This document shows, piece after piece, positions 1 through 64,000 of a stretch of DNA of 64,000 nucleotides. The stretch is from the IMG/VR virus record IMGVR_UViG_3300010396_000009, positions 1-64,000 of that record; one strand, 5' to 3'. This DNA comes from a virus. The number at the start of each line of letters is the position of its first letter. The stretch's first letter is position 1. A model generated the notes under the pieces. That model did no database searches. It was not told the DNA's origin and worked only from the letters and a program-made list of their open reading frames with translations. The position numbers and the translations under genes were made by a program.

Positions 1-890
1 CGCGCTCGAATAGCAATTCGCTGCCACCCCAAAGCCACGCCTGAGCCTCCTCGCAGCTTTTCACGGTAAATGGCACCTGGAGTGTATAGATCCTGGCGGT
101 AGATGGGCAATGGCAGATCAGGAATCTCATCTGCAATAGCTGCACCAGCACCTCCTTGGTGCACTCGATGTCATTATCCCGTCGATCAAGCGTATTGGAA
201 TGCTCCATTAGCCTGAGCATTCCATAGCGCTCCATGCGGATGCGACGAACTTCCTCGTTTCGCTCATCTTGCAAGATCTGCTTTATCGTCTGTGTCTCCG
301 GTCGCATCACTATCTGCTCATCGACGCAGACGCCGTGAATAAAGTACTCAGTAAAGTCGCCCCACTTAAGCGCTGGCCCGTCCTCGCAGTGGAGTCGCTT
401 GCTCGCTCTAAGCAAAGAAATGTCCTCTGTTTTGATGATCTCCGGCGGCTCGCAGATAAATAGATACTTCCTCGCGTCTCCTATGGACACCGTATAGGCG
501 ATCCCGCCCTGCAGGTTCTTGGTGAACAATCGATGACCCATCTTTGGTGCGCCTTTTCCTAGTGGCTTCGCGCCGGTCGCCCTGGTCCATGTGTCCTGGA
601 CCTCAGTGGTCTCGATGCACTTATTCGTCTGGCGCAGTCCCTCGTACGCGGCGGCCAGGTCCAGCGTGATGAGCACACTCGAGTATCCTGACACATTGAT
701 CATGGGTCCGTATTGGGCCTGCGGATCATTCGCCCACTGGTTTCCCACCGCGTGAGCGACCACCGGTGACGAGACCCAGTGACAGTACTTGTATCCAGAG
801 AGAGAGAATCTCTATTTCTCGCTTTCGCTCCTTAGATAAGGGCTGGCAGAAGGCCTCGATGTTAGCCGCTCCACCTAGATGGTCGTACAT
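1..890 (-). CDS. DUF6745-like phage protein, runs off the window end; possibly frameshifted near its 5' end
   Basis: Not in the ORF track. Manual translation gives LHCEDGPALKWGDFTEYFIHGVCV...NEEVRRIRMERYG...CHCPSTARIYTLQVP...CEEAQAWLWG. The ATG at 890 has an AAGGAG SD but is out of frame with the body across (AG)5 at 797-807. Confidence 0.7.
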
Positions 891-1711
891 TCATGCGCTC
901 CTTTGTCTTCTCTGAAACCCTTGAATCGCGGGTGCCGAAGCCCGCCCGCGCTATCGCGCCGCTGATAAGTGACCTCAATGACTGTGCCGAGATACTTCTC
1001 CTCGTTCTCGCTGATCAGGTCCCTCGTCGCATCGTCCATGCCCGAGCAGTTGCAGATGTGCTCATAGTACTCAGTGTCACCCTCCAATTTAATGATACCG
1101 AGCTCAAGCGCGCCGAGGGTGCCCAGATACTTTCCCTTCCCCTCCTTGTAGCCAATTATAATAAGGTCAGCCGTGAGCACCGGCTTCCACTTGCACCAGT
1201 TCAATAGGTTACCATCCTTGAAGACATGACCCTCATAATCAGGCGGCGTCACTACGCTCCAGGCCTGGATAAACGGCTCTACTGAGTCACAGTCGACTCT
1301 CTCGAAGTCGACGAACGGCACATGAAGCACCTTGCAATAGTCCCGCAGCGATTCCAGGCTGAGATTAGCACTCTGTGACGGGATCGCGAAGCACTCCATT
1401 CTCAGTGAGTTATACTCGCGGTTCGCCAGATGGCTCTTGACCTGCGAGGCCTCCTCACCGGGCGCGAACAGCTCGCAGAACAGGGCACCGTTGAACTCTC
1501 GACGCCTTATGTTATAGAGCACGTCACCCGGCTGCCCGCCCAGCTGAATCTCATGGGCGCCGTCCGGGTGCCTGGTGAGACACGTTGGCATGTGATCTTG
1601 GCTACCGTGGCCGATCACGGTGATCATTATACCGTCTCGCTTGAGGTGAGCGTACTTGCGCACGTCGCCGGGCTTGTACGTCGTGATTTTCGGTCGCTCA
1701 TAGTGCATCAT
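875..1711 (-). CDS. ATP-dependent DNA ligase (compact phage type)
   Basis: KxDG adenylation motif (HLKRDG), EGHVFK, KWK and an OB-fold tail (GKYLGTLGAL...LRHPRFKGFREDK). Confidence 0.9.
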   Translation of the reverse strand: MMHYERPKITTYKPGDVRKYAHLKRDGIMITVIGHGSQDHMPTCLTRHPDGAHEIQLGGQPGDVLYNIRRREFNGALFCELFAPGEEASQVKSHLANREYNSLRMECFAIPSQSANLSLESLRDYCKVLHVPFVDFERVDCDSVEPFIQAWSVVTPPDYEGHVFKDGNLLNWCKWKPVLTADLIIIGYKEGKGKYLGTLGALELGIIKLEGDTEYYEHICNCSGMDDATRDLISENEEKYLGTVIEVTYQRRDSAGGLRHPRFKGFREDKGAHECTTI

Positions 1712-2052
1712 GATTCATACACCTCACTCTTCTTCGGCTGAGTTGTCTCGCCCATGATGTGCTCGATGTCAATTACGTCACCTGAGTCAAGTGTGTCCCA
1801 GTTCTCCTCGACGTATCGGTGGGCCCGGAACATGGTCCTTGAGCTCTCACCCCAGCCGCACGGGTCACACTGCTGCTTTTGCTCGTCTCCGCCGAGCCGC
1901 GAGAAGATGATATAGTCCAGCGGACGATTTGGATCATAGCCAGCTCGCCAGATCGTCCTGCGCTCCCACTCGGTCGTTGGTCGAAGGCGAGTCGCCAGAA
2001 CCGGGATGTACGTCATTCGGTCGCGCACCTCGAAGATCTTAGTATTAAGCAT
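1708..2052 (-). CDS. hypothetical phage protein
   Basis: Stop overlaps the ligase start; GGAG SD and an upstream promoter. Confidence 0.7.
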   Translation of the reverse strand: MLNTKIFEVRDRMTYIPVLATRLRPTTEWERRTIWRAGYDPNRPLDYIIFSRLGGDEQKQQCDPCGWGESSRTMFRAHRYVEENWDTLDSGDVIDIEHIMGETTQPKKSEVYES

Positions 2053-2090
2053 CTCATCTCTCCATAGGACATAGGATAGGTCACATTATC

Positions 2091-2119
2091 ATTATACCAT
2101 AATCTGCTCGACTTGTACA
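2091..2119 (-). promoter_or_regulatory. sigma70-type promoter TGTACA-N17-TATAAT with extended -10
   Basis: Exact 17-nt spacer; the same consensus recurs at six other sites. Confidence 0.75.
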
Positions 2120-2490
2120 CCCGCCTTTCTGAGGAGCTCAATACCGGCCGTCAATCTGTACTCTCGCAGATATATCAGTCGTCGGATACCGCCGTTGATA
2201 ATCGCGCTGGCGCAGCTCTCGCACGGCGAATCAGTGACGAACATGTGATACGGCGTGAATCGCATCTTGATCAGGGCATTGATCTCTGAGTGAATGCAGC
2301 CGCATGATCCAGGTACATCGCTGTGCAGGCACTCATTTGGCCCACCCTTGTAGGTGCCGTTATACCCCACCGCGAGCTGTCCATACGCCTCGTCAGTGAT
2401 CACCGAGCCCACCTGGAGGCGCTGACAGGTGCTCATCTGAGCGAATTCTTGAGCTACTCTCATCATTAGCTGATCCTTAGTCGGTCTCAT
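2092..2490 (-). CDS. dCMP deaminase
   Basis: STCQRLQVG, GYNG, HSEINAL and SPCESC zinc-deaminase motifs. Confidence 0.92.
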   Translation of the reverse strand: MRPTKDQLMMRVAQEFAQMSTCQRLQVGSVITDEAYGQLAVGYNGTYKGGPNECLHSDVPGSCGCIHSEINALIKMRFTPYHMFVTDSPCESCASAIINGGIRRLIYLREYRLTAGIELLRKAGVQVEQIMV

Positions 2491-2492
2491 GA

Positions 2493-4478
2493 TTATCTCC
2501 CCAATATTCTCTTGAGAATCTCCCTCAGGTCCTGCACCTGAAGGGCGCTTGTCCTCTTGTTAGTCACCCGGGCTCGGATCTCTTCATCGACTGTTCCAAG
2601 CACCGTCAGGTCGGTGATACGCACGTTTCTCCTGGTTCCCTTTCTATGGCACCTGTCCTCGCTCTGGCTCCTCTTAGGGTGAGACCAGTCCTGGCTGTAG
2701 TAGATCTCATGGGTGCAGTCTGTGTCATGCGGCTTATCACTCGTGTAGTCATATCCGAGCAGGTTAATACCTGTGCCGCCGGCGCCCGGGTTACCGACGA
2801 GGACCTTGCACCTCGTGTCGCAGTTAAACCTGCGCACGTTCTCCTCTCTATCGGCCTCGCGAGTGCCGCCGCGGAACTCAACTGCGTCTATGTTCTCTCT
2901 TCGCAGTCTCTCCATGATAGAGCTGATGTCCTGCTTGAAGTGAGCCCAGACGATGGTCTTCTCTGTCGGCTCCTTGTCCTTGAGGATCTCGACCAGGGCC
3001 TCTATTTTTGGGTTAGGCTCGAACTTGTCAATCTGCCTGGCCGAGAGCACCTCGCCTGTCTCGTTATCAATGATCGGATCAAATGAGATGAACCCGCTGG
3101 TGATCTGCGCCAATCGCAGGAGCTTCACCAGGATGTTATCGGCGTTGAGTTGCTTGGTCTCATCCGCCAGGTCTCGCTCGATCTCGGCGGTCAGGTCGTC
3201 TCGCACCTGGTTATATATCTCCGCCTGGCGCTCGGTCATCTCGACCTCATATATGTCATAGACCTTCTCGGGCAGGTCCGGCAGCGCTTCTGATTTTTTC
3301 ACGATGAACGAGCATCTGGCGAGCCGCTCTTTCATGAAGGGAAGATTCTGCACGCCGGATAACCTCTTGGTTCCACGCGCTGGGTCACGGGCCTCGTAGA
3401 CACCATAGAATTTGCAGAAGGCCTCCCGAGAAGTGAATCCAGAACCTCCCTCTCGCATGAACTCAAATAATGAGAAGAGATCGAATACTGAGTTGCAGAC
3501 CGGGGTCCCAGTGAGCACCATTCTCGCGTTGGCGATGTCTCTTAATTCTATGGCGCTCTTCGACCTCTTGGTCTGCGACCCCTTAATGTAATGCGCCTCA
3601 TCTAGGACAGCCAAATCCCACTCAAGCTTAGAGATCAGCTCCCACGTCTTGCCCGAGAGGCACTCATAGGAGCAGACGACGATCGTGTACTGGAGCTCGT
3701 CGCGACCGTTCTTCACCATCGCCTCGAAGAACTGCTTCATCCGCTTGAACTCGCCGCCGCGGAGCACGGTCACCTTTCCCGCCACGTTCGAGAATCGCTC
3801 GAACTCCGTGGCCCAGTTTTGCCTGACGTTCTTCGGGGCCACGATTATGCAGCGATACATTCGCCCGTGCTTTGCTGAGATCACCGGAGCCTCGAGATCC
3901 ACTCGCTTAACGACGATCGGGGTCTTGCCGGTGCCCTGCTCCATGAAGAGCCCGTAGCCGTCTGTGTGCAAGCAGTTGGCCAGGCCGATATCCTGATGGA
4001 GCATCAGGTCGAGCCCGCTGTGAGAGGTGTACTGCCTCACTATGGGCTGCGTTGGAGCCGCGAGCATCGTGATCATGGGCTTGAGCGCCAGGTACTCGCG
4101 ATACTCGGCCGTTCGATGCATCGCGATCTGCTGATGCCTCACAGTTGTGATCAGATACCTGATGACGATCTCGGCATCCGGGCTCATCTTCACCTGGCTC
4201 TCGGGCCAGAGCTCAGTGATCAGCTGAGCCGAGATGTCAGTGCTGGGCACATTCCACTGAGTGCCGCTCTTAAGCCCGACCTCCTGTCGCTGCGGGAACC
4301 TCGACATAAATCCGTAAGTCGCCTCGTGACTCGGCCAGGTATTCGGCTCGCTCGTCGTTATCCTGAGTGACAGCTGCGAGGCGTCCTTGGCTGTGTCAAT
4401 CACGAGCTGATCCCAGGTAGACAAGCGCAATGGCTTCATGAGCTCGTCTTTGGTGATTGGCGTGTTTACTACTGCCAT
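2493..4478 (-). CDS. SNF2-family (SF2) helicase
   Basis: EQGTGKT, LDEAH, LTGTP, GGTGINL and QSEDRCHRKG motifs. Confidence 0.93.
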   Translation of the reverse strand: MAVVNTPITKDELMKPLRLSTWDQLVIDTAKDASQLSLRITTSEPNTWPSHEATYGFMSRFPQRQEVGLKSGTQWNVPSTDISAQLITELWPESQVKMSPDAEIVIRYLITTVRHQQIAMHRTAEYREYLALKPMITMLAAPTQPIVRQYTSHSGLDLMLHQDIGLANCLHTDGYGLFMEQGTGKTPIVVKRVDLEAPVISAKHGRMYRCIIVAPKNVRQNWATEFERFSNVAGKVTVLRGGEFKRMKQFFEAMVKNGRDELQYTIVVCSYECLSGKTWELISKLEWDLAVLDEAHYIKGSQTKRSKSAIELRDIANARMVLTGTPVCNSVFDLFSLFEFMREGGSGFTSREAFCKFYGVYEARDPARGTKRLSGVQNLPFMKERLARCSFIVKKSEALPDLPEKVYDIYEVEMTERQAEIYNQVRDDLTAEIERDLADETKQLNADNILVKLLRLAQITSGFISFDPIIDNETGEVLSARQIDKFEPNPKIEALVEILKDKEPTEKTIVWAHFKQDISSIMERLRRENIDAVEFRGGTREADREENVRRFNCDTRCKVLVGNPGAGGTGINLLGYDYTSDKPHDTDCTHEIYYSQDWSHPKRSQSEDRCHRKGTRRNVRITDLTVLGTVDEEIRARVTNKRTSALQVQDLREILKRILGR

Positions 4479-4516
4479 GACTCAGATCCTTTCAATAGGG
4501 ACTACATAGGACAATA

Positions 4517-4546
4517 GCTGCAGCGGAAAAGGTCCTCCGCTGCAGC
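4517..4546 (-). terminator. 11-bp perfect hairpin in the helicase leader (attenuator or terminator-like)
   Basis: GCTGCAGCGGA / TCCGCTGCAGC inverted repeat with a weak U tail. Confidence 0.4.
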
Positions 4547-4553
4547 CCAACGC

Positions 4554-4582
4554 ATCTTATCAAGTTATAAGCGCTCTGTAAA
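4554..4582 (-). promoter_or_regulatory. sigma70-type promoter TTTACA-N17-TAAGAT
   Basis: 17-nt spacer; intergenic, upstream of the helicase. Confidence 0.6.
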
Positions 4583-4595
4583 CCTCAGTCGTCGC

Positions 4596-5300
4596 TCAAT
4601 TATTGAGCGGGTTCCCCTTGTCTCGCAGGGCCAGCTTGATCAGCTCCGGCGGCATCGAGAGCATCAATTTGAGAAGCTCGTCTGCTTTCGCAGAGAGCTT
4701 CTGCACCTTCTTCTCGCCGCCCATATTTCGCTCAAGAGCATAGAGCTCCTCTAACCTGGCGTAGCACTGATCGAGGATCTCATCGCCGCGCACCTTGTGC
4801 TGCATGAAGATCTCGAAGTAGCGACACTGGGCAGTCACACCGGTCTGAAGCTCGGTCTCCCTTTTACGAAAAGCTCGCATGTCATTCGCCAGAAGCCTCC
4901 TCAGAGAGTTGACCTCGTTCTGGTACCCGGCGATGATGAACCGCAGCGTAGAGGCTCGCTCATTGGTCAGCGAGGCCAGTTTTCTGCCCACCTGCGAGTG
5001 CTTGTGTGGCTTGATGTCATTCACGCGGCAGATCAGCTTGAGCATCTTTTTGATGCCCGAGGCCGAGAGGCACTCGATGAGCTCCTTTTGCTTCTCGACG
5101 ATCTGCAGCTGCAGATGAATCGTCAACTTTGCTGAGTCCGTCACCCGCTCTCTGAGGTGATGCAGCTCTGCGATCATAGGATTAACCACCTTTCGATGCT
5201 CTTGATAGACGCGTTTCACATCTCTTTGCTTGTCCGAGATGACGCATCTGATTCGGTTCTTGACGTGCTTGATCTCCTTGCGAATTTCCTCTATCGTCAT
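4596..5300 (-). CDS. coiled-coil hypothetical protein (probable start MTIEE at 5300)
   Basis: AAGGAG SD before the ATG at 5300; helical heptad character. Confidence 0.65.
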   Translation of the reverse strand: MTIEEIRKEIKHVKNRIRCVISDKQRDVKRVYQEHRKVVNPMIAELHHLRERVTDSAKLTIHLQLQIVEKQKELIECLSASGIKKMLKLICRVNDIKPHKHSQVGRKLASLTNERASTLRFIIAGYQNEVNSLRRLLANDMRAFRKRETELQTGVTAQCRYFEIFMQHKVRGDEILDQCYARLEELYALERNMGGEKKVQKLSAKADELLKLMLSMPPELIKLALRDKGNPLNN

Positions 5301-5339
5301 GATAGGCTCCTTTGGGTGATGGGAATAGGACATAGGATC

Positions 5340-5395
5340 GGAAATGCGAAGCAAGAACTCAGCTACGTTAGCTGAGTCCTTGCTCTGCGCATTCC
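5340..5395 (-). terminator. long imperfect hairpin (terminator or RNase III-type site)
   Basis: GCAAGGACTCAGCT/AGCTGAGTTCTTGC core with a G-U pair on the minus strand, extended by GGAATGCG/CGCATTTCC. Confidence 0.55.
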
Positions 5396-5429
5396 GGGGC
5401 TTTTAATCACTCGCCCAGGTGATTTCGAC

Positions 5430-5921
5430 TCAGCTCTTTGCTTCCTCCTTCGCGGCCTCGGGAACCGGCTGCCCGGCGAGGGCGGCCTTGAACATCTCGA
5501 CGAACTCTTCCGTCTTGACGCCGTCCTTCTCCAGCTCGGCGCGCAGCTCGGCGAAGCGATCCATCATGCTGCGCAGCTTCTTGACCTTGCCCTTGGCATT
5601 GCCGCCGCCCTTCTCGCAGTCAGCGGCCTCCTCGTCCAGCTTGGCGGCCTTCTGGCGCATCTCTTCGGCGCGGCGACGAAGCAACGGGGCCTCGTTCTCG
5701 AAGTGCGAGCGCTTGAGCTGCTTGTGAACCTTCGGATCGAAGTCGGCCGGCCACTCCTTCAATTTCTGGGTCGGCTTGCCCTCGGGGTTGGGCGCGAGCA
5801 GCGGATGCATGATTTTCTCGGGCTTCTCCTTCTTGGCCTTGGGCGCCGGGTCGCCAGGCTTCGTAGACTGCTTGTCGGATTTCTTGGCCTTCGGTTCTTT
5901 TTCAGCAACTGCTTCAGACAT
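5430..5921 (-). CDS. Lys/Glu-rich hypothetical protein, paralog of 9618..10142 (start MSEAV at 5921)
   Basis: Shares KLKEWPxDxDPxVHxxLKRSxFENExPxL with the paralog; GAGGAG SD. Confidence 0.8.
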   Translation of the reverse strand: MSEAVAEKEPKAKKSDKQSTKPGDPAPKAKKEKPEKIMHPLLAPNPEGKPTQKLKEWPADFDPKVHKQLKRSHFENEAPLLRRRAEEMRQKAAKLDEEAADCEKGGGNAKGKVKKLRSMMDRFAELRAELEKDGVKTEEFVEMFKAALAGQPVPEAAKEEAKS

Positions 5922-5986
5922 TTTTCTTCTCCTCTTCCTAAGGTGACAAAAGACAGGGAACACAGAATTGTGTAACCAGAAAGCGT

Positions 5987-6015
5987 ATTATACCATATAA
6001 TATGGCCGATGTAAA
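5987..6015 (-). promoter_or_regulatory. sigma70-type promoter TTTACA-N17-TATAAT with extended -10
   Basis: Near-consensus hexamers with a 17-nt spacer; intergenic. Confidence 0.8.
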
Positions 6016-6103
6016 TAGTGGACCCATAAAAAGTGGTTTATATGAGGAAAATTCTGCAAATCATAATGATCACAGGTCCACCGTGCTGCTGTGATCACTC
6101 TGA

Positions 6104-6292
6104 TTATTGCTGGTTGCTGGGGCGCCCGACAGACCTGACTTCAGCAAGATGAGGAGCATTGCACTCGCAGGCGATTGCAATGCGGCAATACTCGCTCAGT
6201 GATTGCTTGCTCTTCTTGGCCGCTTTCTTGAGAGCCTTCATGAGCTCCTTGGACATCGCGATCTGCAGTCTTCCGTTTGCTGGCTGTTTCAT
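6104..6292 (-). CDS. ribbon-helix-helix (CopG/Arc-like) DNA-binding protein
   Basis: RLQIAMSKELMKALKKAAKKSKQSLSEYCRIAI fits the RHH pattern. Confidence 0.75.
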   Translation of the reverse strand: MKQPANGRLQIAMSKELMKALKKAAKKSKQSLSEYCRIAIACECNAPHLAEVRSVGRPSNQQ

Positions 6293-6837
6293 AGCTTGTT
6301 CTCAACTGCCTTGATATGTCTCGGGCTGTCCTCAAGAATGACTCGCCAGTGCCGAGACTCGACTGGCTTGAGTCGAAGATCCTTTACTATGAATGCATAT
6401 CGCTTAGGCGCTATGCACTCAAGTAAAGTGGGATTCGTCACGAAGACCTTCATCGACTCCGCGAAGTCCTCGATGGTCTGTGACGCGGCATACGACCCGA
6501 CTGGAGGCTCATCCATGGCGCCCATGATCAGTGAGTGCCATCGTCGTCGCACGTCGCCCCAGCCCAGGAGATGATTCACGTGATGCCCGAGTTCGTGAGC
6601 CGTTACGCCGAGCACAGTGAGATCCGCGGTGTATCCTGGCCAGGTCCAGCTATAGAGAGATGTACTCGGTGCTTTGCACCTAAGTGCATCTACTATAAGT
6701 TGTCCGAACTTATACACACCATAGTGATTAGGTTTGAGCTTCGGTCGAAAGTCCATGAGCGGCACCTGAAGCTCATTGACTCGGCAGAAGTTCTCGACTG
6801 CTGCTCGAGCCGCGACTGAGTCATGCGGAAGGATCAT
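6289..6837 (-). CDS. zincin-like metallopeptidase
   Basis: HELGH (HExxH) plus a downstream YA...EDFAES motif. Confidence 0.75.
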   Translation of the reverse strand: MILPHDSVAARAAVENFCRVNELQVPLMDFRPKLKPNHYGVYKFGQLIVDALRCKAPSTSLYSWTWPGYTADLTVLGVTAHELGHHVNHLLGWGDVRRRWHSLIMGAMDEPPVGSYAASQTIEDFAESMKVFVTNPTLLECIAPKRYAFIVKDLRLKPVESRHWRVILEDSPRHIKAVENKL

Positions 6838-7412
6838 CTGGTCTCCTTCGCATCCCTGACGTAGCGATCGAACAAGAGCTGCTCGAGCTCATCCAGGCTC
6901 AGGCTCATGTGGGTCTCATTCTCTGTGACCGTATGCCATCGCCCATTGCTGAACCCAATCCAGTAGGAGTTGTCCAGATAAGCTAGTCCCGGACCCTCTA
7001 CGCCATCTCCCAGCGTATCACACTTGCCGAGGTCTGCTAATAATACTCGGGTCCTCCGGAATTCCTCGATGGTCATCGATGGCATTTTACAGGTGAGCAC
7101 TGCTGCCCTGATCTGATCTGTGCTCGTCTCGCCGTCGAGTTCTCGCTCTGCGACTTTATCGACTACCTCGAGGACGAACTCAAGAGCTTTCGTGAAACCC
7201 TCCCAGTAATAGTACTGACCTGATGTCATCGCGGGCCAGCTAACCTTCGCGAACAGCAACCTCGCCTTCTCTTGCCACTTGAGCTTCACTGACTCTGGTA
7301 TCTTGCTCATGACTGATCCTCTTTCTGATGTCATCTGTATAGCGACATCGACAGTGCTCTTGACACCGCCCGCAGATGCGACAAGTATCTGACGTATCGC
7401 ACTCCATTTCAC
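6834..7412 (-). CDS. hypothetical protein (start uncertain)
   Basis: Stop overlaps the next start; lies in a tightly packed operon. Confidence 0.55.
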   Translation of the reverse strand: MKWSAIRQILVASAGGVKSTVDVAIQMTSERGSVMSKIPESVKLKWQEKARLLFAKVSWPAMTSGQYYYWEGFTKALEFVLEVVDKVAERELDGETSTDQIRAAVLTCKMPSMTIEEFRRTRVLLADLGKCDTLGDGVEGPGLAYLDNSYWIGFSNGRWHTVTENETHMSLSLDELEQLLFDRYVRDAKETR

Positions 7413-7436
7413 CCATTCCGTACAGTTGGTAGCATT

Positions 7437-7757
7437 TCATGGGTATTTATCACTTTCTGGGATTTCTAGCTCGATCAGCACCTCGGGCTCGGCGTCCTCT
7501 AGTAAGTGGAGCCTCACCTCGCGGTACAGCGTCTTATCTATCTCTGGCTCGCAGTCATCAGTCCATTCTGAGACGTATCGCGTGACCTGACCATTGCACA
7601 CCGTCGCGGCGTGCTTGAGCTTGAGACCGTAGCACTCCATTGCCTCATTAACCCACTCTTGGCCAGCAAGGTCCTCACCGTTTCTGTAATTGTCCTCCAT
7701 CCATTTGGTGAACTCCTCACCATTCCAAATTATCACCACCAACCTGTGTCTCATCAC
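7437..7757 (-). CDS. acidic hypothetical protein (start near 7754-7757)
   Basis: Packed operon; AAAGG SD before VMRHRLVV. Confidence 0.55.
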   Translation of the reverse strand: MMRHRLVVIIWNGEEFTKWMEDNYRNGEDLAGQEWVNEAMECYGLKLKHAATVCNGQVTRYVSEWTDDCEPEIDKTLYREVRLHLLEDAEPEVLIELEIPESDKYP

Positions 7758-8020
7758 GCACCCTTTCTCATCTTGAGCTTGATTGACCTGCGCTCCACCC
7801 TGATCTCCGGGCCAACGGCCCGGCACAGCTTCACCAGAGTGTAGAATTGCGGAAGTCTTGTCTTGTGACTCCGCAGGTTATACAAGGTCCCGGCGCCGAG
7901 CCGGGCCTCCTTGGACAGCGCATTTATGTTGTCGTACTGCTCTTCAGCCAGGACGAACGCGAGATCAGTCGTCGTGCGCATCTCTGAAAGGTATTGACGG
8001 TCTACGTGTATCTTGCTCAT
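7754..8020 (-). CDS. XRE-like helix-turn-helix protein
   Basis: INALSKEARLGAGTLYNL...PQFYTLVKLCRAVG. Confidence 0.7.
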   Translation of the reverse strand: MSKIHVDRQYLSEMRTTTDLAFVLAEEQYDNINALSKEARLGAGTLYNLRSHKTRLPQFYTLVKLCRAVGPEIRVERRSIKLKMRKGA

Positions 8021-8394
8021 TCATAATCTCCTAGTGATCCGTAGGGGTCCTCGAAGTAGAAGTGCTCGTGGTACAGCTTGTCGATTAGGCCCAGGTCCAT
8101 GCCGACCCGGCGCTCGAAGCAGTCGACGAGCCACCGCTCGCGCTGCTCGTAGTAGTCCTGCCACGGCTGGGCGTCTCGCTTGGGCTGATACGGCCAGAGC
8201 AAGTCGACGTTGTGCGGCGTGATCTCACGACCGTCGACTGTGAGGACGCAGCTGAGGCCACCGTGTCTCAGCGAGTACGTGTGGCCGCAACGGGTCACAG
8301 TGTACTCGACCCAGCCGTACGGGTCCTCCCGCGGGCCCTCCGTGCCGCTGCGGCGGCGTATGGTGGTGCCGTTACATAGCTTCGTTGAGATCAT
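8017..8394 (-). CDS. hypothetical protein
   Basis: AAGGAG SD and an overlap with the next gene. Confidence 0.6.
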   Translation of the reverse strand: MISTKLCNGTTIRRRSGTEGPREDPYGWVEYTVTRCGHTYSLRHGGLSCVLTVDGREITPHNVDLLWPYQPKRDAQPWQDYYEQRERWLVDCFERRVGMDLGLIDKLYHEHFYFEDPYGSLGDYE

Positions 8395-8584
8395 CTCGAC
8401 TCTCCTTTCTCATCGGCTCATATGGCAGCTCGCCGCGACGAATCCTAAGATTCGTGGGCGCGCTGATGCCAATGCGGACTCGGGGCTTGTCATTGCCACG
8501 GACCTCGACGATGAGAATCGTGATCTCATTTCCTGGGTCACCGATCACGATGCTCTGACCCAGTTCCCTCGATAAGACAAGCAT
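8372..8584 (-). CDS. csrA: carbon storage regulator CsrA/RsmA homolog
   Basis: MLVLSR..GQSIVIGD...RVRIGISAP...IRRGEL signature. Confidence 0.93.
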   Translation of the reverse strand: MLVLSRELGQSIVIGDPGNEITILIVEVRGNDKPRVRIGISAPTNLRIRRGELPYEPMRKESRDDLNEAM

Positions 8585-8605
8585 TCTTTGCTCCTTCCTT
8601 GATTA

Positions 8606-8878
8606 CTAATTGTTAGAAAACGTCTGAGTCAGCATGTCGCGCAGGTCCTTGCAGTCAGGAACCTCCATGACCTTGCCGTTGGCTATAACATAGCCTGTGT
8701 TCTCGTGATGAGCCACGAAGACAACTCGCCCGTTAAGATTCTTGAGCGAGCGGATCTCGTGCCATTGAAGGGTCTTGAGCAGCTCATTCACCTCACCAGA
8801 CAAGTTAAGCTCGCATGGCTTAACCTGCATTCTGAACGGCATCCCGTGCTCATCAACGAGAGTAATAATCTCGTTCAT
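8606..8878 (-). CDS. hypothetical protein
   Basis: Start overlaps the upstream gene's stop. Confidence 0.55.
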   Translation of the reverse strand: MNEIITLVDEHGMPFRMQVKPCELNLSGEVNELLKTLQWHEIRSLKNLNGRVVFVAHHENTGYVIANGKVMEVPDCKDLRDMLTQTFSNN

Positions 8879-9162
8879 ATGAGCACTAGGACCGGGATCA
8901 GGTTCTGAGCCGAGTGAATGGCGAGCACAGCATCTGCATCGAACATGATGCCGCCGGTCTCAAAGTAGATCGCCCCCTCGCTGGCCTTCAGTGAAAGGCG
9001 CTCGCAGAACATCCGCGCCCCGTTTGACTTTCGGATCTCGACGACTCGCCCGATGATGGGAGAAAGGTCTCGATCCTCGTAGTGCTTCAAGCGTACCATG
9101 ACATGCTCCTTATAAAAGACATCCCGAGTTTCAGGGCATCGGGAACGCCCGCTCTTGGACAC
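8875..9162 (-). CDS. hypothetical protein (start uncertain)
   Basis: Packed operon; AAGGAG precedes an internal start. Confidence 0.5.
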   Translation of the reverse strand: MSKSGRSRCPETRDVFYKEHVMVRLKHYEDRDLSPIIGRVVEIRKSNGARMFCERLSLKASEGAIYFETGGIMFDADAVLAIHSAQNLIPVLVLI

Positions 9163-9234
9163 CGAGCGCCTAAGCTCTCGGTGTCCTCGAGTGGAGATTC
9201 CGTTACCGGGATCTGGTCACTTCAGCTACACACC

Positions 9235-9510
9235 CTACACACCCTCGACTCCCAAGCCAAGCAGCTTGGTCTCGAGTCGAGAGACCTCGTCGCGAGCCTT
9301 GCACAGCCGACGATAGGTCGCGACCGCGGGCAGACCACCGAGATCCATGATCTCGACCTCGCGAGCCGATTCACGAGCCTTCTTTTCATCGCTCTCGGCC
9401 CGTCGGGTCATCGCGGCGGCTCGCCGCTCGGCCTTCTGCTCGGGCGTCAGCTTCTTCTTCTCTTTCTTTGTCTTCGCCATGGTCTCACTCACCTTTCTTC
9501 GCTCTAACAT
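9235..9510 (-). CDS. basic hypothetical protein
   Basis: Lys/Arg-rich ORF on the coding strand with an SD. Confidence 0.55.
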   Translation of the reverse strand: MLERRKVSETMAKTKKEKKKLTPEQKAERRAAAMTRRAESDEKKARESAREVEIMDLGGLPAVATYRRLCKARDEVSRLETKLLGLGVEGV

Positions 9511-9558
9511 TGGTTAAGGGATACAGGATACACAAACCTCTACTCTTCCTCGCTCGCC

Positions 9559-9611
9559 GGAGCTTCCTGCGAAGGGAGCGGTTCCTCGCCTCTCGCCTTC
9601 GCAAGAGCTCC
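9559..9611 (-). terminator. long imperfect hairpin after the paralog gene
   Basis: GGAGCT-CTTGCGAAGG / CCTTCGCAGG-A-AGCTCC pairing with G-U on the minus strand; no U tail. Confidence 0.45.
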
Positions 9612-9617
9612 TCCAGG

Positions 9618-10142
9618 TTAACCCTTCGCATCGGTCGGGATCTTTCCGGCCGCGGCGTCCTGGAACATCTTCATGTACTCGGCCAGCTGCTCTTCGCTGA
9701 GCTCAGTGCGCAGCTCATTGAACAGCTCGCCGAACTTGTCCGCCATCTTGGTGAACTTCTTGATCTTCTTGGCCTCGGTCGGAGAACCACCGGCCTTGAT
9801 CGCGGTGATCTCCTTATTGATCTCATCGATCTTCTTCTGCAGGCGGACCACGCGCTGCTCGAGGAACGGGATCTCGTTCTCGAAGTTGCTGCGCTTCAGC
9901 CGAAGATGAACGGCGGGATCATAATCAGTGGGCCACTCCTTGAGCTTGACCGTGGCCTCGCCGTCAGGGCCCATCTGGAGACCCGGGTACATCACCTTGA
10001 TAACCTTCTCCTTGGGCTCGCGCTTCTTCTTTTCCTTTGGAGCCTTAGTCTCCTCGGTCTTGGTCTCGGGCGCCACATTCTTGGCCTGAGCCTCAGTGAC
10101 AGGTGCTGCTTCGTTCTTCTGACCTCTGTTCTTCTTACTCAT
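9618..10142 (-). CDS. Lys/Glu-rich hypothetical protein, paralog of 5430..5921
   Basis: KLKEWPTDYDPAVHLRLKRSNFENEIPFL. Confidence 0.8.
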   Translation of the reverse strand: MSKKNRGQKNEAAPVTEAQAKNVAPETKTEETKAPKEKKKREPKEKVIKVMYPGLQMGPDGEATVKLKEWPTDYDPAVHLRLKRSNFENEIPFLEQRVVRLQKKIDEINKEITAIKAGGSPTEAKKIKKFTKMADKFGELFNELRTELSEEQLAEYMKMFQDAAAGKIPTDAKG

Positions 10143-10169
10143 GACGACTTCCTTTCAAGACAGAAAACA

Positions 10170-10201
10170 GTCGGTGTTGAAACGGCCACCGACACGCCGT
10201 T
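10170..10201 (-). promoter_or_regulatory. H-type pseudoknot in a 5' UTR
   Basis: AACGGC-GU-GUCGGUG-GCCGUU-UCAA-CACCGAC: two crossing perfect stems of 6 and 7 bp. Confidence 0.55.
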
Positions 10202-10220
10202 CTACTTCGCTGATTAAAGC

Positions 10221-10249
10221 ATTATAACGACTCACGACGAACTTGTACA
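10221..10249 (-). promoter_or_regulatory. sigma70-type promoter TGTACA-N17-TATAAT
   Basis: 17-nt spacer; intergenic. Confidence 0.75.
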
Positions 10250-10258
10250 GGACTCTCC

Positions 10259-10576
10259 CTACTCAAATTGACAGTCCTGCTCGCGCTCCAGGAACGACTC
10301 ATGGCGCTGGCGAGCCCACCGAAGGGCCGCCGGGCGTGTGCTGACACCAGCTTCCCTGAGAGCTGTGAGCAGCTCCTCATCTGTATAGCACTCATCGACG
10401 ACGGAGCATGAACCTTCTCCGAACGTCGGGTCCTGGCGAATCGCCTCGACCAGTGGATCTCGCTTCTTGCTCATGATGGCTTGCTCCTCTAAGTAACGGT
10501 CATATTGACGAAGAATAGGCCCGGCCACGGCTGCTATCCGTAGCCAGAACCTCACAGGCTCAGTTCTTATGTACAT
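10259..10576 (-). CDS. hypothetical early protein (may be two small genes)
   Basis: Internal GAGGAG SD before MSKKRD. Confidence 0.5.
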   Translation of the reverse strand: MYIRTEPVRFWLRIAAVAGPILRQYDRYLEEQAIMSKKRDPLVEAIRQDPTFGEGSCSVVDECYTDEELLTALREAGVSTRPAALRWARQRHESFLEREQDCQFE

Positions 10577-11106
10577 TATGGTCTGTTCTCCGCAAGGAAG
10601 TTGTTAATCTGATCCGAGTCTCCGACTAACTCGACGAATCCATGACCGCACCAGCGAGCAGTGATGCACCAGTCATGAAGATGCTGCAGTAAGCTCGTCC
10701 ACTTGATCTCATCGAGGGCTTCTTCGAGATCAGCGAATTCTCGATCTGGCTCTTTGAGCAGCTGATCGCATCTAACAGTTCTGCGAATTGGCACCTTCTC
10801 ACCATCTAAGCCCCACTGCTCACTAAGGGCCCAGTTCCATAATCGGCGTTCCGCCTCCTCGAGCGAGACACAGAAATCTGTCGCCGGGTATCCGTCATAC
10901 CCGATGTCGAATCCGCCCTTGCAGATAGAGATCGAGTAGCGAAAGAACGGATCATCTGCTGCCCACTCTGCGGTGATCGGCACTTCGTAGACGAAGCGCG
11001 GTTCGCCGTCTTCTTGAAGATCTCCCTCATGAGGGAGCGGCTTCTTGCTGGTGCAGAGCCTTCGAGATTTTTGAAACTGCTCGAATGTATTCATGACTTC
11101 TCCCAT
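10576..11106 (-). CDS. hypothetical early protein
   Basis: 176-aa ORF on the coding strand of a packed operon. Confidence 0.6.
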   Translation of the reverse strand: MGEVMNTFEQFQKSRRLCTSKKPLPHEGDLQEDGEPRFVYEVPITAEWAADDPFFRYSISICKGGFDIGYDGYPATDFCVSLEEAERRLWNWALSEQWGLDGEKVPIRRTVRCDQLLKEPDREFADLEEALDEIKWTSLLQHLHDWCITARWCGHGFVELVGDSDQINNFLAENRP

Positions 11107-11154
11107 GGGGTCCAGTTAATGCGATTAGTCAGCTTGGTTAGGCACATGCTCGCC

Positions 11155-11364
11155 TTATGCACCTCGGGGGTAGTGAGAAACTACCTGCTGGCAGAAGTAG
11201 CACATCTCGAGAGGGTTAAACGTGACGCAGATGTCGCAGATTCTAAGCTGCCTGGACTTTGAATCCGGGGTGACCTCATCGCACTGCTCGAGCTCAGCAT
11301 ATTCCTTGGCAAGGTCAGCGATCTGCTCGAGTCGATCACTGTCCAATCTTCCTACAGTCGGCAT
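11155..11364 (-). CDS. small Cys-containing hypothetical protein
   Basis: AGGAGAAGCAAGATG start context, identical to that of the next gene; CxxC...CxxC. Confidence 0.6.
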   Translation of the reverse strand: MPTVGRLDSDRLEQIADLAKEYAELEQCDEVTPDSKSRQLRICDICVTFNPLEMCYFCQQVVSHYPRGA

Positions 11365-11374
11365 CTTGCTTCTC

Positions 11375-11632
11375 CTAGAGGGACAACAATTGATTAACGA
11401 ACTGCCAGGACTTGTAAACGGTCATTTGCTTGATCTCATCATCGGCATCCTTGCACCAGAGCTCGAAGACCCGAAGATCATTAGCCCAGTAGTCATCTTC
11501 GCCTTCGCCCCAGACGGTTATGACCATTGGCTGCCTGCTGCGGTCGCAGTACCAGATGTCTGCATCCTCGTCTCGCCCGACGAAAACACAGCTGCTACAC
11601 TTGGCCCACTTGTATTTCGGTTCACACAGCAT
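11375..11632 (-). CDS. hypothetical early protein
   Basis: AGGAGAAGCAAGATG start context; first gene after the ribozyme. Confidence 0.65.
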   Translation of the reverse strand: MLCEPKYKWAKCSSCVFVGRDEDADIWYCDRSRQPMVITVWGEGEDDYWANDLRVFELWCKDADDEIKQMTVYKSWQFVNQLLSL

Positions 11633-11652
11633 CTTGCTTCTCCTGTTCTACG

Positions 11653-11723
11653 AGAGACCTGTCTCATTCAGCGGCGGTAGGTCATCTCCGCCGGATCCCG
11701 GGCTACCATGCCGGGATTTCGAC
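11653..11723 (-). ncRNA. type II hammerhead ribozyme with pseudoknot
   Basis: GUC-GAAA-UCCCGG[9]CCGGGA-UC^-CGGCGG[AGAUGACCUA]CCGCCG-CUGAAUGA-GAC-AGGUCUCU; loop I GACCU pairs with the 3' tail AGGUC. Confidence 0.88.
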
Positions 11724-11916
11724 TACCTGTCTTGTGCTACGCCCGCTGTCACCGGGAGGTTGTCTATAGCTCACGCCGGGGATAGTGCCGGTCTACTGCC
11801 TGCTCTAGGCAGATCGTGATTGGCTGCAGTCCAGTCGTACCACCTGAGATGAGAGGGGCTGCGATGTGGGAACAGATTCGCGGATGCCCGGTGTTACTGC
11901 TGCATAGGCCTGTCAA

Positions 11917-11949
11917 ATTGTCAAAGAGCCTGGCAGATGGAGCTGCCAG
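11917..11949 (-). promoter_or_regulatory. rrn-like boxB hairpin plus boxA antitermination site
   Basis: CTGGCAG-N6-CTGCCAG hairpin immediately followed by GCTCTTTGACAAT (E. coli rrn boxA is TGCTCTTTAACA). Confidence 0.65.
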
Positions 11950-12042
11950 CCGTCTTCGGAGGTAGTGACACCTCCTCGGTCTCTGTGAGGAGCACGGGCC
12001 GTCGGACACAACCTGGCCGTTGTGTCCTCCGGTTCGGGCTCG

Positions 12043-12492
12043 CTACTTGAGCGGCTTGGTCCCGTTGATGGTCAGGTTGAAGCTCAGCGTGGCGGGAAGC
12101 CGCACACCGTCAACCACCACCGTGGTCTGCTCCGAGATCGTCCAGCCGAGGCTCTTGTCGGGGTTCTCGTACTTCACCCTGGCCGAGTACGGCACCTTGC
12201 CGACGGCCACCTCGATGGGCTTGGCGTGCTGGGCAAACCGCTCCCTGGTCATCACCGAGGTGACGGCCTGGTGCCTGGCCTGCTTCCGCAGCTTCTTGGC
12301 CTCGCTGCTCATCAGCACAGCGATCTCCTCCATGCTCAGTCCCATCGCCAGCCAGGCATTCCGCTTGGCGTCGACCTCCGCTGCCGCTGCGGCGTTCTGC
12401 GGGGTGATACCCGTCTGCAGCCTGGCCTCGACCTGGGCCAGGGATTCGCCAACGCTGCTCATCTTCGATGATGCTGTGTTACGACGGCTCAT
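12043..12492 (-). CDS. hypothetical protein, probable first early gene
   Basis: CAGGAG SD, GC-rich third positions, directly downstream of the AT-rich region. Confidence 0.7.
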   Translation of the reverse strand: MSRRNTASSKMSSVGESLAQVEARLQTGITPQNAAAAAEVDAKRNAWLAMGLSMEEIAVLMSSEAKKLRKQARHQAVTSVMTRERFAQHAKPIEVAVGKVPYSARVKYENPDKSLGWTISEQTTVVVDGVRLPATLSFNLTINGTKPLK

Positions 12493-12553
12493 GACATGTC
12501 TCCTGTGTGGACCAACCGCTACGCCACCCAGGTCGCCATGCGGATACCGCTAG

Positions 12554-12812
12554 GTCCTAGGTCGGATCGTAGTATTAAAATCCGATCGCATTATAGTATA
12601 AAATTGCAAAGATTAAAAATTTTTATTTAGTTTTCACTAACTCATGTGCAGCACACAACTTAGGGACGCGGCCACTAGTATACAAATGAGCAGTAGATAC
12701 TTTTTGTATATCATGACATATTTGCTACTTTTTAATTAAAAATTTGGCTAAATTTTTATACATAAAATGATGATCGTCCCTAAGTTCATACAATGAGTAT
12801 ATTATATTTAAT
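12554..12812. promoter_or_regulatory. AT-rich divergent control region (early promoter, possible origin)
   Basis: Sharp AT enrichment with A/T tracts and a minus-strand TATAAT at 12590-12595. Confidence 0.55.
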
Positions 12813-13337
12813 ATGAACAATCAATTAAAACAATTGACGTTTAACTTCCAAGTGGACCATTTTCATGAAGGTCTACTTCTGCGAAAGATTCCTAATGAAA
12901 CAGGGTTCTTCGCTAGAGAAGATGGAACTATCTGGACTACTTGGATTAACAGGGGCAGAGGAAAACGAAGACATGAGTGGATTATGGGAGATGAGTACTT
13001 ACCAGTACATTTAAGTTTATGCGGTAAGCACCCGCATGTTAAGCTTTGGACAAAAGTCTACCATGTAGGGGTTGTCATTCTTACTACTTTCATAGGGCCA
13101 TGTCCGCCAGGACTAGAGTGTTGTCACGGGCCAGACGACAATCCTATGAATAATGCTGTAAGTAATCTTAGATGGGATACTAGATCTGCTAACGTAAAAG
13201 ACAGAAAATTTTCAAAGCTAGACGCTGAGCAAAGACAAGAAATTAAGTAAGAGTACGCTGATGGGACTAAAGTTGCAGAGATAGCTATATTGTTTGGAGT
13301 ATCGAAGAATTCTATTTATTTAGCTCTTCGAAGTTAG
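12813..13337 (+). pseudogene. HNH homing endonuclease with an in-frame TAA at 13248-13250 before its C-terminal HTH
   Basis: VILTTFIGPCPPGLECCHGPDDNPMNNAVSNLRWDTRSAN; the frame continues EYADGTKVAEIAILFGVSKNSIYLALRS*. Confidence 0.8.
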
Positions 13338-15232
13338 CCAAGCGGCTCCAAGTGCTGCTCACGCTCCTTGCTCTTGGCGTGCAGCCAGTTCTCGGTGGAC
13401 CAGCCGACGGTGGCCCTGATCGGCACGCAGAACGGCTTGCTCGGCGCGTCTAGTACTGTCACGATGCGCCTGAGTAAATTATCATCTTTCTCGAGCAGCT
13501 CGAGCGGGGCGTACCCAACGATCTCGTCATGCACTGACGCCACTTGTAGTAGCTCTGGCACTTCGTCGTTGAGCGCCACCATGCGCTCTTTCAAAAGGTC
13601 GCCGGCGCCCGACTGACATACAGCGTTGAACGCCTTATGAGCCCACTTCTCATCGAGGATCCTGCGACGCCCATAGTGATTTCGCACATAGCCGCGCTTG
13701 CGACATGCAGCCGACGCCTGCCGCGAGGCCTGCTTGAGCTCAGGCAATAACTTATTATGGTAGTCGTTATAGATCTTCAGAGCCCGCTGCTCGCACAGCA
13801 TCTGAATCATCGCGCCGCGAGACTCGGGTCTCACGCCTGATGCATCGACCTCCTTGATGATGTCACCGACGAAGTCTTCATTGATCGCCAGCGTCGCCAC
13901 GGTCTTTTTCTTGCCACCGCCGTATCCCATCATAAAGTTGATCGTCTTCGCTGGCTCGCGTGGGCACGGCACAGAATCAGCAACGTACTGGTGAAAGTCT
14001 GTCCAGGGGTTTGCTACGTAAGCATCTATGCAGTTCTTGTTCTCTGTGTAGTGCACGATTATGCGGAATTCTATTTGTGAGTAGTCAGCTACTACGATTC
14101 CGTAACCCTCTGGTGGTATGATCAGAGTCTTCGCTATTTTACTCAGCTGCTGTAGATTTGGATCACTGCAGCTCATGCGCCCGGTGCGCACGCTTTGATT
14201 ATACGTCGCGTGCATTCGCCCGCGAGGATCAACGATCTCTTGCCACTTCTCGAGAAATAGCGACCTGAGGTTCTCGCACTTGCGGTACTCAATCATCGCG
14301 TTGATGAGATCTTTAGGTGAGCCCGGATACTTCTTATAGAGCTTTAGAGCGTTCTTATCGAAGCTCGGACCAGGCACGCCGGTCTCGGTAGTGGGCTCCG
14401 TCCACGCCAGTACAGGGAGACCAAACTGGTTGCACAGGATATCATAGCAGTCCTTGCTGCTCGTCGGGAGAAAGGATCTACCCGCGAGCTTGTCCATCTG
14501 CGCATCGAGCTCATACATCTTGATGAGCGTGCGCATCTCAGCTTTCTTGAGCTCTGTGGGATTCACTAGGATGCCGCGCTGCTCCATCTCGAATAGCAGC
14601 CGGGTTACTCGATGCTCAGTATACTGGACTCCCAGCGACTCTTCGGGCATCTTATCCTTGATATAGCTATAAAGAGCCTTTGTGGCTTTTATATCTATAC
14701 AAGCGTACTCGGCCAGGATATCTATCGGGATGCGACCGTAGTCCTTGTTCCCGGCGAGGTACGGCACCATCGCCAAGCCAAATTTGTCAATATCGAAGTC
14801 ACACCACTGCTTGGATAGCACATCGAGTCCATAGCCGCCCTTGAACTGTCTGTCTGAGTCGACTAATTTAGCGTCATTGACCGTGCAGATCATTTCGGTC
14901 GACGACTTCGGAGATAATCCCAGGTCAGTCGCTGAGACATGGGCGTCGAACTTTATGTTATGATTCACCCAGCGCTTTGTAGCCATCAGCACATCAGACC
15001 ACCAGCCCGTGATCATCAGGTGCCTGGGTACGAAGTGTGTCGGGGCATCAAGACCGAATGACACAGCCGCGCCGATCGCGCTGCAGTGCCCGGTGTGTGG
15101 ATTTACCGCCATGAGCTTTGGATCGCCAGACGATGTCTCAAAGTCAGCGAACAAGTGCTCTATTGATGATGGAACAGCGGGCAGCTCGCTGAACTGCTCA
15201 ACGAGCTGCCCGCCAGACTCAAATGTGATCAT
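13334..15232 (-). CDS. polA: DNA polymerase family A with 3'-5' exonuclease
   Basis: Exo motifs DFET, HNIKFD, YACID; RTGRMS; motif A DYSQIEFR, motif B KTINF..GYG, motif C VHDE. Confidence 0.96.
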   Translation of the reverse strand: MITFESGGQLVEQFSELPAVPSSIEHLFADFETSSGDPKLMAVNPHTGHCSAIGAAVSFGLDAPTHFVPRHLMITGWWSDVLMATKRWVNHNIKFDAHVSATDLGLSPKSSTEMICTVNDAKLVDSDRQFKGGYGLDVLSKQWCDFDIDKFGLAMVPYLAGNKDYGRIPIDILAEYACIDIKATKALYSYIKDKMPEESLGVQYTEHRVTRLLFEMEQRGILVNPTELKKAEMRTLIKMYELDAQMDKLAGRSFLPTSSKDCYDILCNQFGLPVLAWTEPTTETGVPGPSFDKNALKLYKKYPGSPKDLINAMIEYRKCENLRSLFLEKWQEIVDPRGRMHATYNQSVRTGRMSCSDPNLQQLSKIAKTLIIPPEGYGIVVADYSQIEFRIIVHYTENKNCIDAYVANPWTDFHQYVADSVPCPREPAKTINFMMGYGGGKKKTVATLAINEDFVGDIIKEVDASGVRPESRGAMIQMLCEQRALKIYNDYHNKLLPELKQASRQASAACRKRGYVRNHYGRRRILDEKWAHKAFNAVCQSGAGDLLKERMVALNDEVPELLQVASVHDEIVGYAPLELLEKDDNLLRRIVTVLDAPSKPFCVPIRATVGWSTENWLHAKSKEREQHLEPLG

Positions 15233-15795
15233 ACGCTAGTTCCTTGAGTGAGCTCCCTGAACTCTTTCAAGCGAGCCCTGTATGCCCGCGCGACGCGCTC
15301 GATGAGATCACCCTCGGTGACCTTGCCGAGCATGTCAACATTGACGATGTATGGCTGATCGCGAACGATGATAGTGCCCTTGCTCACCATTCCCATAAAA
15401 GTGTCATTCACTTTCAGGATGTGCTCAAGGTTATACATCGAGTCTCCGCGCGCTCGGAAGCGCTCCTCAATATGTTGCGCTGATGCATAGATCACCACCT
15501 GAAACCCGCATCGTCGCTTGAACTCCGCCTGTACGAGGTCCCACTTGAGTGGGGTCATCTGAGTAGATCGATCATCGCAGAAGCGATAAGCGAGCTCATC
15601 TAAATGAAACCTATCCCATATCGACGTCACGCACATCCGATCAATGTAGTCGTGATATGCGTCGAACCACTTAGGAATCCTGCTCAGGTGATGAAGCATG
15701 TGAGGCATGCAAAACGTATCATCTTGTAAGCGCTCGACCAGCTTTTGGCAGAAGGTCGTCTTGCCGACGAGGTCGGCCCCTGATACTACGATCAT
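15229..15795 (-). CDS. P-loop deoxynucleoside monophosphate kinase (thymidylate kinase-like)
   Basis: VSGADLVGKTT Walker A, DRF motif, RxxxRGD lid. Confidence 0.8.
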   Translation of the reverse strand: MIVVSGADLVGKTTFCQKLVERLQDDTFCMPHMLHHLSRIPKWFDAYHDYIDRMCVTSIWDRFHLDELAYRFCDDRSTQMTPLKWDLVQAEFKRRCGFQVVIYASAQHIEERFRARGDSMYNLEHILKVNDTFMGMVSKGTIIVRDQPYIVNVDMLGKVTEGDLIERVARAYRARLKEFRELTQGTSV

Positions 15796-15798
15796 ACG

Positions 15799-15981
15799 CT
15801 ACTCCCTTTCTTCAATCTCGAGGAACATTCCAGTATCCGCGTCGAGCTTCTCGAACTTCCCTTTCTTGGTGACCTGAATGATCTCGATGTCGCCGTTAGA
15901 GGCCTCCTCGAGAACTTCGTCACTCAGCGCGCTCACCACTGACAGCTTTGGCTCGTCTTCGCTCACGATTAACCACTGCAT
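15799..15981 (-). CDS. small acidic hypothetical protein
   Basis: CAGGAG SD; fills the gap between the kinase and the TS homolog. Confidence 0.5.
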   Translation of the reverse strand: MQWLIVSEDEPKLSVVSALSDEVLEEASNGDIEIIQVTKKGKFEKLDADTGMFLEIEERE

Positions 15982-16912
15982 TGAAAGCTCCTGATTTAAA
16001 GGACATAAGATCGATTACAGAAACACACGTCTTACTCGCGCACGCTTTCACCAAGTCTCGGCTCATGTCGCCGAGCTTTGCATATATATTTGGGTCATAA
16101 TTCTTGTCCTCGCGAAGTGACCGCTCGACTTCCACGGCGTCCTGGATTGTCGCGATCGAGTCGTTGAGCAGCCACGTGTTTGGCAGCGCCCTATCGACTC
16201 CCCACACGCGATACTTGGCGGCTTCCTCGGCCTTTTCCTTAAACCGCGAGTACAGGTGCATGCTCCCGACGTTATGCGTGTAGTCGCCGATCTTGAGATC
16301 GAGCTCGCACGCCATAAGTCTCTGGATGCACGTGAATGCAAAGACGTCGAGCGGAAAGCCCAGCCATGCGTCATTACTTCGCATGTTCACCACAAGATTA
16401 AGTCTTTCCTTGCGAGCTATAAACTGTAACGTTAAGGTGCACGGAATGTCCTTGTGAGGAGGCACCTGATCTGCTGCCCAGAGGTCCTCGGGGTGCCAAA
16501 TGGTCACCACGGCCTGGCGACTATTCGGATCTTTCGCCAAGATATCACGGGCTATGTAGAGCAGCGGTGCCTCAGTTTCAACTGTCCAGAATAGCCGTGG
16601 TCCGTACGCCCCGTATGTCACCTCGCCTGAAGCATACTTTCGATAGCTCGGCGCATACTCCTGAAGCATAGCGATCGCCCCGCTGCCTCCCATATACCAG
16701 AGCACCTCGGCGGCCGCGTACGCAGCAGATACATTTCTTACATCGTTCATTAATAAGGTGCACTGCCCAGCTGCGCTCAGCTTCGCTGAGTAGCCAATGA
16801 TCTCGCCGCAGACGTCGCCATCGCGTGACGCTTGAGAGCCTATGTCCTGGTCTAGTAGCTGATCCAGGAGATGAATGAACCATGTGTCGATAGAGTTGAA
16901 CATTAGTCGCAT
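15920..16912 (-). CDS. thymidylate synthase homolog, probably a dCMP (hydroxy)methyltransferase (start MRLMF at 16912)
   Basis: SRQAV, DIPC, MRSNDAWLGFPLD and GSMHLY; Asp at the E. coli ThyA Asn177 position. Confidence 0.88.
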   Translation of the reverse strand: MRLMFNSIDTWFIHLLDQLLDQDIGSQASRDGDVCGEIIGYSAKLSAAGQCTLLMNDVRNVSAAYAAAEVLWYMGGSGAIAMLQEYAPSYRKYASGEVTYGAYGPRLFWTVETEAPLLYIARDILAKDPNSRQAVVTIWHPEDLWAADQVPPHKDIPCTLTLQFIARKERLNLVVNMRSNDAWLGFPLDVFAFTCIQRLMACELDLKIGDYTHNVGSMHLYSRFKEKAEEAAKYRVWGVDRALPNTWLLNDSIATIQDAVEVERSLREDKNYDPNIYAKLGDMSRDLVKACASKTCVSVIDLMSFKSGAFNAVVNRERRRAKAVSGERAE

Positions 16913-16918
16913 GCTCCT

Positions 16919-16947
16919 ATTATAACAGGGATCCCTTCTTAGGTACA
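16919..16947 (-). promoter_or_regulatory. sigma70-type promoter TGTACC-N17-TATAAT with extended -10
   Basis: 17-nt spacer; the predicted TSS falls at about the ATG at 16912. Confidence 0.55.
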
Positions 16948-18290
16948 CTCTTCCAGGACCTTACCAGCTTTCCGGTGATTGGGTCAACGTTGAAGCGCCG
17001 AAACTGCTTTTGCACGCACTTCGGGTAGCGATCCATTGAGAACTGCTGCCCAACGTAGTTGCTCACGTCGATGACCTTCTCGATCATTCCCGACGAGTCT
17101 TGTCCCTCGAAGAGCCCGGTCCTCGCGTTATACGTAGTGGTCCATTCTTTTACTTCATCATCGGTGTTATCCCACTCATCATTCAGGCACGACAGGCATT
17201 GCTCGGCTATCCACTCGCCGACCTCTGGGCACACTCCCTTCGCCAGCTGGTGACACGGGTCATGCCCGACTGGGATCTTGTCACCCCAGCCCATGATCTT
17301 GGCGAGCTCACCTATAGTTAGAGGGCGATCATGCCACGGGTGAATCAGCCTAGTTGAGCTCGACTGGAGAGTCGGACACGGGCGGAACCAGCTCGTGCGA
17401 TATATGCAGTGCATGCTAAAGGGCATATTAGACGAGCGATTAGTCCACTTTAGCTTTTGTCGAGCCGTGCAGTTCTCGAAGTCATACTGAGCTAGCGTGT
17501 TCAATCCCCAGCCCGTTGGCAGCCGCGGAATGGCGTCCCTGTCGTCTTCTCTCAGCAGGGCATAAGAATCAGCGTCATAGTTATCAGAGACGCGATCCCA
17601 CGGGTGAGTAACCCTGTCCATGTCACCGCCTATAGCGTCAAAGAGCACGGGATAGTACGGGCTGATGTCAGGCAGCGAGATGTTGAATTTCTTGTCGCGC
17701 GGATACAGGATGTAGAAATATCTCTTGCGCTGCTGACAGTTGCCGAATGTGGCGGCGTTGATGAAGACATGGGCGACGCGGTAGCCGTAGGTCACAGCGC
17801 GCTGCGTTACTTCAGCAAATAAAGGTCGCCCGGTGCTATACGCCTGGTTCACGCTTTCAAGGACGATGATCGGAAATTGACCCATCGCCCAATTGAATAC
17901 GTCGTGCGTGTCCTGGCATTGCCTCGCATGGATGCCATGACCCGATGCGCCGTACCCAGCCGTAGTGCACGACCACGAGGTGCATCTTGGATTGGCGAAG
18001 CACACGTCACCATCAAGGCACTTCGGCCAATCATCCGGGTGTGAGTCAATGACGTTAGGCACGCCCCACACCCGACGACTGGTCTCGAGTCCAAACCCGT
18101 GACGCTCTAGGTGGTACTCGACGTCGAAGTGCTTTTGGAATCCGCCTGAGAATCCGCCGGCGAAGACGTGGCACCCGACGGCTTTTCTCTTAGAAACTGT
18201 AACCATACATTCCTTGCTATGGCCATGCATGCTGGGCACAGCCAAACTATCGAAGCGTTCTCGTAACTGGTCAAGGACAGCGAGTGACAC
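16920..18290 (-). CDS. divergent DNA cytosine-C5 methyltransferase (start may be 18206)
   Basis: Motif I-like FAGGF, IV NPRC, VI LESV, VIII QQRKR, IX RPLTIGELAKIMG, X QLAKGV. Confidence 0.82.
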   Translation of the reverse strand: MSLAVLDQLRERFDSLAVPSMHGHSKECMVTVSKRKAVGCHVFAGGFSGGFQKHFDVEYHLERHGFGLETSRRVWGVPNVIDSHPDDWPKCLDGDVCFANPRCTSWSCTTAGYGASGHGIHARQCQDTHDVFNWAMGQFPIIVLESVNQAYSTGRPLFAEVTQRAVTYGYRVAHVFINAATFGNCQQRKRYFYILYPRDKKFNISLPDISPYYPVLFDAIGGDMDRVTHPWDRVSDNYDADSYALLREDDRDAIPRLPTGWGLNTLAQYDFENCTARQKLKWTNRSSNMPFSMHCIYRTSWFRPCPTLQSSSTRLIHPWHDRPLTIGELAKIMGWGDKIPVGHDPCHQLAKGVCPEVGEWIAEQCLSCLNDEWDNTDDEVKEWTTTYNARTGLFEGQDSSGMIEKVIDVSNYVGQQFSMDRYPKCVQKQFRRFNVDPITGKLVRSWKSVPKKGSLL

Positions 18291-18340
18291 TTGTACTTAG
18301 TGTCGCATCGCCCGCACTGGAACTTGTTACCCTTGATCAT
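18107..18340 (-). CDS. small Zn-ribbon protein (tentative)
   Basis: CGRC...CPAC; start overlaps the MazG stop, but the ORF also overlaps the MTase 5' end. Confidence 0.4.
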   Translation of the reverse strand: MIKGNKFQCGRCDTKYKCHSLSLTSYENASIVWLCPACMAIARNVWLQFLREKPSGATSSPADSQADSKSTSTSSTT

Positions 18341-18828
18341 CTTTTCTTTTTCTTGTAATTCTTGAGGACAGTCTTCAGATCTGGCGCCCTATAATTTGCA
18401 CCCTTCTGCCGGACGCGGGCGCCGTCTGGGTCAGCCACCTGACGCTCCTTGGTCATGTTACTGGCATGGACCTCCTCAAAGGCCTCGACTAGCGGCAGAT
18501 CGTACGACACCGCAGTGCCCAGCAGCACGTAGAGCATGTCAGCTAAGGCATCTAGCAAGAGAAGCTCATCGCAGGTATGCAGCGCCGTAGCTTTCTCTGA
18601 AAGCTCCTCAGCGTCTAGGTGCAGGCGCAGATAGCGAATGTCGCTCGTCTCCTTGAACTTGGCAATCATGCGCTCAGCCAGTGTAGATAGCTCCGCGGCA
18701 GCCGCCTCCAATTCAGGGCTCGGGTCGAGCTTACCGTGAAGCTTCTGCCGATAGCCGATCCCGAGCTTGATGTGAAACGCTCGCACGTGCTCGATCGCCT
18801 GCTGCAGCGTTAGGTCAGAATTTTTCAC
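18337..18828 (-). CDS. MazG-like (PRA-PH family) nucleotide pyrophosphohydrolase
   Basis: EELSE, DALADMLYV and EEVHASNMTK motifs. Confidence 0.88.
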   Translation of the reverse strand: MKNSDLTLQQAIEHVRAFHIKLGIGYRQKLHGKLDPSPELEAAAAELSTLAERMIAKFKETSDIRYLRLHLDAEELSEKATALHTCDELLLLDALADMLYVLLGTAVSYDLPLVEAFEEVHASNMTKERQVADPDGARVRQKGANYRAPDLKTVLKNYKKKKR

Positions 18829-21673
18829 TCATGCCTCCTTTATCTCTTAGGTGGTCAGGTACCTGGGTTAACTCCATCTCCTTCAAGAGCGATATGAACT
18901 GCGGCGTCTTGATGTAGCCCTTCTCGGCCGGGCGACGCTTGACGGCTCGCTTCCTCACTAGTAGCGAGATCAGCTGAGCGGTCTGCTCATTGTCAAGCCC
19001 GGTCCAGTCCTTCACGTCAACCAGCGTGATGCAGTCATTGTACAGCAGCTGATCGCGCGCCTCATTAGGGAACGGCAGCCCGTCGATGAACTTGACTATC
19101 TGCTGTGGGTCGATCATGTCGCTCGTCGTTCTGATCGCCTCGGAGTAGAACTTATAGCCGAACGTCGGACTCCTATAGATCCTCAGCAGGTACTGCTCGA
19201 TGTACTCTGCATGGCACGGTCTAACTACGCACGTGAGCTCATCTCCTCCGTCCTCGCAGCTGAACGTTCGCATCGCGAGGGCAGCTGATAATCGGCTGAT
19301 TTTGTGCCGCGTTGATCCGCGATCTATGATCGGAATATCATCTGAGAACTCATCTGTGAGTCTACCAGAGATCTCAGAGATCAGTCGCGAGGTCTCTGGC
19401 AGTATGACGACCTGCTTTTGCTTACGAGTCCAGCACCAGAGGATCAGCTCTTTGCACATGTCAGTCGTGTATTGGTGCTCAATTTTCGGTGGATCGCGAA
19501 CAAGAGCGTTGAGAGCCCTCGCGTCTATCTCACCGTCAGCGACGATTATATGAGCATCAAATCTTCTGATGTCCTCGGGAGCGCCGATTAAGTTCTTGAT
19601 AGCCTCGACGCCGAACGCGTGCGATGACATCTTTCGATCATCGCGAGGATTAGATACGGCTATGAGCCTGGTCCTGGCTGGCGATCTGCGCTTCTCGATC
19701 TTCGTCGTCTGCGCGACGCCCGACGATCGCATGTCAGTCAGTGAGGCGATCACCTCGACGCGGGCTCCCTTGAGCTCCTCGAGTATCACGAGGCGACGAT
19801 CATGCTGCGGTATCACGCCCCACGAGACATACCACTGCCCGCCGACTTGCTTAAGACCACCTAATAATCCAGCGACGCTCGCATTCTTGCACGGCACGAT
19901 CTCGCCGAGCTGATAGTGCCGCATGAGCTTCTCGACGGTCTCTGACTTGCCGTTGGATGAATCTCCCACGATGAGCACCTCGACCCAGCCCTTCGTCAGC
20001 TTACCGTCCACGTCGAGGATCAGTGGAGAGTGATATGAGAGATCGACCATTAGGTGCATGTCGCGACGCAGGAATATCTTCGTCACATGGGTCTCAAGAT
20101 CTGCATAAATATCATTTAATTTTTCGCTAAGTGATTCTACTGTCCACTCTTTGGGTCTGAATACCCGAAGGCTTGGCAGGTCCTGCGGCTTATACTTCGA
20201 CAGCGAGTCATGGGTAGCCTCACTTTTGCTGAGCAGCAATGTAGCAGCCTGCGTCTTAGGGTGCGGCCACATCTTGCCGATGAACTTGTACGTGGTGTTT
20301 AGGTCGGCGTCACACTCCATGCAGATAGCATGCTGCATCGTGCGCTCGGTATCAGTGTTAGTGATCTCGAGCGACGGGTTTATTCGCACGTCCCATGCAT
20401 TGTAGTGGTCCTCGACAGAGATCCTGACCACCTCGCACTTGCGCGGGATCACGAGCGCGGCTCGCATCGCGGAGTCTAGCTTCTCATGCGGCACGTCGAT
20501 CATCTGAAGTATCGCGGGTGACTCGGCGGCGACATGAAACGTTTTCTTATCCTGCGGATAGATGCCGCACAGCGCACAGCACTCCTGGCTCTTGTCACAG
20601 TCGATGGTGATTCGCTTCGGAACGATGAATGGCTTGTCCATCGCGGCGGAGACAACAGCGTCAAAAGACATCCGCTTGCCAACGTTCGTGCTCTGAATCG
20701 TGTCGCTGAACTTGGTCTCGGCAGGCAGCGCGTCGGGATCCTCTTCTACTTTTTTACCGGTGTCCACATACTCCGTGACCTTTGTGAGCTCGGCAAACAA
20801 GTCACCCTTCACCTTGGCGACGAAGTCGTTAATGTCGCCTTTCGGATACGTGTCCCTGTCAAGCGGCAGATGTAGTATGCCAAGCCACTTGACCACCGGT
20901 CGCAGCACGACTGCTAATTTTATAGAGGCCTTGATACCAGCCTCGTCCACGTCCATGCATATCCACGCTCGCTTGCCAGCGAATCGCGACGTCAGGCCCG
21001 TGTGCCACTTACCCTCGCCGGATGTGGCGCTTACACAGCCAATCTTGTGCTTGTTGAGCTCCTGAGCCGCGACAAGAGCCTTCACCTCGCCGCCGCATAG
21101 CAAGATATCATCATACTCCATCTGGTCGATGGGATACAGGCGCACCGGCGTCCCGCGACCAGCGGCATTCTTGAACTTGGTTGGGCCAGGCGCACCGGGC
21201 AGATAGTACCTGATGTTGACATAAGCTCCGCTATCATTCGCGATTGGGATGGTCACCCTGTTCTCGTGACAACCCAGTCGTCGCTTGCGAATGGTGACAT
21301 CTGTCACACCGCGAGCATATAGCTCCGACAAGAGATGCTTCTGCTCCCAGATAGCCTGGTGCTCGCGCTCGATCACGTCTATGTTGATCGTCTTGACCTG
21401 CTCAAGGTCATATCGCTTCTGCAGGTCAATGAATATTGCCGCTCGCGAGGTTTTCCAGACAGCGGCGAGGAACGATATGAAGTCGCCGCCCTTGTTGCAC
21501 TGCGAGGCGTGGCAATAAAACTGCAGCGTTTTTAGGTTAAGGCTGCAGCTGGGAGTCGCGTCCTCATGGAATGGGCAGCGAACCTTCACCTCGTCACCCG
21601 AGAGGGGAAGAATCGGCGTCCATTTTGCTCGCTCGAGCTCAGTAAGTGCAGAGATCTGGGCCGCTTTTGCCAT
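18815..21673 (-). CDS. DnaG-type primase (CHC2 + TOPRIM) fused to an MCM-like AAA+ helicase
   Basis: CPFHED..C..C; DVD; GDINDF; CDKSQECCALC; VGDSSNGKS; ASVAGLLGG; LEEL; VSNP; IRRFD. Confidence 0.85.
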   Translation of the reverse strand: MAKAAQISALTELERAKWTPILPLSGDEVKVRCPFHEDATPSCSLNLKTLQFYCHASQCNKGGDFISFLAAVWKTSRAAIFIDLQKRYDLEQVKTINIDVIEREHQAIWEQKHLLSELYARGVTDVTIRKRRLGCHENRVTIPIANDSGAYVNIRYYLPGAPGPTKFKNAAGRGTPVRLYPIDQMEYDDILLCGGEVKALVAAQELNKHKIGCVSATSGEGKWHTGLTSRFAGKRAWICMDVDEAGIKASIKLAVVLRPVVKWLGILHLPLDRDTYPKGDINDFVAKVKGDLFAELTKVTEYVDTGKKVEEDPDALPAETKFSDTIQSTNVGKRMSFDAVVSAAMDKPFIVPKRITIDCDKSQECCALCGIYPQDKKTFHVAAESPAILQMIDVPHEKLDSAMRAALVIPRKCEVVRISVEDHYNAWDVRINPSLEITNTDTERTMQHAICMECDADLNTTYKFIGKMWPHPKTQAATLLLSKSEATHDSLSKYKPQDLPSLRVFRPKEWTVESLSEKLNDIYADLETHVTKIFLRRDMHLMVDLSYHSPLILDVDGKLTKGWVEVLIVGDSSNGKSETVEKLMRHYQLGEIVPCKNASVAGLLGGLKQVGGQWYVSWGVIPQHDRRLVILEELKGARVEVIASLTDMRSSGVAQTTKIEKRRSPARTRLIAVSNPRDDRKMSSHAFGVEAIKNLIGAPEDIRRFDAHIIVADGEIDARALNALVRDPPKIEHQYTTDMCKELILWCWTRKQKQVVILPETSRLISEISGRLTDEFSDDIPIIDRGSTRHKISRLSAALAMRTFSCEDGGDELTCVVRPCHAEYIEQYLLRIYRSPTFGYKFYSEAIRTTSDMIDPQQIVKFIDGLPFPNEARDQLLYNDCITLVDVKDWTGLDNEQTAQLISLLVRKRAVKRRPAEKGYIKTPQFISLLKEMELTQVPDHLRDKGGMSEKF

Positions 21674-21702
21674 ATTGGTGGAACGAGTGCATCATGCGGA
21701 GA

Positions 21703-21743
21703 ATAAGAAACCCGGCGGCAGCTCTTACAATACTACCGCCGGG
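21703..21743 (-). terminator. intrinsic terminator after the SSB-like gene
   Basis: CCCGGCGGTAG/CTGCCGCCGGG stem followed by TTTCTTAT. Confidence 0.75.
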
Positions 21744-21762
21744 CGGACCAGGGCAGTGCTTC

Positions 21763-22629
21763 CTAGAACTTGCTCTCCCCGCTCGTCTCCGCGGCCTGGG
21801 CCTCGGCCTCTTCCTCCTCATGGTCAGTGACCAAGAGTCGCTCGGCGTGCTTGGCTTTCAGGTCGCGATGCGCCTGCTGAAGGGCCTGGGCCTCGCCGGG
21901 ATCCATGACAAAGGGTGAAACACCCTCGACGGTCGGCGACGACACGTCGATGCCGTACCATTCGCCACCCTCCGAAGTGCGCTTCTTGGGGTTCACCCGA
22001 CCCTCGTAGACCTGGCCCCACAGCGGAACTTGTTGTGACTTCATCGAGATCATGTCACAGAGCCGCTGCCCGCGAGCGTACTCGCCGCCCGAGAATGTCA
22101 GGAGCACAGGAATTCGCGACAGCTCCTCCTGGAGCGCGAGCCAGCACACGAAGTTGAAGTACTGCTTGTGCTTGATCATGAACTTATCATTCTCTGGGCA
22201 CTTCTCTGTGCGCTTGTCCTTGTCGCGAGACTTGATCGCGATGTCCGAGCCTGGGTCAAATGACTGGGCGCGGATCATCGGAAGCTTGTCCTTCATCTGG
22301 AACGGGTTGACCGTGCACCACTCGCTGAAGAACAGCAGCGGAATGAAGTGAAACGGTACATCGTTCTCAGCGAGCAGCATATTCACAGGGGTCACGATGA
22401 CCGATCCCTCCTGAAAGTCGCTGAAGATGCTCGTCCGATTGGACTGCATCACCTTCAACCGACCTGGGCGAAGGTACTTGCGCACCTCCTCGGTGCCCTC
22501 GCCGGCCGCGACCCTGAGGTGCTCAGGAATCTGCGACGCAAGCCCTGTTGGTCCACCGAGGATCAACCCATAACCTGGGCGCGGAGCCTCGGCAACTGCG
22601 ACATCAGTACTCTCTTGCTTCTTAGCCAT
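21763..22629 (-). CDS. putative single-stranded DNA-binding protein
   Basis: Position before the primase-helicase, own promoter and terminator, acidic tail ending in Phe. Confidence 0.55.
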   Translation of the reverse strand: MAKKQESTDVAVAEAPRPGYGLILGGPTGLASQIPEHLRVAAGEGTEEVRKYLRPGRLKVMQSNRTSIFSDFQEGSVIVTPVNMLLAENDVPFHFIPLLFFSEWCTVNPFQMKDKLPMIRAQSFDPGSDIAIKSRDKDKRTEKCPENDKFMIKHKQYFNFVCWLALQEELSRIPVLLTFSGGEYARGQRLCDMISMKSQQVPLWGQVYEGRVNPKKRTSEGGEWYGIDVSSPTVEGVSPFVMDPGEAQALQQAHRDLKAKHAERLLVTDHEEEEAEAQAAETSGESKF

Positions 22630-22714
22630 TTTACATCTTCTTTCTATCAGGCCCCTCGATTAGTAAAGAATCGCTGCTAGGCCGAGGCCAGAGCCAGAAG
22701 CGATCACGAGGCGT

Positions 22715-22743
22715 ATTATACTCTGCAAGCTCTGCTCAGTACA
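22715..22743 (-). promoter_or_regulatory. sigma70-type promoter TGTACT-N17-TATAAT
   Basis: 17-nt spacer; intergenic. Confidence 0.65.
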
Positions 22744-22750
22744 CACTAAA

Positions 22751-23461
22751 TTAAAAAATATTCTCCTCTTCATCGCTCTCGGGTTTTGGGTCGTCTGACC
22801 CCTCGGTATTTTTTGCGTCCTGATCATGCAGAAGGCCCTTGAGCATAATCGCCAGCGCGTTAAGCGCTGCGTAGTCATTCGGGTCAGTCTTAGCCGCGGC
22901 CTTCATGATGTTCTGCTGCTTCTTGAGCAGCTCTGGATCACTGATTACGCCGGGCTCGACTCCTTTCTTGTTGCGAATCGTTACCCTATACTGCGGCAGC
23001 ATCTTGGATGGATCGCATCCAGGTGGAATATTGCCGCCCTTGGCGATGTCCTCGCTGATTCGCTCGAGCATAGACGGCCAGTGCGGCCTGAACGGCACTC
23101 CTTCCGGGATCTTGAAGTACTCGCGCATCAGCTCGTACTCGGGCGACCCGTACTTCGGAGTCACGACCGTCTGCTTGACCTCGGGCGAGCCAGTGCACTT
23201 CTCTGTCCTGATCGGCTCGTAGTCACCCTTCAGGGTCCAACACATGCACGCAAGGCGCTCAAAAAACTCATAGAGCTTCTTGACCTCCCTGCGGATGTCC
23301 TCCAGGGCGGCAGCGGCCTCCTTGAGAGCGTATATCGAGTCAACGAGTGCCTCGAGATCCGGCTTGGTGGCCCCGGTTTGTCGCAGCTCCATTAACTTGT
23401 GATAAATGTGCTCATGCGCTCGACGAGCCTCCGCATGGATATCCCTATCTAGTTGCTGCAT
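22751..23461 (-). CDS. hypothetical replication-module protein
   Basis: N-terminal coiled coil and an acidic tail ending in Phe. Confidence 0.65.
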   Translation of the reverse strand: MQQLDRDIHAEARRAHEHIYHKLMELRQTGATKPDLEALVDSIYALKEAAAALEDIRREVKKLYEFFERLACMCWTLKGDYEPIRTEKCTGSPEVKQTVVTPKYGSPEYELMREYFKIPEGVPFRPHWPSMLERISEDIAKGGNIPPGCDPSKMLPQYRVTIRNKKGVEPGVISDPELLKKQQNIMKAAAKTDPNDYAALNALAIMLKGLLHDQDAKNTEGSDDPKPESDEEENIF

Positions 23462-23488
23462 TGCATCACCCTTTTCTAAACATAGGAC

Positions 23489-23821
23489 TTAGGACATAGA
23501 ACTGCTTAGCGCGCTCAGGTCAACCTCTCGAAAGTTTCTGACGTCCTTGTCATGATCGAAGCACAATAGCCTCACATCGCCGTACAGCCAGACCGCGACC
23601 GCCAGCATGATAGATACGTCGATCATCTTGCCGGACACGGCAATCGCGTCCTCGCTCGGATCGAAGCTATTCTCGCGGAACGCCTGATCTACTTGGCTCA
23701 TGAAGCCAGGATCATGCCAAGGAAAGTGCTTAGACTCGTCGCTGAACAAGAACACAAGCGGCCCGAACTTCTTGGCCTTGAACATCGAGTACTCAGTGGG
23801 CTCGAGCACGAAGACACGCAT
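23489..23821 (-). CDS. hypothetical protein
   Basis: GAGGTG SD and an upstream promoter. Confidence 0.65.
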   Translation of the reverse strand: MRVFVLEPTEYSMFKAKKFGPLVFLFSDESKHFPWHDPGFMSQVDQAFRENSFDPSEDAIAVSGKMIDVSIMLAVAVWLYGDVRLLCFDHDKDVRNFREVDLSALSSSMS

Positions 23822-23860
23822 CGTGATTCACCTCATAGATATAGGACACAGGACTTTGAT

Positions 23861-23889
23861 ATTATACCAATGACCCGTGATGATGTACA
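23861..23889 (-). promoter_or_regulatory. sigma70-type promoter TGTACA-N17-TATAAT with extended -10, heading the replication module
   Basis: 17-nt spacer; intergenic. Confidence 0.8.
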
Positions 23890-23891
23890 CC

Positions 23892-24788
23892 CTAACCGTC
23901 TTCCCTGCGAGTAGTGAAATACTCAGCGACTCCTCTCACGAGTCGTTGCTTATTCTTGAGTGCGTGCTCTGTCCACGACACCGCGCCGTTCTCAAGAATC
24001 TCTAGATCGGTATCCGGATCCACTTCGCGCATCCAATAGCGACGCTCGCTGTTCTGTCGATCGCGAAGATCTCCGTGCCACATATGAACAACACTGCCCA
24101 TCACGAATCCCATCTCACCCTTGACGTCTATCTGCCAATCAGCGGCCCACCTGGCCAGGTGCCTCGCCATAGGCTTGCCGATCGACTCATCGAATCCTGG
24201 TGACTTATCTAGGGTGAACCCGCGAAGCATCGCTGAGTCGCCGCAACCAGTGATCATATATGGGTAGAGCTTATTCTTCTTAAGCAACTCTGAGCGAGCG
24301 GCCCATGCGAAGCCTGGATGTGATACTGAGAAGTCTCGCCAGCACTCGTGGCCCGTCGAGTAGTGCCAGCCAACTGAGCGCACAGTCGACGCGATCTCAT
24401 CATCGCGATCCAAAAGGTGTGCCTGGCTGAACATTTGAACTACCGGGAAGTGATCGAGCTCTCTCCTTGTCGCCTCGAGCCAGCCGTCGCGCATGAACAA
24501 GATGTCTGCATCAATCCACGCGATGGCCTCATAGCTATCTGCGAGATGATCGATCAGGGTGTTGAGCAGCGCCTCCTTCTGCCATAGCGTGCAGCGGTCG
24601 CGAGGTACGACGATAGAGTTAAGGTCGTTCGCCTGATCATCGAACGCAAGGTGAGCCATCGCGTACGGCGCATCATACTCGTGAAGCATCCTGCGAAACC
24701 TCGCGAGATTATATGCGGGCCTCACGTAATTACAGGGATTGAAATGAGTAAAAATGATGCAGAGCGGCTCTTTTGACATGAAAACCAA
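23892..24788 (-). CDS. GT-A fold glycosyltransferase-like protein
   Basis: WQKEALLN, WIDAD (DxD), GFAWA, GD and HMWHG. Confidence 0.7.
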   Translation of the reverse strand: MVFMSKEPLCIIFTHFNPCNYVRPAYNLARFRRMLHEYDAPYAMAHLAFDDQANDLNSIVVPRDRCTLWQKEALLNTLIDHLADSYEAIAWIDADILFMRDGWLEATRRELDHFPVVQMFSQAHLLDRDDEIASTVRSVGWHYSTGHECWRDFSVSHPGFAWAARSELLKKNKLYPYMITGCGDSAMLRGFTLDKSPGFDESIGKPMARHLARWAADWQIDVKGEMGFVMGSVVHMWHGDLRDRQNSERRYWMREVDPDTDLEILENGAVSWTEHALKNKQRLVRGVAEYFTTRREDG

Positions 24789-24933
24789 CCTTATAGCGGT
24801 CTCTGGTAAGGCCCAGGAATGGGATAGATTAGTTAAATGATTATTCCATCAGGTTAACTGTGGACATTAATTCGGGAAAGTAATTATGACTCATTTCCTA
24901 GTTTACCAGCCTTACCTATTTTAACAGCAAGTA

Positions 24934-25239
24934 TCACAGCTCCAGCCCAAGATTCCTGTGCCTTGCTTGGGCGACCTTCAAGCTGGGCATGGCTCGCTCA
25001 AGAGCGTGGTCCACGTCGCAGGCCCTAAGGTAGATCCTAAACTCGTCATGCGAGTACTTGTTGCTATCATCCAGGCACTCCATGACGATGACCTGATCTA
25101 TACTCCAGAGTGATGTATCGAGCGCCCTGCAGACATCGACGTAACCCTTCGACGTGAGTCGCACTCTCCATAGCACCATTGGCTTAGTGAATCGCCCAAG
25201 CATGATCAGCAATCGTCGAAACCAGTTAGTATAGATCAT
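24934..25239 (-). CDS. hypothetical protein
   Basis: Start overlaps the stop of the upstream GT. Confidence 0.5.
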   Translation of the reverse strand: MIYTNWFRRLLIMLGRFTKPMVLWRVRLTSKGYVDVCRALDTSLWSIDQVIVMECLDDSNKYSHDEFRIYLRACDVDHALERAMPSLKVAQARHRNLGLEL

Positions 25240-26003
25240 GGTTTGAACCCAGTAGGAGAATGCCCTGGCACGTCTACGTGCTCGTTGAACTCGCCAGGTG
25301 ATGGTCGCTCACCTCGCCAACCCTTGGTCCTTACAAGGAGTCGCATGTCCTTATCGTGATCAGCGAGCTTATCTATGATCGCGCCATCACGACGAGGGGA
25401 TATGCGCCCACACCAATTAGTGTCGTGTGGTCCAAGGTGAAGAACATAGAACGGCAAATAGACTTTCTCGGCCGGTGTCCAGCGAGATTGAAAATAACCA
25501 TCCCCACCTCCGGCGTGTGTGAATGTGACATCGTACCACGGACGCTTCTTTATATGAGAGTCGTCAGCATGAAACAAGTGAAAGTAACCCGCAAAGCACA
25601 CATCCTTGATCGGCGACAATTGACTCCACTCAAAGCTGGGAGTCCATGATAGCGGATCCTGCAGCACTAGGCGACGAGCGCTATACAGCGTAGACTGATT
25701 GAGCCTATGTAGTGATAGTCGCTCAGGGAGCAGAGTATCAGCGTCAAATACTATAATCCATCCATCGCGACCAAGTGCGTCAAATCCCTCCTCCATCGCC
25801 AGGCCCTTATTGAACTTGGCCCCGTGCCTATAAAAGGCGTCTGTTTCAAAAACCTTGGCACCTGGCACCTTGGAGACTACGTCCTTGGTTCTTTGATCGT
25901 CTGGGTGAGTCACGACGACGCATTCGCTCAGGTGACGCATGTTGCGCACTAGAGTGATCTCCAGCAGGTCGTCGTATCCAACGCAGATCGTGATACCCTT
26001 CAC
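25236..26003 (-). CDS. GT-A fold glycosyltransferase
   Basis: FNKG, VFDAD (DxD), GYFHLF, GGGD and HLG. Confidence 0.75.
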   Translation of the reverse strand: MKGITICVGYDDLLEITLVRNMRHLSECVVVTHPDDQRTKDVVSKVPGAKVFETDAFYRHGAKFNKGLAMEEGFDALGRDGWIIVFDADTLLPERLSLHRLNQSTLYSARRLVLQDPLSWTPSFEWSQLSPIKDVCFAGYFHLFHADDSHIKKRPWYDVTFTHAGGGDGYFQSRWTPAEKVYLPFYVLHLGPHDTNWCGRISPRRDGAIIDKLADHDKDMRLLVRTKGWRGERPSPGEFNEHVDVPGHSPTGFKP

Positions 26004-26659
26004 GCTTTTCTCCCTATGGCGTATAAAAAGCTCTCACGCTCTATGATCTTTCGCTTCGCTATGCGGCAATCCGTTAACCCGGCGTTCATCATGCAGCTAA
26101 GCAGAGTCTGCTCGTTGAAGAACCACCAATGATCTGGGTTGCATGGATCCTCATCATCAGGGACTATGATAATCATATGCCCATCTCGCGTTACATGACG
26201 AACTAGAAGCTTGAGCTGCTCTGGAGCATCTCTCAGGTGCTCTAGCACATGAGCCGCTAGGATCAGGTCGTATGTATCGCGAAATAGCTCGATCGCCTCG
26301 CAGCTGCAAAGATACGCGTTATGACCCTGCGCAATCATCCAATCAATGGCGTACTGCCTTGTATCTATGCCGACGTAGTCATAGCTGAGACTTATTAACC
26401 ACTCGGCGTATGGGCTCAGCCCGCATCCCACCTCGAGTGCTTCTCCGCCAAGCAGATAGTCAAAGTGCGCGCCAAGCGCATCACCTAGCTCTTTGATATA
26501 GGTGCTTGGCTCAGCTTTCATCATGTCTTCATAGTACTGTTTGCCAAACGACAATGACTCCCGCTCTTTTATGTGAAACTCACACTTCGAGAGGCATCGC
26601 TGCACACTGCTGTCGACATCTATCTCATTGACACAACCACACTCTAGGTTGATGCTCAT
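26000..26659 (-). CDS. class I SAM-dependent methyltransferase (start MSINL at 26659)
   Basis: LEVGCG, GID and YDLILAAHVLEHL. Confidence 0.85.
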   Translation of the reverse strand: MSINLECGCVNEIDVDSSVQRCLSKCEFHIKERESLSFGKQYYEDMMKAEPSTYIKELGDALGAHFDYLLGGEALEVGCGLSPYAEWLISLSYDYVGIDTRQYAIDWMIAQGHNAYLCSCEAIELFRDTYDLILAAHVLEHLRDAPEQLKLLVRHVTRDGHMIIIVPDDEDPCNPDHWWFFNEQTLLSCMMNAGLTDCRIAKRKIIERESFLYAIGRKA

Positions 26660-27228
26660 GCTCGCTTCCAATCTGGTCCAGGAATGCCCATCTTGTAGAT
26701 GTACCATGACGGGAGCACCTCATGCGTCAGATAGACAGTGCCGTCTATCTCATCAGCGAACTCCTGCACAGCTCGCATTACTCCTGGGTGAGTCTCATCA
26801 TAGTCATGCCCGGCTAGTATTCCGCGATCGCTCAGCTTCTCCCACCATATCTTTATGTCCGTTTTTACGGCCTCATATGAATGATCCGCGTCTATGTACA
26901 CCCAGTCGATCGGTGGTGGGGTGTATAGATGAATTTTCTCAGCCACGACCACAGAGGATTCGAGTATGAGCCGCGCCCTGCCTGAGTGCGCTGAGTACTT
27001 GCTGACAGCTGCGTGAAAGTCTCCCTCACGGCTAAGCGAGTGATCAAAGTGCCTGGCATAATCGTCGACGCCAAAGTAAGTGTGCCCGTACCATGAGTTG
27101 AAAAAGTGCTGGGAGTACTCACCGCGATCGACGCCAATCTCCACACAGCAATATAACCGTCGCCAATTGCAGAGCAATGAGAGCTCTAGGCGATGGTCGA
27201 CCTCATGTGACTTGACTATCTTACTCAT
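26656..27228 (-). CDS. Methyltransf_24-like SAM methyltransferase (sugar O-methyltransferase type)
   Basis: VEIGVDRG, YIDADHSYEAVKTD and GILAGHDY. Confidence 0.88.
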   Translation of the reverse strand: MSKIVKSHEVDHRLELSLLCNWRRLYCCVEIGVDRGEYSQHFFNSWYGHTYFGVDDYARHFDHSLSREGDFHAAVSKYSAHSGRARLILESSVVVAEKIHLYTPPPIDWVYIDADHSYEAVKTDIKIWWEKLSDRGILAGHDYDETHPGVMRAVQEFADEIDGTVYLTHEVLPSWYIYKMGIPGPDWKRA

Positions 27229-28226
27229 ACCTTTCCGTTCTCCACATAATCGGTACCACGATTGAGAGCGTTCTCCTTAATCTGCTCCCTGTTATCGACC
27301 AGCTGTACAAGCCGATTCTTGGGCTTTGGCTTATAGATGCTCTTATGCGTCTCGCTCACTTGCTCTGCAGAGCCACCGATGGCCAAGTCTCCATACCCAC
27401 GCATCGGAAACCCACAAGCCATGCAATGATACCTGACCTGAGCGTCGAAGGCGTCTATGCCCTTGTTCCACCAACCGTCAATGACTGGAACGCCCAGATC
27501 AGGATAATCAGGCTCGTCTTGGTGCAGCACTGCCTGCGCACCAGCAATTTCGCAAAACCAACCGCGAAGCTCTCCCCTGAACTCGTTGATCATGGCCGAC
27601 CAGTATTGATTGACATCGCACCTGCCGATCAGCTGCCAGCGCTCTGCCTCATCCATTATAACGTCTTGCATCGCTACGTACACTGGTGAGTGCCGAGCAT
27701 CGCCGACCTGGTGGGCCCTCTGCATTGGATCAATTATCAGCTTCGCCTCGTGCCAGGATGGATCGAGGCCCTTCAGGTACGGGCGGCACTCTGGCCAGTC
27801 AGAGCAGAACTCATCATATGCCTCGCGGCTTAGATGAACGTTCAAATTAGAAACCTTTGGATCGAACGTCACCCGCATCGTCTTGGCATTACCCCTTGGA
27901 TGATTGCACCAGATACCTCGCTGCTCGAACATCGTGAGCTCACGAAGAATTTGGCACAGCTGATCAAACTGCGGATGCAGAGCCGGGTTGCCTCCAAATA
28001 GTCCGATGACGCCGAAGTAGCCCTTGAGCGATTCAACGGCGGCGCGATAGTGCTCAGGCGTCATCATCCACTTCTTACCCTGCAAGTTAGAGCCCTGCGT
28101 GCATCCAAAGCAAGCCTGATCGCATGATCTAGTGACGCAGATCTGCAACACACCACCTCGCCAGATGCTGGGACGACGATCACGCGGAGACTTCATTGTC
28201 GCTGGGAGCGGTATCATCTGAGTCAT
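27225..28226 (-). CDS. radical SAM protein
   Basis: CDQACFGC (CxxxCxxC), FGGNP and C-terminal Cys ligands. Confidence 0.8.
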   Translation of the reverse strand: MTQMIPLPATMKSPRDRRPSIWRGGVLQICVTRSCDQACFGCTQGSNLQGKKWMMTPEHYRAAVESLKGYFGVIGLFGGNPALHPQFDQLCQILRELTMFEQRGIWCNHPRGNAKTMRVTFDPKVSNLNVHLSREAYDEFCSDWPECRPYLKGLDPSWHEAKLIIDPMQRAHQVGDARHSPVYVAMQDVIMDEAERWQLIGRCDVNQYWSAMINEFRGELRGWFCEIAGAQAVLHQDEPDYPDLGVPVIDGWWNKGIDAFDAQVRYHCMACGFPMRGYGDLAIGGSAEQVSETHKSIYKPKPKNRLVQLVDNREQIKENALNRGTDYVENGKV

Positions 28227-28855
28227 TGCAGTCGAGCCTTTGCTATTTCCGGGAGCTTCTCATACCATCCAGGTGCACCCATCGCATTCTGCATGTGATA
28301 GTGCCCAGTATGCCACTGAAATCTATAACTAGGATTTGGGTTAGCTGACAAAGTATCCATCGGCATCCCAAGCTTTGCGATCATCATCTGATCAAACGTC
28401 TCTGAGTTAGTCTCAGGCCACTTCGGTCCTCGCTGAAACGCTATTGACCCATGAAACCTACCAGACGCGTCCTCAAGCTCAACGTTTCCAGTGTAATCAC
28501 TCTCGACCATGGAGGGCTTGCTAAAGCGACCGTACTTGGTAGTATTGACATGGGCACTGATGTGCCATGGCTTATACAAGTCATCATCGTCCCAGACAAC
28601 TAGAACATCGCCCAGTGCGAGCTTCAGCATCTCGTTGTACTTCTCGGGCATTGACTTAAAGCGATTCTGGAACCAATAGTACCGAACAAGAGTCGAGTCT
28701 CTGTCGAGCCACGCGGCGCTATCACTATCGTCAAAGATCAGCAGCTCTCGCCGATCGGCTGGGTAGTCCTGCGACAGAAACATCTGAATCGATTTATCGA
28801 GTAGCCTGGGCCTCTGATATGTTGGGCAGAGGCACGTCACGAACGGCAGAGGCAT
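28223..28855 (-). CDS. glycosyltransferase family 2
   Basis: VTCLCPTYQR, ELLIFDD and VWDDDD. Confidence 0.88.
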   Translation of the reverse strand: MPLPFVTCLCPTYQRPRLLDKSIQMFLSQDYPADRRELLIFDDSDSAAWLDRDSTLVRYYWFQNRFKSMPEKYNEMLKLALGDVLVVWDDDDLYKPWHISAHVNTTKYGRFSKPSMVESDYTGNVELEDASGRFHGSIAFQRGPKWPETNSETFDQMMIAKLGMPMDTLSANPNPSYRFQWHTGHYHMQNAMGAPGWYEKLPEIAKARLQ

Positions 28856-28857
28856 AG

Positions 28858-29067
28858 CTATTCTTTCACAAAGACAGGAAACTGAATCTGATCAGCTGAG
28901 CCAGGCTGCAAAAATGTCAGCTCGCGTGTGCACTCTGCGCACCACATTTTTAGAGTCACCGTAAGCTGACCTGCGTCTGATCTGTGCACAGACACCTCAG
29001 ACCTAAACTGCTTGTGCTCGCAATCTAGTCTTTTCCATGGAGTGGTAGTAGTCTGAATATAGCTCAT
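28858..29067 (-). CDS. small hypothetical protein (Cys/His, Zn-ribbon-like)
   Basis: CEH...CAEC; overlaps the upstream stop. Confidence 0.5.
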   Translation of the reverse strand: MSYIQTTTTPWKRLDCEHKQFRSEVSVHRSDAGQLTVTLKMWCAECTRELTFLQPGSADQIQFPVFVKE

Positions 29068-30860
29068 GATGATTTGACAATCTCAGGCCACCGTGAGCCA
29101 AGCGGATGCGGACACTTCTCAAGAGAATAAAGAGACTTGTCCTCAACTGGGCAACCGCATTTCGAGCATGCACCGTCGTTTAGTAATGGGCACAGCATGC
29201 ATGCGTCTAAGCGAGCTTTCTGCAGTTCTTCTGAGACCTTTTCACCGCCCTTAGTAGCATGTCGCAGCATGGCCTTGCCGTAGTTCCAGGCCTTAACGAC
29301 CGGGGACGGAAGAGGCAACTTGTCCTCCTCGCGCTTGGACAGCACTGACATGCCATAGTTATTTTCATAGCTTCGCCACAGAGTCCACTCAGGGTGCTCC
29401 TTAACGAAGATGCGAATAGCGTGCAGGAGCCCAGGACCGCCGTCCTCACCACGCTCGCCAAACCCATTGACGGCCGTATCATGCATCACAATCCACTTAT
29501 TCACCTTCGTGTGATGCAGATTAAGCTCCGCCAATAAGTGATCACGTGTATGTCGTGTATCAATGAACAGCATATCGGTCTGCTGAATGTCCGTCATCTC
29601 AGAATGACCGATGCGGAAGCGATAGTCTGTCTTGCCGCGTAGCTTCTCAAAGCCGTCTGCCTCGCGATACCGCTCCTCTGCGTAGCTTACCAGAATCTTC
29701 GGCTGCCCGGCTAGCAGGGCCGTGGTCGATACGTTATGTCGTTTTCCCCACTCTGTCACATGTTCGCACTGCGATGAGAGCTCCCTCAACAGCCAGCAGT
29801 GCTCGTTAATATCATGCGGCGTCCTCGACACGTGATCGTATAGCTCCTCAAGCGTCTGTGCTTCTTGCGCTCCGCAAGATGGGCAGGCCGACACTGGAAT
29901 ATTCTGATGCTCCAGCAGCTGCTTCGTCGTAGGTGTGGGCTCTTTGGTGAGCAGAGACCAGATATGCTCAGTGATTGACGTGAGCTTACGCAGGTCAACG
30001 CCGGGCTTCAGATACTCATGATCACCTGCATGAGTCCATGATGAGCCATCCTCGTTGATACCCTTCACGAAATGCTTATACGCGCGGTCAAGGGGCAAGC
30101 CGAGCTCTCGATGTCCGATAACATAGTTGCGAGCCTTCTGCAGTGTATTGCTCGGATACGGAGTGGCCTCGCCGCGGAACCGGTGGAGCCACCTGAGCTG
30201 TGGTATGCAGATTACGCGATGACCGGCTTGGCGATACTTCGTGTGAATGTACCACTCCTCACCGCCGAACCCATCCATGGCTCGATTAAACCCTAGCCAC
30301 GCGTCCTTCCGACAAGAGAATAGGCCGAGACCCTGCGCCGGGATCTCAAAAGGCTCACCCGAGCATCTCTGGTCATTGATATCACCGCGATGATCCATCG
30401 CCCAGATGCCCCACATGCCGTGTCGCCAAACGTCATCGAAGTGTGTGCCGAGTATGTTGCGACGATCGTCATAGATGATCGGCCCGCATATGAGATCGCG
30501 AGTATCCCAATGCTCATCATAATACTTCAGCAGGGACTCCAGGGCACCTCGCTGCAGAATAACGTGCGAATCAACGCACAGCACGTACTCGCCAGCAGCT
30601 CGCTTAAACACCTCGTCACGGGGCGCAGCCGTACCGATTATCTCAGAGAATGGCACATACGCGGCCTTGCCAAAGTCACCCTTGACCTGTGTCTGGATAA
30701 AGTTTCGAACGCGCTGCCCCTGTGAGCTGTTCGGATTGTTATCGACCACCATGAGTTCGCAGTCGCTGAGCAACTCTTGGTGCATTTCTCGCATGCACTG
30801 CACTGTGAAATACACGCCGTCGAAGTCGTCAAAAACGGCCATGCCGATGGTCAAGCGCAT
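29064..30860 (-). CDS. GT2 glycosyltransferase + Methyltransf_24-like domain + Cys-rich C-terminal domain
   Basis: VVDNN, CVDSH, GFGGEE and WLHRF; DMLFIDTRH and IVMHD; CMLCP..CSKCGC..CP..RW. Confidence 0.85.
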   Translation of the reverse strand: MRLTIGMAVFDDFDGVYFTVQCMREMHQELLSDCELMVVDNNPNSSQGQRVRNFIQTQVKGDFGKAAYVPFSEIIGTAAPRDEVFKRAAGEYVLCVDSHVILQRGALESLLKYYDEHWDTRDLICGPIIYDDRRNILGTHFDDVWRHGMWGIWAMDHRGDINDQRCSGEPFEIPAQGLGLFSCRKDAWLGFNRAMDGFGGEEWYIHTKYRQAGHRVICIPQLRWLHRFRGEATPYPSNTLQKARNYVIGHRELGLPLDRAYKHFVKGINEDGSSWTHAGDHEYLKPGVDLRKLTSITEHIWSLLTKEPTPTTKQLLEHQNIPVSACPSCGAQEAQTLEELYDHVSRTPHDINEHCWLLRELSSQCEHVTEWGKRHNVSTTALLAGQPKILVSYAEERYREADGFEKLRGKTDYRFRIGHSEMTDIQQTDMLFIDTRHTRDHLLAELNLHHTKVNKWIVMHDTAVNGFGERGEDGGPGLLHAIRIFVKEHPEWTLWRSYENNYGMSVLSKREEDKLPLPSPVVKAWNYGKAMLRHATKGGEKVSEELQKARLDACMLCPLLNDGACSKCGCPVEDKSLYSLEKCPHPLGSRWPEIVKSS

Positions 30861-30888
30861 CTAAGATATCTCCTTAACACAGGACAAA

Positions 30889-32778
30889 TTATACGCACTG
30901 ACAGCTTCCGTATGACAGCTGCCCAGCATACGAGCCGTCACCGATGGGCGGCTCGGGTGTGCAGCTGTGCGGACCTACGCATGTGCCAGTGCAATCATTA
31001 GTATTCATCTGCCAGAAGTATACACCGAACTCAAAATCACTCTGAACCCAAATCCATGTAGACGTTCCAAAGCACGAACCGCTCGGCGTCGTAGTCGTAG
31101 TCGATGTGGTTGATGTGGTCGATGTTGTCGTTGTAGTTGTAGTAGACGTGCTCGTCGTCGTTGTGGTTGTGGTGCTCGTCGTAGTAGTGCCGCATGGAGT
31201 GCTGCGGCATTCCCCAGATACGTCACCCAAGCCTTGCGGACCAACATTACACGGGCAGTCACTTGTGCAAGTCGTCGACGACAAGGTCCACGTTGTGCCA
31301 TTCCATCGCCATAAACACTTTGAATTACTGCAACCTGGTGTAGTCGTCGTAGTAGTTGTACCACACAAAGACGGCGTAGTAGTGGTCTGTATTGGCGATA
31401 CGCAGTCTGTTGTTGTATGCGAACCGCACGCTACGCACGGAACGCTCGGAGCATAGCACACGCACCCAGTGTTAATTGATCCGCCATCAGGAGTAAAATT
31501 ACAACCTGATAAGATAATCGGATTGCCCGTACCCGTCTGGACTATAGTAGAAACGTTAGTCGCGGGATTCCACACCGACCCATCGCACCACCAGACACAA
31601 TATGCCCCGCAGCAGCCACTTGGGCATCCGCGATTTGCCGGCGTGGTAGTAGTCTGGCACGGAGTATGAACCGGATCGCATGATGGATTAGCCCCAGGAG
31701 TATCTGGCTGATTACACATGTAGCATCCCTGCTGCGCATTGCAGTCCAGGGCGCCGTGAGGCTGCCACGATACGCCATCCCACATCCAATTGCAACCAGA
31801 GCACCCAGTCCCACCTCCAGTCGTCGTACCGCACGTCGTCGTGGATGACGTCCCGCCACAGTATGGCTGAGGAGGCACTCCGGCAGCAGACGGTACGCAG
31901 TCAGTCTGAGCTGAGCTACATGTTCCATCACCGCAGAAATTAGGCTTTAGGCACTGACAACCGGGAGTAGTAGTCGTAGACGTAGTAGATGTTGTGGTGG
32001 TGGACGTTGTGGTGTTAAGGCACGGCACGCACCCACTTGGCGTAGTAGTGGTCGTAGTCGTGCCGCCGGTGGTGGTCGTAGTTGAAGTCGTCGACGTAGT
32101 GGTAGTTGTATTGCAGTTATTAGTCGTCAGTGTCCATACAAGGTTCACTGCGTCCCACGACCAGATGCACGTGCCAGCACACTTATAAGTATCATGTGGC
32201 GTAGTGGTACCATACACTGGTGGACCTGGCGTAGTAGTGCCGCCGCCCTGATTCGCCAGCACACCGATTCTACCAGAGTCTACTTCAGGTTGACACTCAG
32301 CATATAGCAGCTGATGCGGAACAGTACCCGGCACCATGTAGTCGCCGACTATTCCGAGGGTTTGCAAGAATGCGATAGTCCCCTTGGACCTCACGACAAC
32401 TGGCTCATAAGGCGTGATTAGCTTTATCCAGCCAAACTCACCTGGGCACAGCTGATATGCCTCATTGCCGCCATACTGCGAGGCATCTGCCGTCGCTAGC
32501 CTAACCTTAAAGTAAAAGTCTACGCCGCCTGGCTCAGCATCATAGATTTCTACGATGCCGTATGGGCACACGATGTCATCAGATTTGCACGGCCACCAGA
32601 GCTGCCGCTGCCAGGTAGTCTTTTTCTGTACTGCGCCGTGTTGATCTTGCAGCGTGTTTGGACCCAGCGGATTGCCATGATCTGACGCAGCATCGACCAT
32701 CGCATTGAACGTACCGACGTCGATAGACTTATCACGCAGAGCAGCTCGTATCAAGTTAGCTCGTGATCTCGTGATCAT
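30889..32778 (-). CDS. putative tail-tip/receptor-binding protein with Cys/Trp repeats and poly-Thr linkers
   Basis: Last gene of the tail module; five C-x-W-x-W...W...C-like modules separated by Thr/Ser runs. Confidence 0.7.
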   Translation of the reverse strand: MITRSRANLIRAALRDKSIDVGTFNAMVDAASDHGNPLGPNTLQDQHGAVQKKTTWQRQLWWPCKSDDIVCPYGIVEIYDAEPGGVDFYFKVRLATADASQYGGNEAYQLCPGEFGWIKLITPYEPVVVRSKGTIAFLQTLGIVGDYMVPGTVPHQLLYAECQPEVDSGRIGVLANQGGGTTTPGPPVYGTTTPHDTYKCAGTCIWSWDAVNLVWTLTTNNCNTTTTTSTTSTTTTTGGTTTTTTTPSGCVPCLNTTTSTTTTSTTSTTTTPGCQCLKPNFCGDGTCSSAQTDCVPSAAGVPPQPYCGGTSSTTTCGTTTGGGTGCSGCNWMWDGVSWQPHGALDCNAQQGCYMCNQPDTPGANPSCDPVHTPCQTTTTPANRGCPSGCCGAYCVWWCDGSVWNPATNVSTIVQTGTGNPIILSGCNFTPDGGSINTGCVCYAPSVPCVACGSHTTTDCVSPIQTTTTPSLCGTTTTTTTPGCSNSKCLWRWNGTTWTLSSTTCTSDCPCNVGPQGLGDVSGECRSTPCGTTTTSTTTTTTTSTSTTTTTTTSTTSTTSTTTTTPSGSCFGTSTWIWVQSDFEFGVYFWQMNTNDCTGTCVGPHSCTPEPPIGDGSYAGQLSYGSCQCV

Positions 32779-33569
32779 GGCAAGTACGGGCTCTGCGGGT
32801 TTAGGATATTGGCGAACGAAGCTGGTGGATAGTTCTTAAATGCTGTTCCTGATCCAGCGAAGGATATCTGCTCCCATTGCTGAGTCTTGGTGCGAAAATA
32901 GCTATTCCAACCCTGTGGTTGAAAGTTAAATCTCTTCGTAAGATCGTACTGCGTATCACCCACTGAGTTATACTTCATATGAATGACAGGCGGATTGAAC
33001 AGCAGCGACTCCGCTGGAGCGACGAACCCAGGGAGCAGGCCACTGATAAACTCTGAATCGTTGACACTACCAACAAGGTTGTACAGGTCTGAGTTGATCG
33101 CGTCTGGAGACACGAACATCTCATTACGCACAAAATTACAAGATCTCTTGATCCAGCCCGGCGCCTCATCTTCAGTGATCAGATCTCCACTGGGGAACCA
33201 GCGGAAAAACTGATACGGCATCGGCACAAACTCTGCAATGGGCTCGATCTCTTCAGTGATGATCTCGACACGCTTAGTCGAGTATCGAATCGTCACTAGA
33301 GCTGTGCCAGGATTGATCATCTGCCCGGTAGCAGAGCCTACGTCATCCCATGGCTCGATGCCGGCGCCGTACGCTGTAGGAATGAGAGATGCAGAACCTT
33401 TTGGCCAGGCACGGTGATTTGACAATATGTCAGACGCGAGCCTGTGTCTATCTGTATAGGCGCAGAATAACTGCACAGTCGCGCTCATCAGACCGCGCTC
33501 GTCATCATACTCTTCGCGCGCAGTGCCGAAGCGCTCATAGCAAGTTACGCTAGAATATTCATTGGCCAT
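32775..33569 (-). CDS. putative distal tail protein
   Basis: Directly follows the tape measure gene; beta-rich. Confidence 0.55.
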   Translation of the reverse strand: MANEYSSVTCYERFGTAREEYDDERGLMSATVQLFCAYTDRHRLASDILSNHRAWPKGSASLIPTAYGAGIEPWDDVGSATGQMINPGTALVTIRYSTKRVEIITEEIEPIAEFVPMPYQFFRWFPSGDLITEDEAPGWIKRSCNFVRNEMFVSPDAINSDLYNLVGSVNDSEFISGLLPGFVAPAESLLFNPPVIHMKYNSVGDTQYDLTKRFNFQPQGWNSYFRTKTQQWEQISFAGSGTAFKNYPPASFANILNPQSPYLP

Positions 33570-33572
33570 TTG

Positions 33573-35918
33573 TTAACCAGCGTTCATCGCTCGGCCCATG
33601 TTGAATATCTCACCGTTCGGATTGTCGAACGCTGCTCGAATTCTCTTAGCGTCACCAATAGTGGCGATCAAGTCGTTATGATGCTCTTCATCTTGCTTCA
33701 TCTTGGCATCATTAAGCTCTTTCATAAGCTCTGATTGCTTTTCAGTAGCCTCTACCTCAGGTGATTTAGCAGCTGCTTGCTGTATACGACGATTGAGGGC
33801 CATCAGGTCCTCAATACCGACATTGGCTCCGCTGCCATGCTCATGCTCTTTCTTTTTCTTTTCGCTAGGCCAATCAAAGCCAAATGGAGGCTCCTCTGTT
33901 TCATTGCCACCGGGTCCAAAGTTGATTATGTCACGAAGTTTCTCGCGCCACTTCTCAAGCTCCTTTTGATCTACGCCAAGATTAGCGCCGAACTTATTCT
34001 TGAACCCGTCAAATGCCTTGTCGAAGTCTCCGCCCAGACCCTTAGCATCTGCTCGCAGGTCTGTGATGATCTTGTTTATGTCGGGCATCCCGACACCAGC
34101 GAACGCTGCGTTGAACTTATCCTTGATATCAGCCGCGGCAGCAGCAGCCTTGTCCCTTGCTGTGCCAAACGCTTTGCCAACCTTATCCATCGCGTCAAAG
34201 GCGGGCTTCATGGCATCATTGATCTTAATGCGAACTACGTTCATCACAGTAAAGCCGAGCATCCTCAGATACTCAAAGATCTGGCCGAATATTGAATCAG
34301 CACCCTCCTCGATGCCGCCAAACATTTCTGAGAACGCGTTGAGCCACCCTTTGCATACTGTTATGACTAGCGTCGATAGCAGCGTAAATGATCCGCTGAA
34401 AAAGTCAACCCAGTTGCTGATGGCGAATACGGCGAAGTCAAATATCGCCTTAAACACCGTTGTGAACACTACATAAAATGGCTTCAGCATCATGGCGATG
34501 GTGTTAAAAGCGACCTTAGCGACGAACACCATAAAGTCCCACTCAGCCTTGGTAGTAGCTTTTATGATTGACCAGCTCAGCGAGACAGCCTCAACGTAGG
34601 TCTGCCACATACCGATCAGCATCACCACCGCGAATGTAACAGCACCGATCGCTACGGCGACCCAGTCAAGCACGTGCTTTCCGATATTCTCCCACACCCA
34701 CTCGGACGCCGCCATGATCGCGTCCCACGCGCTGAGCGCTAGGTTTACGACTACATTAAACGCAGCCTGAGCTAACTCTACGAGTGGTTGAATAGCTGCT
34801 GCGATCTGCTTCCAGGCTCCAACTGCCATGTCGGCTAGCTCAAGCATTTTCTCGAGCACATAGGCCATCACCTCGAGCGCGAGCATCTTTGCGCCTGTCC
34901 AGATCATTGCCCACGTAGTGCCCCAGTTCTGCACTGCAGTCTGCAGCACGGCAAAGACCTTAACGCCGTAGCTTAGCAAGACCTCACCCCACTCCTTAGC
35001 CACCTCGATTGCCTTATCAAATGCATCACCGATAAAATCACCACCCTGAGACGCCTGATCCACTAGGTAATGAACAACCTTGGCAACCTTCTCCATAATC
35101 GGGATGAGCTTATTGGTCAGGGTAGGAGCCAGCAGGCTGCCAATGGTCCTGTAGATGTCATCGAAGATGTTATTCAGGCGCTCCAGCGCGCCCCACAAAG
35201 TATTGGCCTGATTCTCAGCAGCACCGTGATATTGCTCACTGAGCTTAGCGAGAATCATTCGCTGAAGGCCCATCATGTCGTTCGCCTTCTCCATGGCCTC
35301 GATCATGCGAAGCTGCTGCTCAGTAAACTTCGTACCGCTCTGCGCCAGGTCCTTGAGCCCCTCGATTGGATCCTGCAGCAGCTTGCCGTAGTGCTCGGCT
35401 GCTGAGCTTAATGATCCGCCCATCGTCGCAGCGAAGTCCATGGCCGACTTAATAGCGTCCTTGAACACATCGCCACGCACATTGCGAAACTGCAATAGCG
35501 TCAGCTGAGCTGCTCGTATCGCGTCCTGGCCATTGACCGAGATTCCCTTCAGAGCGTCGCTCATCTGCTCAAGACCATTGAGCGTGTACCCGACACTGTG
35601 ACCCATCGCGTGAATCATGTTGCCCAGCTGATCAATATCGCGGGTCATCTCGATGAAGTTCTGGGTGCCCTTTTTAATGTTAGCCCAGATATCATTAAAA
35701 CCCTGCTCTATGATCTCGGTAACGGCCTGCCATGCGGAGGCGACCATTCCACCAACTTCGCGGATCGCGTCGCCAGCCTTCTGCCACGTTGACTCGGCGA
35801 CGGACGCAGACTGCTCAATGTGCTCGCCGAACTCGTCAAACAGCTGCTCGCTCTCGCCGAGGGCCTCCTCGAGGTCATCGTAGTCGCCGCCTATCTCGAT
35901 TGACGACTTGTCAGCCAT
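33573..35918 (-). CDS. tail tape measure protein
   Basis: AMDFAATMGGSLSSAA..GKLLQDPIEG..L..SG..F core, Trp-periodic helical repeats, position after the chaperone. Confidence 0.92.
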   Translation of the reverse strand: MADKSSIEIGGDYDDLEEALGESEQLFDEFGEHIEQSASVAESTWQKAGDAIREVGGMVASAWQAVTEIIEQGFNDIWANIKKGTQNFIEMTRDIDQLGNMIHAMGHSVGYTLNGLEQMSDALKGISVNGQDAIRAAQLTLLQFRNVRGDVFKDAIKSAMDFAATMGGSLSSAAEHYGKLLQDPIEGLKDLAQSGTKFTEQQLRMIEAMEKANDMMGLQRMILAKLSEQYHGAAENQANTLWGALERLNNIFDDIYRTIGSLLAPTLTNKLIPIMEKVAKVVHYLVDQASQGGDFIGDAFDKAIEVAKEWGEVLLSYGVKVFAVLQTAVQNWGTTWAMIWTGAKMLALEVMAYVLEKMLELADMAVGAWKQIAAAIQPLVELAQAAFNVVVNLALSAWDAIMAASEWVWENIGKHVLDWVAVAIGAVTFAVVMLIGMWQTYVEAVSLSWSIIKATTKAEWDFMVFVAKVAFNTIAMMLKPFYVVFTTVFKAIFDFAVFAISNWVDFFSGSFTLLSTLVITVCKGWLNAFSEMFGGIEEGADSIFGQIFEYLRMLGFTVMNVVRIKINDAMKPAFDAMDKVGKAFGTARDKAAAAAADIKDKFNAAFAGVGMPDINKIITDLRADAKGLGGDFDKAFDGFKNKFGANLGVDQKELEKWREKLRDIINFGPGGNETEEPPFGFDWPSEKKKKEHEHGSGANVGIEDLMALNRRIQQAAAKSPEVEATEKQSELMKELNDAKMKQDEEHHNDLIATIGDAKRIRAAFDNPNGEIFNMGRAMNAG

Positions 35919-36109
35919 TTGCTGTATTCCTCTTCCGTGGCGAACTCAACTACTGGGCTAGTCTCTTTGTGATCCTCGAGAGCGTGCTCCCACTGAATTG
36001 GGGTCATCCTTGCGATCGTGTCGTAGGTCCACCCCTTGTACTTGTCTAGCAGCCTGGCGTAGACTTCTTTCTTGGTTATTGTTCTTGGGTCTCGCTCACC
36101 TCTTTTGGG
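35891..36109 (-). CDS. tail assembly chaperone -1 frameshift extension (gpGT-like)
   Basis: Slippery C CCA AAA at 36103-36109; the -1 frame reads ...VYARLLDKYKGWTYDTIARMTPIQW... to a stop at 35891. Confidence 0.8.
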   Translation of the reverse strand, partial: PKRGERDPRTITKKEVYARLLDKYKGWTYDTIARMTPIQWEHALEDHKETSPVVEFATEEEYSKWLTSRQSR

Positions 36110-36576
36110 GTCCCGTCTTGCTGGGCCCCGTCCTCCTTGTCTTTGTCTTTCTTCCTGAGTCGCTCAGGCATATTGAGATCAGAAAAAATTCTTGCGAATT
36201 CCTTGATTGACTCACCATCGGGTTTTCCATCATCGCGAAACAAGAGCTTCTTGCACTGCTCGGCAGTCATTCGCGGATGCTCGCGCTTCAAGCTCTGATA
36301 GAGCATGCGGCACTGACCCTCTGGTCCAGAGAGCTCTCGCAGCCCGCGACCGGTCATCAGATCAATCTTTGATGCTTCGCGAACCGCGGCGCCGACGACC
36401 TCATCCCTGCTCTCCTGATCCATGTCGGGAGTGAGAGAATTACGAGCGATCTTGATGAGCCGAGACCTGAGCCAGTTGTTCAGCTCATCCCAGTCACGAT
36501 CGGAAAGAGGGGAGATATTGTAATCGACACCCTTCAGTGTCAGGGGCGCCGAGGCCGCAGAAATGCTAGGCGGCAT
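36076..36576 (-). CDS. tail assembly chaperone (gpG-like)
   Basis: Lies between tail tube and tape measure, with a slippery site near its 3' end. Confidence 0.8.
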   Translation of the reverse strand: MPPSISAASAPLTLKGVDYNISPLSDRDWDELNNWLRSRLIKIARNSLTPDMDQESRDEVVGAAVREASKIDLMTGRGLRELSGPEGQCRMLYQSLKREHPRMTAEQCKKLLFRDDGKPDGESIKEFARIFSDLNMPERLRKKDKDKEDGAQQDGTPKEVSETQEQ

Positions 36577-36604
36577 TTAAGTCTCCGCAAGAGGACAATA
36601 AAAC

Positions 36605-37486
36605 TTAGGACTGAGCAACCGGCCACCAGGTGGTGAGGTCCGGTAGCTTAATAGAACCGAGTGATCCATCAGCAGTCAGCACTCCGTTGAATTCTGTATT
36701 AACAGTCTGCTGAAGGATCTTCGCCGTTTCGCGATCAACCTGGATTCCAGTAAAATCTTTCACCTGAGCCCACTTAAGCTCCCAAAACGTAGTCGCATCG
36801 ACGTACAATCGAACGGCGATATCATCGCCCTTATTAAATCTAGAGCGGTTCAAGTTCTGCTCGACGACCGATAGGGTGCAGTCCATGTTGCCGGATTTGC
36901 GACCCTTCCACAGGTGATTAACCCCCGCCGCGGCGACAATAGTGCTCGAGTTAACGTACTCCTGCACCTCGTTAGTGATAGTCAACGTGGCTGATGCCAC
37001 ATCTGACCACGTCGTAAATGACGTCCACGGTGACACGGTCGCGTAGCTCAGGCTGCCGAGCGCGATCGGTGGAATCGTCGGCGTGCTGACATCCAGATAA
37101 ACAGCCCCGCTGACGCCCTGCGATGTGAGATTTAGATGACCATCGAAATCGATGGCCATATTGATCATCTCACCGCCTTCGAAGTTCCAGTTCACGACGA
37201 GCTGCCTGACGATGGCAGTGCCCGAGTATTCAATACCGGCACCATATGCATCATTATCCGGTGCAGTGTAACCCTGAAATGTGAATGAGTCGCCGGGCAT
37301 TACTGTTGGCTGCTTACCGTACTGGGCGAAGCTTCCAGTCCACTCCTCAACACCGCGTCGGCGGAAAGGACCAAACGCTGTGTTGGACGCTACGCCCTTG
37401 GCCAGCGTCTGGGAGTCGTTGATTGACCAGTTGCGAACCGTGGACTGGTTGTTGACCACGCCGAACTTGCCGCTGTGAACAGCCAT
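36605..37486 (-). CDS. major tail tube protein
   Basis: Synteny; the RNWSIN...WTGSF pattern with internal duplication is typical of tube proteins. Confidence 0.7.
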   Translation of the reverse strand: MAVHSGKFGVVNNQSTVRNWSINDSQTLAKGVASNTAFGPFRRRGVEEWTGSFAQYGKQPTVMPGDSFTFQGYTAPDNDAYGAGIEYSGTAIVRQLVVNWNFEGGEMINMAIDFDGHLNLTSQGVSGAVYLDVSTPTIPPIALGSLSYATVSPWTSFTTWSDVASATLTITNEVQEYVNSSTIVAAAGVNHLWKGRKSGNMDCTLSVVEQNLNRSRFNKGDDIAVRLYVDATTFWELKWAQVKDFTGIQVDRETAKILQQTVNTEFNGVLTADGSLGSIKLPDLTTWWPVAQS

Positions 37487-37487
37487 A

Positions 37488-38009
37488 TTATGCTCCGCTA
37501 TTTTGCGTGATCAGGTCATCTGTCTTGAACCACATCTCAACCTCGCAGCCCCATATCGAGCTAAAGCCGCGAATTCCCCTATTTTTCTCGGAGTCAGTGA
37601 GAAGAACACTGCCCGTGATAAAGTCATAGCGCTTGACGAAGGGCTGACCGCTCCACTTGAGCAAAGGAAGAACATTCTTCCAGTTCGCCATAGCGCACCA
37701 GATCGCCCACGTCACTGGTAATATACCTCGAATGACGTTAACGTCACCAGTCGAGATCCACCACTCGTAGTTGAACACAAGCTTCGAGGCGGTCGAGTTA
37801 CCCTGAAGATTAGCCTGAGACTGATTGGCGACGAGAGTCACCTCGGGCACATCTGTCGTCGAGATCTCGATCTTGTCCGGCGGTATGAAGCTCTGCTTAT
37901 TGAATTTTATCCTATTGCCCTGCTTTACCAGTGACTGGAAATAGGCTGATCCCTCCACGAGACCCCAGAGGGCATCATACACCTGAGCTGGAGGACACTC
38001 CTCAGCCAC
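37488..38009 (-). CDS. putative tail terminator
   Basis: Synteny and size. Confidence 0.55.
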   Translation of the reverse strand: MAEECPPAQVYDALWGLVEGSAYFQSLVKQGNRIKFNKQSFIPPDKIEISTTDVPEVTLVANQSQANLQGNSTASKLVFNYEWWISTGDVNVIRGILPVTWAIWCAMANWKNVLPLLKWSGQPFVKRYDFITGSVLLTDSEKNRGIRGFSSIWGCEVEMWFKTDDLITQNSGA

Positions 38010-38481
38010 GGAGCACCTCCGTGAACGTTTTCTTGGCAGCTTTCTTCATGTCCTTGATCGACTGGTCGTCGGGCTCGACGAGGATTTTTCTTTCAGGGTT
38101 ATTGCCTAGGCCCTGCTGATGAATCTCGGCAAGGTCAGCCACTGGCATGTTAGCGGTCGGGTGATGAATCGTGGACCTGAAACCAAAGACCATTGACCTT
38201 GACGTGACCCTGATCACATCGATGATCGCTGATAGCTTTAGGCGCAGGAACCTAGTGTCTACCAGGATGCGCCTATGACCCTTTTTCTTCGCTCTCTTAT
38301 CAGAGATTGGCTTCCAGTTTCCTCCGCCAAGCGAAAACAAGGTGAACCTCTTCACGATAAAGGCCCGGTAGAGATCTGCCCAGCTTCGCTGAACATCCTT
38401 TACCGGGCCTTGCTTCGCTTGAATATCGCGCCGTAGCTTTCGCATCCGGCGAAGATCAGTCTTAACTCGAACCCTGATCAT
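38002..38481 (-). CDS. virion morphogenesis/tail completion protein (Mu gpG-like; start 38481)
   Basis: WKPIS...ILVDT..L...AEIHQQG...PERKIL. Confidence 0.75.
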   Translation of the reverse strand: MIRVRVKTDLRRMRKLRRDIQAKQGPVKDVQRSWADLYRAFIVKRFTLFSLGGGNWKPISDKRAKKKGHRRILVDTRFLRLKLSAIIDVIRVTSRSMVFGFRSTIHHPTANMPVADLAEIHQQGLGNNPERKILVEPDDQSIKDMKKAAKKTFTEVLRG

Positions 38482-38486
38482 TCGTG

Positions 38487-39566
38487 TTACGAGTAGAGTC
38501 CAGAGAACTCCAAGCCAGTGTTGAGGTTCGTGCCGGTGAGCTTGATCAAGCAGGCGGGTCGCGTGCACATATAGAGCACATTGCTCTGAACGTGCATCAT
38601 GATACCCTTGTCGAAGGGCAGCCTCTCCTGCTTCGCGTAGATCAGCTGACCGCGGGTATTGACCGTCTCGACGAAGTCGCCGGGAGCGACCACTTCAAGG
38701 AACAGGTCACGGGCGCCGGTCGGGAACGCGATCGCCTGCGTAGTCGGAATGAATCGCGTGGTTCCGACGAATCCGCGATAGTTCTCCCAGGACACATCAG
38801 CGAAGTTGAATCCACCTTCCTGAGAGCCGCCGGGGATCTGGGTCTCGCGCAAGAAGCTGTTCTGCTGATAGTACTCGTACGCCTTGCGGACGGTGCCGTG
38901 GTGCACGAAGTTGTCCCAGAACTGGTTCCCGCAGATCACCTTGACTCCGGTGAACGGGGTGTTACCGAGGGCGACCTGCATCTGGCGGATGAGACCCTGG
39001 GCGAGCATCTTCATGTCGACCGTCGGGTTCGGTAACGCGTATGTCCCCGCGTCCGTGAAGTCAACAGTAATGCTCGTCTGCGAGATGCCGAAGTCGGTGA
39101 AGAAGTTCTCGACCGTGGAGCCGTCAGCGTCCAGGATGACGCCCGTGAGAGCGCCGATGCGGTGGTACTCCCAGGTGACCTCCTGATTGGCCTTCATCTG
39201 CTCGAGGCGATCGTTGACGATCTGTGAGAAGACCTCGGTCTGGTCCTCGCTCCCGAAGGCTCGCTTGCCCTCCAGGTCCTCAGCGAGGAGCTCAAACCAC
39301 TGAGGCATGTGAGGCACCTGGAACGCTCGCTCCTTGCGGCGAGGTTGGTGCATCGTGTTCTGCAGCGAGGAGCCGCGAGTCTGGGTCTGAACCAGCTGCA
39401 GGATGCCCTGGCGCTCTTCGATGACTGCATGCCTTGTCGTAATCGGGCGCTGCTGGAACAGCCCCATTTCTCCGATTCGACCTGGCATATACGGCAGCTT
39501 GTCGATCGCCAGCGTAAGACTCTGCAAATCGAACGGCGAGCCGTCGAATATGTCTAAGAGGGCCAT
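38487..39566 (-). CDS. major capsid protein (lambda gpE-like family)
   Basis: SLTLAIDKLPY.PGRIGEMGLF, TWEYHRIGALTG, ETVNT.G..IYAK and QSN.L. Confidence 0.92.
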   Translation of the reverse strand: MALLDIFDGSPFDLQSLTLAIDKLPYMPGRIGEMGLFQQRPITTRHAVIEERQGILQLVQTQTRGSSLQNTMHQPRRKERAFQVPHMPQWFELLAEDLEGKRAFGSEDQTEVFSQIVNDRLEQMKANQEVTWEYHRIGALTGVILDADGSTVENFFTDFGISQTSITVDFTDAGTYALPNPTVDMKMLAQGLIRQMQVALGNTPFTGVKVICGNQFWDNFVHHGTVRKAYEYYQQNSFLRETQIPGGSQEGGFNFADVSWENYRGFVGTTRFIPTTQAIAFPTGARDLFLEVVAPGDFVETVNTRGQLIYAKQERLPFDKGIMMHVQSNVLYMCTRPACLIKLTGTNLNTGLEFSGLYS

Positions 39567-39629
39567 TCGTGTCTTCCTTTGATTCTCTCGAGACTGGGTT
39601 AAACTGACAACAGAGAACTAGTGTCTTGA

Positions 39630-40196
39630 TTACGTCGTCTGCGTTCCGATCGCCGCGGCAGCGGGCTCGGTCAGCATGTCGATGGGCGGATTCAAGGCCT
39701 GCAGTGAGGTGATGATAGTCGCGGCGGTATACGCCACACCAGCGAGATCGGCAGCCTGAATCATTGATTGGTTGATCAGGGCGGGGCCACGAAACAAGAT
39801 CGGATACTTGGCCGCGGTGATTGCGTTATTTGCGAGCGCCTCGGGGATATTCTGCGAGTCATCGCCAAGAAAGAGACCGACGACCGAAGCCTCGTCGCCG
39901 GAGTTTGCGGCTGTCCACTGGGTGGCGACTTTCTTAAGCGGAAGCCCGGCCTGAATTGCCCCAGCCGCGATGGAAATGCCAGACGTGTTTTTGATCGTCT
40001 GAGCCGTTCTTGTGTAGAGCTGATTCGGCTCCCAGCGCACGAGCTCATACGGTCGCACCCGGTCAGTGATCGGCCCCTGAGCCACGGCACCCAGCATACC
40101 GAGCGCAAGGATCGCCTCGGAGTACTCCGGAAAAATTGCGCATGCCAGCGCCATGATCGCGATGATAGCCAGCGTGGGCAGAAGCGAAAATTTCAT
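39630..40196 (-). CDS. head decoration protein-like (start uncertain)
   Basis: Lies between protease and capsid; Ala/Gly-rich with an RGPALIN motif. Confidence 0.65.
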   Translation of the reverse strand: MKFSLLPTLAIIAIMALACAIFPEYSEAILALGMLGAVAQGPITDRVRPYELVRWEPNQLYTRTAQTIKNTSGISIAAGAIQAGLPLKKVATQWTAANSGDEASVVGLFLGDDSQNIPEALANNAITAAKYPILFRGPALINQSMIQAADLAGVAYTAATIITSLQALNPPIDMLTEPAAAAIGTQTT

Positions 40197-40245
40197 TTGT
40201 CGAGTCCCGTTTGTGAGTATAGAGTCGTGAGATCGAATTAAGCGT

Positions 40246-41541
40246 TTACGAATTTCGCCGATGACGGGCAGCGTGCTGTGCGGCTCGTCGCTCGGCGTCC
40301 TTGACGATGGACGGCGTGCCGTTGTCACCATGGTTAGGTGATTGCTGATGATTGGTTCGCTCTCCCGTCGAGGTGATCGGACTGTTCAGCGAGAGGGCTG
40401 CGACGATGTCGTCGAAGTCATCTCCTGTCTCGTTGGGATACATGGTCTCATGCGAGAGGGCGAAGGAAACGGCCTTCGGCGTCGCGTACTTTGCCTTGAG
40501 CTGCTTCATCACCGGGACCGAGATCTTCTTACTGGTCACGAGACCCAGGAGCTCTTGTTCGCGAGCCTTGACCAGGCGATTCTGAAGGGACTTCGGAACG
40601 TCGAAGCTCATGGCCGGGGGAGGCTCGTAATTGCGATCATGGGCTCTGTTGCGTCGCCCACCACCGAACTCATCACCCTCACCCTCGTCCTCGAAGACTT
40701 CAGGAGGAACCCCGGCGCCCATTCCCTCGGCCTCGGAGAGCTCCCCTTCCTCTTCCTCTTCCTCGAATTCAGGAAGCTCTTCTTCCTCACCCTCGCCGCC
40801 TTCGCCTTCACCTTCACCTGGAGGAGCGGAGTTGAAAGCTTGCTCGATGCACTCGCTGATCGCCTCGTCATCGGCCCCTTCGGGGCACTCAACTCCGAGC
40901 TTCTGAGCGAGATTAACAAGGGCCGGACTTGCCATATTATTTCCTTCTTCGTGATCGCAAGCGATGAATGAAAGCTCGATGCCTGATTGATTTGCTAACT
41001 GAGCCGCTACGTCAGAGAATTTACTCAGAGCTGGAACAACGGGATAATCCGTAATCGCCACGTGGCGAATTGGTCTAGCATAGCGCTTGCCGACGCCAGA
41101 CGTAAATTCATGCGGCATGAATAGGGAAACGTCGCTCTCCCTAAACTGCTCCTTGTATTCTGGCCTTCGCCATTTTATGTAGGCGAATAGCGCCGGCTGA
41201 CCTCGCCGATTTGGGTGCTCAGACGGCTCAACGGCCATCTTGACCACGGTGCCTCGACGGGCCTCGGGGTCAGTAGTGTGACCGATAGGAACTGGTACTG
41301 GGATGCCGTCATGGGCCATCTGATTGAACGTGCGCACCCAGTGCTCGAGCTGGAACTCATCGACGGGAAGCTCGAATTGAGTCTCCCCGTTATCATCTAC
41401 CTTGACAAAGGTTCCAGGGTACGCGAGCTCTTTTCTCGAGATAAGCTCAGGCTCATCGAGCCCGCAGGACGCGTCCACTGATAAGCAGACTGTCTTGGGA
41501 AGCTTTAGAAACCACTCAGTTCTGAGTCTATTTTTGGCCAT
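40246..41541 (-). CDS. Mu gpI-like prohead protease/scaffold
   Basis: PIGH, DVSLF and HVAITDYPVV motifs, followed by an acidic scaffold region. Confidence 0.8.
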   Translation of the reverse strand: MAKNRLRTEWFLKLPKTVCLSVDASCGLDEPELISRKELAYPGTFVKVDDNGETQFELPVDEFQLEHWVRTFNQMAHDGIPVPVPIGHTTDPEARRGTVVKMAVEPSEHPNRRGQPALFAYIKWRRPEYKEQFRESDVSLFMPHEFTSGVGKRYARPIRHVAITDYPVVPALSKFSDVAAQLANQSGIELSFIACDHEEGNNMASPALVNLAQKLGVECPEGADDEAISECIEQAFNSAPPGEGEGEGGEGEEEELPEFEEEEEEGELSEAEGMGAGVPPEVFEDEGEGDEFGGGRRNRAHDRNYEPPPAMSFDVPKSLQNRLVKAREQELLGLVTSKKISVPVMKQLKAKYATPKAVSFALSHETMYPNETGDDFDDIVAALSLNSPITSTGERTNHQQSPNHGDNGTPSIVKDAERRAAQHAARHRRNS

Positions 41542-41547
41542 GCTATG

Positions 41548-42237
41548 CTAAATATACCCTGTCACTAGTGCGCCCGCATTGAAACGAAATCCAGGGTCGA
41601 CGTCCGGAGTTCCGATGAACGGCCGAGTCTTAGCCAATCGAGAGCCAAATCTGATCGGCCTACAGCGACAGCGACAATTCCACCCATTCGGGGTGAAATA
41701 TGAGCGCCAGAACTTATGACGCTTGGGATACCTGACGCCGTGAAGAGCTCTGTGACTCTTCCTGGCGTCTATCTTGGCGACGTACTCAAAGCCCCAAATA
41801 CTGGGATCACTGTATCCCTGAATCCAGGTAGCCGCCGCATCAGCGATAGATGACTGAGTCCTGGCTACAGTCTGTATCAGAGACTTATCCTCGCCGTAGA
41901 CACCAATTCTAGTGAGGGCCCTGCGAATATACTGTAATCGCTTCGCCTCGGAGAGCTGTGAGGCTACTCGAATCGCCTTCAATAGATCAGCTCGCACGCG
42001 AGACATGTTCTCGTCTGTGATACTTCGCGCTATCGAGCGAAACATCTCAGTGGCAGCTATCCTTTGGCGCTTGGGAAGCGATCTGAAGACCTTGATGCCA
42101 TGATCCTGCGCCATCGCGAATACTTGGTGCTCGACTTCTGAGCAGTCGAGAGCATAGCCCACCGGATCAGAGGCCGCCTCCAGAGACCATGCGAAGTACC
42201 TGGAGGCGGCGATCGAAGATAGCTGATCTGGCGTCAT
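41548..42237 (-). CDS. MuF / SPP1 gp7-like minor head protein
   Basis: TVARTQ, RKSHRALHG, FW...PNGWNCRC and DPGFRFN. Confidence 0.92.
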   Translation of the reverse strand: MTPDQLSSIAASRYFAWSLEAASDPVGYALDCSEVEHQVFAMAQDHGIKVFRSLPKRQRIAATEMFRSIARSITDENMSRVRADLLKAIRVASQLSEAKRLQYIRRALTRIGVYGEDKSLIQTVARTQSSIADAAATWIQGYSDPSIWGFEYVAKIDARKSHRALHGVRYPKRHKFWRSYFTPNGWNCRCRCRPIRFGSRLAKTRPFIGTPDVDPGFRFNAGALVTGYI

Positions 42238-42527
42238 TAGGCAGCGGGCGTATTGGCGACGACGGCCGCGGCCAGGGCCGCCTGACTTGTGCCGAGCTCT
42301 GTTGAGAGCGCGTTCAGCGCCGCGGAATCGTCCTGCGGAGCCGAGGCGATTGCCGCATCGAGCTTGTCCTTGAGATTCTTAAGAAGCTGAGCTGCCGAGG
42401 CCTCCGCACTTGTGTTCGCCGTGACCTGAGCTGTGAGAGCATCGAGTGCTGCTGACATCTGCTGTACCTTTTGCATGAGGTGATTGACCCGGTGCTCGAG
42501 CACCAAAGCGTTGTTCTCTAAGTGCAT
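42237..42527 (-). CDS. Ala-rich coiled-coil phage protein
   Basis: LDALTAQVTANT...LAAAVVANTP; TAATG overlap with MuF. Confidence 0.65.
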   Translation of the reverse strand: MHLENNALVLEHRVNHLMQKVQQMSAALDALTAQVTANTSAEASAAQLLKNLKDKLDAAIASAPQDDSAALNALSTELGTSQAALAAAVVANTPAA

Positions 42528-42536
42528 AATTTACCC

Positions 42537-43508
42537 TTACTGAGGCCAGCCCCACCAGAAGGTGTCAAAGCTCATGAACCAGCTGTTATAAGACGGGATG
42601 CCCTGCAGCTCACTCACCTGATTGACCATAGACACCTGTCCTGGACTCAGCAGTGGACCGATGGGTGATTGATATGGCTGCACTGACTGCACCGAGAATG
42701 GGTGAGTTGTGACCCCGACATCGCCATCTACTAGTCTGCGCTGCCCTGCCCTGCACTGCTTGATAAACTTCTCGACTCGCTTTACGTCCGAGCTAAATCG
42801 ATCGCGACCCTCCTCATCAGACGTGTCTCTGATGCCCCTAGCTCGATAAAGAATCGATGCCGCGAGCATCGTGCAGTTGCGACGGAGCCCGGATGACTGC
42901 TGGGCAATCTGCGGAGTAATAATACCGCATGGACTGCCTCGAAGCTGCATCTTAAAGTCATCTGTCGCCTCGTCAACCGCAGCCCAGATGTTATTTAAAA
43001 TATCTGACGTGACTCCAGTGTTAGCGGTATCGGCCCATTGAGTAATAGCATCGGCGGAATAGCGCCTATTCATCTCCCAGTGAGAGGTCCAGAATGCCGG
43101 GTAGTCGTCGTTGCTTACCCAGATCTGATACTGCTCATTGATTACTCGATAAACGCCGTTCTGCTGCAGCGATGTAGTAACCGAGAAGCTAAACAGGTAA
43201 ACAGTGCCGATGGTCCCATCTGGAAGAACTGCAGTAGGCGCAGTAGGATCCTCAGGAAGCACGCCACCAGAAACAGTGCACAAGACACCTTTGCCGATGC
43301 CAATCTGCGTAGCTGGTGATGGCGGTGTCAACGGCCCAGAAAGATTAACAGTGAGAGTCGAGAACGAGAGATCAGTGTTCGTTGGACTTGGCAGTATCAT
43401 CGTTGGATGCGGATCGCACGACGTGATCGTCTCACCGGGCGCCAGCTGCCTAGTGAAATCGAAGTAAAGTATCGGTATGGCGAGTACGCGCTTCTTTATG
43501 ACTAGCAT
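42537..43508 (-). CDS. Ig-like adaptor domain fused to a Mu gp36/DUF1320-like head-tail connector
   Basis: N-terminal YFDF..LAPGETITS..VSGG; C-terminal RYS.DAI...AVDEA...LAASILYRARG. Confidence 0.55.
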   Translation of the reverse strand: MLVIKKRVLAIPILYFDFTRQLAPGETITSCDPHPTMILPSPTNTDLSFSTLTVNLSGPLTPPSPATQIGIGKGVLCTVSGGVLPEDPTAPTAVLPDGTIGTVYLFSFSVTTSLQQNGVYRVINEQYQIWVSNDDYPAFWTSHWEMNRRYSADAITQWADTANTGVTSDILNNIWAAVDEATDDFKMQLRGSPCGIITPQIAQQSSGLRRNCTMLAASILYRARGIRDTSDEEGRDRFSSDVKRVEKFIKQCRAGQRRLVDGDVGVTTHPFSVQSVQPYQSPIGPLLSPGQVSMVNQVSELQGIPSYNSWFMSFDTFWWGWPQ

Positions 43509-43516
43509 TTAGATGC

Positions 43517-43702
43517 TCAGTTGCTCGGCGGAACGAGATATGGCTGCTGCGGTAACCTGATGACGAAGACCGTGCTCGGCGCGCCGAGCACAAATGGAGG
43601 TCCCGGCACCGGCTGCTGGGTGATGGCTCCCGTAACTGGGCGCCAGATCACCCTAGACGCGATGCCCATGGTCCTCTGCGTATGACCCCAGAATATCATC
43701 AT
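43517..43702 (-). CDS. small hypothetical protein
   Basis: Fills a gap in the structural operon. Confidence 0.45.
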   Translation of the reverse strand: MMIFWGHTQRTMGIASRVIWRPVTGAITQQPVPGPPFVLGAPSTVFVIRLPQQPYLVPPSN

Positions 43703-43711
43703 GATAGCACA

Positions 43712-45220
43712 TCACGGCTGCGTGTACAGCGTGAAGGGAAGCTCGATGGCGCCGACGGCAGTCGCGAGGAACGTGATGCCGCCGCCGTTCATATCTGTAT
43801 TGGCCAAATCTACCTTGTAGGTGCCGCTGGTGCCGATCTCTGTGATGCCGCTCATATTGGCAACGTTAGCATACGAATTACCGTCGATAGATCTCTGGAG
43901 CGTGATTTGCCCAGATAACCCAGATAAGAGCTGCTGTGGGTTCGCCGCGTTAAACATCGGGAATGTATAGCCGCTGATACCGACGTCCTTCTTGAAGACC
44001 AGCTGTCCATTCAATAAGGTGACCAGGGCGCCAGCCTGCATCGGCGTTCCGATGGCGACTAGAAGCGCCGCATAGTTAGCCGCGAGCACGCTCGCCTGGG
44101 CTGCTGTCTTGGCAGCGTCGTACGCTGATATGAGCGCCATTGCATCGCCGGCCTTTGCGGGCGCGTAGTTAGGCTGACTGACAGATAGCGCGACTGATGC
44201 GCCCGCTTGCATCGGCGTCCCTACCGCCGTCAAGAGCAACGTCTCGTCAGCTATGTTATTTGTCGGCAGCTTGTTGTAGATGGATGTAAGATGCGACTGA
44301 TCCGTGGCAGTCCACACGACGGATGCCTCGTCGACAGTCTGCGTGTATGCCGATAGAGTGTATACGACAGACGAAATTGTCGCCGATACATCCATGCGTA
44401 TTTGCTCGAGTGTCGGTGAAGCGCCCGGTGTATACGTCCAGCGGTACACACCTGTTGATGGGTTTGTGGCAGCAGACAAATTGCCCGACAAATTGCCGCT
44501 TGTGTTGCCCGTGGCCGTCAGCGTCGGAGTCGTATCGGCATTCACAGCCGTTCCGTCGACGGCGGAGTACGTGCGGCACTCGATGGTATAGGTCTCACCA
44601 GGGACATACTGCCCGATGGTAGTCAGCAACAAGTGCTTCGATGCAGACTGATTAATAGCGACGATATCAGCGTGACTGGCAACAGCGCCGCCGACGTTAA
44701 GGTTATCGAGATAGCCGGCCCTGGCGGACGTAAGTCGTGTCAAGAGCGTCGCAGCATCTACGCCGTCACCACTGGCAATAGTCGCCGGGACTTTGCCGCC
44801 GCTGGAATTCAACTGGCCCGTACCCGTTCCGACCTGCAAGCCGTGGAGGTTGTTATTGGCGTCGACCGTGGGCACGCCTCCATTTGCGCCGGCTGTGGCA
44901 TTCGGCACGCCGTCAAACCCTGCATTGTGTGCATTCGCGACTTCATACGCGTCGCCAGCGTCATTGATTGACGCCTCAGCCCCGCGCCATGCTAGCGGCC
45001 CGGTCGTGCCTGTGTCGCCGGTCCCTAGATCGAAGTAATAGAACCCGCTCGAAATTTCGGTTGCGTTTGTCACGCCGGCCGCCGGGTTCCCGAATAACCC
45101 GCCGTTCTTGCTGATCGTGATTGCAATAGTCTTCCCGGTCGCCAGCGTCTTGCCATCCGATGACAGGTAAGCCCGGAACGCCACACGCTTGGCGACTGAT
45201 TGAGGTATCCGCTCTGCCAT
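43712..45220 (-). CDS. putative fibre/whisker structural protein
   Basis: Gly/Ala/Thr-rich, with related Ig-like end domains (TEISSGFYYFDL / TEIGTSGTYKVDL). Confidence 0.6.
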   Translation of the reverse strand: MAERIPQSVAKRVAFRAYLSSDGKTLATGKTIAITISKNGGLFGNPAAGVTNATEISSGFYYFDLGTGDTGTTGPLAWRGAEASINDAGDAYEVANAHNAGFDGVPNATAGANGGVPTVDANNNLHGLQVGTGTGQLNSSGGKVPATIASGDGVDAATLLTRLTSARAGYLDNLNVGGAVASHADIVAINQSASKHLLLTTIGQYVPGETYTIECRTYSAVDGTAVNADTTPTLTATGNTSGNLSGNLSAATNPSTGVYRWTYTPGASPTLEQIRMDVSATISSVVYTLSAYTQTVDEASVVWTATDQSHLTSIYNKLPTNNIADETLLLTAVGTPMQAGASVALSVSQPNYAPAKAGDAMALISAYDAAKTAAQASVLAANYAALLVAIGTPMQAGALVTLLNGQLVFKKDVGISGYTFPMFNAANPQQLLSGLSGQITLQRSIDGNSYANVANMSGITEIGTSGTYKVDLANTDMNGGGITFLATAVGAIELPFTLYTQP

Positions 45221-45223
45221 GAT

Positions 45224-46672
45224 TTATCCTAAAGCGGAAAGACCAGATGGAAGTGCCGCACGGTTCGCGCCACCCGCCGCCGCCTGACTCTGCAACGCCC
45301 CGCCGTCCGCAAACCCCGCTGTAACCAGCCCCGGCAGCGACCCCGGAAACCCCGCCGCCTTGCACGCTGCCCCGCCGCCAGCCGTCGAGTTCAGCGAGAA
45401 GTCATTGCTAGTGCGTGCGGTAAACGGATCGGCAGTCAGCGTCACGTCTCCGCTGCCGGCGGCGAGATTATTGCGCGCCCCACTGGTGTTCGAACCGTAG
45501 GCGTTGTTGCGGTTCGCGACGATAAACGCGGCCGAGTTGGTGTCGTTTACTCCATACCCGCCGTTGCCCCAGAAAATCGAATTTTGCAGAAGCAGCCCGA
45601 AGAAATTTCCGTTGGCGATCGCACTCACGATTCCGTCGCTGGTCTGCGAGACAAAATCACAATGACCCACGTCGATCATGCTCCCGCTCGTTGCTGATGA
45701 TCCGGCCGCCGACGTGAGGTTGATTCCGGTTGCGTTGCTATAAAACACACAGTTGCGAACGGTGTAACCGTTGACGCCAGACACGCCCATCGACGGAATT
45801 TTGATGCCAGCGCCGGTGTTGCCGTGGATGTAGCAGTTCATAATCCGGCTCGTGTTCGCAATGATAATGCCATCTGCGCCGCCGGTCACTTCAAGTCCGT
45901 CGCAGATCAAATTCGAAATCGCGAATGCGATTGAATTGTCGGAGAGAATAGCTGCTTTGTGACCCGACAGTTTGCAGTTGGAAATTCTCCAATTGGCTGT
46001 GGTCCGATTGAATCCCGGAACAAACGCATATCCAGGTGTACCCGCAGTGGTGCTAAAGTCGATGTTGTCGAACACACGAAAGTTCAATGTCACGCTGGCG
46101 TTGTCTTTAATCATCATCAGGTTGTTCGTGGCAGTCGTAATCAGCGGTCGCGTCCCGTCGTGGTCTCCGCGAGTCGTGTGATACCCTTGCCACGTAATGA
46201 CGCCGCTTGTCTGGTCGCCGGGATTACTGAGGATGATTGATGATGAAATTGTCTGGTTCGTGCCGTCAGCCTTGAGCCATGCAGTGTTCCCGGCAACGAG
46301 CACTCCCTCTGCTTTAGTAATCGTCGCCAGAGCACCGCCTACATTTGCCGTACCTGCTGCCCCGACACCAGTTGCCACGTTGCGGTCGAATGTGATTGAC
46401 GATCCGACAACAACAGACGCCACATTGTAGATGCCGGTGGTGAAGTTCGTGCCCGCTGTGATCTGTGTCCAATTTCCTACCATGTCAGATGTGGCAGAAG
46501 CAGTGGATACGGTTGCACTCGCCCCTGACGTGGTCAATCCGCTCAAGGCATATTGGGCACTCGCCTGCTGGCTGTAATCAGTGCCAGACGAACCGGTGAC
46601 ATAGCCACCTCCATTGTTGTCGCTTCCCGAACCGGGGCGAACTTCTGCAACACTAGCTGCCGGAAGTGTCAT
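45224..46672 (-). CDS. right-handed beta-helix (pectin lyase-like) structural protein
   Basis: Repeated NC/NS-x-F-x-x-N-x-x-x-GI rungs and a C-terminal DPF...DFSL...DGGALQ. Confidence 0.75.
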   Translation of the reverse strand: MTLPAASVAEVRPGSGSDNNGGGYVTGSSGTDYSQQASAQYALSGLTTSGASATVSTASATSDMVGNWTQITAGTNFTTGIYNVASVVVGSSITFDRNVATGVGAAGTANVGGALATITKAEGVLVAGNTAWLKADGTNQTISSSIILSNPGDQTSGVITWQGYHTTRGDHDGTRPLITTATNNLMMIKDNASVTLNFRVFDNIDFSTTAGTPGYAFVPGFNRTTANWRISNCKLSGHKAAILSDNSIAFAISNLICDGLEVTGGADGIIIANTSRIMNCYIHGNTGAGIKIPSMGVSGVNGYTVRNCVFYSNATGINLTSAAGSSATSGSMIDVGHCDFVSQTSDGIVSAIANGNFFGLLLQNSIFWGNGGYGVNDTNSAAFIVANRNNAYGSNTSGARNNLAAGSGDVTLTADPFTARTSNDFSLNSTAGGGAACKAAGFPGSLPGLVTAGFADGGALQSQAAAGGANRAALPSGLSALG

Positions 46673-46933
46673 TTAGCTAACTGGATGCCTTTTCAATCTG
46701 AGGATGACTTGCTCTCTTTTGAGTCCCGGTAATGCCTGTCGCAGAATTCTGAATGCCTTCTTCTGGTCTGGTGCATCGCACCAGACTCGCGCTTCGTCAC
46801 CTGCCACGGTCCAGTGCTTCGGTTTCGCGTGCTTTCTATGTGCAACTGCCGCTGGCTTCGCCCGGTACTTTTCGCGAGTCTCCGCGATAATTTTATCGAT
46901 CACTTCGGGTGTCATCGCGAGTCCCGTATGCAA
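46673..46933 (-). CDS. hypothetical protein
   Basis: Abuts the next gene. Confidence 0.45.
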   Translation of the reverse strand: MHTGLAMTPEVIDKIIAETREKYRAKPAAVAHRKHAKPKHWTVAGDEARVWCDAPDQKKAFRILRQALPGLKREQVILRLKRHPVS

Positions 46934-46958
46934 TTGTTGTTGAGGTGAACGCCACGCA

Positions 46959-47276
46959 CTAGCCCCTCACTGGATTGACCGCGATTTTGAGCACCGTCGG
47001 CATTGCCGAATTCTGCCCCGTGGCCATACCCTGCAACGTCGTCAGCAGTGCGATTAGTGCGTTCACGTCGGCACCCTGTAGCGGCGTGCGACCGTCTGCT
47101 GGCGAACCGTCCTCGATAACAGACGAGTCGTTCGGGATCATCGCGCCCATGCCCTTCGCGGACCATGCTGCCAACGTCACGGCCAGCGTCGTCTGCAGCT
47201 GGGCAATCTGATCAGCGACGGGACGGATGTTTTGGTTGCAGAACTGTATCGCCGATGGGTCGATTACGTTGGGCAT
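46959..47276 (-). CDS. hypothetical protein
   Basis: GAGGA SD; on the coding strand. Confidence 0.6.
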   Translation of the reverse strand: MPNVIDPSAIQFCNQNIRPVADQIAQLQTTLAVTLAAWSAKGMGAMIPNDSSVIEDGSPADGRTPLQGADVNALIALLTTLQGMATGQNSAMPTVLKIAVNPVRG

Positions 47277-47366
47277 GATCTTAGTCCTCGACTGCTAATG
47301 ACTCTCGAAATCGCGAGCTATCGCGTGTGTAAACTTCGGCCGGTCTCCGGTTTGAGTAGACGGGTA

Positions 47367-47765
47367 TCACTGCCCGTCGATGGCCAGCTGCACAGTCGCG
47401 ACATCCGCGTGTCTCGAGGCGTCCAGGACATGAGTTGCCACGGCACGCGCCTGCGAAATCGTGATCGGGTTACCACCTCGCCTGGCCTTCACGCGAGCAT
47501 CATGAACGACGGGACCAAGAACACCTTGAGTGTACTCGCAAGTTGACTCATCATATCCTGCGCTCAGGTGATCGTGAAACTCGACGGCTGATGTAGACGC
47601 TGGAAATCCACATAGCCCGGTGAACAGCGCAGGTAACCCTGGCAGGATCAAGTTGATGAGAGTCGCGAGCCATGCCGGCAGCATGCCTGCTAGCGCAGGA
47701 TCACCTTGCGCTGATGAGAGTGCTGCTGATGCGAGCTTCTGCTGTGATGCCGAGAGAGGATTCAT
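47367..47765 (-). CDS. hypothetical membrane-associated protein (start MNPLS at 47765)
   Basis: AAGGAG SD and a hydrophobic segment WLATLINLILPGLPALF. Confidence 0.6.
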   Translation of the reverse strand: MNPLSASQQKLASAALSSAQGDPALAGMLPAWLATLINLILPGLPALFTGLCGFPASTSAVEFHDHLSAGYDESTCEYTQGVLGPVVHDARVKARRGGNPITISQARAVATHVLDASRHADVATVQLAIDGQ

Positions 47766-47811
47766 CTTATCTCCTTTGTAGATTTGCGAAATCAGCGACA
47801 TCGCCTCGCAA

Positions 47812-48516
47812 CTACTGTCGTAGTTGTCTGCGAATACTATTGCACATCGCGCAGTTGGGTGATGTGCAAACCGGCTGGTTATAAAATACACCGTCCCACA
47901 CAGCACCCTGAGCCGGTGCAGCAGTTGATTGAAACTGCCGCTGATAGATCCAGGTATCACCGCTCTTTGTGCAAGCTATTCCTGACGGCTGATGAAGATA
48001 ACTGGCGAATGCCTTGAATGATTGCAATCGTGGCTTCAGCTTGGCGAGCACTGTTGGGTATAGATACGCCACGGCTACGTCGCCGGAGACTGGCGTGTTC
48101 GCCACGTCTCCCTCGACGATCGTGACATAGCCGTCGAGTCCGAGATTTCTGATGCGCTCGCGCGCCGCCCTGGCCCTGCTAGGATCAAGCTCAACTCCGA
48201 TGCACTTACATTTCCATTTTTCTGCTGCGGCTACGCACCAGCGGGCGTCATAACCGCAGCCGAAGTCGACGAAGGCGACCTCAGGTCGTGGGAGCATGTT
48301 GATCACGCGAACTACCTCGCTCATGGGCGTGTGCGCGGCGTCATCAGTAGCCAGAGGTCGCGAGGTTAGCTCCGGCTCAGGCGCGAATGTATCGCCGCTG
48401 ATTTGCGGAGTAGAGGTAGAAACGGCCGCGGGCTGAGGCGCGAATGTATCGTACTGAGCTACCGCGAGCGCCGGATACGCGATCGTGAGCAAGAGCGGAA
48501 TCAAGAACGCTTTCAT
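47812..48516 (-). CDS. SAM-dependent methyltransferase with an N-terminal signal peptide
   Basis: MKAFLIPLLLTIAYPALAVA; VDFGCG.DAR, GVELDP and AYL. Confidence 0.8.
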   Translation of the reverse strand: MKAFLIPLLLTIAYPALAVAQYDTFAPQPAAVSTSTPQISGDTFAPEPELTSRPLATDDAAHTPMSEVVRVINMLPRPEVAFVDFGCGYDARWCVAAAEKWKCKCIGVELDPSRARAARERIRNLGLDGYVTIVEGDVANTPVSGDVAVAYLYPTVLAKLKPRLQSFKAFASYLHQPSGIACTKSGDTWIYQRQFQSTAAPAQGAVWDGVFYNQPVCTSPNCAMCNSIRRQLRQ

Positions 48517-48545
48517 AGAGTGCTCCTTTAAAGAAGTAACTAGGA

Positions 48546-49328
48546 TCAGGCAGCTCTAACGGCCTGCAGATCGGCATTAAGAGCTGTCATATCGATGGCG
48601 TTCGGTGCAGTGTTGTTCGTGAACCAACTTGGGGCGATAATCCCATAGGCCTCGTCGATATAGGCCTCCGCCGCTGCCGGAGTCATGTCAATCAGTGCGC
48701 CCCATGTCACGACCTTGAACTTGAGGGCTCCGCCCTGATCTATGTAACCCACGACGATGACAGCGTGACCACCCCATGAGCCCGGTTGATTCTGATGATT
48801 GGACAGCGGGCCATAGACGTCCCACACATTCTTGCCCTGCCATGCAGTCGGAAGCTGAATTCCGATGTAGGAGAACGCAAAGCAATAAATAGTCTGCTGA
48901 AACGTCGGCAAATCCAATTGACTGTTGCCGGCCTCGATAGAAGCGTAGGCTCCGATCTTATAGCCAGACAATCCAATTTTGGCCATGTAATTCATGACGT
49001 CAAGCTCATTACAGCCGTTGTCATTGCGACCAGTGCGCGGATCATAGCCGCTGATCGCCGAATACATGCCAATCACGTCAGCGTCAGACGGTGTAACGAT
49101 CGCGCCGTTATTGCCCGTCCAGACCTGAATACCGTGACCGAACCCAGCACATGTGCAGTCGCCAATACTATCATTGGCCATCGCTCCCCAGCTGATTCCC
49201 GGAGGCGTCCAGTCGACGATCGACGGCGCTGGCGGCAACCCTGGTGTCAAGTACCTTGCGAGCTTAAGCGTTCGCTCATCGATGCGCGGTGCGTGTTTCC
49301 CGAGCTTAACTTTTGTGTGATCAATCAC
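48546..49328 (-). CDS. papain-like (C1-type) cysteine peptidase
   Basis: GDCTCAG catalytic Cys, GGHAV His, VVTWG. Confidence 0.8.
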
Positions 49329-50209
49329 GGCGAGTACTTTCCAATGAGGGCGCGCATCTTATCGACTGTCTTTGGCATCTGCATATCGGCCGGCGTGATG
49401 TTTAGCCAATCTCCGGTCTGCAAGTTCTTTACGACCACAGTGGGGTATCCGCCGTTCGCGGCGATCTGCTTTGCGTAGAGCGTCTTAATCTGTCCGCCGT
49501 CTGATATGCTCTCAGAGTTGTACCACACCCACTTATGACCCTTGCCAAAGATCGAGTCCTTGGGAACCAGCGGACCTGAGCCAACAGCGAAGAATGGATC
49601 ACGGAGAATAGCACCAACAGCCTGCTGCTGGGGCAAATTATTGGTATCAGTGATAATGACAATGAGAAGCTTAGCAGCCGTGACCGGCGGATTAGGTCCT
49701 GGCCCTGGTCCTGGCCCTGGTCCTGGTCCTGGTTCATCACCAGGTGGCCCCTGCGGACCAGGGTCACCCTTAGGCCCCTGCGGTCCAGGTGGACCCTGCG
49801 GTCCAGGTGGACCTTGCGGTCCTGGTTTTCGCGCTGAGTCACTCTCTGTGACGGTAACAGTGCACTCGTTAGAGATTACGTCGCCGCCGTACGCCCTGAC
49901 GATGTACTCTCCCGGCACCATCGACCAGGCTAAGGTCTTAAGCGGCGCAGGGTTAAACTCCTCATCAAGGAGATTCAGATCATCAGAGTCATCTGACTTG
50001 ACCCAGTGAACCTTTGATAGGTTCGTAGTCGCCTCTAACTTGAGAATTTTCCCGGCAGCAATAGTGAGAGTCGATGGCACTACTATCGCAGGTCCGCCAT
50101 TGACGGGTTCGCCTCTGAGGCGACCCTTCGCCTTGATAGAAACCGGAGAATAAGCTCCGGCACAGCCGGTAATTACGAATAGCAGAAGTAGAGAAAGGAC
50201 GCGACTCAT
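49325..50209 (-). CDS. putative lipoprotein with collagen-like and (GP)n linker
   Basis: [10 protein letters not shown] lipobox-like signal, (GPQGPP)n and (GP)n, and a thioredoxin-like YPTVVV C-terminal domain. Confidence 0.7.
49695..49826 (-). repeat. coding tandem repeats (18-nt collagen unit, 12-nt Gly-Pro unit)
   Basis: Repeats of ggtccaggtggaccctgc and ggccctggtcct. Confidence 0.85.
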
Positions 50210-50574
50210 TACTGCCCTCCCTCTTGCTGCTTCGCAAATGGAGTCTCGTTCAAGTGAGTCACCAGAGCCGTATTGCCCTGCGAGTACGCCTCAGACACAG
50301 CCAGCGTAAGCAACTGCCGCAACCTAGGCACAGGCTGTCCGCTCGCTGACTTGGGCGGCTCGGGAAGCGCCTCGGCTGCCTGCTTGACGTTCTGCTTTCC
50401 GATGCGCTCACCGATGGTCTGCAGGATCAGCCCAACGAGCGCTGGGGATAAACCAAGGGCTGTCGTCAGATCAGTATTCTGAGACAACCCAAATGCGACG
50501 GCGTACAGCAAAATGCCCGAGTAGTGCAACACGGTCTGCATGTTCACCATGACCTTCGAGGGAAGCTGGCTCAA
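50209..50574 (-). CDS. two-TM membrane protein (holin-like)
   Basis: Two hydrophobic segments in the N-terminal half. Confidence 0.5.
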
Positions 50575-50828
50575 GATGATGCTCCCAGTACTGTCTCCAG
50601 CTGAGTCAGGAACGCCAGCGTCTTGTCGAAGTTCGCGAGAAACGAGGCGTTTGATTGCGATAAAAAATCGACGACCGCGTTCGCCTTCGCTAGGTCCGCG
50701 CCAATCTTCGGAAACTCTTCCGCGATTGCTGGGCCAAACGAGGTCAGTGCCGTTTTGGCATCGGACAGGACAATCGGCTCGACTGACTCGAATTTTTTCG
50801 CGAGCGCGACAGCATCAGAGAGCTTCAT
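50571..50828 (-). CDS. amphipathic helical hypothetical protein (start 50828)
   Basis: AAAGG SD; stop overlaps the next start. Confidence 0.5.
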   Translation of the reverse strand: MKLSDAVALAKKFESVEPIVLSDAKTALTSFGPAIAEEFPKIGADLAKANAVVDFLSQSNASFLANFDKTLAFLTQLETVLGASS

Positions 50829-50868
50829 AATAGGACCTTTCATAAACAGGGACACGAGTAATATACCG

Positions 50869-51252
50869 TCAGCTCTGCTCACCTTCAGTAGCAGTCATCC
50901 TATTGCTTAGGTTATGCTGCTTCTCCCTGAGGTTCTTGATCTCGGCGTCGTTGCTGTTGATCCTGGTCTCATGAACAGCCAAGTGCTCAGCGTGCTCATT
51001 GACCCGGTCGTTCAGGGTGCTCACGGTATTGGCCAAGGTAGCCACACTGCTCATCGCAGTCACCAGCTCAGCTGGCTTGGTGGTCTCAAGTCTCCTGATC
51101 CTCCATGAGAGACTCTTGAGTCGTATGTGCGTGATCTTTGTGCTGCTCCACATCTTGGCCATCCAGATGGCGAGCGGTATAGCAAAGGCGGAGCCTATTG
51201 TCACCATTAATCCCGCGAGCGTTAGCCACTCCGTTAGCCCTATCGCGCCCAT
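50869..51252 (-). CDS. single-TM coiled-coil membrane protein
   Basis: N-terminal TM followed by heptad repeats; AGGAG SD. Confidence 0.6.
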   Translation of the reverse strand: MGAIGLTEWLTLAGLMVTIGSAFAIPLAIWMAKMWSSTKITHIRLKSLSWRIRRLETTKPAELVTAMSSVATLANTVSTLNDRVNEHAEHLAVHETRINSNDAEIKNLREKQHNLSNRMTATEGEQS

Positions 51253-51266
51253 CTATGATGCTCCTA

Positions 51267-52664
51267 TTATATCGAGTTAATACTAGCATGCCCGTTTCTC
51301 TCAGCTCCGTTTCTCTTGGCCATGAGATATCGTTGCTTGCGACTGAGGCTAGCTCGCATGACGGCCTGACCAGGCTGTTTCTGGATGCCCTTCACCTCAG
51401 GCGCGCCGAGCTGCTCTCGAATAGCAGCCCAGTCTAGGTGAGCCTGCTCTTGAGCCTGCCCAGCCTCTGTTCCCCAGTGCTTCTCATAGAGTCCCTTGAT
51501 GAACGCTCGCTTCTCATCGACGAGCGGCGAAGCCGTGACCTTGACCTTGTCCACGTATCGAGGACCGTAATTCAGCTCAAGAAGAACATTGACCACCTGG
51601 CTATTCAGCAGGGCCATGATCTCCCTGTGAGTCATCTCCAGGTTATCGACCACGAAGTCAGCGTGTGCTTCGGCCTCTGCCTTGGTGCCGAATTGACCCT
51701 CCTGAATAGCTCGCTCAGGAAAGCCAAAGCCGCGGGCCTTTAGCACATCATGATACTTAAGGCGCTCGACGAAAGCGCCCTGCTGAGTCTGCGGTGATTG
51801 GAGCTCAACTCGCCATGCCGCGTTAGCTGGGTTGAAGTTATTCATATCATCCACCTGACCAAGGATAGAGCTCGGCACGGCGACCATGCCAGATGACTGC
51901 AGCGACTTGAGAATATTCGCCGCGATCACAGCATTATCTGTCTCACCAGTGACCGCTCCGGTGACGGGATCTTTCTGTATAGAGGTCCCCATTGGGTAAT
52001 AGACGATCCAGTGTGACCCTGCGATCTTGACGTCAAATCTCCTGGCCCCGTCATCGCACTCGAGCCAAGAGTCATAGGGTCTCTCGCACCTGCGCAAGAG
52101 CGGCTCGCTGTACCAGTTCGTGCCCTCAGCATCACGGTATAAGCAGGCGAAGTCGCCCCTGTACAGATAGACCGGGTTTGGGTTCAACACATTGTGAATT
52201 GCGCTGTTTCGCACGCCGACCATATTGCCATGATAGTCGACGAGAATAGTCGTAAGATCCTGAAGCAGTCCCTTAAATTTCTTCACGTAGAACATACCAG
52301 TGTCTTCGTGCTGCTCCTTCACTACTTCATACGGCTGCCAGCCGAAGTCCAGAAATCCTCGCAGAGCGTCGCGCAGAAACTGAATTCGAAAAGGGACAGT
52401 CGATTGCTTGATGCAGAGCTCGGCATCCTTGAACTCCTCATGCTCGCACTCGACTGTCCACTCGGAGCCAAGCAAGGCAGCCTGATATATGTCGCGAAGC
52501 AGTCCCAGCGTTGGATCGCGGCGCATGAGACGCACTTTGCGAAACCACTGAGAGGTGACTACCGGGTTGAGGGCCAGCACACCAGGTGGGACAAACCCAT
52601 CGGGACCAGCGCCGACGAGAATCTGGGCTACGGTCCTGGCTTGCTTTGGTTCTTTGTCAGCCAC
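51267..52664 (-). CDS. portal protein (Mu gp29/DUF935-like)
   Basis: Size and synteny; DALRGFLDFGWQPYEVV, EPLLR..Y..W and G..AEAEAH. Confidence 0.85.
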   Translation of the reverse strand: MADKEPKQARTVAQILVGAGPDGFVPPGVLALNPVVTSQWFRKVRLMRRDPTLGLLRDIYQAALLGSEWTVECEHEEFKDAELCIKQSTVPFRIQFLRDALRGFLDFGWQPYEVVKEQHEDTGMFYVKKFKGLLQDLTTILVDYHGNMVGVRNSAIHNVLNPNPVYLYRGDFACLYRDAEGTNWYSEPLLRRCERPYDSWLECDDGARRFDVKIAGSHWIVYYPMGTSIQKDPVTGAVTGETDNAVIAANILKSLQSSGMVAVPSSILGQVDDMNNFNPANAAWRVELQSPQTQQGAFVERLKYHDVLKARGFGFPERAIQEGQFGTKAEAEAHADFVVDNLEMTHREIMALLNSQVVNVLLELNYGPRYVDKVKVTASPLVDEKRAFIKGLYEKHWGTEAGQAQEQAHLDWAAIREQLGAPEVKGIQKQPGQAVMRASLSRKQRYLMAKRNGAERNGHASINSI

Positions 52665-54034
52665 TAGTCACCCTTGATCTCATGACCCTGGTTAAACGTC
52701 GCCGTTCCCACCTCGTGGGCGCCCCACTCCTGAGCTGCCCAGTGCTTGATCAGCTGCATCGTGTGCTCATCGCTGCACCGCACCGCTATGACGACCTTCG
52801 GCACGTCGAGGATCTTTCGAACGGCGACCTGAAGATCAACTCCGCCACGAGCAAATCTCTTCACGTCGCGAGAGAATTTCATACCGCGCTTCTCTGGGAG
52901 CGTGAACACGGCATTAAGGCCCATCGCCTCTCTTTGATGAGGTTTCACACGAGCGGTAGGCTCTAAAGGAGACATGTCACCTCTTGAGTTGAGCGCCCTG
53001 GCCTTGCTGCGCTTGGCGACGCCGTCGATAGAGTGCAGAACGGAGACATTATCGGTCTCGACGTTCACGAGCACCCACTGTCGCCTATCCTCTGGGTCTG
53101 GATTTGGATAGCGCTGAAGCTGCACCACCAGTTTGATGTCAGGGAAACCGTACTTCAGGTCCATTATCGAGTCGCGCATCTCGGCCGCATTGCCGGCGGG
53201 GACCACGTAGTGGGCCCTCGGAAGAACCTGGCGCTGGTGCTTGGCTGCACGAGCCTTGGCGAACCTATCCTTGGGCTCACCAGCTAGTGCTACTGAGCCC
53301 GGCAAGCTTTTTTTTCGCGCTGCTTTTGAGTCTTGAGAACCAAGAACGACGTTATCAACTAGGCTCAGCGAGAAGCTCGCGAATCGCCCTTGAGCGTCCC
53401 TCTCGTACTGCCGCTGGGAGACGTGGGTCTTCCCTTGGCGGTCGAGCGCCTCGTATCTCGTGCGAACCCCTGCATGATGATGCCAAAGCCTCTTGTGCTT
53501 TGCCGCGATTGCCTTGGTCCCCGGAAAAGTGCTCTTCTTGAACTTCTCGTAGCCAGAGCGGTGAACGTCCTCGTGCGTCTTGTGATGCTTAATGATATCC
53601 TTCACCGAGATCATGTTGTTCTCGGAGATCGGTGGAAGGTCGTTGTCTCGCCGCACCTGATTGCCGTATCCTCTGCTAAGATCGCTCTTTGTCCTCTTGA
53701 AGAGCCTGCCGCTCACCAGGTCCTTGGTGTACTGGATAGGGTGCATGACGGCCTGCTTCGTGTTCTTGATCGTCGCGGATACGAGCGGAGACACATCGCA
53801 CGCTACACCCTCCATGGAGAGCGCGTAGAGCTGCTTCCTGGTCAGTGGGCGACCCTGCTCAGCGAGCGAAAGGTAATACGAGGCGGCTCGGCTGATCGGC
53901 TTTCGTCGGCGACCTTTTCGCTTTACCTTGTAGGGCAATTTTTTCCCCTTCGGAGTCTTTTTCTCGAACTCGTGGGCGATCTCGGGATGATGAATGTGCA
54001 TGTAGGCTCGCTGCGCCTGAGATACAAAAGGCAT
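52664..54034 (-). CDS. modular basic head-associated protein (start MPFVSQ at 54034)
   Basis: TAATG coupling to TerL, an MPFxSQAQR N-terminal module, an RDAQGRF motif and two C-terminal alpha/beta modules. Confidence 0.7.
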   Translation of the reverse strand: MPFVSQAQRAYMHIHHPEIAHEFEKKTPKGKKLPYKVKRKGRRRKPISRAASYYLSLAEQGRPLTRKQLYALSMEGVACDVSPLVSATIKNTKQAVMHPIQYTKDLVSGRLFKRTKSDLSRGYGNQVRRDNDLPPISENNMISVKDIIKHHKTHEDVHRSGYEKFKKSTFPGTKAIAAKHKRLWHHHAGVRTRYEALDRQGKTHVSQRQYERDAQGRFASFSLSLVDNVVLGSQDSKAARKKSLPGSVALAGEPKDRFAKARAAKHQRQVLPRAHYVVPAGNAAEMRDSIMDLKYGFPDIKLVVQLQRYPNPDPEDRRQWVLVNVETDNVSVLHSIDGVAKRSKARALNSRGDMSPLEPTARVKPHQREAMGLNAVFTLPEKRGMKFSRDVKRFARGGVDLQVAVRKILDVPKVVIAVRCSDEHTMQLIKHWAAQEWGAHEVGTATFNQGHEIKGD

Positions 54035-55344
54035 TATGCCGCTCCCACCAAAACACTCGGAACCACGTCGCTCGTAGGAACAACTGGCCACACTCGATGA
54101 ATAATATACCCAAGGGCGTCAGTGATGTGACCAATGTCATCATGATCATCGACGTCGCGACTGCCGGGCTCATATGCCCTGGTCACCAGATCATGAAGCA
54201 GCCATTTGCACCGGGGATCAACGAAGACTCGTCGCTCTCCCAGGGCGTTGCAGAAGGACGCATTGCATGCCGAGAACCGCTCATGAATCGCGGGGTTCTT
54301 CGCAGGATAGAAGATCTTCTTTCTAAGGAAACGCTGATCATTCTGGATATGTGCATAGTCGCTCTGAACAGCGCTAGTCTTCCTGGCCTTGGATGACGCA
54401 TCGCCGAAGAAGATCCAGCCTGATTGGTGCACACTTGGCCTATTATAGCGCTTATCTAATTCATTTAACGCAGCCGGCGTGTTAGTGTTGCGAATCCAGA
54501 TCTCGTCGATGACATTGAGCTTCGGCCTAGACGTCGTGTGCTGCTGGCAGATGACCCACGCCATAGGGTCTACGTTGAAGTCAGATCCGATGATCAGTGG
54601 CTTACTTGGGTCATACTTTGCTGATTCTATGTTAAGCTTCTCATCGAACGCGTAGAACACCAGCCCAGATGTTCCCTGCCAGATGGCCCCGAACTGCTCG
54701 TCAAAATCCTTCTGATCAAGACTTCTGGCGGCGTCAGCTATTTCCTCCTCGCTCAGGATGTCAGCGCTTGGCCAGGTATAGCTCTCGTATCTCGGGCCAA
54801 GCTTTCCAGAACCGTAGTCCTCCCAGCACTTCTTGAACTCGGAGGCACCTGGTCCAAACCGCTTGGGAACACCGATACGCCAACACCAGCCAGTTTTATG
54901 AGATAACGTCGGGCGAACCGAGCGATCGAACGAGCCGGGCCATTGATCGCACGATTCATCGATGACCCCGCCGTCCCACTGAACGCCCTCGATTCTAGCC
55001 GGCTCATTCATGCCGACGAGGAAGAGCTTAGATCCGAAGCGAGTCTTGATCGTCAGATCACTCTCGCGTATGTCATCAGGCGAGGCTATCCACTCCTTTG
55101 GAATCAGGGCCTTGATCTTCTCCCAGGCGACTAATTTAGCCTGCGCCCTAGTGGGATACGCCAGGAAATAGATCGGATCAGGCCAGGGCTTCTTAACCGG
55201 GAGAAACCTTACCAGTCGTCGCCTAGATAGCTCCGTCTTGCCAGAGCCTCGGCCGCAAGCCAGCGCGACGAAGCGCGCCTTGGTGCGCCACACCCTAGTC
55301 TGAGCCGGGTGATAGCGAAGCGGAAACCAAGCCGGGGTGAGCAT
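54034..55344 (-). CDS. terL: terminase large subunit
   Basis: GRGSGKT Walker A, VIDE Walker B, GSDFN and HITDALGY nuclease motifs. Confidence 0.95.
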   Translation of the reverse strand: MLTPAWFPLRYHPAQTRVWRTKARFVALACGRGSGKTELSRRRLVRFLPVKKPWPDPIYFLAYPTRAQAKLVAWEKIKALIPKEWIASPDDIRESDLTIKTRFGSKLFLVGMNEPARIEGVQWDGGVIDESCDQWPGSFDRSVRPTLSHKTGWCWRIGVPKRFGPGASEFKKCWEDYGSGKLGPRYESYTWPSADILSEEEIADAARSLDQKDFDEQFGAIWQGTSGLVFYAFDEKLNIESAKYDPSKPLIIGSDFNVDPMAWVICQQHTTSRPKLNVIDEIWIRNTNTPAALNELDKRYNRPSVHQSGWIFFGDASSKARKTSAVQSDYAHIQNDQRFLRKKIFYPAKNPAIHERFSACNASFCNALGERRVFVDPRCKWLLHDLVTRAYEPGSRDVDDHDDIGHITDALGYIIHRVWPVVPTSDVVPSVLVGAA

Positions 55345-55805
55345 TACTTCGCCTTAAGTTGCTCTCTTAAGGCTTTGTACCGCTTCATCCGTTCAGGTCG
55401 CACAGGGTGCAGTGACTGCAGATCCTGGATCGCCAAGGCGACCTCGCGACCAACGCCTCGCCCGGGATCAAGCATCAGGTCATGGCTCATCTTGATGAGG
55501 TCCTTGACCACGTGAACTCCCTCGGTCGGAGCGAACATCTCACCGAAGAAAGAGTCAAAGATGAGCTGCTGAAACTGCAGGACCTTTTCCCTGCGCCCGG
55601 TCACGGCGATCTTGCAGTCGGCGTAAAGCTTCGCATCCAGGCCGTGCTCCTTGGCTAGTTTGAGCGCCGGCTCGATGTTGTCCCGCTGATTCACGGAGAT
55701 GATCTTCGTGAACTGATCATCGGCGCTGTCCATGGCCAGGGAGAAGTCCCGGCGCACCTGACCACGGCGAAGCATTCGATTAGCTGCTTTGAGCATGGGA
55801 TTCAT
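55344..55805 (-). CDS. hypothetical protein with one copy of the repeat module
   Basis: IISVNQRDNIEPALKLAKEHGLDAKLYADCKIAVTG; coupled to TerL. Confidence 0.65.
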   Translation of the reverse strand: MNPMLKAANRMLRRGQVRRDFSLAMDSADDQFTKIISVNQRDNIEPALKLAKEHGLDAKLYADCKIAVTGRREKVLQFQQLIFDSFFGEMFAPTEGVHVVKDLIKMSHDLMLDPGRGVGREVALAIQDLQSLHPVRPERMKRYKALREQLKAK

Positions 55806-58800
55806 TCTGAAGCACCTTTACGTTAATGGCGTTATTCTGCTCAGCGATTTTCTTTACCAATTCGGGATCGCTGGTAAGCACCAGGACCCGGTCGTTGTCC
55901 TTCTTCTGACCCTTGATTCCGTTCTCCCTGAGCTCCGTCAAGAATTTACCCAGAAGGTATGCGTTGGCCGCGAACGCTACGACCATGTAGGTCAGATGGG
56001 CGGCTCCCTTGACTGCTGCAGGGAAAGCTAGCTCATGCGAAGCAGCTGCCTCCTTGACCAATTTTTTAACTCTCGCGGTCCTGGCTCGTCGCTTGGCGAT
56101 CTTCTCAATTTTCTCTGGTGAGCCCTGCGCCACGACCTCGCCGTTAGGCTTTACTTTTGCCAAGATTCCGCTGGAGATCAGGTCAGCCGCGACCGTAGTC
56201 GCCACGTACGGCCCCACATCCTTGATAAGCCACCAGCCGACACCCTTCAGGAACGGCAGGGCTGCGATGGCGGGGAAGGCCATTTCTTTGCCCTTCTTTT
56301 TCTTCATCTCCTTGATTTTGCCATGGAGCGGCTTCTCGAGGTTAGTCACCGGGGGTTTCTTCTTGGGTTTCTGGACAGGGACTCCGCCGTTTGACACCAC
56401 AGCTGCTCGCTGCTGAGCCTTCGGCATTACCTTTGAGGCGGGCTTAGGCGCAGGTTTAGGCGCAGCGATAGGGGCCGGCGCAGCTCGCCTCACAGGCCGC
56501 TTCTTTGTAACTCCGCTCTTAAGAATCTTGCCTCGAAAAGCCGCGACGACGGCGTCTAATAAGCGCATCAGGGCGGCTCTCACCACCACGTGCACCCTGC
56601 CGTAGCCATCGGCGAACGAGTCAAAGATCCCGGCCTTGGCGAGCCATCGCATGGCCGCGGTCGCCCCGACGATACCGCCAAAGTCAATGATCAGCTCATG
56701 AAACACGTCGCCAATCGGTTTCTCGTGGAAGTTAGGATCAGTGCGCCGCGGGATCGGACCGGTTTCTTCATGTGGCGTGAACGCGCTGGGTTGCACCCCT
56801 GGACCAGCGCCGGGCGCCTGGTGCTTAGATCCAAATGTTCCAGTGGCCGTCGGATGCCTGGTGATAATTCCGCCGGCGGCAAATTCATTGACGGCAGGCT
56901 CGATGTCAGAGCCCTTGACACCCAGCACGACGATCTTCTTACCCTTCATGTACAGGTTCTGGAGCGGCTTGAAGTGATACTTGTTCACCAGCTGCTGGTA
57001 CGCCGCCTTGGCCGAGGCGACGCTCTTGCAGTCAAACTCCCAATTCATCGGGGACTCTTCGGCCATGAATGAGGCGGCCTTGACCTGGCCGCTGTGCTCG
57101 TCAATGATCTCCTTGACCTGATTCTCCTTGCTCGGGTCAGTGGTCTGGGCGAAGATCTTGTTGCCGATCACCTTCGCCTGGACACCCAGCTTCTTGATCA
57201 GCTGATACGCCCCGACTGCCAGAGCCCCGGTGGCGAACGTGGCGGTGATCGCCAAGAGCGCCTCACCCTTGGTCCTGGGGATGAAGCCCTTCACACCCTG
57301 CCGGGATGCCTCCTTGACAGCGCCCGGCAGGGCGCGGGCTATTCTCCCGACCTTGCCGGGCATAGAGCCTACTGTTTCTTTTGCATGCTTGGCTCCCTTG
57401 CCAAGCTTTTGCAGCTTGACCCTGGTCTCGTGCGGCAGCATGTCATGCACCATACTAGAGGGCAGGAACTCGGTGCCCGGAAGCACCATTCGCACCCCGG
57501 CCTCGAATTTTCTGTCCATCTCCTTAAAGATTCGCCCCATGATCGCGTCCGTTTTCTCTGTGGCCTTGCACAGGATGCTCTTTTCGCCGTTGCGACGAGC
57601 GGCGAGTCCCTTCGATCTGAGATAGGCGAGGCCAGCGGCGACCGCGAGCGAATTGGCGAAGACAAACTCGACCACTTCTGCCGGACCAAGACCCATCGCA
57701 TATGACATCGCCACGTCCACCCTGGCCCCGCATCGCTGAGCGTAGCGACGCACAGCCTCCTGTCCTCGGTCGCCGTAGGCCCGAATCTTGATCTTTCGCT
57801 TCTGCATGCCGCGACCGAGCGAGGAGAGGATCTCGCAGCCGAAGCCGCGCAATTTTTGAGCGAGCCACCCAACGTACTTCGGACTCACGGACGAGAGCAC
57901 GAATTCGTAAGCCCGACCCATGTCCATCTGGAACGACGCCGCGACCTGAGATGAATTAGTCGGCTCCATCTTGCCGCCATACTTTTTGGTGATCTCCTTC
58001 ACCTCGGTCTTCTTGTCGCCGCGAAGCTTCTTCACCAAGACATAGGCGCCGTACGCGGCAGCCGAGATACCAGCGGCTGTCAGGGCAACAAGGGCTGCAG
58101 ACGCCGCAGCATTGGCACCGAACTTTAGAAGCATGGAGCCGATCGCCATATCAGCGGCGTCTTGGCCGGACTTAAATGCCTTTGCTCTTGTGTTCTCGTG
58201 AGCGAACTTCATCACACCGACCTGGCCGAAGTCGGGCGGGATCGGCGAGCCCTTGAACTCCTGCACGCACTTGTTGATAACTCGGCGCTCTCCAGTAGCG
58301 GTGAGCTTATGTGAGTGAGGAAACGGTCGCTTCACCTTGACACCGTTCTTGCGGAGCCACAGAGACGCCTCGTCTGCCAGGTCCTCGCCCTCAAAGTAGA
58401 GCTGCATTGCCTCTACGCCGCTGTTCCGATCCTTGGCGCCGGGCTCTGTGGGTTCACTTGAGTTTGGCCTGTACGCACTCTGCTGCTGGGCTGGCATCTG
58501 CATAGGAGGAATCACCACTCCGTTTCCGTTCACCCCTGAGGGATAATTGCGTCGCATCATCTGCTTCTCATCATAAAGCGCCATCATTGCGTCAACCATG
58601 CTCATCCCCCTCATCCCGCCGTAGTTAAATGGTCGGCCGACATCGCGCATCTCATGGATCTTCTTGCTCGGCCGAAAATGCACATAGAAAGTCTCGGGCT
58701 TGAAGACGTCGTCCTTGGTCCTGGGATTCTTCTTCCACGCAGATTTTCTTCTGCGCATCTCAAAGATGCCGAAGTTCCGGAGCTCAACTCGCTGACCGTT

Positions 58801-59979
58801 TAATAGCGCCAGCGCGATCTTATCAAGGACAGCAGAGACAACTGGCCTTGTGCGCGCCTGTGCAAAGCCGAGCTCTTCAGAGATAGCAAGGTACAAAGCG
58901 CGCTTAGTCAAGGTCGAGCCAGCGACGGAAACGTCGAAGTCCATGCTAATCGGCGTAAGCGATGCAGCGTACCTCAAGCCAGGTGGTTCAACGACCTTAT
59001 AGTGAATAATGCCCATCTTATGAAGCTCTTGCATCACCTTGTCATGAATGAGAAGATGCACCACGGAGGGACTAGCATGCGGATCTTTTTTCCACATCTC
59101 AGTCGCTATTGGCTTCAGATGTTTCTTGTACAGCTTTGTTATCAGCTTAGCGATTTTCTCTGAATCTTGAGGATAGTTAGGTCCAGGTTTGGCCAGGTGA
59201 GAGACACCCTTATGATTAACTGCCTCGATCGACCTAACTCCGGGCCAGCCGACGAAAACTTGAATATCCTGGGTGCTGAATGTGCCGCCGGCTCTCTTAG
59301 AGTTACTGGGGTGATTATGAATTATCGCGTACTTATTCTTCTTGTCTATGGCGCCAGGAACACTTAAGTGTACGCGTCCCTTGCTGCCGTCGAACCTATG
59401 AATCACGTCTCCCTCATGATTCACTATGACCGAGTGTTCCTTTTCGCTTTTCTTGCCCTTTCTGAGCACGCTTTGCCTAGCTTTGTTTGCACCCTCAGTA
59501 AAGTGATTCTTGAATCCACTAATAGAGTGCTCAAATGCGAACGCCGGCCACTGTCCAGTCATGTTCCCGGTCATGTCTCTTCGCCTGTCGGGAAACCTCA
59601 TATTTCTCTTATAGGCTCTCTTGCGAGCCTGGATCGCCGGGTCAGGGTTCTCGATGGGGCTTATGGCGCTCCCAGTGCAGCAGGGTTCGCCAGTGTTCTG
59701 CACAGTCGAGTCTATAACATGCGTCACCTTCCCCTTATACGCCTTAACAGCCTGGCGAAGAAATGAGATAAAGGTCTCATGCGAGTGCATGTATCGCGGG
59801 GCACCTTCAGAACGATCCGGCATACGAATGTGAAGCTCGAGCTCGCGCTCAGAGACCCTGTCCATTTTCAGGGGAGCCGTACCAGCGATCTTAGCCTGCA
59901 TCCAGTCGATGAACTGCTTAAGAGCGCCCGGTGACCTGAATATCATGGTCAGGTGAATCGGCAGCTCGTGAGTCTTCAT
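55780..59979 (-). CDS. 1399-aa modular protein: JAB/MPN-like domain, HU/IHF domain and about 10 small alpha/beta repeats
   Basis: HNHPS...FSTQD; LTKRAL...VELRNFGIFE.RRRK...KNPRT...FRPSK; repeated F..A...L...G modules. Confidence 0.85.
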   Translation of the reverse strand: MKTHELPIHLTMIFRSPGALKQFIDWMQAKIAGTAPLKMDRVSERELELHIRMPDRSEGAPRYMHSHETFISFLRQAVKAYKGKVTHVIDSTVQNTGEPCCTGSAISPIENPDPAIQARKRAYKRNMRFPDRRRDMTGNMTGQWPAFAFEHSISGFKNHFTEGANKARQSVLRKGKKSEKEHSVIVNHEGDVIHRFDGSKGRVHLSVPGAIDKKNKYAIIHNHPSNSKRAGGTFSTQDIQVFVGWPGVRSIEAVNHKGVSHLAKPGPNYPQDSEKIAKLITKLYKKHLKPIATEMWKKDPHASPSVVHLLIHDKVMQELHKMGIIHYKVVEPPGLRYAASLTPISMDFDVSVAGSTLTKRALYLAISEELGFAQARTRPVVSAVLDKIALALLNGQRVELRNFGIFEMRRRKSAWKKNPRTKDDVFKPETFYVHFRPSKKIHEMRDVGRPFNYGGMRGMSMVDAMMALYDEKQMMRRNYPSGVNGNGVVIPPMQMPAQQQSAYRPNSSEPTEPGAKDRNSGVEAMQLYFEGEDLADEASLWLRKNGVKVKRPFPHSHKLTATGERRVINKCVQEFKGSPIPPDFGQVGVMKFAHENTRAKAFKSGQDAADMAIGSMLLKFGANAAASAALVALTAAGISAAAYGAYVLVKKLRGDKKTEVKEITKKYGGKMEPTNSSQVAASFQMDMGRAYEFVLSSVSPKYVGWLAQKLRGFGCEILSSLGRGMQKRKIKIRAYGDRGQEAVRRYAQRCGARVDVAMSYAMGLGPAEVVEFVFANSLAVAAGLAYLRSKGLAARRNGEKSILCKATEKTDAIMGRIFKEMDRKFEAGVRMVLPGTEFLPSSMVHDMLPHETRVKLQKLGKGAKHAKETVGSMPGKVGRIARALPGAVKEASRQGVKGFIPRTKGEALLAITATFATGALAVGAYQLIKKLGVQAKVIGNKIFAQTTDPSKENQVKEIIDEHSGQVKAASFMAEESPMNWEFDCKSVASAKAAYQQLVNKYHFKPLQNLYMKGKKIVVLGVKGSDIEPAVNEFAAGGIITRHPTATGTFGSKHQAPGAGPGVQPSAFTPHEETGPIPRRTDPNFHEKPIGDVFHELIIDFGGIVGATAAMRWLAKAGIFDSFADGYGRVHVVVRAALMRLLDAVVAAFRGKILKSGVTKKRPVRRAAPAPIAAPKPAPKPASKVMPKAQQRAAVVSNGGVPVQKPKKKPPVTNLEKPLHGKIKEMKKKKGKEMAFPAIAALPFLKGVGWWLIKDVGPYVATTVAADLISSGILAKVKPNGEVVAQGSPEKIEKIAKRRARTARVKKLVKEAAASHELAFPAAVKGAAHLTYMVVAFAANAYLLGKFLTELRENGIKGQKKDNDRVLVLTSDPELVKKIAEQNNAINVKVLQNESHAQSS

Positions 59980-59984
59980 AAGTG

Positions 59985-60352
59985 GAATATACCTAAGTGA
60001 CAGAGACTAGTGAACGCCTAAGCAATTCACTAGTCTCTGGAACTCAGCCGGTGTTAGCTCATGTACAAAGAGCCGCGGCTCAATTACTTTGCTCTAGACA
60101 AGAGGTCAGGGAATTTTATCGACCTTCGCTTCACCCTCCCGGCATCGTGAGTCAAGTGTATAAAATAGCCTCTCGGCGGATCAGAGGGCCGAGGCCTGGT
60201 GGCCCTTCCATGAATTACCGCTTTGGTTCTTTCACCGGGCGCCCATCCTACCAGCAGATGAGAACTAGTGACCTGGATGATTAGGTCGCTACCCAGCGAG
60301 GGATTTACTGTTTTACCGGCTCTCGCCTTTACCGGTCGGGCAACGTCTGTTC
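59985..60352 (-). ncRNA. candidate structured non-coding RNA
   Basis: About 370-nt gap in a tightly packed operon, with a series of hairpins, minus-strand G-U pairs, GAGA tetraloops and a perfect 14-bp stem at 60001-60039. Confidence 0.5.
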
Positions 60353-60751
60353 CTAACTCTGCGCTAGCACCATCCTTACCTTGCACGCGGCTGTGTTGCT
60401 CCTTCCGTAAATCGCGACGCTGGGAGCCCACGGAAACAGCGCAGGGAGCCCGGCATTGCCGTTGCTTCCCGGATAGAGCCGGGCAAACGGGTAAAAAGTC
60501 GCCGAGACAACTAATCCAAGGTCACAGTAGTTCGCCTGGTCCAAGTTCTGGAACTTGACCATCCCCTCCTGACCGCTCGTCACGGCGCCGATCGGAATCA
60601 GAGTTCCGCCGGACGTCGTGGGAATAGAGACGATGTCCGGGTGCGACACAGGACCGTTCGCCTGATTGGCCTGCATCGACGTGGGCCAGGACTCGATCAG
60701 AGGCGGATTGTTGATCTGCAGGTTCGCTGTTATCGTAAGCTCGTTGGCCAC
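60353..60751 (-). CDS. hypothetical beta-rich (putative structural) protein
   Basis: GGAGG SD and a GTG start abutting the upstream stop. Confidence 0.65.
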   Translation of the reverse strand: MANELTITANLQINNPPLIESWPTSMQANQANGPVSHPDIVSIPTTSGGTLIPIGAVTSGQEGMVKFQNLDQANYCDLGLVVSATFYPFARLYPGSNGNAGLPALFPWAPSVAIYGRSNTAACKVRMVLAQS

Positions 60752-61111
60752 TTATACCTCCTGTATAGAAAAATCTAACTGATGAAACGCAGAGTCCTTC
60801 GAGCCGCGGCCGCGCCCCTGAGCTTTCTTGCCTCCAGGGAGAAGCCTCTGTCGTAACATCCGAGTTACTTCTCGGATGTTACTCCTGGTCATCAGCTTAT
60901 AGGTGACCCTGAGCGTACTATCTGATTGTATCTTCCCAGCGAAGCCCATGCTCGCCAATATACCGGCGATCTGCTTGTCCTGAGCAGGGTCTTCCGTAAA
61001 CCAGGATATGACATAGCTGTGATCAGTGGGTGCATACCGACGACCGGACGTGTCATGGGCCTGGTATGGCTCGTACTTGTAGGGCTCGCCGGGTATTGAC
61101 TTTCGCGGCAT
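60752..61111 (-). CDS. hypothetical protein with one copy of the repeat module
   Basis: ISWFTEDPAQDKQIAGILASMGFAGKIQSDSTLRVTY. Confidence 0.6.
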   Translation of the reverse strand: MPRKSIPGEPYKYEPYQAHDTSGRRYAPTDHSYVISWFTEDPAQDKQIAGILASMGFAGKIQSDSTLRVTYKLMTRSNIREVTRMLRQRLLPGGKKAQGRGRGSKDSAFHQLDFSIQEV

Positions 61112-61474
61112 TTATTTCTTCGGCTGTGATGATGCCAGCTTAGATTCGATGAGAGCCAGGATCTGCTGCTTCTGGTCCTCGGTGAAGCCCTTGGGCGCGG
61201 GTGCAGCGGTGACTTCTGGCCAGTGCCAGCTCATTGGACGCTGCGCGGTCTGATCCTCTGGGATCCCCTGAATGCCGGGCGACGGTCCGCCCATTGGGTC
61301 CCAAAGTCCGATATTAAGCAATGTACCGTCCTTGGCCGGGTCAGAGCGATGGGCTCCCGGCGGATGAACGTATGTGACTATCGCAGGAACATGTTCCGGG
61401 CTGTTGGGGTACAGGCGAACGTGGATGATGCGACCGATTGTGGGAGTTTGAGACATTGACATAGGACCTTTCAA
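61112..61474 (-). CDS. hypothetical phage protein
   Basis: PTIGRIIH...PAIVT...WHWP pattern. Confidence 0.7.
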   Translation of the reverse strand: MKGPMSMSQTPTIGRIIHVRLYPNSPEHVPAIVTYVHPPGAHRSDPAKDGTLLNIGLWDPMGGPSPGIQGIPEDQTAQRPMSWHWPEVTAAPAPKGFTEDQKQQILALIESKLASSQPKK

Positions 61475-61920
61475 TTATAGAGATCTACTACTCGAGTACC
61501 TACTACGTGCTTTCCATCTGGGCCGCGTATATCAAACTCTATCTTCTTGGTGTGGCTATGAGCCCAGTGACGGATAAAAGACTCTGCGTACTGCATCCCG
61601 GACGCTGTGCACTCTACGTAGATGCTCTCATCCACCGTTAAGTCATATATTCTTATGAAGCTGTGAACGAAGGCCTCGCTCATGGCAAAGCCCCGCTTAT
61701 CGAAATTTTTTGGTGTCTTCTTGGGCAGCTTGATAAGACCCATCTTTATCAGAGTCTCCCCATGATCATCACCATGACAGCTGATCCAGCTGCCTGATGG
61801 AGTTAACCATCCTGAGTCAGTGCCGATGCTCACACCGCTAAGCGATACCTCACGCTGCTTAATAGCAGACATTACTCTGCGATGCTTATAATACTGCTGA
61901 TGCCGCGAGAAGCCAGACAT
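61471..61920 (-). CDS. hypothetical protein
   Basis: GWLTPSG....H motif; packed operon. Confidence 0.6.
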   Translation of the reverse strand: MSGFSRHQQYYKHRRVMSAIKQREVSLSGVSIGTDSGWLTPSGSWISCHGDDHGETLIKMGLIKLPKKTPKNFDKRGFAMSEAFVHSFIRIYDLTVDESIYVECTASGMQYAESFIRHWAHSHTKKIEFDIRGPDGKHVVGTRVVDLYN

Positions 61921-61922
61921 GC

Positions 61923-62876
61923 TTAAAGTGTTACTCCGGTTACTCGACGAACGACGTGGCTGTAGGACATCTTATGATCACAGCTATTACAGTTCGGCAA
62001 ATCGCGCCTCTTGTCCTGCAGATGGGCGCGGTAGCGAAACATGATCTCTGAGTTCCATACCTGATCAATAGTTTGATGATTCAAATCACCGATGAATACC
62101 GCATCGTCCTGTGTCTGGTCAATCGCGCAGCAGAGCGGCACTCGCCCATCATATTGGATGACGAGATGTCGATGCGGCCTGGCGCAGTGCGTCTGCGGGG
62201 CGCTTGCGGCGTGTCCCTTTGAGTGGAAGCTGTCGAACGAGTGAGCGTTCTCTGGGCGATCACTGCGCATGTCACTGATGCAAAGAAAGCGACCGCGAGA
62301 ATTATGACGGCGATACTTATGATCAGTACGACACCACAGATCATGAGCTCGCCCAGTGCTGTCAATGCTCTCATACAGTTCCTTCTGCTTGATCCCGGCA
62401 TCACCAAGATCATAGATGTTTAGGTTGATCACGTTGACGCCAGAGTCAAAGATATCGGTGATCCGGTCAACCATCGCTATTATTTGGTCTCGCGGGCCTC
62501 TGGTGATCGTGTCTCCGTTCGTCGAGACATAGATAGTGCAGTCAGGGCAAGCTCGGCGAAGACGCATAGCCCAGCTAGAATCATCAGACGAAAACAGTCG
62601 CTTGTCAAGAGTAGGCTCGTTTAGTAAAAACAATTGGATGCATCCATCGAACTGATGCTCGCGCAGCTGATCACAGATGCTCGTGAACAGCTCCTCGCTC
62701 ATCAATTTTTGATTGGGCCTGGGAATGTCACCACCGAATCCGCTGATGGGACAGAAACTGCAGCGTCGATTGCAGTAGGCGCTCGTCTCAATACTGAAGC
62801 GATTTGGCCAGGGATAGAACTCCCCTTTTGAGAAGTCCACCGGCGGCTCGTGCATCACGTCGAAAAATGAAGCCAT
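61923..62876 (-). CDS. radical SAM/SPASM protein
   Basis: CNRRCSFC and NEP; SPASM-type C..P.....IQYDG.V..CC...GDL...W...CNSC. Confidence 0.9.
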   Translation of the reverse strand: MASFFDVMHEPPVDFSKGEFYPWPNRFSIETSAYCNRRCSFCPISGFGGDIPRPNQKLMSEELFTSICDQLREHQFDGCIQLFLLNEPTLDKRLFSSDDSSWAMRLRRACPDCTIYVSTNGDTITRGPRDQIIAMVDRITDIFDSGVNVINLNIYDLGDAGIKQKELYESIDSTGRAHDLWCRTDHKYRRHNSRGRFLCISDMRSDRPENAHSFDSFHSKGHAASAPQTHCARPHRHLVIQYDGRVPLCCAIDQTQDDAVFIGDLNHQTIDQVWNSEIMFRYRAHLQDKRRDLPNCNSCDHKMSYSHVVRRVTGVTL

Positions 62877-63028
62877 TACTTCCCCAGAAGGATCAGCACC
62901 CCGGCAGATAAGGCTAGGAGTCCCATGATAATGTGCTCGGCCTCGAACCGAAAGTTAGTCAACGACAAGATCCCAGTCAAGATCAGCCATACGCACAGAA
63001 GAATAACACCAAATGATCTGTTGCTCAT
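62876..63028 (-). CDS. small two-TM membrane protein (start 63028)
   Basis: GVILLCVWLILTGIL...IMGLLALSAGVLILLGK. Confidence 0.65.
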   Translation of the reverse strand: MSNRSFGVILLCVWLILTGILSLTNFRFEAEHIIMGLLALSAGVLILLGK

Positions 63029-63047
63029 GATAACTCCATTATAATGA

Positions 63048-63767
63048 TTATTCTTCGCTTTGTACAGCTGCTTCCTCTGGATTAGAGGGAATCGTCTCAT
63101 CCATGGCGATGGCATCTCTGTCAGGCGTAAGCGATGTGCCCTCCACGTCGATGCCCTTCACAGAGAGCTTGGTCCGGATCAGCTCCTCGAATTCCTTCAC
63201 GCGATAGTCGTCGCCCCACACCTCCCAGGCCGAGTGAGCGATGGCGGAGATCACGGATGTCATGGCCTGGGCGAAGGCGCCGTTGAGCCGGGTCTTCAGC
63301 TCCTGGATGTCACCGGCTTTGCCGGCCATGTCGGCGACCTCACGAAGCTTCGATGACATCATTTGGCCAGTGAGGAGCTTCATCTCTGTGATCTTGGCCT
63401 CAGTTTCAGGAGTGACAGGCATCTCCAGTACCTTGGCGTACTCGGCCACGGCGTCCCCGGCAGTTATGCGCATCAGGGACAATTCTTCGGTGAGGTCCAG
63501 GTTGTCGAGCGAGCCCATCTCCTCAACGACCTCCTCCATTTTCGCCGCCAGCGTGGGGCGAAGTGACTTAAGATAGAATCGAGACATGTATCTTCCCCTG
63601 TGCCCCTTATGGTCCGCCGAGTACATGTGCTGGCTGCATCTGGGCGGATCAGAGTCAGCCTCGGATTCATAGCGGCACCGGCGCCCCTTCAGAGAAGACG
63701 TCACCATGGCGGTGCAGCGCTCGACTGTGCTGTAGCGATTGTGAAGGGTCCTGGTTACGTCGCTCAT
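63048..63767 (-). CDS. putative terminase small subunit
   Basis: N-terminal C..(R)C..C..H knuckle followed by a helical body; heads the packaging operon. Confidence 0.5.
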   Translation of the reverse strand: MSDVTRTLHNRYSTVERCTAMVTSSLKGRRCRYESEADSDPPRCSQHMYSADHKGHRGRYMSRFYLKSLRPTLAAKMEEVVEEMGSLDNLDLTEELSLMRITAGDAVAEYAKVLEMPVTPETEAKITEMKLLTGQMMSSKLREVADMAGKAGDIQELKTRLNGAFAQAMTSVISAIAHSAWEVWGDDYRVKEFEELIRTKLSVKGIDVEGTSLTPDRDAIAMDETIPSNPEEAAVQSEE

Positions 63768-63776
63768 CTTATTTCC

Positions 63777-64000
63777 CTAGGCTAAGCACAGCTCCCTGGC
63801 TAATTCAAGAGCCTCCTGATACCGCGTCTTCATCTGCCCTATTGTAAGGGGTGGATCGTAGTGATCTGCGATTTCTCGCAAGGTGCAGTTCTGCAGTAGG
63901 TGCCACCTGAGGATGTTAGCCGCCTCCTTAGGTAATGAGTCCAGGACAAGCGACACCTCAGCTATGGTCTCAGCTGTCTTAACTGTGGCGCCGTCGTCTC
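63777..64000 (-). CDS. sigma-70 region 4-like HTH regulator (3' part only)
   Basis: Manual translation VLDSLPKEAANILRWHLLQNCTLREIADHY...GQMKTRYQEALELAR*. Confidence 0.75.
   Translation of the reverse strand, partial: DDGATVKTAETIAEVSLVLDSLPKEAANILRWHLLQNCTLREIADHYDPPLTIGQMKTRYQEALELARELCLA

Follow-up and report, generated by a model that had tools for sequence, protein, structure and literature searches.

A type II hammerhead with the A6a core insertion in the replication region of a phage from a soil metagenome

Does the site at 11724-11653 on the minus strand of this phage genome encode a self-cleaving ribozyme, and would such a ribozyme still cleave with an extra nucleotide in its core? 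The preliminary description had proposed a type II hammerhead with a one-nucleotide core insertion at this place. The virus record is a complete genome of 75,231 bp with direct terminal repeats, and the window, i.e. the whole stretch of DNA analysed here, is its first 64 kb; the sole sequencing run containing the sequence is one soil-metagenome DNA run, probably that of the source sample. The minus strand carries nearly all genes of this phage, and on this sense strand the hammerhead is located amid small orphan ORFs, between the polymerase and helicase genes of the replication module (Table 1). From the sequence comparisons given below, we conclude that the site is almost certainly a genuine type II hammerhead, a member of a subclass common in phages, with the published A6a insertion, and that biologically meaningful self-cleavage at 11724-11653 is fairly probable.

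By direct reading of the minus strand, all hammerhead elements are present in type II order: GUC, GAAA, a 7-bp stem III, C17, a 6-bp stem I, CUGAAUGA and GAC. This reading confirmed the GAAA and the lengths of stems III, I and II (7, 6 and 3 bp) as they had been listed before. The permutation is that of type II, with stems I and III closed by loops and stem II open, starting with the pair G10.1:C11.1. The 7 bp of stem III include A15.1:U16.1 (A 11717 and U 11695); the stem is present in the MFE fold, and all of its pairs are canonical in the alignment to R2, a covariance model of the family that is introduced below. The core identities C3 U4 G5 A6, G8 A9 and G12 A13 A14 are all correct, and A6 and G8 are separated by two nucleotides (A, U) and not by the single N7 of the canonical core. 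The extra A is 11668 or 11667, two positions that are indistinguishable. The nucleotide preceding the predicted cut, C 11694, falls into the C17 column of RF02276, in agreement with the cut between 11694 and 11693 given in the preliminary description, and it corresponds to column 2 of alignment A4 (see below), in which C is found in at least 90% of 31 relatives. The pseudoknot comprises 5 bp, and its tail strand begins directly after stem II (tail offset 0). The MFE fold also contains a competing hairpin, AUGAGA/UCUCGU, over G8, A9, the 3' strand of stem II and part of the tail, an observation that we counted against a self-cleaving ribozyme at this site.

Table 1. Elements of the candidate ribozyme and of its surroundings (positions of the window).
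Feature	Position	Strand	Remarks
Stem II, 5' strand GUC	11723-11721	minus	C11.1 = 11721; pairs with GAC 11663-11661
Core G12 A13 A14 and A15.1 (GAAA)	11720-11717	minus	Aligned to GAAA of RF02276 and of model R2
Stem-loop III, AUCCCGG / 9-nt loop / CCGGGAU	11717-11695	minus	11717-11711 with 11701-11695
C17, cleavage-site nucleotide	11694	minus	Predicted cut between 11694 and 11693
Stem-loop I, 22 nt, stem CGGCGG/CCGCCG	11693-11672	minus	11693-11688 with 11677-11672, 6 bp
Loop I, AGAUGACCUA, 10 nt	11687-11678	minus	Direct reading
Core CUGAAUGA	11671-11664	minus	C3 U4 G5 A6 + extra A + U7 G8 A9
Stem II, 3' strand GAC	11663-11661	minus	G10.1 = 11663, opposite C 11721
3' tail AGGUC, pseudoknot strand	11660-11656	minus	Complementary to GACCU 11683-11679 in loop I
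Shine-Dalgarno (SD) sequence AGGAGA	11644-11639	minus	Sequence read directly
85-aa orphan ORF	ATG 11632 to 11375	minus	Would head the 3' cleavage product
Upstream stretch, probably non-coding	11725-12042	minus	Would be the 5' cleavage product or the 3' part of it
Replication module	~1-22 kb		Primase/helicase, methyltransferase, thymidylate kinase, DNA polymerase, helicase, ligase
DNA polymerase	13334-15232		Replication module
Helicase	2493-4478		Replication module
Ligase	875-1711		Replication module
Structural genes	~33-60 kb

Searches with Rfam reported no hammerhead over the 64-kb window at the gathering threshold and none at E ≤ 10 on 601 nt. When a 96-nt stretch was searched alone, RF02276 (Hammerhead_II) was the sole match among 4,227 families (E = 0.012), and because the match is visible only in this setting, the earlier Rfam blanks are to be read as filter losses and not as evidence. 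The Hammerhead_II search that the preliminary description had suggested as a check thus gave a mixed answer: the sole match covers the full length of the model (1-66), but its 21.5 bits lie under the gathering cut-off of 37. Two single-base insertions are present in the alignment, one following CUGA and the other following UGA. The unmet gathering score was likewise counted against self-cleavage at this site. As regards annotation, a default Rfam scan misses such copies entirely. The search of the whole genome with RF02276, which missed the 11724-11653 site, returned a place at 12299-12366 with 12.9 bits; we judged it a chance match, located inside a coding frame and having CUGAUGA but GAAU for GAAA.

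The candidate has the same circular permutation as the type II hammerheads of RF02276 (PMC3088659), with stem II open and short and with the same core nucleotides, and like these it is located in an intergenic region of a phage on the sense strand. In the RF02276 consensus, as in the candidate, a pseudoknot is formed between loop I and the nucleotides directly 3' of stem II (PMC3088659). The differences are the extra A after A6, the score under the cut-off and the setting: the candidate is a lone copy and not part of an array such as the clustered phage hammerheads described in PMC3088659, and it is preceded by apparently non-coding RNA of about 400 nt rather than directly by an ORF stop.

The family model R2 is a covariance model of 62 members. 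It scores the candidate at 69.5 bits, a value that is partly circular since the candidate is among the 62 training rows; all pairs are canonical, and the inserted 'a' after CUGA is the sole deviation from the model. In a search without filters, no other site of the 75-kb genome exceeds 10 bits. A seed model built from the candidate and its nearest relative alone, which is not circular, recovers 60 further hammerheads, many of which pass the Rfam cut-off with 38-51 bits. The inserted base appears after CUGA in the Rfam and the R2 alignments alike, as had been proposed from direct inspection of the core.

To enumerate ribozymes with the same core, we performed an exact search of IMG/VR for GUCGAAA-N28-58-CUGAAUGAGAC, which resulted in 68 loci. 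Forty-seven of these represent a coincidental 72-nt coding segment of related contigs that lacks the stems, and a handful of others are chance matches. The rest are complete type II hammerheads that differ in stems I and III, each with its own pseudoknot between loop I and tail. Our structural filter was passed by 12 distinct CUGAAUGA sequences, that of the window included, among 36 matches. The corresponding scan for the canonical core, CUGAUGAGAC, yielded at least 120 stretches, and single contigs had as many as seven copies; of 104 raw matches in the 80 loci that were fetched, 99 distinct sequences came through the structural filter. Thus, at least 99 distinct phage type II hammerheads with the consensus core share the GUC...GAC frame, which is a common phage ribozyme of which the extra-A form is a minority. 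Because both scans fixed stem II as GUC/GAC, the share of the A6a form applies to this frame, and its value of at most about 10-14% is a bound only. C17 is a C in 89 of the 99 consensus members (among the matches listed) and in 12/12 A6a sequences.

Hairpin I of the candidate has 22 nt, one of two lengths that dominate in the consensus class, found in 31/99 consensus members among the matches listed. Its apex is nearly identical in members of this subclass, with GGAGAUGACCUACC in the candidate, GGAGAUGAUCUACC in L130, GGAGAUGGUCUACC in L157 and GGAGAUAGCCUACC in L122 (examples L130:4290-4360, L157:3904-3967 and L122:2973-3050), and the tails covary with the loop, being AGGUC, AGAUC, AGACC and AGGCU, respectively. 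These three relatives have the canonical 7-nt core CUGAUGA, unlike the candidate, and L130:4292-4360 passes Rfam with 48.8 bits.

A MAFFT alignment of whole ribozymes was dropped because the stems are too variable in length for it to have structural meaning, and it was replaced by model-guided alignments and a gapless sub-alignment. The latter, A4, is a model-free MAFFT alignment that covers U16.1 to the tail in 31 members of the subclass, and it is gapless save for one column, the extra A, which is present in the candidate and in L029. Over stem I and a six-pair pseudoknot, 94.4% of the cells are paired, compared with 66.9% after shuffling and 31-40% for slid partners; the covariation score is 0.795 versus 0.212 for the control, and 11/12 pairs have changes on both sides. 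Stem I alone is paired in 99.5% of the cells, with both-side changes in 6/6 pairs, and both-side changes are also found in 5/6 pseudoknot pairs. Of the pseudoknot pairs, the central four are formed by 30-31 of the 31 relatives with compensatory changes, and the candidate pairs in the same register. Moreover, a loop paired with its own tail beats permuted tails in 5000/5000 permutations, in the A6a and the consensus sets alike. The pseudoknot GACCU/AGGUC of the preliminary description is thereby borne out, in the register of the family and covarying, and the type II identity itself is upheld by the Rfam alignment, the family model and the covariation in the 31 relatives. The proposed extension of the pseudoknot by AGA/UCU is not supported by the comparison: it needs a bulged U and pairs in 8-11 of 31 relatives, which is about chance, and an in-register alternative, pairing in 5-14 of 31, is also at about the chance level.

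The nearest relative of the candidate is L029:4589-4663 (IMG/VR contig 3300017991_000096), an A6a type II hammerhead with 82% mean column identity over 75 nt. Both have the same stem II, CUGAAUGA core, 22-nt hairpin I with a 10-nt loop and pseudoknot register, and they differ by compensatory changes in stem I and in the pseudoknot, which is formed by loop UAGCCU and tail AGGCUA in L029 and by loop GACCU and tail AGGUC in the candidate. Stem III has 10 bp in L029, and the sequence reaches 38.6 bits on RF02276, which makes it the A6a relative that passes Rfam; the others score below the cut-off. The same contig carries a second copy with the consensus core 2.6 kb upstream of the A6a copy. No shared proteins were detectable between the L029 phage and the candidate phage in the fetched locus.

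The insertion of the candidate is already known and is not a new variant. An insertion after A6, 'A6a', with the same core, CUGA-A-N-GA, is described for a natural hammerhead by Perreault et al. 2011 (Fig. 5, S6; PMC3088659), where it is reported to have low activity in vitro and is nevertheless counted among the active core variants; the authors expect it to disturb the contact of the A6-N7 phosphate with U4. In that paper (PMC3088659) it figures as a single rare case, in contrast to the about 16 further structurally intact phage ribozymes found here. Our search of the literature after 2011 for the A6a insertion returned nothing more specific. In the same published low activity (PMC3088659) we see a point against the self-cleaving reading, as cleavage may be too slow to matter.

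These ribozymes comprise 11 distinct, structurally complete copies with CUGAAUGA besides that of the window and 4-5 clearly real copies with CUGAA[A/C/G]GA in L286 (two), L296 and L065. A6a, which was one weakly active oddity in the 2011 paper, recurs specifically in structurally intact phage ribozymes. The A6a copies are spread over hairpin I classes of 17, 22, 23, 24 and 25 nt, and their covarying stems and pseudoknots differ; 11/12 copies form a pseudoknot with at least four base pairs. Several are accompanied by other ribozymes: L075 carries four Rfam-passing hammerheads and one A6a copy, L029 one consensus and one A6a copy, and L036 an A6a hammerhead with a Twister-P5 ribozyme about 640 nt behind it. 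For comparison, we took insertions at two neighbouring positions of the core. Among 55 distinct matches to four variants with an insertion between U4 and G5, duplications of U4 and G5 included, a single one passed the structural filter, marginally and without a pseudoknot, and among 56 matches to four CUGAU-N-GA variants there was one dubious pass.

These counts bear on the alternative that the site is an inactivated relic, i.e. a canonical type II hammerhead in which A6 was duplicated and useful cleavage was lost, with the rest still intact as the mutation is recent. The low activity and the core disturbance predicted for A6a (PMC3088659) would fit a relic, as would the Rfam score under the cut-off, the minority status of the A6a forms (at most about 10-14% of the GUC...GAC frame) and a lone copy without relatives that could reveal purifying selection. 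However, random decay predicts comparable insertions at neighbouring positions, and these were seen in 1/55 and 1/56 cases as opposed to 12/36 for CUGAAUGA, even though the control set includes duplications of U4 and G5, the same type of mutation. Nor would decay be expected to leave the insertion in hairpin I classes of 17 and 22-25 nt with their different covarying partners, C17 in 12/12 and the pseudoknot in nearly all copies, some of them in arrays beside canonical ribozymes. Because insertions at the two neighbouring core positions are essentially absent, the comparison argues for A6a as a tolerated, probably selected variant and not a product of random decay, and we regard the relic as unlikely.

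The family also has a typical position relative to genes. On the sense strand, an SD sequence and a start codon that opens an ORF are found no more than 120 nt downstream in 91/99 consensus members (among the matches listed) and in 11/12 A6a members, compared with 12/99 (among the matches listed) and 3/12 in the antisense control. The median distance from stem II to the start codon is 25-26 nt in the family (among the matches listed) and 28 nt in the candidate. Most family ribozymes (among the matches listed) begin at the stop codon of an upstream ORF, with a median gap of about 1 nt; the candidate, unlike these, has no abutting upstream stop codon, and it is the lone copy in its phage where many phages have arrays. 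Single occurrence and the missing stop codon were also counted against the self-cleaving reading.

A constant distance of about 25 nt to the next gene start would suit a second alternative too, namely a hammerhead-derived structure that does not cut and that insulates or stabilises the downstream message or binds a protein, with catalysis dispensable; the weakening of catalysis by A6a (PMC3088659) would agree with this. We consider such a structure very unlikely given that G5, G8, G12 and C17, needless in a pure structure, are strictly kept in the A6a copies, that the family is classically self-cleaving and has Rfam-passing members at the same positions, and that twister, an unrelated class, occupies equivalent slots, which points to cleavage as the shared function (argued in PMC6765202).

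Our own descriptor covers all three hammerhead topologies, either with the consensus core or with any one insertion or substitution in it. When both strands of the entire 75-kb genome were searched with it, the 11724-11653 site was the only good match of any topology. Genome shuffles that preserve dinucleotides, 1,440 in all, contained type II motifs with 16 or more stem bp at a rate of 0.0014 per genome, and no such motif with an additional pseudoknot of at least 5 bp was present in any of them. The view that a GC-rich intergenic stretch resembles the hammerhead consensus by chance, for which one may cite the shortness of the motif, the blank at the curated Rfam threshold and the expectation of some 21-bit matches when hundreds of thousands of windows are scanned, is effectively refuted by these shuffles, by the family-model score set against that of the next best genome site, by a hairpin I and tail almost identical in sequence to those of a stereotyped subclass, in which the pseudoknot shows compensatory changes in the same register, and by a strand and a start-codon distance typical of the family.

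We consider it likely, on the comparisons above, that the site is a pseudoknot-stabilised type II self-cleaving ribozyme as is common in tailed phages. This ribozyme would be transcribed with the minus-strand cluster of replication genes, and its RNA would fold during transcription, with the pseudoknot keeping stem I alongside stem II. The next phosphate would then be attacked by the 2'-OH of C17 (11694), resulting in an upstream RNA with a 2',3'-cyclic phosphate end and a downstream mRNA with a 5'-OH at 11693 and the stem I hairpin as a cap; the start codon of the 85-aa ORF would follow 61 nt further on. Cleavage would thereby separate an untranslated upstream RNA of about 400 nt from the small-ORF message and would probably alter the relative stability or translation of the two products. 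The extra A after A6 would most likely slow cleavage and not abolish it. Direct reading places the ATG at 11632 61 nt past the predicted cut, close to the 60 nt or so given in the preliminary description, and 28 nt past stem II. The assignment of the ribozyme to an early transcript, made in the same description, is plausible on the basis of its replication-module setting.

The 85-aa ORF has no homologue but itself among 5.8 billion proteins, and the flanking small ORFs have no relatives among viral contigs. Searching the phage collection by blastn gave no close relative of this phage; the relatives of its DNA polymerase are at most 36% identical, and no hammerhead was found in them. The lack of close relatives that could reveal selection on this particular copy was likewise counted against the self-cleaving reading. 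The nearest credible ORF upstream ends at 12043, about 320 nt from the ribozyme. The sole ORF within 12042-11725, a GTG frame at 11764-12009 without an SD sequence, looks non-coding, with flat codon-position GC values (0.57/0.59/0.61), compared with a GC2 that is low in all of four neighbouring genes (0.36-0.47). The upstream 318 nt showed no similarity to any of the fetched ribozyme loci, and a scan for sigma-70 promoters called none on the minus strand in 12042-11633. In the stretch 11725-12042, a hairpin precedes twin TTGACA boxes, and the stretch folds a little better than its shuffles (z = -2.08).

The role of phage hammerheads is called unresolved in a review (PMC6765202), and the candidate is one further example in this large, functionally unexplained population. 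Because the inserted base is always an A directly behind A6 and recurs in many unrelated phages, beside canonical ribozymes, one may speculate that the CUGA-A-N-GA hammerheads are a selected, deliberately slow-cleaving grade of phage ribozyme and not damaged copies, a reading that we hold to be doubtful. If it were true, A6a could leave part of the transcripts uncut, in a proportion that can be tuned; at the present locus, where the lone copy ends an unusually long non-coding leader of about 400 nt, slow cleavage could set free this RNA as a separate molecule ending in a 2',3'-cyclic phosphate and could time the expression of the small-ORF block behind it.

A named phage with a comparable arrangement is Pseudomonas phage PaP3 (AY078382), which is among the phages whose hammerhead was tested by Perreault et al. 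2011 (PMC3088659). PaP3 was ruled out as the source of the published A6a, since both hammerheads that we located in it by eye are without the insertion; neither of the two was reported in an Rfam scan of PaP3 at the gathering threshold. As with the candidate, the PaP3 hammerheads are located on the sense strand in intergenic gaps of a region of small ORFs (orf66-orf71). They are of type I and type III, not of type II as the candidate, and one of them has a tolerated core-adjacent variation, a U10.1-U11.1 mismatch.

The phage subclass of type II hammerheads that share the GUC...GAC stem II frame tolerates insertions at a second site, the position after A9. Two family members, on contigs L075 (3752-3818) and L052 (3090-3163), carry the extra base there and not after A6, and the L075 copy passes the Rfam threshold with a score of 45.1 bits (3754-3818).

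Type II hammerheads were also found in arrays of 5-7 copies on contigs L075 (3003-4685), L127 (8402-11317) and L128 (2702-4800), where they are spaced by roughly 200-900 nt with one hammerhead per small gene; in L075, the A6a form (one extra A after core A6) is the final copy (3003-3070). In the unrelated phage contig L036, one 117-aa ORF has a hammerhead with the A6a core on one side and a Twister-P5 ribozyme on the other. Equivalent slots are occupied here by two unrelated ribozyme classes. Two hammerheads were recognised by eye in intergenic gaps of Pseudomonas phage PaP3, one of type I whose core matches the consensus and one of type III in which U10.1 and U11.1 are mismatched; neither was reported by the Rfam gathering scan of 142 kb.

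Features in the window, in the comparison contigs and in phage PaP3
Feature	Location	Strand	Details
Hammerhead, extra base after A9	L075:3752-3818		CUGAUGA-A-GAC
Hammerhead, extra base after A9	L052:3090-3163		CUGAAGA-U-GGC
A6a-core hammerhead	L036:4225-4296		
Twister-P5 ribozyme	L036:4934-4993		48 bits, over cut-off
PaP3 intergenic gaps	L011:43977-44112 and 45417-45503	minus	small-ORF region orf66-orf71
HNH endonuclease gene	window 12813-13250	plus	PHROG matches down to 9e-20
Terminator-like hairpin	window ~11960-11925	minus	
Twin TTGACA boxes	window 11924-11919 and 11916-11911	minus	directly after the terminator-like hairpin

Searches by pattern alone have a pitfall: 47 loci within L012-L079 (e.g., L045:2640-2711) coincidentally match GUCGAAA...CUGAAUGAGAC in a 72-nt segment that lies at the beginning of a coding sequence and is common to many contigs, mostly from one metagenome (3300045988). 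This segment lacks hammerhead stems and was ruled out. The whole-genome search with RF02276, the Rfam type II hammerhead model, returned a second, weak place (window 12299-12366, minus strand, 12.9 bits), which we judged to be a chance match; CUGAUGA is present, GAAU replaces GAAA, and the site lies inside a 149-aa ORF (12043-12492).

At the ribozyme itself, the minimum free energy fold of window 11645-11730 (minus strand) contains a hairpin, AUGAGA/UCUCGU, that would tie up G8, A9, the stem II 3′ strand and part of the pseudoknot tail. This hairpin may be a folding competitor or a mere artefact of pseudoknot-blind folding.

The stretch of approximately 320 nt located 5′ of the ribozyme (window 11725-12042, minus strand) looks non-coding; its sole ORF, which starts with GTG and spans 11764-12009, lacks an SD and shows flat codon-position GC. 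The fold z-score of the stretch, which also contains the terminator-like hairpin and the twin TTGACA boxes, is -2.08. It is longer than is usual for a phage gene junction. Ribozyme cleavage would set this stretch free as an RNA. The HNH endonuclease gene, the sole convincing plus-strand gene in the ribozyme neighbourhood, has the DNA polymerase on one side and the small-ORF block on the other, a placement expected for a free-standing homing endonuclease.

Follow-up and report, generated by a model that had tools for sequence, protein, structure and literature searches.

In phage T4, gp21 cleaves packaged cargo, namely the ADP-ribosyltransferase Alt and the internal proteins IPI-III, and the head and ejection proteins of phiKZ and SPN3US are cut by gp175 and gp245. 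Cleavage in T4 and phiKZ follows a glutamate, in motifs of the form L/I-x-E and S/A/G-x-E. We know of no additional cargo polyprotein in phage Mu or in the herpesviruses. Herpesvirus protease-scaffold fusions are cut at an R-site that follows the protease and at an M-site close to the scaffold's C-terminus, the sites reading (V/L/I)-x-A↓S or A↓T, as in YLQA-T and VQA-S of PrV (PMC4498786). Phages and conjugative elements have also been described as encoding large 'polyvalent proteins' (Iyer, Burroughs, Anand, de Souza and Aravind 2017, PMC5512222); that paper proposes their delivery together with the DNA and the release of their domains by autoprocessing through embedded zincin-type peptidases, and a term search of it finds no reference to a tag conserved between domains.

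The phage studied here, uncultured, from soil and 75 kb in size, has a strongly basic, modular protein of 1399 aa (P0001), whose gene lies beside the DNA-packaging genes in the window, that is, the whole 64,000-nucleotide stretch that was analysed. The explanation that fits best, to which we give about even odds, is that this protein is carried in the capsid as a cargo polyprotein akin to the 'polyvalent proteins', with tags that would be cut by the prohead protease. The head and packaging genes concerned are:

38487..39566, minus strand: major capsid protein, lambda gpE type (Pfam PF03864, E 9.6e-81)
40246..41541, minus strand: prohead protease-scaffold fusion, 431 aa (46 homologs; PF10123 in relatives; AF2 model)
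41548..42237, minus strand: MuF-type minor head protein (Pfam PF04233, E 5.7e-11)
51267..52664, minus strand: portal protein, Mu type (Pfam PF06074, E 1.9e-9)
52664..54034, minus strand: 456-aa basic protein in the slot between large terminase (TerL) and portal, second candidate cargo protein
54034..55344, minus strand: large terminase subunit (PHROG 2, E 4.8e-30)
55344..55805, minus strand: 153-aa ORF, located between TerL and the gene of the giant, without a family
55780..59979, minus strand: 1399-aa modular protein, pI 10.0, candidate cargo polyprotein

The 3' end of the 1399-aa gene overlaps the 153-aa ORF, for which a family search and a homolog search in relatives returned neither family nor homolog. 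This ORF abuts the large terminase gene, which is matched in 1004 phage records (tblastn). The window phage and its relatives G001 and G003 all have a giant gene directly upstream of TerL, a context in favour of cargo. Elsewhere in the window, a 260-aa protein (48546-49328) carries a GDCTCAG... pattern that looks papain-like by eye. With its 75-kb genome, lambda-gpE-type capsid, Mu-type portal, MuF protein and protease, the phage differs from T4 and phiKZ.

As a cargo polyprotein, the 1399-aa protein would be a string of small, unrelated and swappable modules joined by a short linear tag, the modules comprising an HU-type DNA-binding domain, several hydrophobic-helix modules and small alpha/beta modules, with ADP-ribosyltransferase (ART) domains in relatives. 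T4, unlike this phage, has separate cargo genes with one or few sites each, where some ten modules are found here in one chain. The sites and modules are listed below, with arrows at one candidate bond:

59533..59547, minus strand: PAFAF (aa 145-149), a loose-motif site after the N-terminal module common to P0002
59266..59319, minus strand: HNHPSNS...STQD (aa 221-238), putative JAB/MPN-like metal-binding motif by eye
58936..58971, minus strand: YAASL (aa 337-341) and ISMDF (aa 344-348), directly before the HU domain
58651..58911, minus strand: HU/IHF-type DNA-binding domain (aa 357-443; Pfam PF00216, E 8.3e-17)
58597..58611, minus strand: RGMSM (aa 457-461) after the HU domain, a loose-motif site without independent support
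58204..58218, minus strand: GVMKF (aa 588-592), 9 aa beyond the conserved LYFEG module
57931..57942, minus strand: core tag AASF (aa 680-683), context QVAASF↓QMD (QVAASF aa 678-683)
57700..57711, minus strand: core tag AMSY (aa 757-760), context VAMSY↓AMG (VAMSY aa 756-760)
57067..57078, minus strand: core tag AASF (aa 968-971), context VKAASF↓MAEE (VKAASF aa 966-971)
56275..56289, minus strand: KEMAF↓PA (aa 1231-1235), before a hydrophobic hairpin module
56023..56037, minus strand: HELAF↓PA (aa 1315-1319), ahead of the final hydrophobic module; its aligned counterpart in P0002 is EMAL↓PA

All strings quoted in the initial annotation, which had proposed that a short hydrophobic-S/A-F/L motif punctuates the head-region proteins, are present in the sequence. 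As written, [ALMV][SAD][FLM], the motif occurs 47 times in the eight proteins claimed to carry it, versus 26.4 expected from composition shuffles (z 4.25), and 145 times versus 150 expected in the other 78 proteins. The enrichment is weak, in a set of proteins picked after the motif had been noticed, and protein by protein it reaches only p 0.003-0.05 (0.03-0.05 with local shuffles). The shortness of the motif, and the fact that its loose form shows hardly any enrichment when local composition is taken into account, speak against the cargo reading. Furthermore, the RASLS string at the portal C-terminus is not conserved in relatives, AWSL at the MuF N-terminus is weakly or not conserved, and nothing was found in support of DFSL (55344..55805), QLDF (60752..61111) or EVSL (61471..61920). 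The modest per-protein values and the poor conservation of the portal, MuF and small-ORF sites are what would be expected of chance, that is, of a short hydrophobic-small-aromatic pattern picked by eye from Ala-rich basic proteins.

A stricter form of the motif makes that explanation very improbable. The core tag A[AM]S[FY] was defined on the 1399-aa protein alone, where it occurs three times (0.08 expected). The whole phage holds five copies, these three together with one in the protease-scaffold protein (PPAMSF) and one in the 456-aa protein (RAASY), and the remaining 19,919 aa hold none (0.82 expected). Six homologous giants from other phages contain five copies versus 0.37 expected, a count reached in 0 of 3000 shuffles; a 4-mer trained on one protein is thus enriched about 14-fold in independent giants and absent from the rest of the proteome. 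Control ORFs of related phages (48.5 kaa) have three copies versus 2.3 expected. In an unbiased reduced-alphabet scan of the six other giants, the top well-populated 4-mer was aliphatic-small-aromatic-small ('hsas'), with 21 occurrences versus 6.7 expected (z 5.6). The core tag A-[A/M]-S-[F/Y] is real, and a small residue follows it.

The initial annotation had placed the motif at most domain junctions of the 1399-aa protein. The ten sites that it named there lie on average 12.7 aa (p = 7e-5) from seven independent borders, which were taken from the Pfam HU envelope and the ends of BLAST HSPs. Matches to the loose regex, by contrast, show no significant preference for module borders over random sites, again as chance would predict. 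In all four giants with HU domains (4/4), the loose motif occurs on both sides of the domain (joint chance 0.002), at a variable spacing of 9-40 aa.

Comparison with the homologs of the 1399-aa protein (P0002, P0005 and P0006) shows that the tag is conserved at junctions even though identity elsewhere in the alignments is 29-42%, which also argues against chance. ISMDF↓DV pairs with IAFDF↓DV of P0002, the AMSY tag with EASY↓AM of P0002, and the VKAASF tag with AAASF of P0002; the P0005 ORF starts just past the AMSY point, and the HSP to P0005 stops at aa 967, short of KAASF. KEMAF↓PA is aligned with AEMAL↓PA and FSMAL↓P (P0002), GASY↓AF (P0053) and KELAL↓D (P0006). The giant of G003, with a total of up to 2.9 kaa, is split into two ORFs at a tag (...GGDMSYVR, then stop). 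Cassettes between tags are swapped among relatives, the HU domain being present in all while content elsewhere differs, for example by the three ART domains of P0054, the G003 giant. Domain shuffling, large multidomain architecture and ART-type domains in relatives are features of polyvalent proteins, from which the present proteins differ in that most of their modules are small, basic and without known family, and in that their borders are marked by a tag common to the prohead protease-scaffold. ART domains in the G003 giant also recall Alt of T4.

Many tags come after one recurring module type, a hydrophobic helix followed by ...GGKV..., and part of the signal could therefore be module consensus. 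They also fit a reading in which the tag is not cut at all. It could be a conserved, uncut linker or docking element, for example a short strand closing each module, or a peptide that binds the scaffold, the capsid interior or the portal. The giant would then stay in one piece, as N4 virion RNA polymerase and T7 gp16 do, or be a membrane protein of the infected cell. We consider this a lesser possibility, though one to be taken seriously: the 1399-aa protein has several hydrophobic segments (max KD19 1.3-1.8), which could mean a membrane protein and so count against cargo, and polyvalent proteins such as N4 vRNAP are described as packaged unprocessed (PMC5512222). Yet the tag flanks unrelated domains (HU, ART, hydrophobic hairpins), at 9-40 aa from HU, and the ORF starts and splits of relatives coincide with tags. 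All eleven fragments predicted from cleavage of the 1399-aa protein are basic (pI 8.75-10.6), which supports the cargo reading.

The slot between TerL and portal is variable, with counterpart proteins in G001, G002 and G003. In the window phage, the 456-aa protein of this slot carries:

53933..54034, minus strand: conserved N-terminal peptide MPFVSQAQRAYMHIHHPEIA...
53876..53890, minus strand: RAASY core tag ending the N-terminal peptide
53372..53401, minus strand: RDAQGRF-ASF tag

The initial annotation had extended the motif to this protein (YLSL, YALSM and FASFSLSL); the core tag occurs in it once, as RAASY. The peptide MPFVSQAQRAYMHIHHPEIA is common to the 456-aa protein, P0057 and the N-termini of the G001 and G003 giants; a basic stretch comes after every copy, and after that AASY, AAAY or AMAF, and phrog_1375 matches P0054 at aa 13-50. 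An N-terminal peptide ended by a tag resembles the capsid targeting sequence of T4. The second signal, [YH]-x-R-D-x-x-G-[RKQE]-[FW], is found in the 456-aa protein and, in G001 and G003, in both slot proteins and giants. It runs directly into an A-S/G-F motif and so joins both signals; the resulting 12-residue string Y-x-R-D-x-x-G-(R/K/Q)-F-A-(S/G)-F occurs, beyond the 456-aa protein, in no other proteins than those of the cargo slots of G001 and G003, a restriction to three phages that argues against chance. A literature search found no published description of an RDxxGRF-type tag. The 456-aa protein is probably a capsid-cargo polyprotein too. The 1399-aa protein has neither the N-terminal peptide nor the RDxxGRF tag of the other cargo proteins, which weighs against the cargo reading, since neither of these candidate routes into the capsid would apply to it.

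The tag also occurs in the 431-aa protease-scaffold protein:

40987..41460, minus strand: protease domain (aa 28-185; H88, S139 and H160 invariant)
40966..40980, minus strand: IELSF (aa 188-192), directly behind the protease domain, within the disordered linker of aa 180-198
40603..40620, minus strand: PPAMSF (aa 308-313), at the end of a disordered acidic linker (aa 246-312), before the helical scaffold
40387..40473, minus strand: AVSFALS (aa 357-363) and AALSL (aa 381-385)

PF10123 matches 16 of 32 family members, and the AF2 model (pLDDT 74.7) agrees in fold with VZV protease (Z 9.9), PRV assemblin (Z 9.4) and T4 gp21 (Z 8.2), with Foldseek probabilities of up to 0.99. The protein is a protease of the Mu gpI / T4 gp21 / herpesvirus-assemblin fold fused to a scaffold. 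In its N-terminal Ser/His/His-type protease, linker and scaffold it resembles UL26 and Mu gpI/gpZ, and cuts equivalent to the R- and M-sites would be expected, IELSF being analogous to the R-site by position. Of the sites listed for this protein in the initial annotation, IELSF (family consensus [FY]ELS[LFM]) and PPAMSF (PP-[AS]-[ML]-[SAG]-F) lie in disordered linkers at domain ends. AVSFALS lies inside a predicted helix and AALSL at a helix end and, although both are kept in the family, they are less likely or uncertain candidates for cleavage. That two of the four sites are in or at predicted helices is compatible with an uncut tag, but the best two lie where protease-scaffold fusions get cut (PMC4498786). 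A PWM built from the scaffold-family sites gives no enrichment in the 1399-aa protein (10 observed versus 7.9 expected), so that the identity of scaffold and cargo motifs rests mainly on the PPAMSF-type site.

Scaffold site and giant motif appear to co-vary, a hint drawn from the sequences of two or three phages only. In G003, the scaffold site is GVAF↓G and the giants have an excess of x-A-[FY] (17 versus 9.3 expected) but none of x-S-[FY]; in G001, the scaffold site is PMSL↓S and the giant is enriched in x-S-[FY] (9 versus 1.8). No giant was found in the complete relative G002 or in ten smaller relatives, though protease-scaffold sites are present there; these sites thus exist independently of cargo, a point against the cargo reading.

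Were the tags cut, the enzyme or the time of cutting could be a different one: a host protease, the JAB-like region of the 1399-aa protein, the papain-like protein, or processing after ejection into the host. The HNHPSNS...STQD string, which gives weak language-model leads to Prok-JAB and DUF4329, and the GDCTCAG... pattern are in keeping with such an enzyme, as is the autoprocessing by embedded peptidases proposed for polyvalent proteins by Iyer et al. (PMC5512222). Nevertheless, we consider it unlikely. The JAB-like region has no match in Pfam or among PDB sequences and is absent from the tag-bearing P0002, P0053, P0054 and P0055, and G001 and G003, both of which have giants, lack a homolog of the papain-like gene. 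The prohead protease is the only peptidase found in the window phage as well as in G001 and G003, and is itself tagged at its domain ends.

The original picture of head proteins punctuated by a motif is partly supported, by the borders, the conservation and the protease linkers, although the motif as written was too loose and half of the listed proteins are unsupported. Under the cargo reading, cleavage would differ from that of T4 and phiKZ in using the A-[A/M]-S-[F/Y] tag in place of Glu sites. The bond to be cut could follow the aromatic residue or precede Ser; in the second case (A-A↓S-F) the tag would read like the x-A↓S sites of herpesviruses. As in T4, basic or enzymatic cargo in the prohead would be cut at a short motif by a protease of the same fold.

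The polyproteins would be made late, along with the packaging proteins, and would enter the procapsid, the 456-aa protein and the giants of relatives perhaps by means of the N-terminal peptide and the RDxxGRF-type tag. There the prohead protease, whose own protease and scaffold domains are bounded by the same tag, would cut them at the tags while processing itself and the scaffold, and some ten basic fragments would stay with the DNA or leave with it on ejection.

The phage contig measures 75,231 bp and has a 124-bp terminal overlap, so it represents a complete, circularly permuted genome; the window covers its first 64 kb. The window DNA is contained in one public sequencing run, which comes from a soil metagenome and is probably its source; no RNA run is listed. 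All annotated genes lie on the minus strand, and those relevant here are given in order of transcription:

61923-62876, minus strand: radical-SAM/SPASM protein, first in the region; four small ORFs come directly after it, ahead of the giant gene
55780-59979, minus strand: P0001, the 1399-aa basic modular protein, after the four small ORFs and followed by a 153-aa ORF
54034-55344, minus strand: large terminase (PHROG 2, E 4.8e-30), following the 153-aa ORF
52664-54034, minus strand: 456-aa protein, between large terminase and portal
51267-52664, minus strand: Mu-type portal, with fibre-like and other genes over the next 9 kb or so
41548-42237, minus strand: MuF, after the fibre-like stretch and before the 431-aa protein
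40246-41541, minus strand: 431-aa protease-scaffold protein, followed by a small protein and then the major capsid protein
38487-39566, minus strand: major capsid protein, lambda-gpE-type, end of the listed region

The fibre-like genes interrupt the head module, because the gene at 49325-50209 (minus strand) sits between portal and MuF; its product has a lipoprotein-type signal, then collagen-like GPQGPP repeats and a Gly-Pro run, and yields weak tail-fibre PHROG matches. Also between portal and MuF, 43712-46672 (minus strand) encodes two proteins rich in Gly, Ala and Thr (482 and 502 aa) that lack a family match and have partial homologs in G001, G002 and G003, three related phage records. 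A further gene (47812-48516, minus strand) encodes a SAM-dependent methyltransferase with a signal-like hydrophobic N-terminal peptide (MKAFLIPLLLTIAYPALA). The radical-SAM/SPASM protein has no homolog in the G001-G003 proteomes, and scanning the DNA ahead of the P0001 gene for promoters and terminators gave nothing informative.

The initial annotation had proposed a loose motif, [ALMV][SAD][FLM], as a prohead-protease cut site in eight proteins, and all of the strings that it quoted are present in the sequence. Taken together, these eight proteins contain 47 matches versus 26.4 expected, while all other proteins of the phage contain 145 versus 150 expected. The set was, however, chosen once the motif had already been seen, and the enrichment is weak protein by protein (p 0.003-0.05 for single proteins; p 0.03-0.05 with local shuffling). 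Stricter expressions with a fixed following residue (P1'), as well as a weight matrix built from sites of the protease-scaffold family, produced little or no enrichment when applied to P0001, and regex-defined sites lie no closer to module borders than random sites. The motif as originally written is therefore too elastic. The portal RASLS and MuF AWSL strings show no conservation, and the sites proposed in three small ORFs likewise found no support.

A narrower core, A[AM]S[FY], behaves differently. It was defined on P0001 alone, where it occurs as AASF twice and AMSY once (0.08 expected). In six homologous giants from other phages it occurs five times versus 0.37 expected, a count reached by none of 3000 shuffles. 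Elsewhere in this phage it matches just twice, as PPAMSF in the 431-aa protein and as RAASY in the 456-aa protein, and it is absent from the remaining 19,919 aa; in 48.5 kaa of control ORFs its frequency stays at background. When the six other giants were scanned without bias in a reduced alphabet, the top well-populated 4-mer was aliphatic-small-aromatic-small (21 versus 6.7 expected). Chance is a very improbable source of the tag.

An exhaustive profile search with P0001 aa 445-1399 matched five proteins only: P0002 (1832 aa), P0005 and P0006 (622 aa each), and two short proteins, P0003 and P0004, with 90-100% identity to P0001. No P0001 relatives were found in the GenBank phage collection by tblastn, among near-length proteins by a word-indexed search, or in IMG/VR by direct search, and P0002 has none in IMG/VR or JGI metagenome contigs. 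The protease-scaffold protein has 46 homologs, whose alignment led to 46 IMG/VR loci. P0001 homologs lie directly upstream of the large terminase gene in two of the five longest related records, as one ORF of about 1390 aa (P0053) in G001 (78.6 kb, with terminal repeats), and as two ORFs in succession, P0054 (1578 aa) and P0055 (1330 aa), in G003 (65 kb). G002, complete at 66 kb, has no P0001 homolog, and a search with an alignment of the LYFEG module recovered G003 only.

The sole family domain detected in P0001 is an HU domain (PF00216, aa 357-443, profile positions 1-87 of 90, 61.7 bits versus a cut-off of 22.4); its other modules have no assignment. All giants carry HU and have a few other modules in common, but the rest differs, aa 150-340 being unique to P0001; ten smaller relatives lack HU. 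P0054 combines HU with three ADP-ribosyltransferase (ART) domains, which were found in this G003 relative and not in P0001. In its gene (L054, 676-5412) the three ART domains are in tandem, each ending in VRVPYAF, and a module of about 95 aa occurs in three copies ending in RRMGAAMGY or RRMGYAF. The ART region also matches PHROG 595, 'head maturation protease', at positions 362-498, which suggests that ART domains are fused to head proteases elsewhere. In P0001, a string read by eye as JAB/MPN-like (HNHPSNSKRAGGTFSTQD; sought pattern E...HxH...S..D) has no Pfam match at E<=10 and no PDB sequence match, and its language-model neighbours with Prok-JAB score 0.80-0.85 only; neither profile nor structure supports this putative JAB/MPN metallopeptidase reading.

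AlphaFold run on P0001 aa 1-1200 as a single sequence gave an unusable model (mean pLDDT 35.6), so linkers could not be defined from structure. BLAST HSPs between the giants are both collinear and non-collinear. Wherever an HSP spans a junction, the tag is retained (a slash marks the junction):

ISMDF/DV in P0001: IAFDF/DV in a relative
VAMSY/AM in P0001: VEASY/AM in a relative
KAASF/M in P0001: AAASF/G in a relative
KEMAF/PA in P0001: AEMAL/PA, FSMAL/P and GASY/AF in relatives

The P0005 ORF starts at the point where P0001 continues past AMSY, and its HSP stops at P0001 aa 967, immediately before KAASF. Similarly, the first giant ORF of G003 ends in GGDMSYVR and a stop codon, and the second opens with the next module. 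The mean distance from ten named P0001 sites to seven independently defined borders is 12.7 aa (p 7e-5), and each of the four HU domains is flanked by the loose motif at both ends, at varying distances (joint chance 0.002). A tag that serves as an uncut linker or docking element is an unlikely alternative. The most likely reading, to which we give about even chances, is that P0001 is a capsid-cargo polyprotein cut at its tags by the prohead protease. Such cutting would yield about eleven basic fragments with predicted pI 8.75-10.6.

The candidate protease is fused to a scaffold, and its gene lies between those of MuF and the major capsid protein; the order MuF, protease-scaffold, small protein, major capsid protein is kept in relatives. 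The 431-aa protein itself has no Pfam or PHROG match, but PF10123 (Mu-like prophage I protein) matches 16 of 32 aligned homologs (best E 2.5e-7). No relatives were found in representative bacterial genomes. The AF2 model from the 32-sequence alignment (pLDDT 74.7 overall, above 90 over aa 28-179) predicts a confident domain at aa 28-179 and, after a disordered stretch at aa 180-198, a small domain of helices; an acidic, disordered linker (aa 246-312) leads from there to a helical scaffold. Compared by VIA-align, the first domain resembles the VZV protease (Z 9.9, rmsd 3.2, 115 aa), PRV pUL26N (Z 9.4) and T4 gp21 (Z 8.2, rmsd 3.2, 111 aa), and Foldseek relates it to the EBV and HCMV proteases with probability up to 0.99. 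The modelled protease domain thus has the assemblin/gp21 beta-barrel fold. H88, S139 and H160, invariant in the 32 homologs and in the His-Ser-His order of assemblins, are candidate catalytic residues.

Tag-like sites within this protein are distributed as follows:

IELSF: first disordered stretch (aa 180-198), family consensus [FY]ELS[LFM]
PPAMSF: end of the acidic linker, family consensus PP-[AS]-[ML]-[SAG]-F
AVSFALS: within a predicted helix
AALSL: helix end

This layout parallels that of herpesvirus UL26, whose protease is followed by an R-site and whose scaffold has an M-site close to its end (PMC4498786). A literature search found nothing on the cleavage rule of Mu gpI. There is a hint of co-variation between scaffold and cargo: the G003 scaffold carries GVAF/G and its giants prefer x-A-[FY], while the G001 scaffold carries PMSL/S and its giant prefers x-S-[FY]. 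Downstream, the ORF at 39630-40331 (minus strand) overlaps the protease-scaffold gene by 86 nt as listed. Homologs reach only about 150 aa in length and their alignment begins at aa 83, which makes an internal start probable; the product is likely a small head protein, e.g. a decoration protein.

Cleavage by another enzyme, or after ejection, is an improbable alternative. By eye, a papain-like Cys/His peptidase pattern (GDCTCAG) was noted in a 260-aa protein (48546-49328, minus strand), which matches PHROG 19005 (unknown function, E 8.7e-29) without a Pfam match. It has no homolog in G001-G003, and was set aside as a common processing enzyme because of its absence from G001 and G003.

Variable basic proteins occupy the slot between large terminase and portal in G001 (L055, 10445-12772), G002 (L059-L062, 9420-12365) and G003 (L063, 10689-13796); the slot protein, basic and repeat-rich, differs in every related phage. 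Those of G001 and G003 bear repeated KY(K/Q)RDxxG(R/K/Q)F-A-(S/G)-F tags. A 12-residue form, [YH]-x-R-D-x-x-G-[RKQE]-[FW]-A-[SG]-F, occurs in the slot proteins of the window phage, G001 and G003 and in the G001 giant, and nowhere else in these genomes; a literature search for RDxxGRF strings found nothing. The 456-aa protein of the window phage begins with MPFVSQAQRAYMHIHHPEIA, a peptide shared by P0053, P0054 and P0057 (another candidate cargo protein) and lacking in P0001. After each copy come a basic stretch and one of AASY, AAAY and AMAF.

The closest known systems are the T4 internal proteins IPI-III and Alt with gp21, and head proteolysis in phiKZ and SPN3US. T4-type internal proteins enter the capsid, are cut by the prohead protease and have an N-terminal targeting peptide that is removed at a protease site; the N-terminal peptide and following AASY, AAAY or AMAF of the 456-aa protein, P0053, P0054 and P0057 may be a counterpart of that peptide. 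The polyvalent proteins of Iyer et al. 2017 (PMC5512222) are a further close system. Like the giants, they join unrelated domains in one phage polypeptide that are shuffled between relatives; signature effector or peptidase domains of that class include zincin MPTase, ParB and ART, whereas HU alone is detected in P0001 and ART in the G003 relative only. A term search of that article turned up no shared inter-domain tag.

More tentatively, and with somewhat less confidence than an even chance, we propose that in a small clade of soil phages an assemblin-fold prohead protease "reads" a cassette system, in which tag-flanked modules are loaded as one chain, cut and delivered with the genome. Any module between A-[A/M]-S-[F/Y] tags, be it a histone-like HU protein, a membrane-inserting hairpin or an ADP-ribosyltransferase, would enter the capsid in this chain, be freed inside and leave with the DNA. 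Scaffold and cargo site flavour would then co-evolve, and HU carried in the capsid could act on the injected DNA by condensing or bending it.

Cutting at the tags would mean that each polyprotein copy adds some ten small proteins to the head of a mid-sized siphophage, among them an HU protein that bends DNA, membrane-active pieces and, in relatives, enzymes that carry out ADP-ribosylation. The idea of protease-processed internal or ejection proteins, known from T4 and phiKZ, would extend to phages with a Mu-type protease and lambda-type capsid, and would gain both a different cleavage rule and a polyprotein format with cassettes swapped at the cut sites. As a sequence rule, the tag can guide the search for injected effectors in metagenomic phages, and it could be used to load foreign proteins into capsids. 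Should the cassette proposal prove true, it would represent a general, swappable format of capsid-cargo delivery outside the world of T4 and the jumbo phages.

Follow-up and report, generated by a model that had tools for sequence, protein, structure and literature searches.

A family of large phage proteins combines an HU/IHF domain with an array of predicted ferredoxin-like modules upstream of terminase

The last two thirds of the phage protein P0001 (1399 aa), aa 521-1399, form, as judged by profile comparison with its relatives, an array: eight domains, perhaps nine, of ~65 residues each, all from a single family and derived by ancient duplication. This is a rare new domain family inside a known class of giant multi-domain phage proteins. 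The gene lies on the minus strand of the window, i.e. the whole stretch of viral DNA analyzed (64,000 nucleotides), and its product consists of an N-terminal domain, a 220-residue insert, an HU/IHF domain, and the module array, in that order. P0001 is strongly basic by composition, with a net charge of +95 and a pI of 10.0, and some of its linkers are rich in Pro, Lys, and Ala. Its features, with leave-out and cross-clade HMM scores in bits, hhalign links, and AlphaFold2 (AF2) secondary structure (E, strand; H, helix), are as follows.

55780..59979, minus strand: whole gene, product P0001, 1399 aa (from the open reading frame list and translation).
59605..59979, minus strand: N-terminal domain, aa 1-125, common to the relative P0002 (39% identity).
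58945..59604, minus strand: insert, aa 126-345, missing from the relatives.
58651..58911, minus strand: HU/IHF DNA-bending domain, aa 357-443 (Pfam Bac_DNA_binding and NCBIfam).
58225..58419, minus strand: module M1, aa 521-585; AF2 E-H-E-E-H, pLDDT 67-86; leave-out 7.6 bits; hhalign 83% to M7.
57943..58152, minus strand: M2, aa 610-679; leave-out 27.6 bits; cross-clade 25.8 bits; hhalign 94% to M5 and 91% to M4.
57925..57942, minus strand: boundary motif AASFQM, aa 680-685, from a regex scan.
57694..57924, minus strand: M3, a doubtful copy, aa 686-762; MAFFT pattern fit only; leave-out 3.1 bits.
57472..57684, minus strand: M4, aa 766-836; AF2 E-H-E-E-H, low pLDDT; leave-out 9.0 bits; cross-clade 12.7 bits; hhalign 91% to M2.
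57064..57267, minus strand: M5, aa 905-972; single-module AF2 pLDDT 90.8; leave-out 18.2 bits.
56842..57060, minus strand: M6, aa 974-1046; AF2 E-H-E-E-H-E, pLDDT 64-78; leave-out 3.9 bits (marginal); hhalign 70% to M5, only if pooled with positional equivalents.
56500..56712, minus strand: M7, aa 1090-1160; AF2 E-H-E-E-H-E, pLDDT 52-61; leave-out 13.8 bits; hhalign 83% to M1 and 77% to M5.
56251..56499, minus strand: basic linker, aa 1161-1243, Pro/Lys/Ala-rich, net charge +17, pI 11.3.
56044..56250, minus strand: M8, aa 1244-1312; AF2 H-H-E-E-H, low pLDDT; leave-out 10.5 bits; hhalign 99% to M9.
55783..56004, minus strand: M9, aa 1326-1399, at the C terminus; AF2 H-E-E-H-E, pLDDT 57-71; leave-out 14.1 bits.

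Evidence for the repeat comes from a leave-orthogroup-out HMM, in which orthologues of the tested module were omitted, with 500 shuffles and 1000 background segments as controls. The scores of M1, M2, M4, M5, M7, M8, and M9 (7.6-27.6 bits) were reached by none of the 500 shuffles and none of the 1000 background segments. The same seven units are joined by an hhalign profile-profile network, with values of 59-99% on the seven pairs connecting them. Using an HMM built from the modules of other phages only, M2, M4, M5, and M7 scored above all 400 decoys. The leave-out and cross-clade tests replaced iterative HMM searches from single modules, which drifted to spurious ORFs including an antisense frame of the gene. 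As for the two remaining units, membership of M6 is a weaker proposal suggested by its AlphaFold secondary structure, and M3, which has no hhalign link and is modeled as low-confidence helices in the long AF2 model, is a doubtful member placed by sequence pattern. In a MAFFT alignment covering 32 modules, the only conserved positions are hydrophobic residues of the core and three glycines at turns, whereas the surfaces have strongly diverged. There is no catalytic or metal-binding signature in the modules.

An earlier note on this DNA had described about ten copies in this gene, one of them N-terminal, and further copies in three neighbouring genes. The six peptides it quoted all occur in the product of 55780..59979 (minus strand), at aa 525-551, 617-644, 771-798, 912-939, 1097-1119, and 1333-1359, and eight copies are well supported, with one doubtful and one marginal. 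The N-terminal copy is marginal, since its leave-out score of 1.8 bits was reached by 34 of the 1000 background segments and it has no hhalign link. The neighbours are without support from profiles: none of 55344..55805, 60752..61111, and 52664..54034 was recovered by the core-HMM search at E≤20, and the 153-aa and 119-aa neighbour products had leave-out scores of -1.2 and -0.6 bits. On the other hand, the suggestion that the amplification is old is borne out, as no repeat was detected at the DNA level, the paralogues are 14-26% identical, and the order and identity of the modules are conserved between P0001 and P0002.

Could the likeness merely reflect composition (Ala-rich amphipathic segments) and a common beta-alpha-beta pattern, with no true repeat? 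BLAST self-comparison of P0001 gave nothing usable, and several iterative HMM links were only a few bits above decoys. A single-sequence self dot-plot showed a marginal excess over shuffles, so the repeat is not demonstrable from P0001 alone, but it is demonstrable with the relatives. Indeed, locally shuffled, composition-preserving decoys never attained the scores of the seven modules, which are also linked by hhalign, and an HMM of the module core selected only the HU-plus-array protein family among about 1000 ORFs. In addition, AF2 confidence rose from a pLDDT of about 50 to 91 when paralogues were supplied as the alignment. An explanation by composition is thus highly improbable.

The modules are predicted to adopt a ferredoxin-like beta-alpha-beta-beta-alpha-beta fold, i.e. 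a compact alpha+beta domain, which is supported by structural models and agrees with the earlier proposal. The best model is that of M5 (pLDDT 90.8, pTM 0.77), with secondary structure elements E7-12, H16-28, E32-36, E39-44, H47-59, and E63-69; its alignment consisted of 18 paralogues that we chose, and AF2 can over-predict idealised ferredoxin folds. As assessed by Foldseek and VIA-align, all matches are ferredoxin-like (designed ferredoxins, HMA, ACT pairs, PII-like, and CutA), with VIA Z scores of 7-9 and an rmsd of about 2 Å over 60-70 residues against small ferredoxin-like domains. The best VIA match of M5 is to designed ferredoxin folds (Z 9.0, rmsd 1.9 Å over 67 residues), and because the top matches are de novo designs they point to the generic fold only. 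A multi-module AF2 model was matched by tandem ACT domains and designed tandem ferredoxins. The first half of M2 is hydrophobic and Ala-rich, and the long AF2 model is uninformative there; the first half of M5 is hydrophobic as well.

No named family was found for the modules in Pfam, PHROGs, or NCBIfam, and a sequence-profile search of the PDB returned nothing significant (E of about 0.02 only, to the beta1-alpha1 part of RBMS proteins), so the module is still unnamed, as originally described. HMA, ACT, PII-like/CutA, and SPOR/RRM-like domains have the same topology and size, but, a single SPOR hit aside, the modules have no sequence-profile match to any of them. HMA was rejected because the CxxC motif of the beta1-alpha1 loop is present in none of nine modules and there was no Pfam HMA match at E≤10. 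Similarly, 18 modules matched no ACT family in Pfam at E≤10, which leaves a likeness at the fold level only, and no RRM family, and they have no RNP motifs. SPOR (PF05036) was matched by one of the 18 modules (E 0.024) and by no other.

The region at aa 357-443 is, on profile evidence, a bona fide HU/IHF domain. It matches positions 1-87 of the 90 in PF00216 with an E value of 8.3e-17 and 61.7 bits (gathering cut-off 22.4), and both the arm proline (NPRT) and the FRPSK strand are visible. The NCBIfam IHF alpha and beta models also match (E about 1e-11 to 3e-13), under those models' cut-offs, and HU-HIG (PF18291) falls under the Pfam cut-off (24.9 versus 26.2 bits). Whereas HU/IHF is usually a free dimer subunit of ~90 residues, here the full domain sits in the middle of a 1399-residue protein. 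Pfam confirmed no enzymatic domain in P0001. The insert at aa 126-345 contains an H-x-H-x11-S-x2-D string that by eye is JAB/RadC-like, but a peptidase-like domain was rejected because Pfam gave nothing at E≤5; the Atlas offered a weak lead only (Prok-JAB in 13% of one cluster, score 0.84). There was no Rfam family in 50000-64000, and promoter and terminator scans gave no useful excess over shuffles.

Among billions of proteins searched, the family has seven members: P0001 and its relatives P0002, P0004, P0005, and P0009-P0011. The HU domain and a module array are present in all five complete relatives, the array comprising 6-10 modules across the family, and the relatives carry mosaic insertions. 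A ParB-like region seen by eye in P0002 was not confirmed by Pfam. Phage GenBank records matched the HU domain only, the ESM Atlas had no usable match for aa 521-1399, a profile search of proteins of 25-128 aa found no stand-alone modules, and no loci related to those of P0002 and P0005 were found in viral or metagenome contigs. In the window, the P0001 gene adjoins the DNA-packaging genes, directly upstream of terminase, and on its own strand it is followed downstream by TerL, a Mu-like portal, MuF, and the major capsid protein. In the sole relative with DNA examined (locus L005), the gene is again directly upstream of TerL, TerL/portal synteny is kept, and the next gene upstream encodes a protein with an ADP-ribosyltransferase domain. 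At five loci with TerL relatives of 44-56% identity, there is no such gene upstream (10 kb of flank in three, shorter in two).

We consider, with moderate confidence, that P0001 is a basic, late-expressed, DNA-associated cargo protein loaded into the capsid and of the polyvalent class, although in the strict sense 'polyvalent' is not shown because no enzymatic domain is confirmed. It would enter the capsid with the genome and probably be delivered along with the DNA. The five loci of TerL relatives that lack such a gene in the upstream flank covered speak against this reading. The HU domain would bend or anchor DNA, and the basic ferredoxin-like modules and linkers may provide further low-specificity contacts with nucleic acid or protein. 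Polyvalent phage proteins are predicted to be packaged and to reach the host along with the DNA, and some of them to be processed (Iyer, Burroughs, Anand, de Souza & Aravind 2017, PMC5512222). Like them, P0001 is very large and multi-domain, is encoded beside portal-terminase head genes, and is mosaic between relatives, including novel uncharacterised domains (PMC5512222). Indeed, the phage has portal and terminase and the gene is next to virion genes, in the same order in L005. As for disparate activities, P0001 contains the HU domain, a single novel domain that is repeated, and two regions without an assignment. Unlike polyvalent proteins, P0001 also has no zincin-like peptidase and consists mostly of one small domain present eight to nine times, with HU as a constant partner; the text of PMC5512222 mentions neither IHF nor ferredoxin.

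Three other roles were weighed. P0001 might be a DNA-organising factor that stays in the cell, an IHF-like helper serving terminase or replication by bending or scaffolding phage DNA, with the modules as spacers or oligomerisation units. This would suit the HU/IHF domain and the position directly upstream of terminase genes in two phages, and IHF assists lambda terminase at cos. But 1399 residues and nine extra domains far exceed the needs of a bending factor, mosaic insertions such as those of the relatives are typical of cargo/polyvalent proteins, and the ADP-ribosyltransferase-domain protein next upstream in L005 also argues against such a role, which we regard as improbable. We judge equally improbable an anti-defence array, the second functional option of the earlier note, in which the modules would be separate small inhibitors, each directed at one host defence protein and freed by cleavage after injection. 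The diverged surfaces around a kept core, the recurrence of boundary motifs, and the large number of small, free-standing phage proteins in BFVD that are ferredoxin-like and have no known function are all consistent with it, but the rapid turnover that an arms race would predict is at odds with the conserved module order and identity in P0001 and P0002, and the search among proteins of 25-128 aa gave no stand-alone relatives.

Less probable still is a membrane-active ejection protein, whose Ala/Gly-rich stretches would be transmembrane or glycine-zipper helices forming a DNA conduit across the envelope, and not the strand and helix with which a globular domain begins. At aa 624-642, 769-787, and 907-925, Kyte-Doolittle hydropathy (19-residue windows) peaks at 1.65-1.76, and the long AF2 model, at low confidence, shows M2 as helices and M5 as a helix-hairpin-helix without its first strand. 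However, these peaks are of borderline height, and P0001 as a whole carries a high charge. With a paralogue alignment, the same stretch of M5 is modeled as strand and helix of a compact domain (pLDDT >90), and modules with and without a hydrophobic first half can be aligned from end to end and are connected by profile matches.

A more speculative proposal concerns a short motif (small-S/M-F/M/Y-x-hydrophobic) that recurs at domain boundaries and may mark candidate cleavage or recognition sites. Besides aa 680-685, it occurs in P0001 at aa 757-762, 968-973, 1232-1237, and 1312-1321, i.e. five sites versus 0.36 expected in shuffles and none within module cores, with a pattern defined post hoc from inspection of these same proteins. 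Counts per protein are 5, 5, 7, and 7 versus about 0.3 in shuffles, 27 of 31 sites are outside module cores, and each of the five complete proteins has, on inspection by eye, a site after HU. The motif may instead be structural, as it is part of strand beta-4 in the M5 model. No protease was recognised in the phage. When other head proteins were scanned for the motif, two loose matches turned up, both in the 475-aa product encoded between TerL and portal, so a motif common to capsid-assembly proteins is not established. If the sites are cleaved, P0001 would give rise to a number of small proteins. Conceivably, though we lean against it, P0001 is a polyprotein, a 150-kDa precursor that cleavage at ~10 conserved sites would convert to an HU protein plus a set of eight or nine ferredoxin-like proteins, small and basic, carried with the genome into the host as DNA-coating or anti-defence factors. 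Packaged head proteins of giant phages such as SPN3US are reported to undergo multi-site proteolytic maturation (PMC10052503). SPN3US resembles P0001 in having a short recurrent motif at boundaries and proteins packaged with the genome, which for P0001 is a prediction; P0001 differs in its motif, in having no recognised prohead protease, and in that its cleavage is putative (PMC10052503).

These proteins define a small domain family that is new and has a constant architecture, HU followed by 6-10 ferredoxin-like modules upstream of terminase; its members come from uncultured phages of a rare group. If the boundary motifs are not cleavage sites, the M5 module still offers a clean example of using paralogues as the alignment for folding an orphan repeat. 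If they are cleavage sites, these phages would use a polyprotein strategy that is unusual for tailed phages, and it would allow compact delivery of many small DNA-associated proteins with the genome.

The phage contig is 75,231 bp long and the window corresponds to its first 64 kb. Because the terminal ~123 bases of the contig (75109-75231) duplicate window positions 1-123, the phage genome is circularly closed at about 75.1 kb. Nearly all window genes lie on the minus strand, and the gene under study is the following.

55780..59979 (-), giant HU/module gene, encoding the 1399-aa protein P0001

P0001 is strongly basic (net charge +95, pI 10), with a Pro/Lys/Ala-rich linker of net charge +17. 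The sole domain recognised by Pfam, PHROGs, and NCBIfam is an HU/IHF domain (aa 357-443). An insert at aa 126-345 (window 58945-59604, -), missing from all relatives, displays an H-x-H-x11-S-x2-D string that resembles JAB/RadC metal sites; a Pfam search of this insert gave no match, and Atlas gave only a weak Prok-JAB lead. The genes that follow 3' of P0001 on the same strand encode a 153-aa ORF, the large terminase (TerL), a 475-aa ORF, and a Mu-type portal and, farther downstream, MuF and a lambda-E-type major capsid protein. The large terminase has a weak Terminase_6N match but clear TerL relatives. The 475-aa ORF (52664-54091, -) is basic, its N terminus overlaps the end of TerL, and no family match was found for it. 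A 294-aa protein (49325-50209, -) contains a collagen-like stretch rich in Gly and Pro (GPQGPPGP... followed by PGPGPGPG), through which alone it matches tail-fibre PHROGs.

The earlier note described about ten divergent copies of a module in P0001, with no obvious repeat at the DNA level. All six peptides that it quoted are found in the protein, and no DNA-level repeat was detected. As assessed by a 25-residue self dot-plot, the signal in P0001 alone is weak (maximum of 44, versus 30-44 in ten shuffles); it is the relatives that provide the evidence for repeats. Only four of these were returned when 1.8 billion representatives were searched exhaustively with phmmer: P0002 (1832 aa), a 115-aa fragment, P0004 (622 aa), and P0005 (622 aa). 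A module-profile search for longer proteins among 5.8 billion proteins added P0009, P0010 (1276 aa), and P0011 (1513 aa), and found no stand-alone modules of 25-128 aa. Alignment of 32 candidate modules from P0001 and its phmmer relatives revealed a common pattern, consisting of a hydrophobic strand ending with Phe, a small-residue loop and an amphipathic helix with conserved Ala and Leu, followed by a Gly, a basic hairpin that has a Gly at its turn, another helix, a G-G-K motif, and a last strand.

For each of the nine candidate modules in aa 521-1399 of P0001 (M1-M9), the HMM was rebuilt without that module and its orthologues, and scores were compared with those of 500 shuffles of the module and 1000 random segments taken from the remaining proteins of the phage. 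M1, M2, M4, M5, M7, M8, and M9 scored 7.6-27.6 bits, which no control reached, whereas M6 (3.9 bits) and M3 (3.1 bits) were marginal. A cross-clade HMM, built only from P0004, P0005, and P0009-P0011, matched M2, M4, M5, and M7 with scores exceeding those of all 400 locally shuffled decoys. Comparison of orthogroup profiles by hhalign linked the same seven modules as the leave-out test (M8-M9 99%, M2-M5 94%, M2-M4 91%, M1-M7 83%, M5-M7 77%, M2-M7 70%, and M2-M9 59%), but joined M6 (to M5, 70%) only when it was pooled with positional equivalents whose orthology to M6 could not be shown. Chance resemblance among these seven modules is very unlikely. The proposed count is thus partly confirmed, with eight good copies and one doubtful (M3); the additional N-terminal copy is marginal, at 1.8 bits. 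Copies had also been proposed in three neighbouring genes, where the core HMM finds none even at E<=20; the units claimed in the 153- and 119-aa neighbours score below zero with the leave-out HMM.

An AlphaFold2 model of aa 501-1399, from a five-sequence alignment, was poor overall (pLDDT 40). It displays E-H-E-E-H(-E) units at M1 (pLDDT 67-86), M4, M6 (64-78), and M7 (52-61), and partial units only at M5, M8, and M9. Its best Foldseek matches were engineered tandem ferredoxin folds, tandem ACT proteins, HMA domains, and RRM pairs. When M5, a hydrophobic module, was modelled from an alignment of nine window modules and nine from the related contig L005, the result (pLDDT 90.8, pTM 0.77) had a clean beta-alpha-beta-beta-alpha-beta order. 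Foldseek against the PDB returned generic ferredoxin-like folds only, de novo designs first, as did VIA-align against about 48,000 chains (top Z 9.0; CutA, HMA, PII-like proteins, and peptidase propeptides at Z 7-8), and in BFVD many small, uncharacterised proteins of phages were matched. The modules matched no Pfam family consistently, and PDB sequences searched by profile gave no significant match. These predictions support the ferredoxin-like fold class suggested earlier; the family is indeed unnamed, and the generic matches assign it to no specific functional family.

All five complete proteins have HU at or near the N terminus, followed by 6-9 detectable modules. Orthologous modules occur in the same order in P0001 and P0002, which indicates an old and fairly stable array with some gain and loss (in P0002, M3 is absent and the M8 type is doubled). 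P0009 is encoded on L005 (2559-5795), an IMG/VR contig whose TerL and portal are 69 and 57% identical to those of the window. There, its gene lies directly upstream of a small ORF, TerL, a ~500-aa ORF, and portal, repeating the arrangement in the window. The gene just upstream of P0009 (L005:1341-2549, +) encodes an ADP-ribosyltransferase exoenzyme domain (Pfam E 2e-06), which is typical of packaged phage effectors. L005 TerL (6540-7845, +) is divided between two ORFs, 6540-7274 and 7324-7845, matching residues 2-239 and 258-434 of window TerL; the split might reflect a frameshift, an error in sequencing, or a small insertion. For TerL relatives at 44-56% identity, no HU-module gene was found in the upstream flank (10 kb in L002-L004, ~4.7 kb in L001, and ~2.1 kb in L006).

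Domain boundaries repeatedly carry a short motif, which consists of a small residue, Ser or Met, Phe/Met/Tyr, any residue, and a hydrophobic residue (e.g. AASFQM, AMSYAM, AASFMA, SASFGF, and GASMAF). P0001 and P0002 have five sites each, and P0009 and P0011 seven each, whereas shuffled sequences contain ~0.3; of 31 sites, 27 are located outside the cores of modules. On visual inspection, the HU domain of each of the five complete proteins is followed by a site, even where the next domain is no module. Cleavage of P0001 at these sites is kept as a hypothesis, since the pattern was written after the sequences had been inspected, the motif forms part of strand beta-4 in the M5 model, and no recognisable protease was found among the phage proteins. 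A radical SAM/SPASM-domain enzyme is encoded ~2 kb upstream of P0001 on the same strand (61923-62876, -). Because short repeated peptide motifs are often modification targets of such enzymes, a connection with the boundary motif can be envisaged. The 475-aa ORF matches the motif loosely at two places (FASFSL at aa 237 and EAMGL at aa 388). P0009, P0010, and P0011, all of the L005 clade, share a ~30-residue C-terminal tail after the last motif (Q-P-L ... F-E-K-T ... P); this tail, missing in P0001 and P0002, may serve in targeting or docking.

The analysis establishes the domain architecture of P0001, its predicted fold, its strongly basic nature, and its head-gene context. Less probably, P0001 might be an ejection protein active on membranes, an IHF-like factor that helps packaging inside the cell, or an array of anti-defence effectors. 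We favour a reading in which P0001 would be expressed late and serve as DNA-associated cargo of the polyvalent class (PMC5512222), being packaged and then probably delivered together with the genome.

Follow-up and report, generated by a model that had tools for sequence, protein, structure and literature searches.

The window, the whole stretch of 64,000 nucleotides analysed here, derives from an uncultured 75-kb soil phage, known from a metagenomic record, whose genome has direct terminal repeats. It contains a giant gene (55780..59979, minus strand), one uninterrupted ORF of 1,399 aa. The encoded protein is strongly basic (221 K+R vs. 126 D+E, net charge about +95) and carries an IHF/HU (Bac_DNA_binding) domain at residues 357-443 (58651..58911). 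All features of the protein given below are encoded on the minus strand as well. In the 370-nt gap 5′ of the gene, a promoter-like TTCACT-17-TATATT is overlapped by an inverted repeat (59993..60047, minus strand) with 22-nt arms, 86% complementary, and an 11-nt loop, which ends 14 nt before the giant ATG. A terminator-like hairpin is located farther upstream, near 60160-60195.

A 153-aa ORF (55344..55805, minus strand) without family match lies between the giant gene and the gene for the large terminase subunit TerL (54034..55344, minus strand; PHROG 2, E 5e-30). The sequence-only reading had placed TerL two genes away, and it is indeed the second gene downstream. A portal protein of the Portal_Mu type (51267..52664, minus strand; Pfam and PHROG) follows, and a MuF protein of 229 aa is encoded by a separate gene (41548-42237). 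By its position, the giant gene is the apparent first gene of a packaging and head operon, and its late co-expression is probable.

Reads revealing the fusion as an artefact had been named as a refutation. In this explanation, assembly or gene calling would have misjoined an HU gene of host or phage to adjacent ORFs. The metagenomic origin of the record speaks for it, and the sole public run with the sequence may be the source sample itself. Against it, the reading frame is open across 4,200 nt. The identical ORF sequence is present in a 75,138-bp Logan contig from a second, independent assembler, with 0 differences to the window across 55300-60100 and a mean depth of 23.7. The same fusion occurs in five other lineages from other assemblies, among which P0006 is collinear with the giant protein on both flanks of the HU domain. 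An artefact is highly improbable, and the fusion is regarded as real.

The IHF/HU domain and its relatives

The Pfam scan suggested for the domain returned PF00216 (Bac_DNA_binding) at E 8.3e-17 over profile positions 1-87 of 90, with 61.7 bits well above the cut-off of 22.4. A six-frame search of the genome with the same profile recovered the domain at E 2.6e-19. PHROG 379 (“DNA binding protein”) matched at E 9e-13, and PDB phmmer aligned the 87-aa open segment over its whole length with chains of HU, IHF alpha and IHF beta (such as 1ihf, 2iif and 5eka; best E 8e-15). HU-HIG appeared as a secondary Pfam match (E 2e-5), its 24.9 bits being slightly under the cut-off of 26.2. These Pfam, PHROG and PDB matches confirmed the complete HU/IHF domain that had been read inside a giant head-region protein; judged by them, segment 357-443 is a genuine IHF/HU-type domain.

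Both motifs noticed earlier were found. The intercalating arm reads KKNPRT, with its tip NPRT at residues 418-421 (58717-58728), and FRPSK occupies residues 435-439. All six columns invariant across 82 HU-like relatives are kept, namely E, R, G, F, the arm-tip P and F. In the same alignment, one nearly invariant arm Arg is replaced by Ala and another Arg by Lys. NCBIfam equivalog models scored 53.5 bits for IHF beta (cut-off 115), 47.3 for IHF alpha (cut-off 111) and about 19 for HU alpha and beta (cut-offs 157-162). An assignment as IHF alpha or beta orthologue was rejected on these scores, which are far under the equivalog cut-offs. DNA binding by the domain is very likely.

The HU domain was also modelled as a homodimer, with a score of 0.72 compared to 0.01 for the best of three controls. 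Of the benchmark proteins, 20 of 30 with a structure solved as a pair of one chain reached this mark, as did 1 of 23 solved as single chains. Contact agreement between runs was at least 75%, and the partner pLDDT at least 76. The modelled interface is formed by helices 1-2 and the C-terminal strand, the canonical HU/IHF interface. Solved HU/IHF dimers exist, and likeness to them may by itself explain the pass; the domain is predicted to form dimers with this reservation.

Six metagenomic giant-protein lineages share the design: P0002, P0006/P0156, P0008, P0010, P0047 and P0055/P0157. Their proteins comprise 1,078-1,843 aa and have an HU domain of the same clade near the N-terminus, at its extreme in P0008, P0010 and P0047. 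Two of the five other lineages were confirmed as related phages. P0009 (54% identity) is a stand-alone HU protein of 130 aa, and P0011 is a module protein without HU. In the HU tree, five giant lineages and P0009 form one group, while the P0055/P0157 domain is a long branch apart from it. All giant HU domains, P0055/P0157 included, may have a single origin. A pattern-limited scan found the nearest cellular look-alikes at four MAG loci, of which three carry a Verrucomicrobiota or Planctomycetota label. The host clue hoped for from the phylogeny is weak, because the HU domains of the giants form their own phage-specific group and none is nested among cellular sequences.

The order giant gene, TerL, portal is common to the window, L003 and L004, the latter two being both relatives with recoverable DNA. 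TerL of the window is 60-69% identical to its counterparts in L003 and L004, and the portal 48-57%. The giants of the three phages, in contrast, align at HU and a few modules only. Fast divergence beside a conserved TerL and portal is a contrast typical for proteins in host conflict. Across the lineages, strong conservation is confined to HU, in a family of giant, very basic, bead-on-a-string phage proteins that evolves fast.

The gene order bears on a role in packaging. HU could bend DNA at the concatemer junction or in the region of the terminal repeats and in this way allow terminase to assemble, the giant protein replacing or aiding a missing TerS. Host IHF acts in this manner at lambda cosB in terminase assembly. 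The giant gene is located immediately upstream of TerL in all three phages and overlaps it in L004, the domain is nearer to IHF than to HU in its equivalog scores, and the genome has the terminal repeats on which such bending might act. Neither the giant protein nor the 153-aa ORF, which is not conserved in the relatives, had a Pfam or PHROG match to TerS. A search with the TerS of MW202621, the closest relative in GenBank, gave no match in the window genome, L003 or L004. TerS is notoriously hard to detect, so a failure to find it weighs little. L003 has a different ORF, of 244 aa, at the TerS position. With 1,100-1,800 aa and a dozen unrelated-looking modules, the giants are far beyond the size of any known TerS, and divergence outside HU much faster than that of TerL and portal is unexpected for a TerL partner. 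A packaging cofactor is an unlikely explanation, though still a serious alternative to the preferred one.

Modules, inserts and junction motifs

Outside HU, the giant protein is predicted to consist of ferredoxin-like beta-alpha-beta-beta-alpha-beta modules and variable, enzyme-like candidate inserts. An N-terminal module of this kind comprises residues 9-90 (59710..59955; AF2 pLDDT about 60-78) and is common to P0006 with 39% identity (BLASTP). A second, the “LYFE” module at residues 523-580 (58240..58413; AF2 pLDDT 66-90), is recognisable in P0006 (61% identity), P0008, P0010 and P0055. For a third at residues 978-1048 (56836..57048; AF2 pLDDT 75-87), Foldseek found ACT, HMA, RRM and designed ferredoxin folds. 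AF2 models were poor outside these three modules, with a mean pLDDT of 42.

An insert of about 196 aa, residues 150-345 (58945..59532), is absent from the collinear P0006. It contains the JAB/MPN-like string HNHPS-x9-S-x2-D (59266-59319), a candidate assignment from the motif and from one Atlas lead at 0.85. The insert had no JAB/MPN match in Pfam at E<=5 or in PDB phmmer, and the JAB profiles PF14464 and PF04002 gave 0 matches in the whole window genome at E<=10. The relatives contain a ParB-like DGRHR string without profile match and a GNAT-like match (E 0.031) below the cut-off. Pfam and PHROG searches of the giant protein found neither a MuF or portal fusion nor a zincin-like peptidase. 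HU is the only confirmed domain in the protein, the enzyme-like inserts being recognised at motif level.

A short motif, A-S-(F/Y/M), recurs at the junctions of the family. It occurs six times in P0010 and in P0047, compared to 0.6-0.9 expected (0/1000 shuffles), and four times in P0006 and in P0055 (0.8 expected). The enrichment in the relatives is 5-10 times. The window giant has two occurrences vs. 0.9 expected, a count matched by 233 of 1000 shuffles, and is not enriched. The five-residue form of the motif was a post hoc fit. The junction motif is located 5-15 residues after HU in P0008, P0010, P0047 and P0055; P0006 has no clear one close behind HU. In the window giant, AASFQ occupies residues 680-684 (57928..57942) and AASF stands just before the module at 978-1048 (57064-57078). 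Further copies are MSYAM (57694-57708), EMAFP (56272-56286) and ELAFP (56020-56034). These motifs sit at module boundaries set by AF2 secondary structure.

The HU domain itself is preceded by a conserved linker, ISMDFDV (58930..58950), with the counterparts IAFDFDV in P0006 and LAYDFPV in P0009. It is followed by a low-complexity linker, residues 444-522 (58414..58650), in which GMSM (58597-58608) takes the site of EMSFA, GASMS or SMSF in the relatives. The sequence-only reading of an HU domain between candidate cleavage motifs holds for the recurrent junction motif of the family; the flanking copies ISMDFDV and GMSM are degenerate. HU appears to act as a separable unit, because it is N-terminal in three relatives, stands alone in P0009 and is followed by the junction motif in four lineages.

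Whether the motif marks cleavage sites is evenly balanced: a release of HU by proteolysis has about the same weight as its absence. It is quite possible that the giant works uncleaved and that A-S-(F/Y/M) represents the structural end of a repeated module instead of a protease site. Weak internal repeats, residues 629-700 vs. 907-988 (E 0.003-0.009) and 1258-1314 vs. 1341-1397, include the motif in register. No prohead or other maturation protease was recognised with Pfam and PHROGs. The protease encoded next to the portal region is papain-like in the window and L004 and a metzincin in L003, while the motif is common to them. The N4 virion RNA polymerase is a precedent, being packaged without processing (PMC5512222). 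The motif is, however, the best kept feature of otherwise strongly diverged linkers. It also follows HU, a domain that is not repeated, in four lineages, and P0009 and P0011, the natural split forms, demonstrate that separate proteins can be made of the pieces and still work.

Candidate functions of the giant protein

The reading tentatively preferred here is that HU anchors a polyvalent protein to DNA, the protein being made late and probably carried in the capsid. For presence of the giant in the capsid, the chances are put just under even. The giant protein would be made late. Two HU domains would form the usual saddle-shaped dimer and grip the phage DNA with their proline-tipped arms. Through this dimer, the attached chain of ferredoxin-like modules, together with the variable enzyme-like inserts, would be tethered to the genome. 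Tethered in this way, the modules would travel with the DNA into the capsid and then into the next host. They may be separated at the A-S-(F/Y/M) junctions, and HU would then become a protein of its own, of about 100 aa. Polyvalent and internal head proteins of phages follow the same logic; here HU would provide the DNA anchor.

A protein that is never packaged is an improbable alternative. It would act inside the cell as a nucleoid, genome-organising or host-takeover factor, coating or compacting phage or host DNA. The HU-like genes in GenBank phages, 68 of 68 matches, are annotated as stand-alone DNA-binding proteins. SPO1 TF1, a characterised phage HU homologue, acts in the infected cell. 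The high basic charge of the giant suits general DNA coating. The conserved place of its gene as the leading one of the packaging and head operon argues against such a role, and bead-on-a-string modules with junction motifs are unneeded for a simple nucleoid protein. Architecture and neighbours resemble those of capsid-delivered polyvalent effectors. In L003, an ADP-ribosyltransferase gene (27.7 bits vs. a cut-off of 23.4) is located immediately upstream of the giant gene; its product belongs to the same class as the T4 head-packaged effector Alt.

A bolder proposal is a polyprotein “chromatin kit”, composed of an IHF/HU dimer and about ten small basic ferredoxin-like proteins, cut apart by a protease at A-S-(F/Y/M) and packed with the genome. 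It is considered distinctly unlikely. If true, the kit would condense or organise the capsid DNA and escort the genome into the next host. A group of tailed soil phages would then have a protein-organised genome, nearer to adenovirus or ASFV cores than to naked phage DNA.

Comparison with known systems

The HU domain resembles cellular IHF alpha/beta and HU in its full-length alignment, the kept arm proline and the predicted canonical dimer interface. It differs from them in being embedded at 357-443 of 1,399 residues, in the replacement of one arm Arg and in scores below the equivalog cut-offs. The Bac_DNA_binding fold is shared with stand-alone phage HU/IHF proteins (PHROG 379, SPbeta YonN, RcapMu HU). 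None of the 68 GenBank phage matches is described within a protein of >1,000 aa, unlike the HU domain of the giant, to which their identity is <=34%. In Crassvirales, an IHF-like gene belongs to the conserved structural block, in synteny with MCP, TerL and portal (PMC10136315).

HU-HIG and HU-CCDC81 also fuse HU to other domains, the partners being wHTH, Ig or glycine-rich segments (Burroughs et al., 2017, PMC5499826). The giant differs by the fusion of HU to a string of a dozen modules. In the same paper, phage is mentioned for lambda integration only, and the words polyvalent, capsid and virion are absent.

The T4 IPs and Alt and the inner-body proteins of phiKZ-like phages are basic, reside in the capsid with the DNA and are cut by the prohead protease at a short recurrent motif. 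Cleavage motifs of the T4/phiKZ type end in Glu (LxE, AxE), and their proteases are identifiable. The candidate motif of the giant is, in contrast, A-S-(F/Y/M), and no cognate protease was recognised.

Phage polyvalent proteins are linked to portal-terminase phages and carry N-terminal DNA-binding domains; P1 DdrB is processed before packaging (Iyer et al., 2017, PMC5512222). HU, IHF, histone-like or nucleoid wording is absent from the main text of that paper. The giant lacks a MuF fusion, a zincin-like peptidase and a confirmed enzymatic domain, unlike polyvalent proteins, and most of its mass consists of small ferredoxin-like modules. Like P1 DdrB/DarB and MuF-fused effectors, it is very large and multi-modular, diversifies rapidly and has its gene among those for head and packaging. 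In many polyvalent proteins, enzyme-like modules follow a nucleic-acid-binding domain close to the N-terminus, and some are proteolytically processed before or after packaging (PMC5512222). As its design recurs in five other lineages, the giant seems to represent a new type of phage cargo, or of polyvalent protein, that is anchored to DNA.

HU/IHF domain and giant relatives

HU/IHF proteins are usually small free-standing dimers. The segment 58651-58911 (-) translates into an open stretch of 87 residues, which represents residues 357-443 of a single 1,399-aa ORF (55780-59979, -), the giant protein. The Pfam profile Bac_DNA_binding matches this domain over positions 1-87 of 90 (E 8.3e-17, 61.7 bits, cut-off 22.4), PHROG 379 matches with an E of 9e-13, and the IHF alpha, IHF beta and HU chains in the PDB align with it end to end (phmmer). 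In an alignment with 81 relatives, 6/6 invariant columns are retained, among them the proline at the arm tip (NPRT); alanine takes the place of one arm arginine that is nearly invariant in the alignment. The sequence-only reading had described a complete HU/IHF domain embedded in a giant protein and had proposed a Pfam scan; the full-length profile match, the PDB alignments and the conserved arm proline bear this out. NCBIfam models place the domain nearer to IHF (53.5 and 47.3 bits) than to HU (~19 bits). Both IHF scores are far below the equivalog cut-offs, and the domain is therefore an orthologue of neither IHF subunit. A model of two copies yielded the canonical intertwined dimer with a score of 0.72, a value attained by 20/30 solved one-chain pairs and 1/23 solved single chains. 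The best of three controls reached 0.01. The runs showed a contact agreement of at least 75% and a pLDDT of at least 76. Because HU/IHF dimers have already been solved, the model represents a likeness and not a proof of binding. DNA binding by the HU domain is a well-grounded prediction and highly probable.

The IMG/VR record, of which the window covers bases 1-64000, comprises 75,231 bp with direct terminal repeats and is rated 100% complete. The stretch is present in one public soil-metagenome run, which may be the source sample; no RNA run is listed for it. The Logan assembly of this run, made independently, contains a 75,138-bp contig, identical across 55300-60100, with a mean depth of 23.7 and neither variants nor joints. 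Exhaustive phmmer comparison with 1.84 billion representative proteins retrieved fragments of the giant protein and, among the best 150 of 2,121 matches, at least five further giant lineages with the same HU domain. P0006 and P0156 (1,832 and 1,843 aa) form one lineage, in which P0006 is collinear with the giant protein on either side of HU in blocks of 29-61% identity. HU is located at the extreme N-terminus in P0008 (1,162 aa), P0010 (1,078 aa) and P0047 (1,513 aa), and at residues 205-289 in P0055 and P0157 (1,382 and 1,393 aa). P0009 (130 aa) is a stand-alone HU protein of 54% identity. An assembly artefact, considered initially as a source of the fusion, is effectively ruled out by the contigs and the further lineages.

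In a quick tree built from 154 HU domains, five giant lineages grouped together with the stand-alone P0009 (SH-aLRT 81), and the HU domain of P0055 formed a long branch. A single origin of the HU domains of all giants, including P0055, is possible on this tree. The suggestion that HU phylogeny may hint at the host was abandoned as too weak: the assignment rested on a pattern-limited scan that yielded four MAG loci, and the HU domains of the giants group by themselves. Neither the giant gene nor its protein matched any of 50,697 GenBank phages (megablast, tblastn). A word-index protein search with the whole giant protein and with residues 150-345 gave no match; the index was saturated and this search missed P0006 as well. 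Viral contigs scanned with P0002 (the giant protein), P0006, P0047 and P0009 gave no match either. The best 80 metagenome matches to the HU alignment were ordinary stand-alone IHF-like genes, with no giant fusion among them and neither TerL nor portal of the type present in the window nearby.

Position beside the packaging genes

All genes of the local block are located on the minus strand. The giant gene is followed by a 153-aa ORF without family, TerL (54034-55344, -), a 475-aa basic protein (52664-54091, -) and a Mu-type portal (51267-52664, -). TerL is thus the second gene downstream, as the sequence-only reading had stated. A MuF protein is encoded separately from the giant at 41548-42237. 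Two relatives' DNAs show comparable orders. In L003, the order after P0010 is 244-aa ORF, split TerL, 499-aa ORF, portal. In L004, a 78.6-kb contig, the P0055 gene overlaps TerL, and a 775-aa ORF separates TerL from the portal. TerL and portal of both are 60-69% and 48-57% identical to the copies in the window, respectively, and several genes further upstream are syntenic between the window and L004. Outside HU and a few modules, the giants of the three loci do not align.

The closest GenBank TerL is only ~33-35% identical, and its phage possesses an ordinary TerS and lacks the giant gene. The TerS of this relative showed no similarity to the genome under study, L003 or L004. A function of the giant protein as packaging cofactor or TerS surrogate would agree with the lack of a detectable TerS, with the tight linkage to TerL and with the IHF-like scores of the domain; however, the size and the rapid divergence of the protein make such a function unlikely.

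A gap of ~370 nt upstream of the giant gene contains a terminator-like hairpin, a promoter-like site and an inverted repeat. The inverted repeat (59993-60047) has 22-nt arms of 86% complementarity around an 11-nt loop; it terminates 14 nt upstream of the giant ATG and overlaps the promoter-like TTCACT-17-TATATT. The terminator-like GC hairpin, followed by a T-run, is located at about 60160-60195, ~150 nt upstream of the inverted repeat. These elements may form an operon boundary or an operator, and the gap would fit a packaging and head transcription unit that starts with the giant gene.

Several neighbouring genes stand out in addition. The 475-aa protein carries in residues 20-53 a start peptide of ~35 aa (SQAQR..MH..HPE.A..EK.TPKGKKLP), which is ~70% identical to the N-terminus of P0055/P0157 (L004 9968-10069) and also present in L005. 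This common peptide may be a targeting or docking signal. A radical SAM enzyme with SPASM domain (61923-62876, -; E 5.6e-12) is encoded ~2 kb upstream of the giant gene, surrounded by small ORFs without family. Fibre-like genes (42537-46672, -) are located between portal and MuF, where the head block is expected. They encode a 482-aa beta-helix-like, a 502-aa Gly/Thr-rich and a 323-aa protein, the last resembling the podophage GP4 fibre-tail adaptor gp77 below the threshold (E 1.8e-4). In L003, the gene directly upstream of P0010 encodes a 402-aa protein (1341-2549) whose ADP-ribosyltransferase exoenzyme domain (PF03496, E 2e-6, 27.7 bits, cut-off 23.4) is graded bona fide. The C-terminus of this protein has a DGNHR-containing segment in common with the 244-aa ORF between giant gene and TerL. 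The L003 TerL consists of two ORFs in different frames (6540-7274 and 7324-7845; 69% and 54% identical to the TerL in the window), which could result from a frameshift, a sequencing error or an intervening element.

Modules and junction motif

The giant protein is very basic, with 221 K+R versus 126 D+E. AF2 predicted beta-alpha-beta-beta-alpha-beta modules at residues 9-90, 523-580 (pLDDT 66-90) and 978-1048 (pLDDT 75-87), and the same secondary-structure pattern with lower confidence in the rest of the protein. Mean pLDDT was 42 both for residues 1-470 without alignment and for residues 500-1399 with nine sequences; the latter model contained three usable modules only. Foldseek searches of PDB and BFVD retrieved solely generic ferredoxin-like folds (ACT, HMA, RRM, designed) and low-TM matches to long proteins. 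Weak internal repeats link several modules (E 0.003-0.02). Hydrophobic, Ala/Gly-rich TM-like segments lie within helices and strands of the modules in low-confidence AF2 models; this location suggests that they may belong to the module cores instead of spanning a membrane. An insert at residues 150-345, missing from P0006, bears an HNHPS..S..D string reminiscent of JAB/RadC. It was not filed as JAB, as Pfam, two targeted family searches and a PDB phmmer were all negative. The inserts of P0006 and P0055 contain a ParB-like DGRHR string, and that of P0055 has a sub-threshold GNAT match.

An unbiased 3-mer count identified ASM as top 3-mer in the relatives (11 observed, 1.4 expected). The junction motif AS[FYM] occurs six times in P0010 (0.63 expected) and in P0047 (0.86 expected), counts reached by 0/1000 shuffles in either case. 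It occurs four times in P0006 (0.80 expected, 8/1000 shuffles) and in P0055 (0.81 expected, 7/1000), and twice in the giant protein of the window (0.91 expected, 233/1000). The looser [AGSM][AGS][MFY] is found there 18 times against 9.8 expected, with 4/500 shuffles reaching 18. In four lineages the motif follows 5-15 residues behind HU, as EMSFA (P0047, P0008), GASMS (P0010) or SMSF (P0055); P0006 has none close behind HU. The sequence-only reading had placed HU between candidate cleavage motifs and proposed its proteolytic release. Motif-like strings do coincide with module boundaries in the giant protein, namely AASF (twice), MSYAM, EMAFP and ELAFP; behind HU, only a degenerate GMSM is present. 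Split forms occur naturally as the stand-alone HU protein P0009 and the HU-less module protein P0011. Enrichment and position of the motif, module boundaries and split forms together make a release of modules plausible, and the giant protein is about equally likely to be cleaved or to stay intact. Alternatively, the motif may simply belong to the repeated modules as their conserved end. As a cleavage site, it would represent an uncharacterised protease specificity.

No maturation protease was recognised in the genome by Pfam and PHROG annotation. A 260-aa protein (48546-49328, -) with papain-like catalytic strings (IGDCTCAG ...) matches PHROG 19005 and, as sole PDB match, the cysteine protease 3ois (E 0.31). 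It was rejected as maturase, since the protease class differs among the relatives while the junction motif is common. It is preceded by a 294-aa lipoprotein-like protein (49325-50209, -) with signal peptide and collagen-like PGPQGPPG repeats. The similar pair in L004 includes another peptidase (PHROG 16701), and L003 has a secreted proline-rich protein followed by a HELGHALGLNH metzincin. The cassette of secreted protein and protease is conserved, with the protease class exchanged. The position of each protease behind a secreted proline-rich protein suggests an envelope-directed cassette.

Internal starts were considered as a source of free HU. A Shine-Dalgarno-like sequence was not found before Met346 or most internal Met codons, which is not decisive because true gene starts here mostly lack one too. 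A core of at least 4 nt precedes 5/19 gene starts checked in the window, suggesting that the host uses this signal weakly.

Proposed role and known systems

In the best-supported reading, drawn by analogy, the giant protein would work in the manner of the polyvalent and internal head proteins of phages. These are large, fast-evolving multi-module proteins of portal-terminase phages, with a DNA-binding domain near the N-terminus, synthesized with the head genes and travelling with the genome (PMC5512222). An IHF/HU dimer would fasten two giant chains, or a pair of released domains, to the phage DNA. A location in the capsid is possible, its probability falling slightly short of an even balance. 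Carried there, the protein would offer a simple physical route to co-package and co-deliver many modules clamped to the genome, and a testable case of phage-encoded DNA-organising proteins within a tailed virion. The known properties of stand-alone HU homologues in phages would instead fit an intracellular nucleoid or takeover protein, an interpretation given a low probability.

Among GenBank phages, 68/68 HU-like matches carry the annotation of a stand-alone HU-like or DNA-binding protein. Word searches revealed no mention of a fusion of HU to a giant phage protein in two surveys. The main text of the polyvalent-protein survey lacks 'HU domain', 'HU-like', 'histone-like', 'nucleoid' and 'IHF' (PMC5512222). 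The HU-superfamily survey uses 'phage' for lambda integration only and lacks 'polyvalent', 'capsid' and 'virion' (PMC5499826). Crassvirales keep a stand-alone IHF-like gene in a conserved structural block (PMC10136315). The giant protein is rated as a putative polyvalent or cargo-type phage protein, with HU as anchor of a string of ferredoxin-like modules, an unnamed and expanded protein family. HU as conserved anchor of phage giants of 1,078-1,843 aa beside the packaging motor widens the repertoire of HU fusions and, likewise, that of phage polyvalent or cargo proteins.
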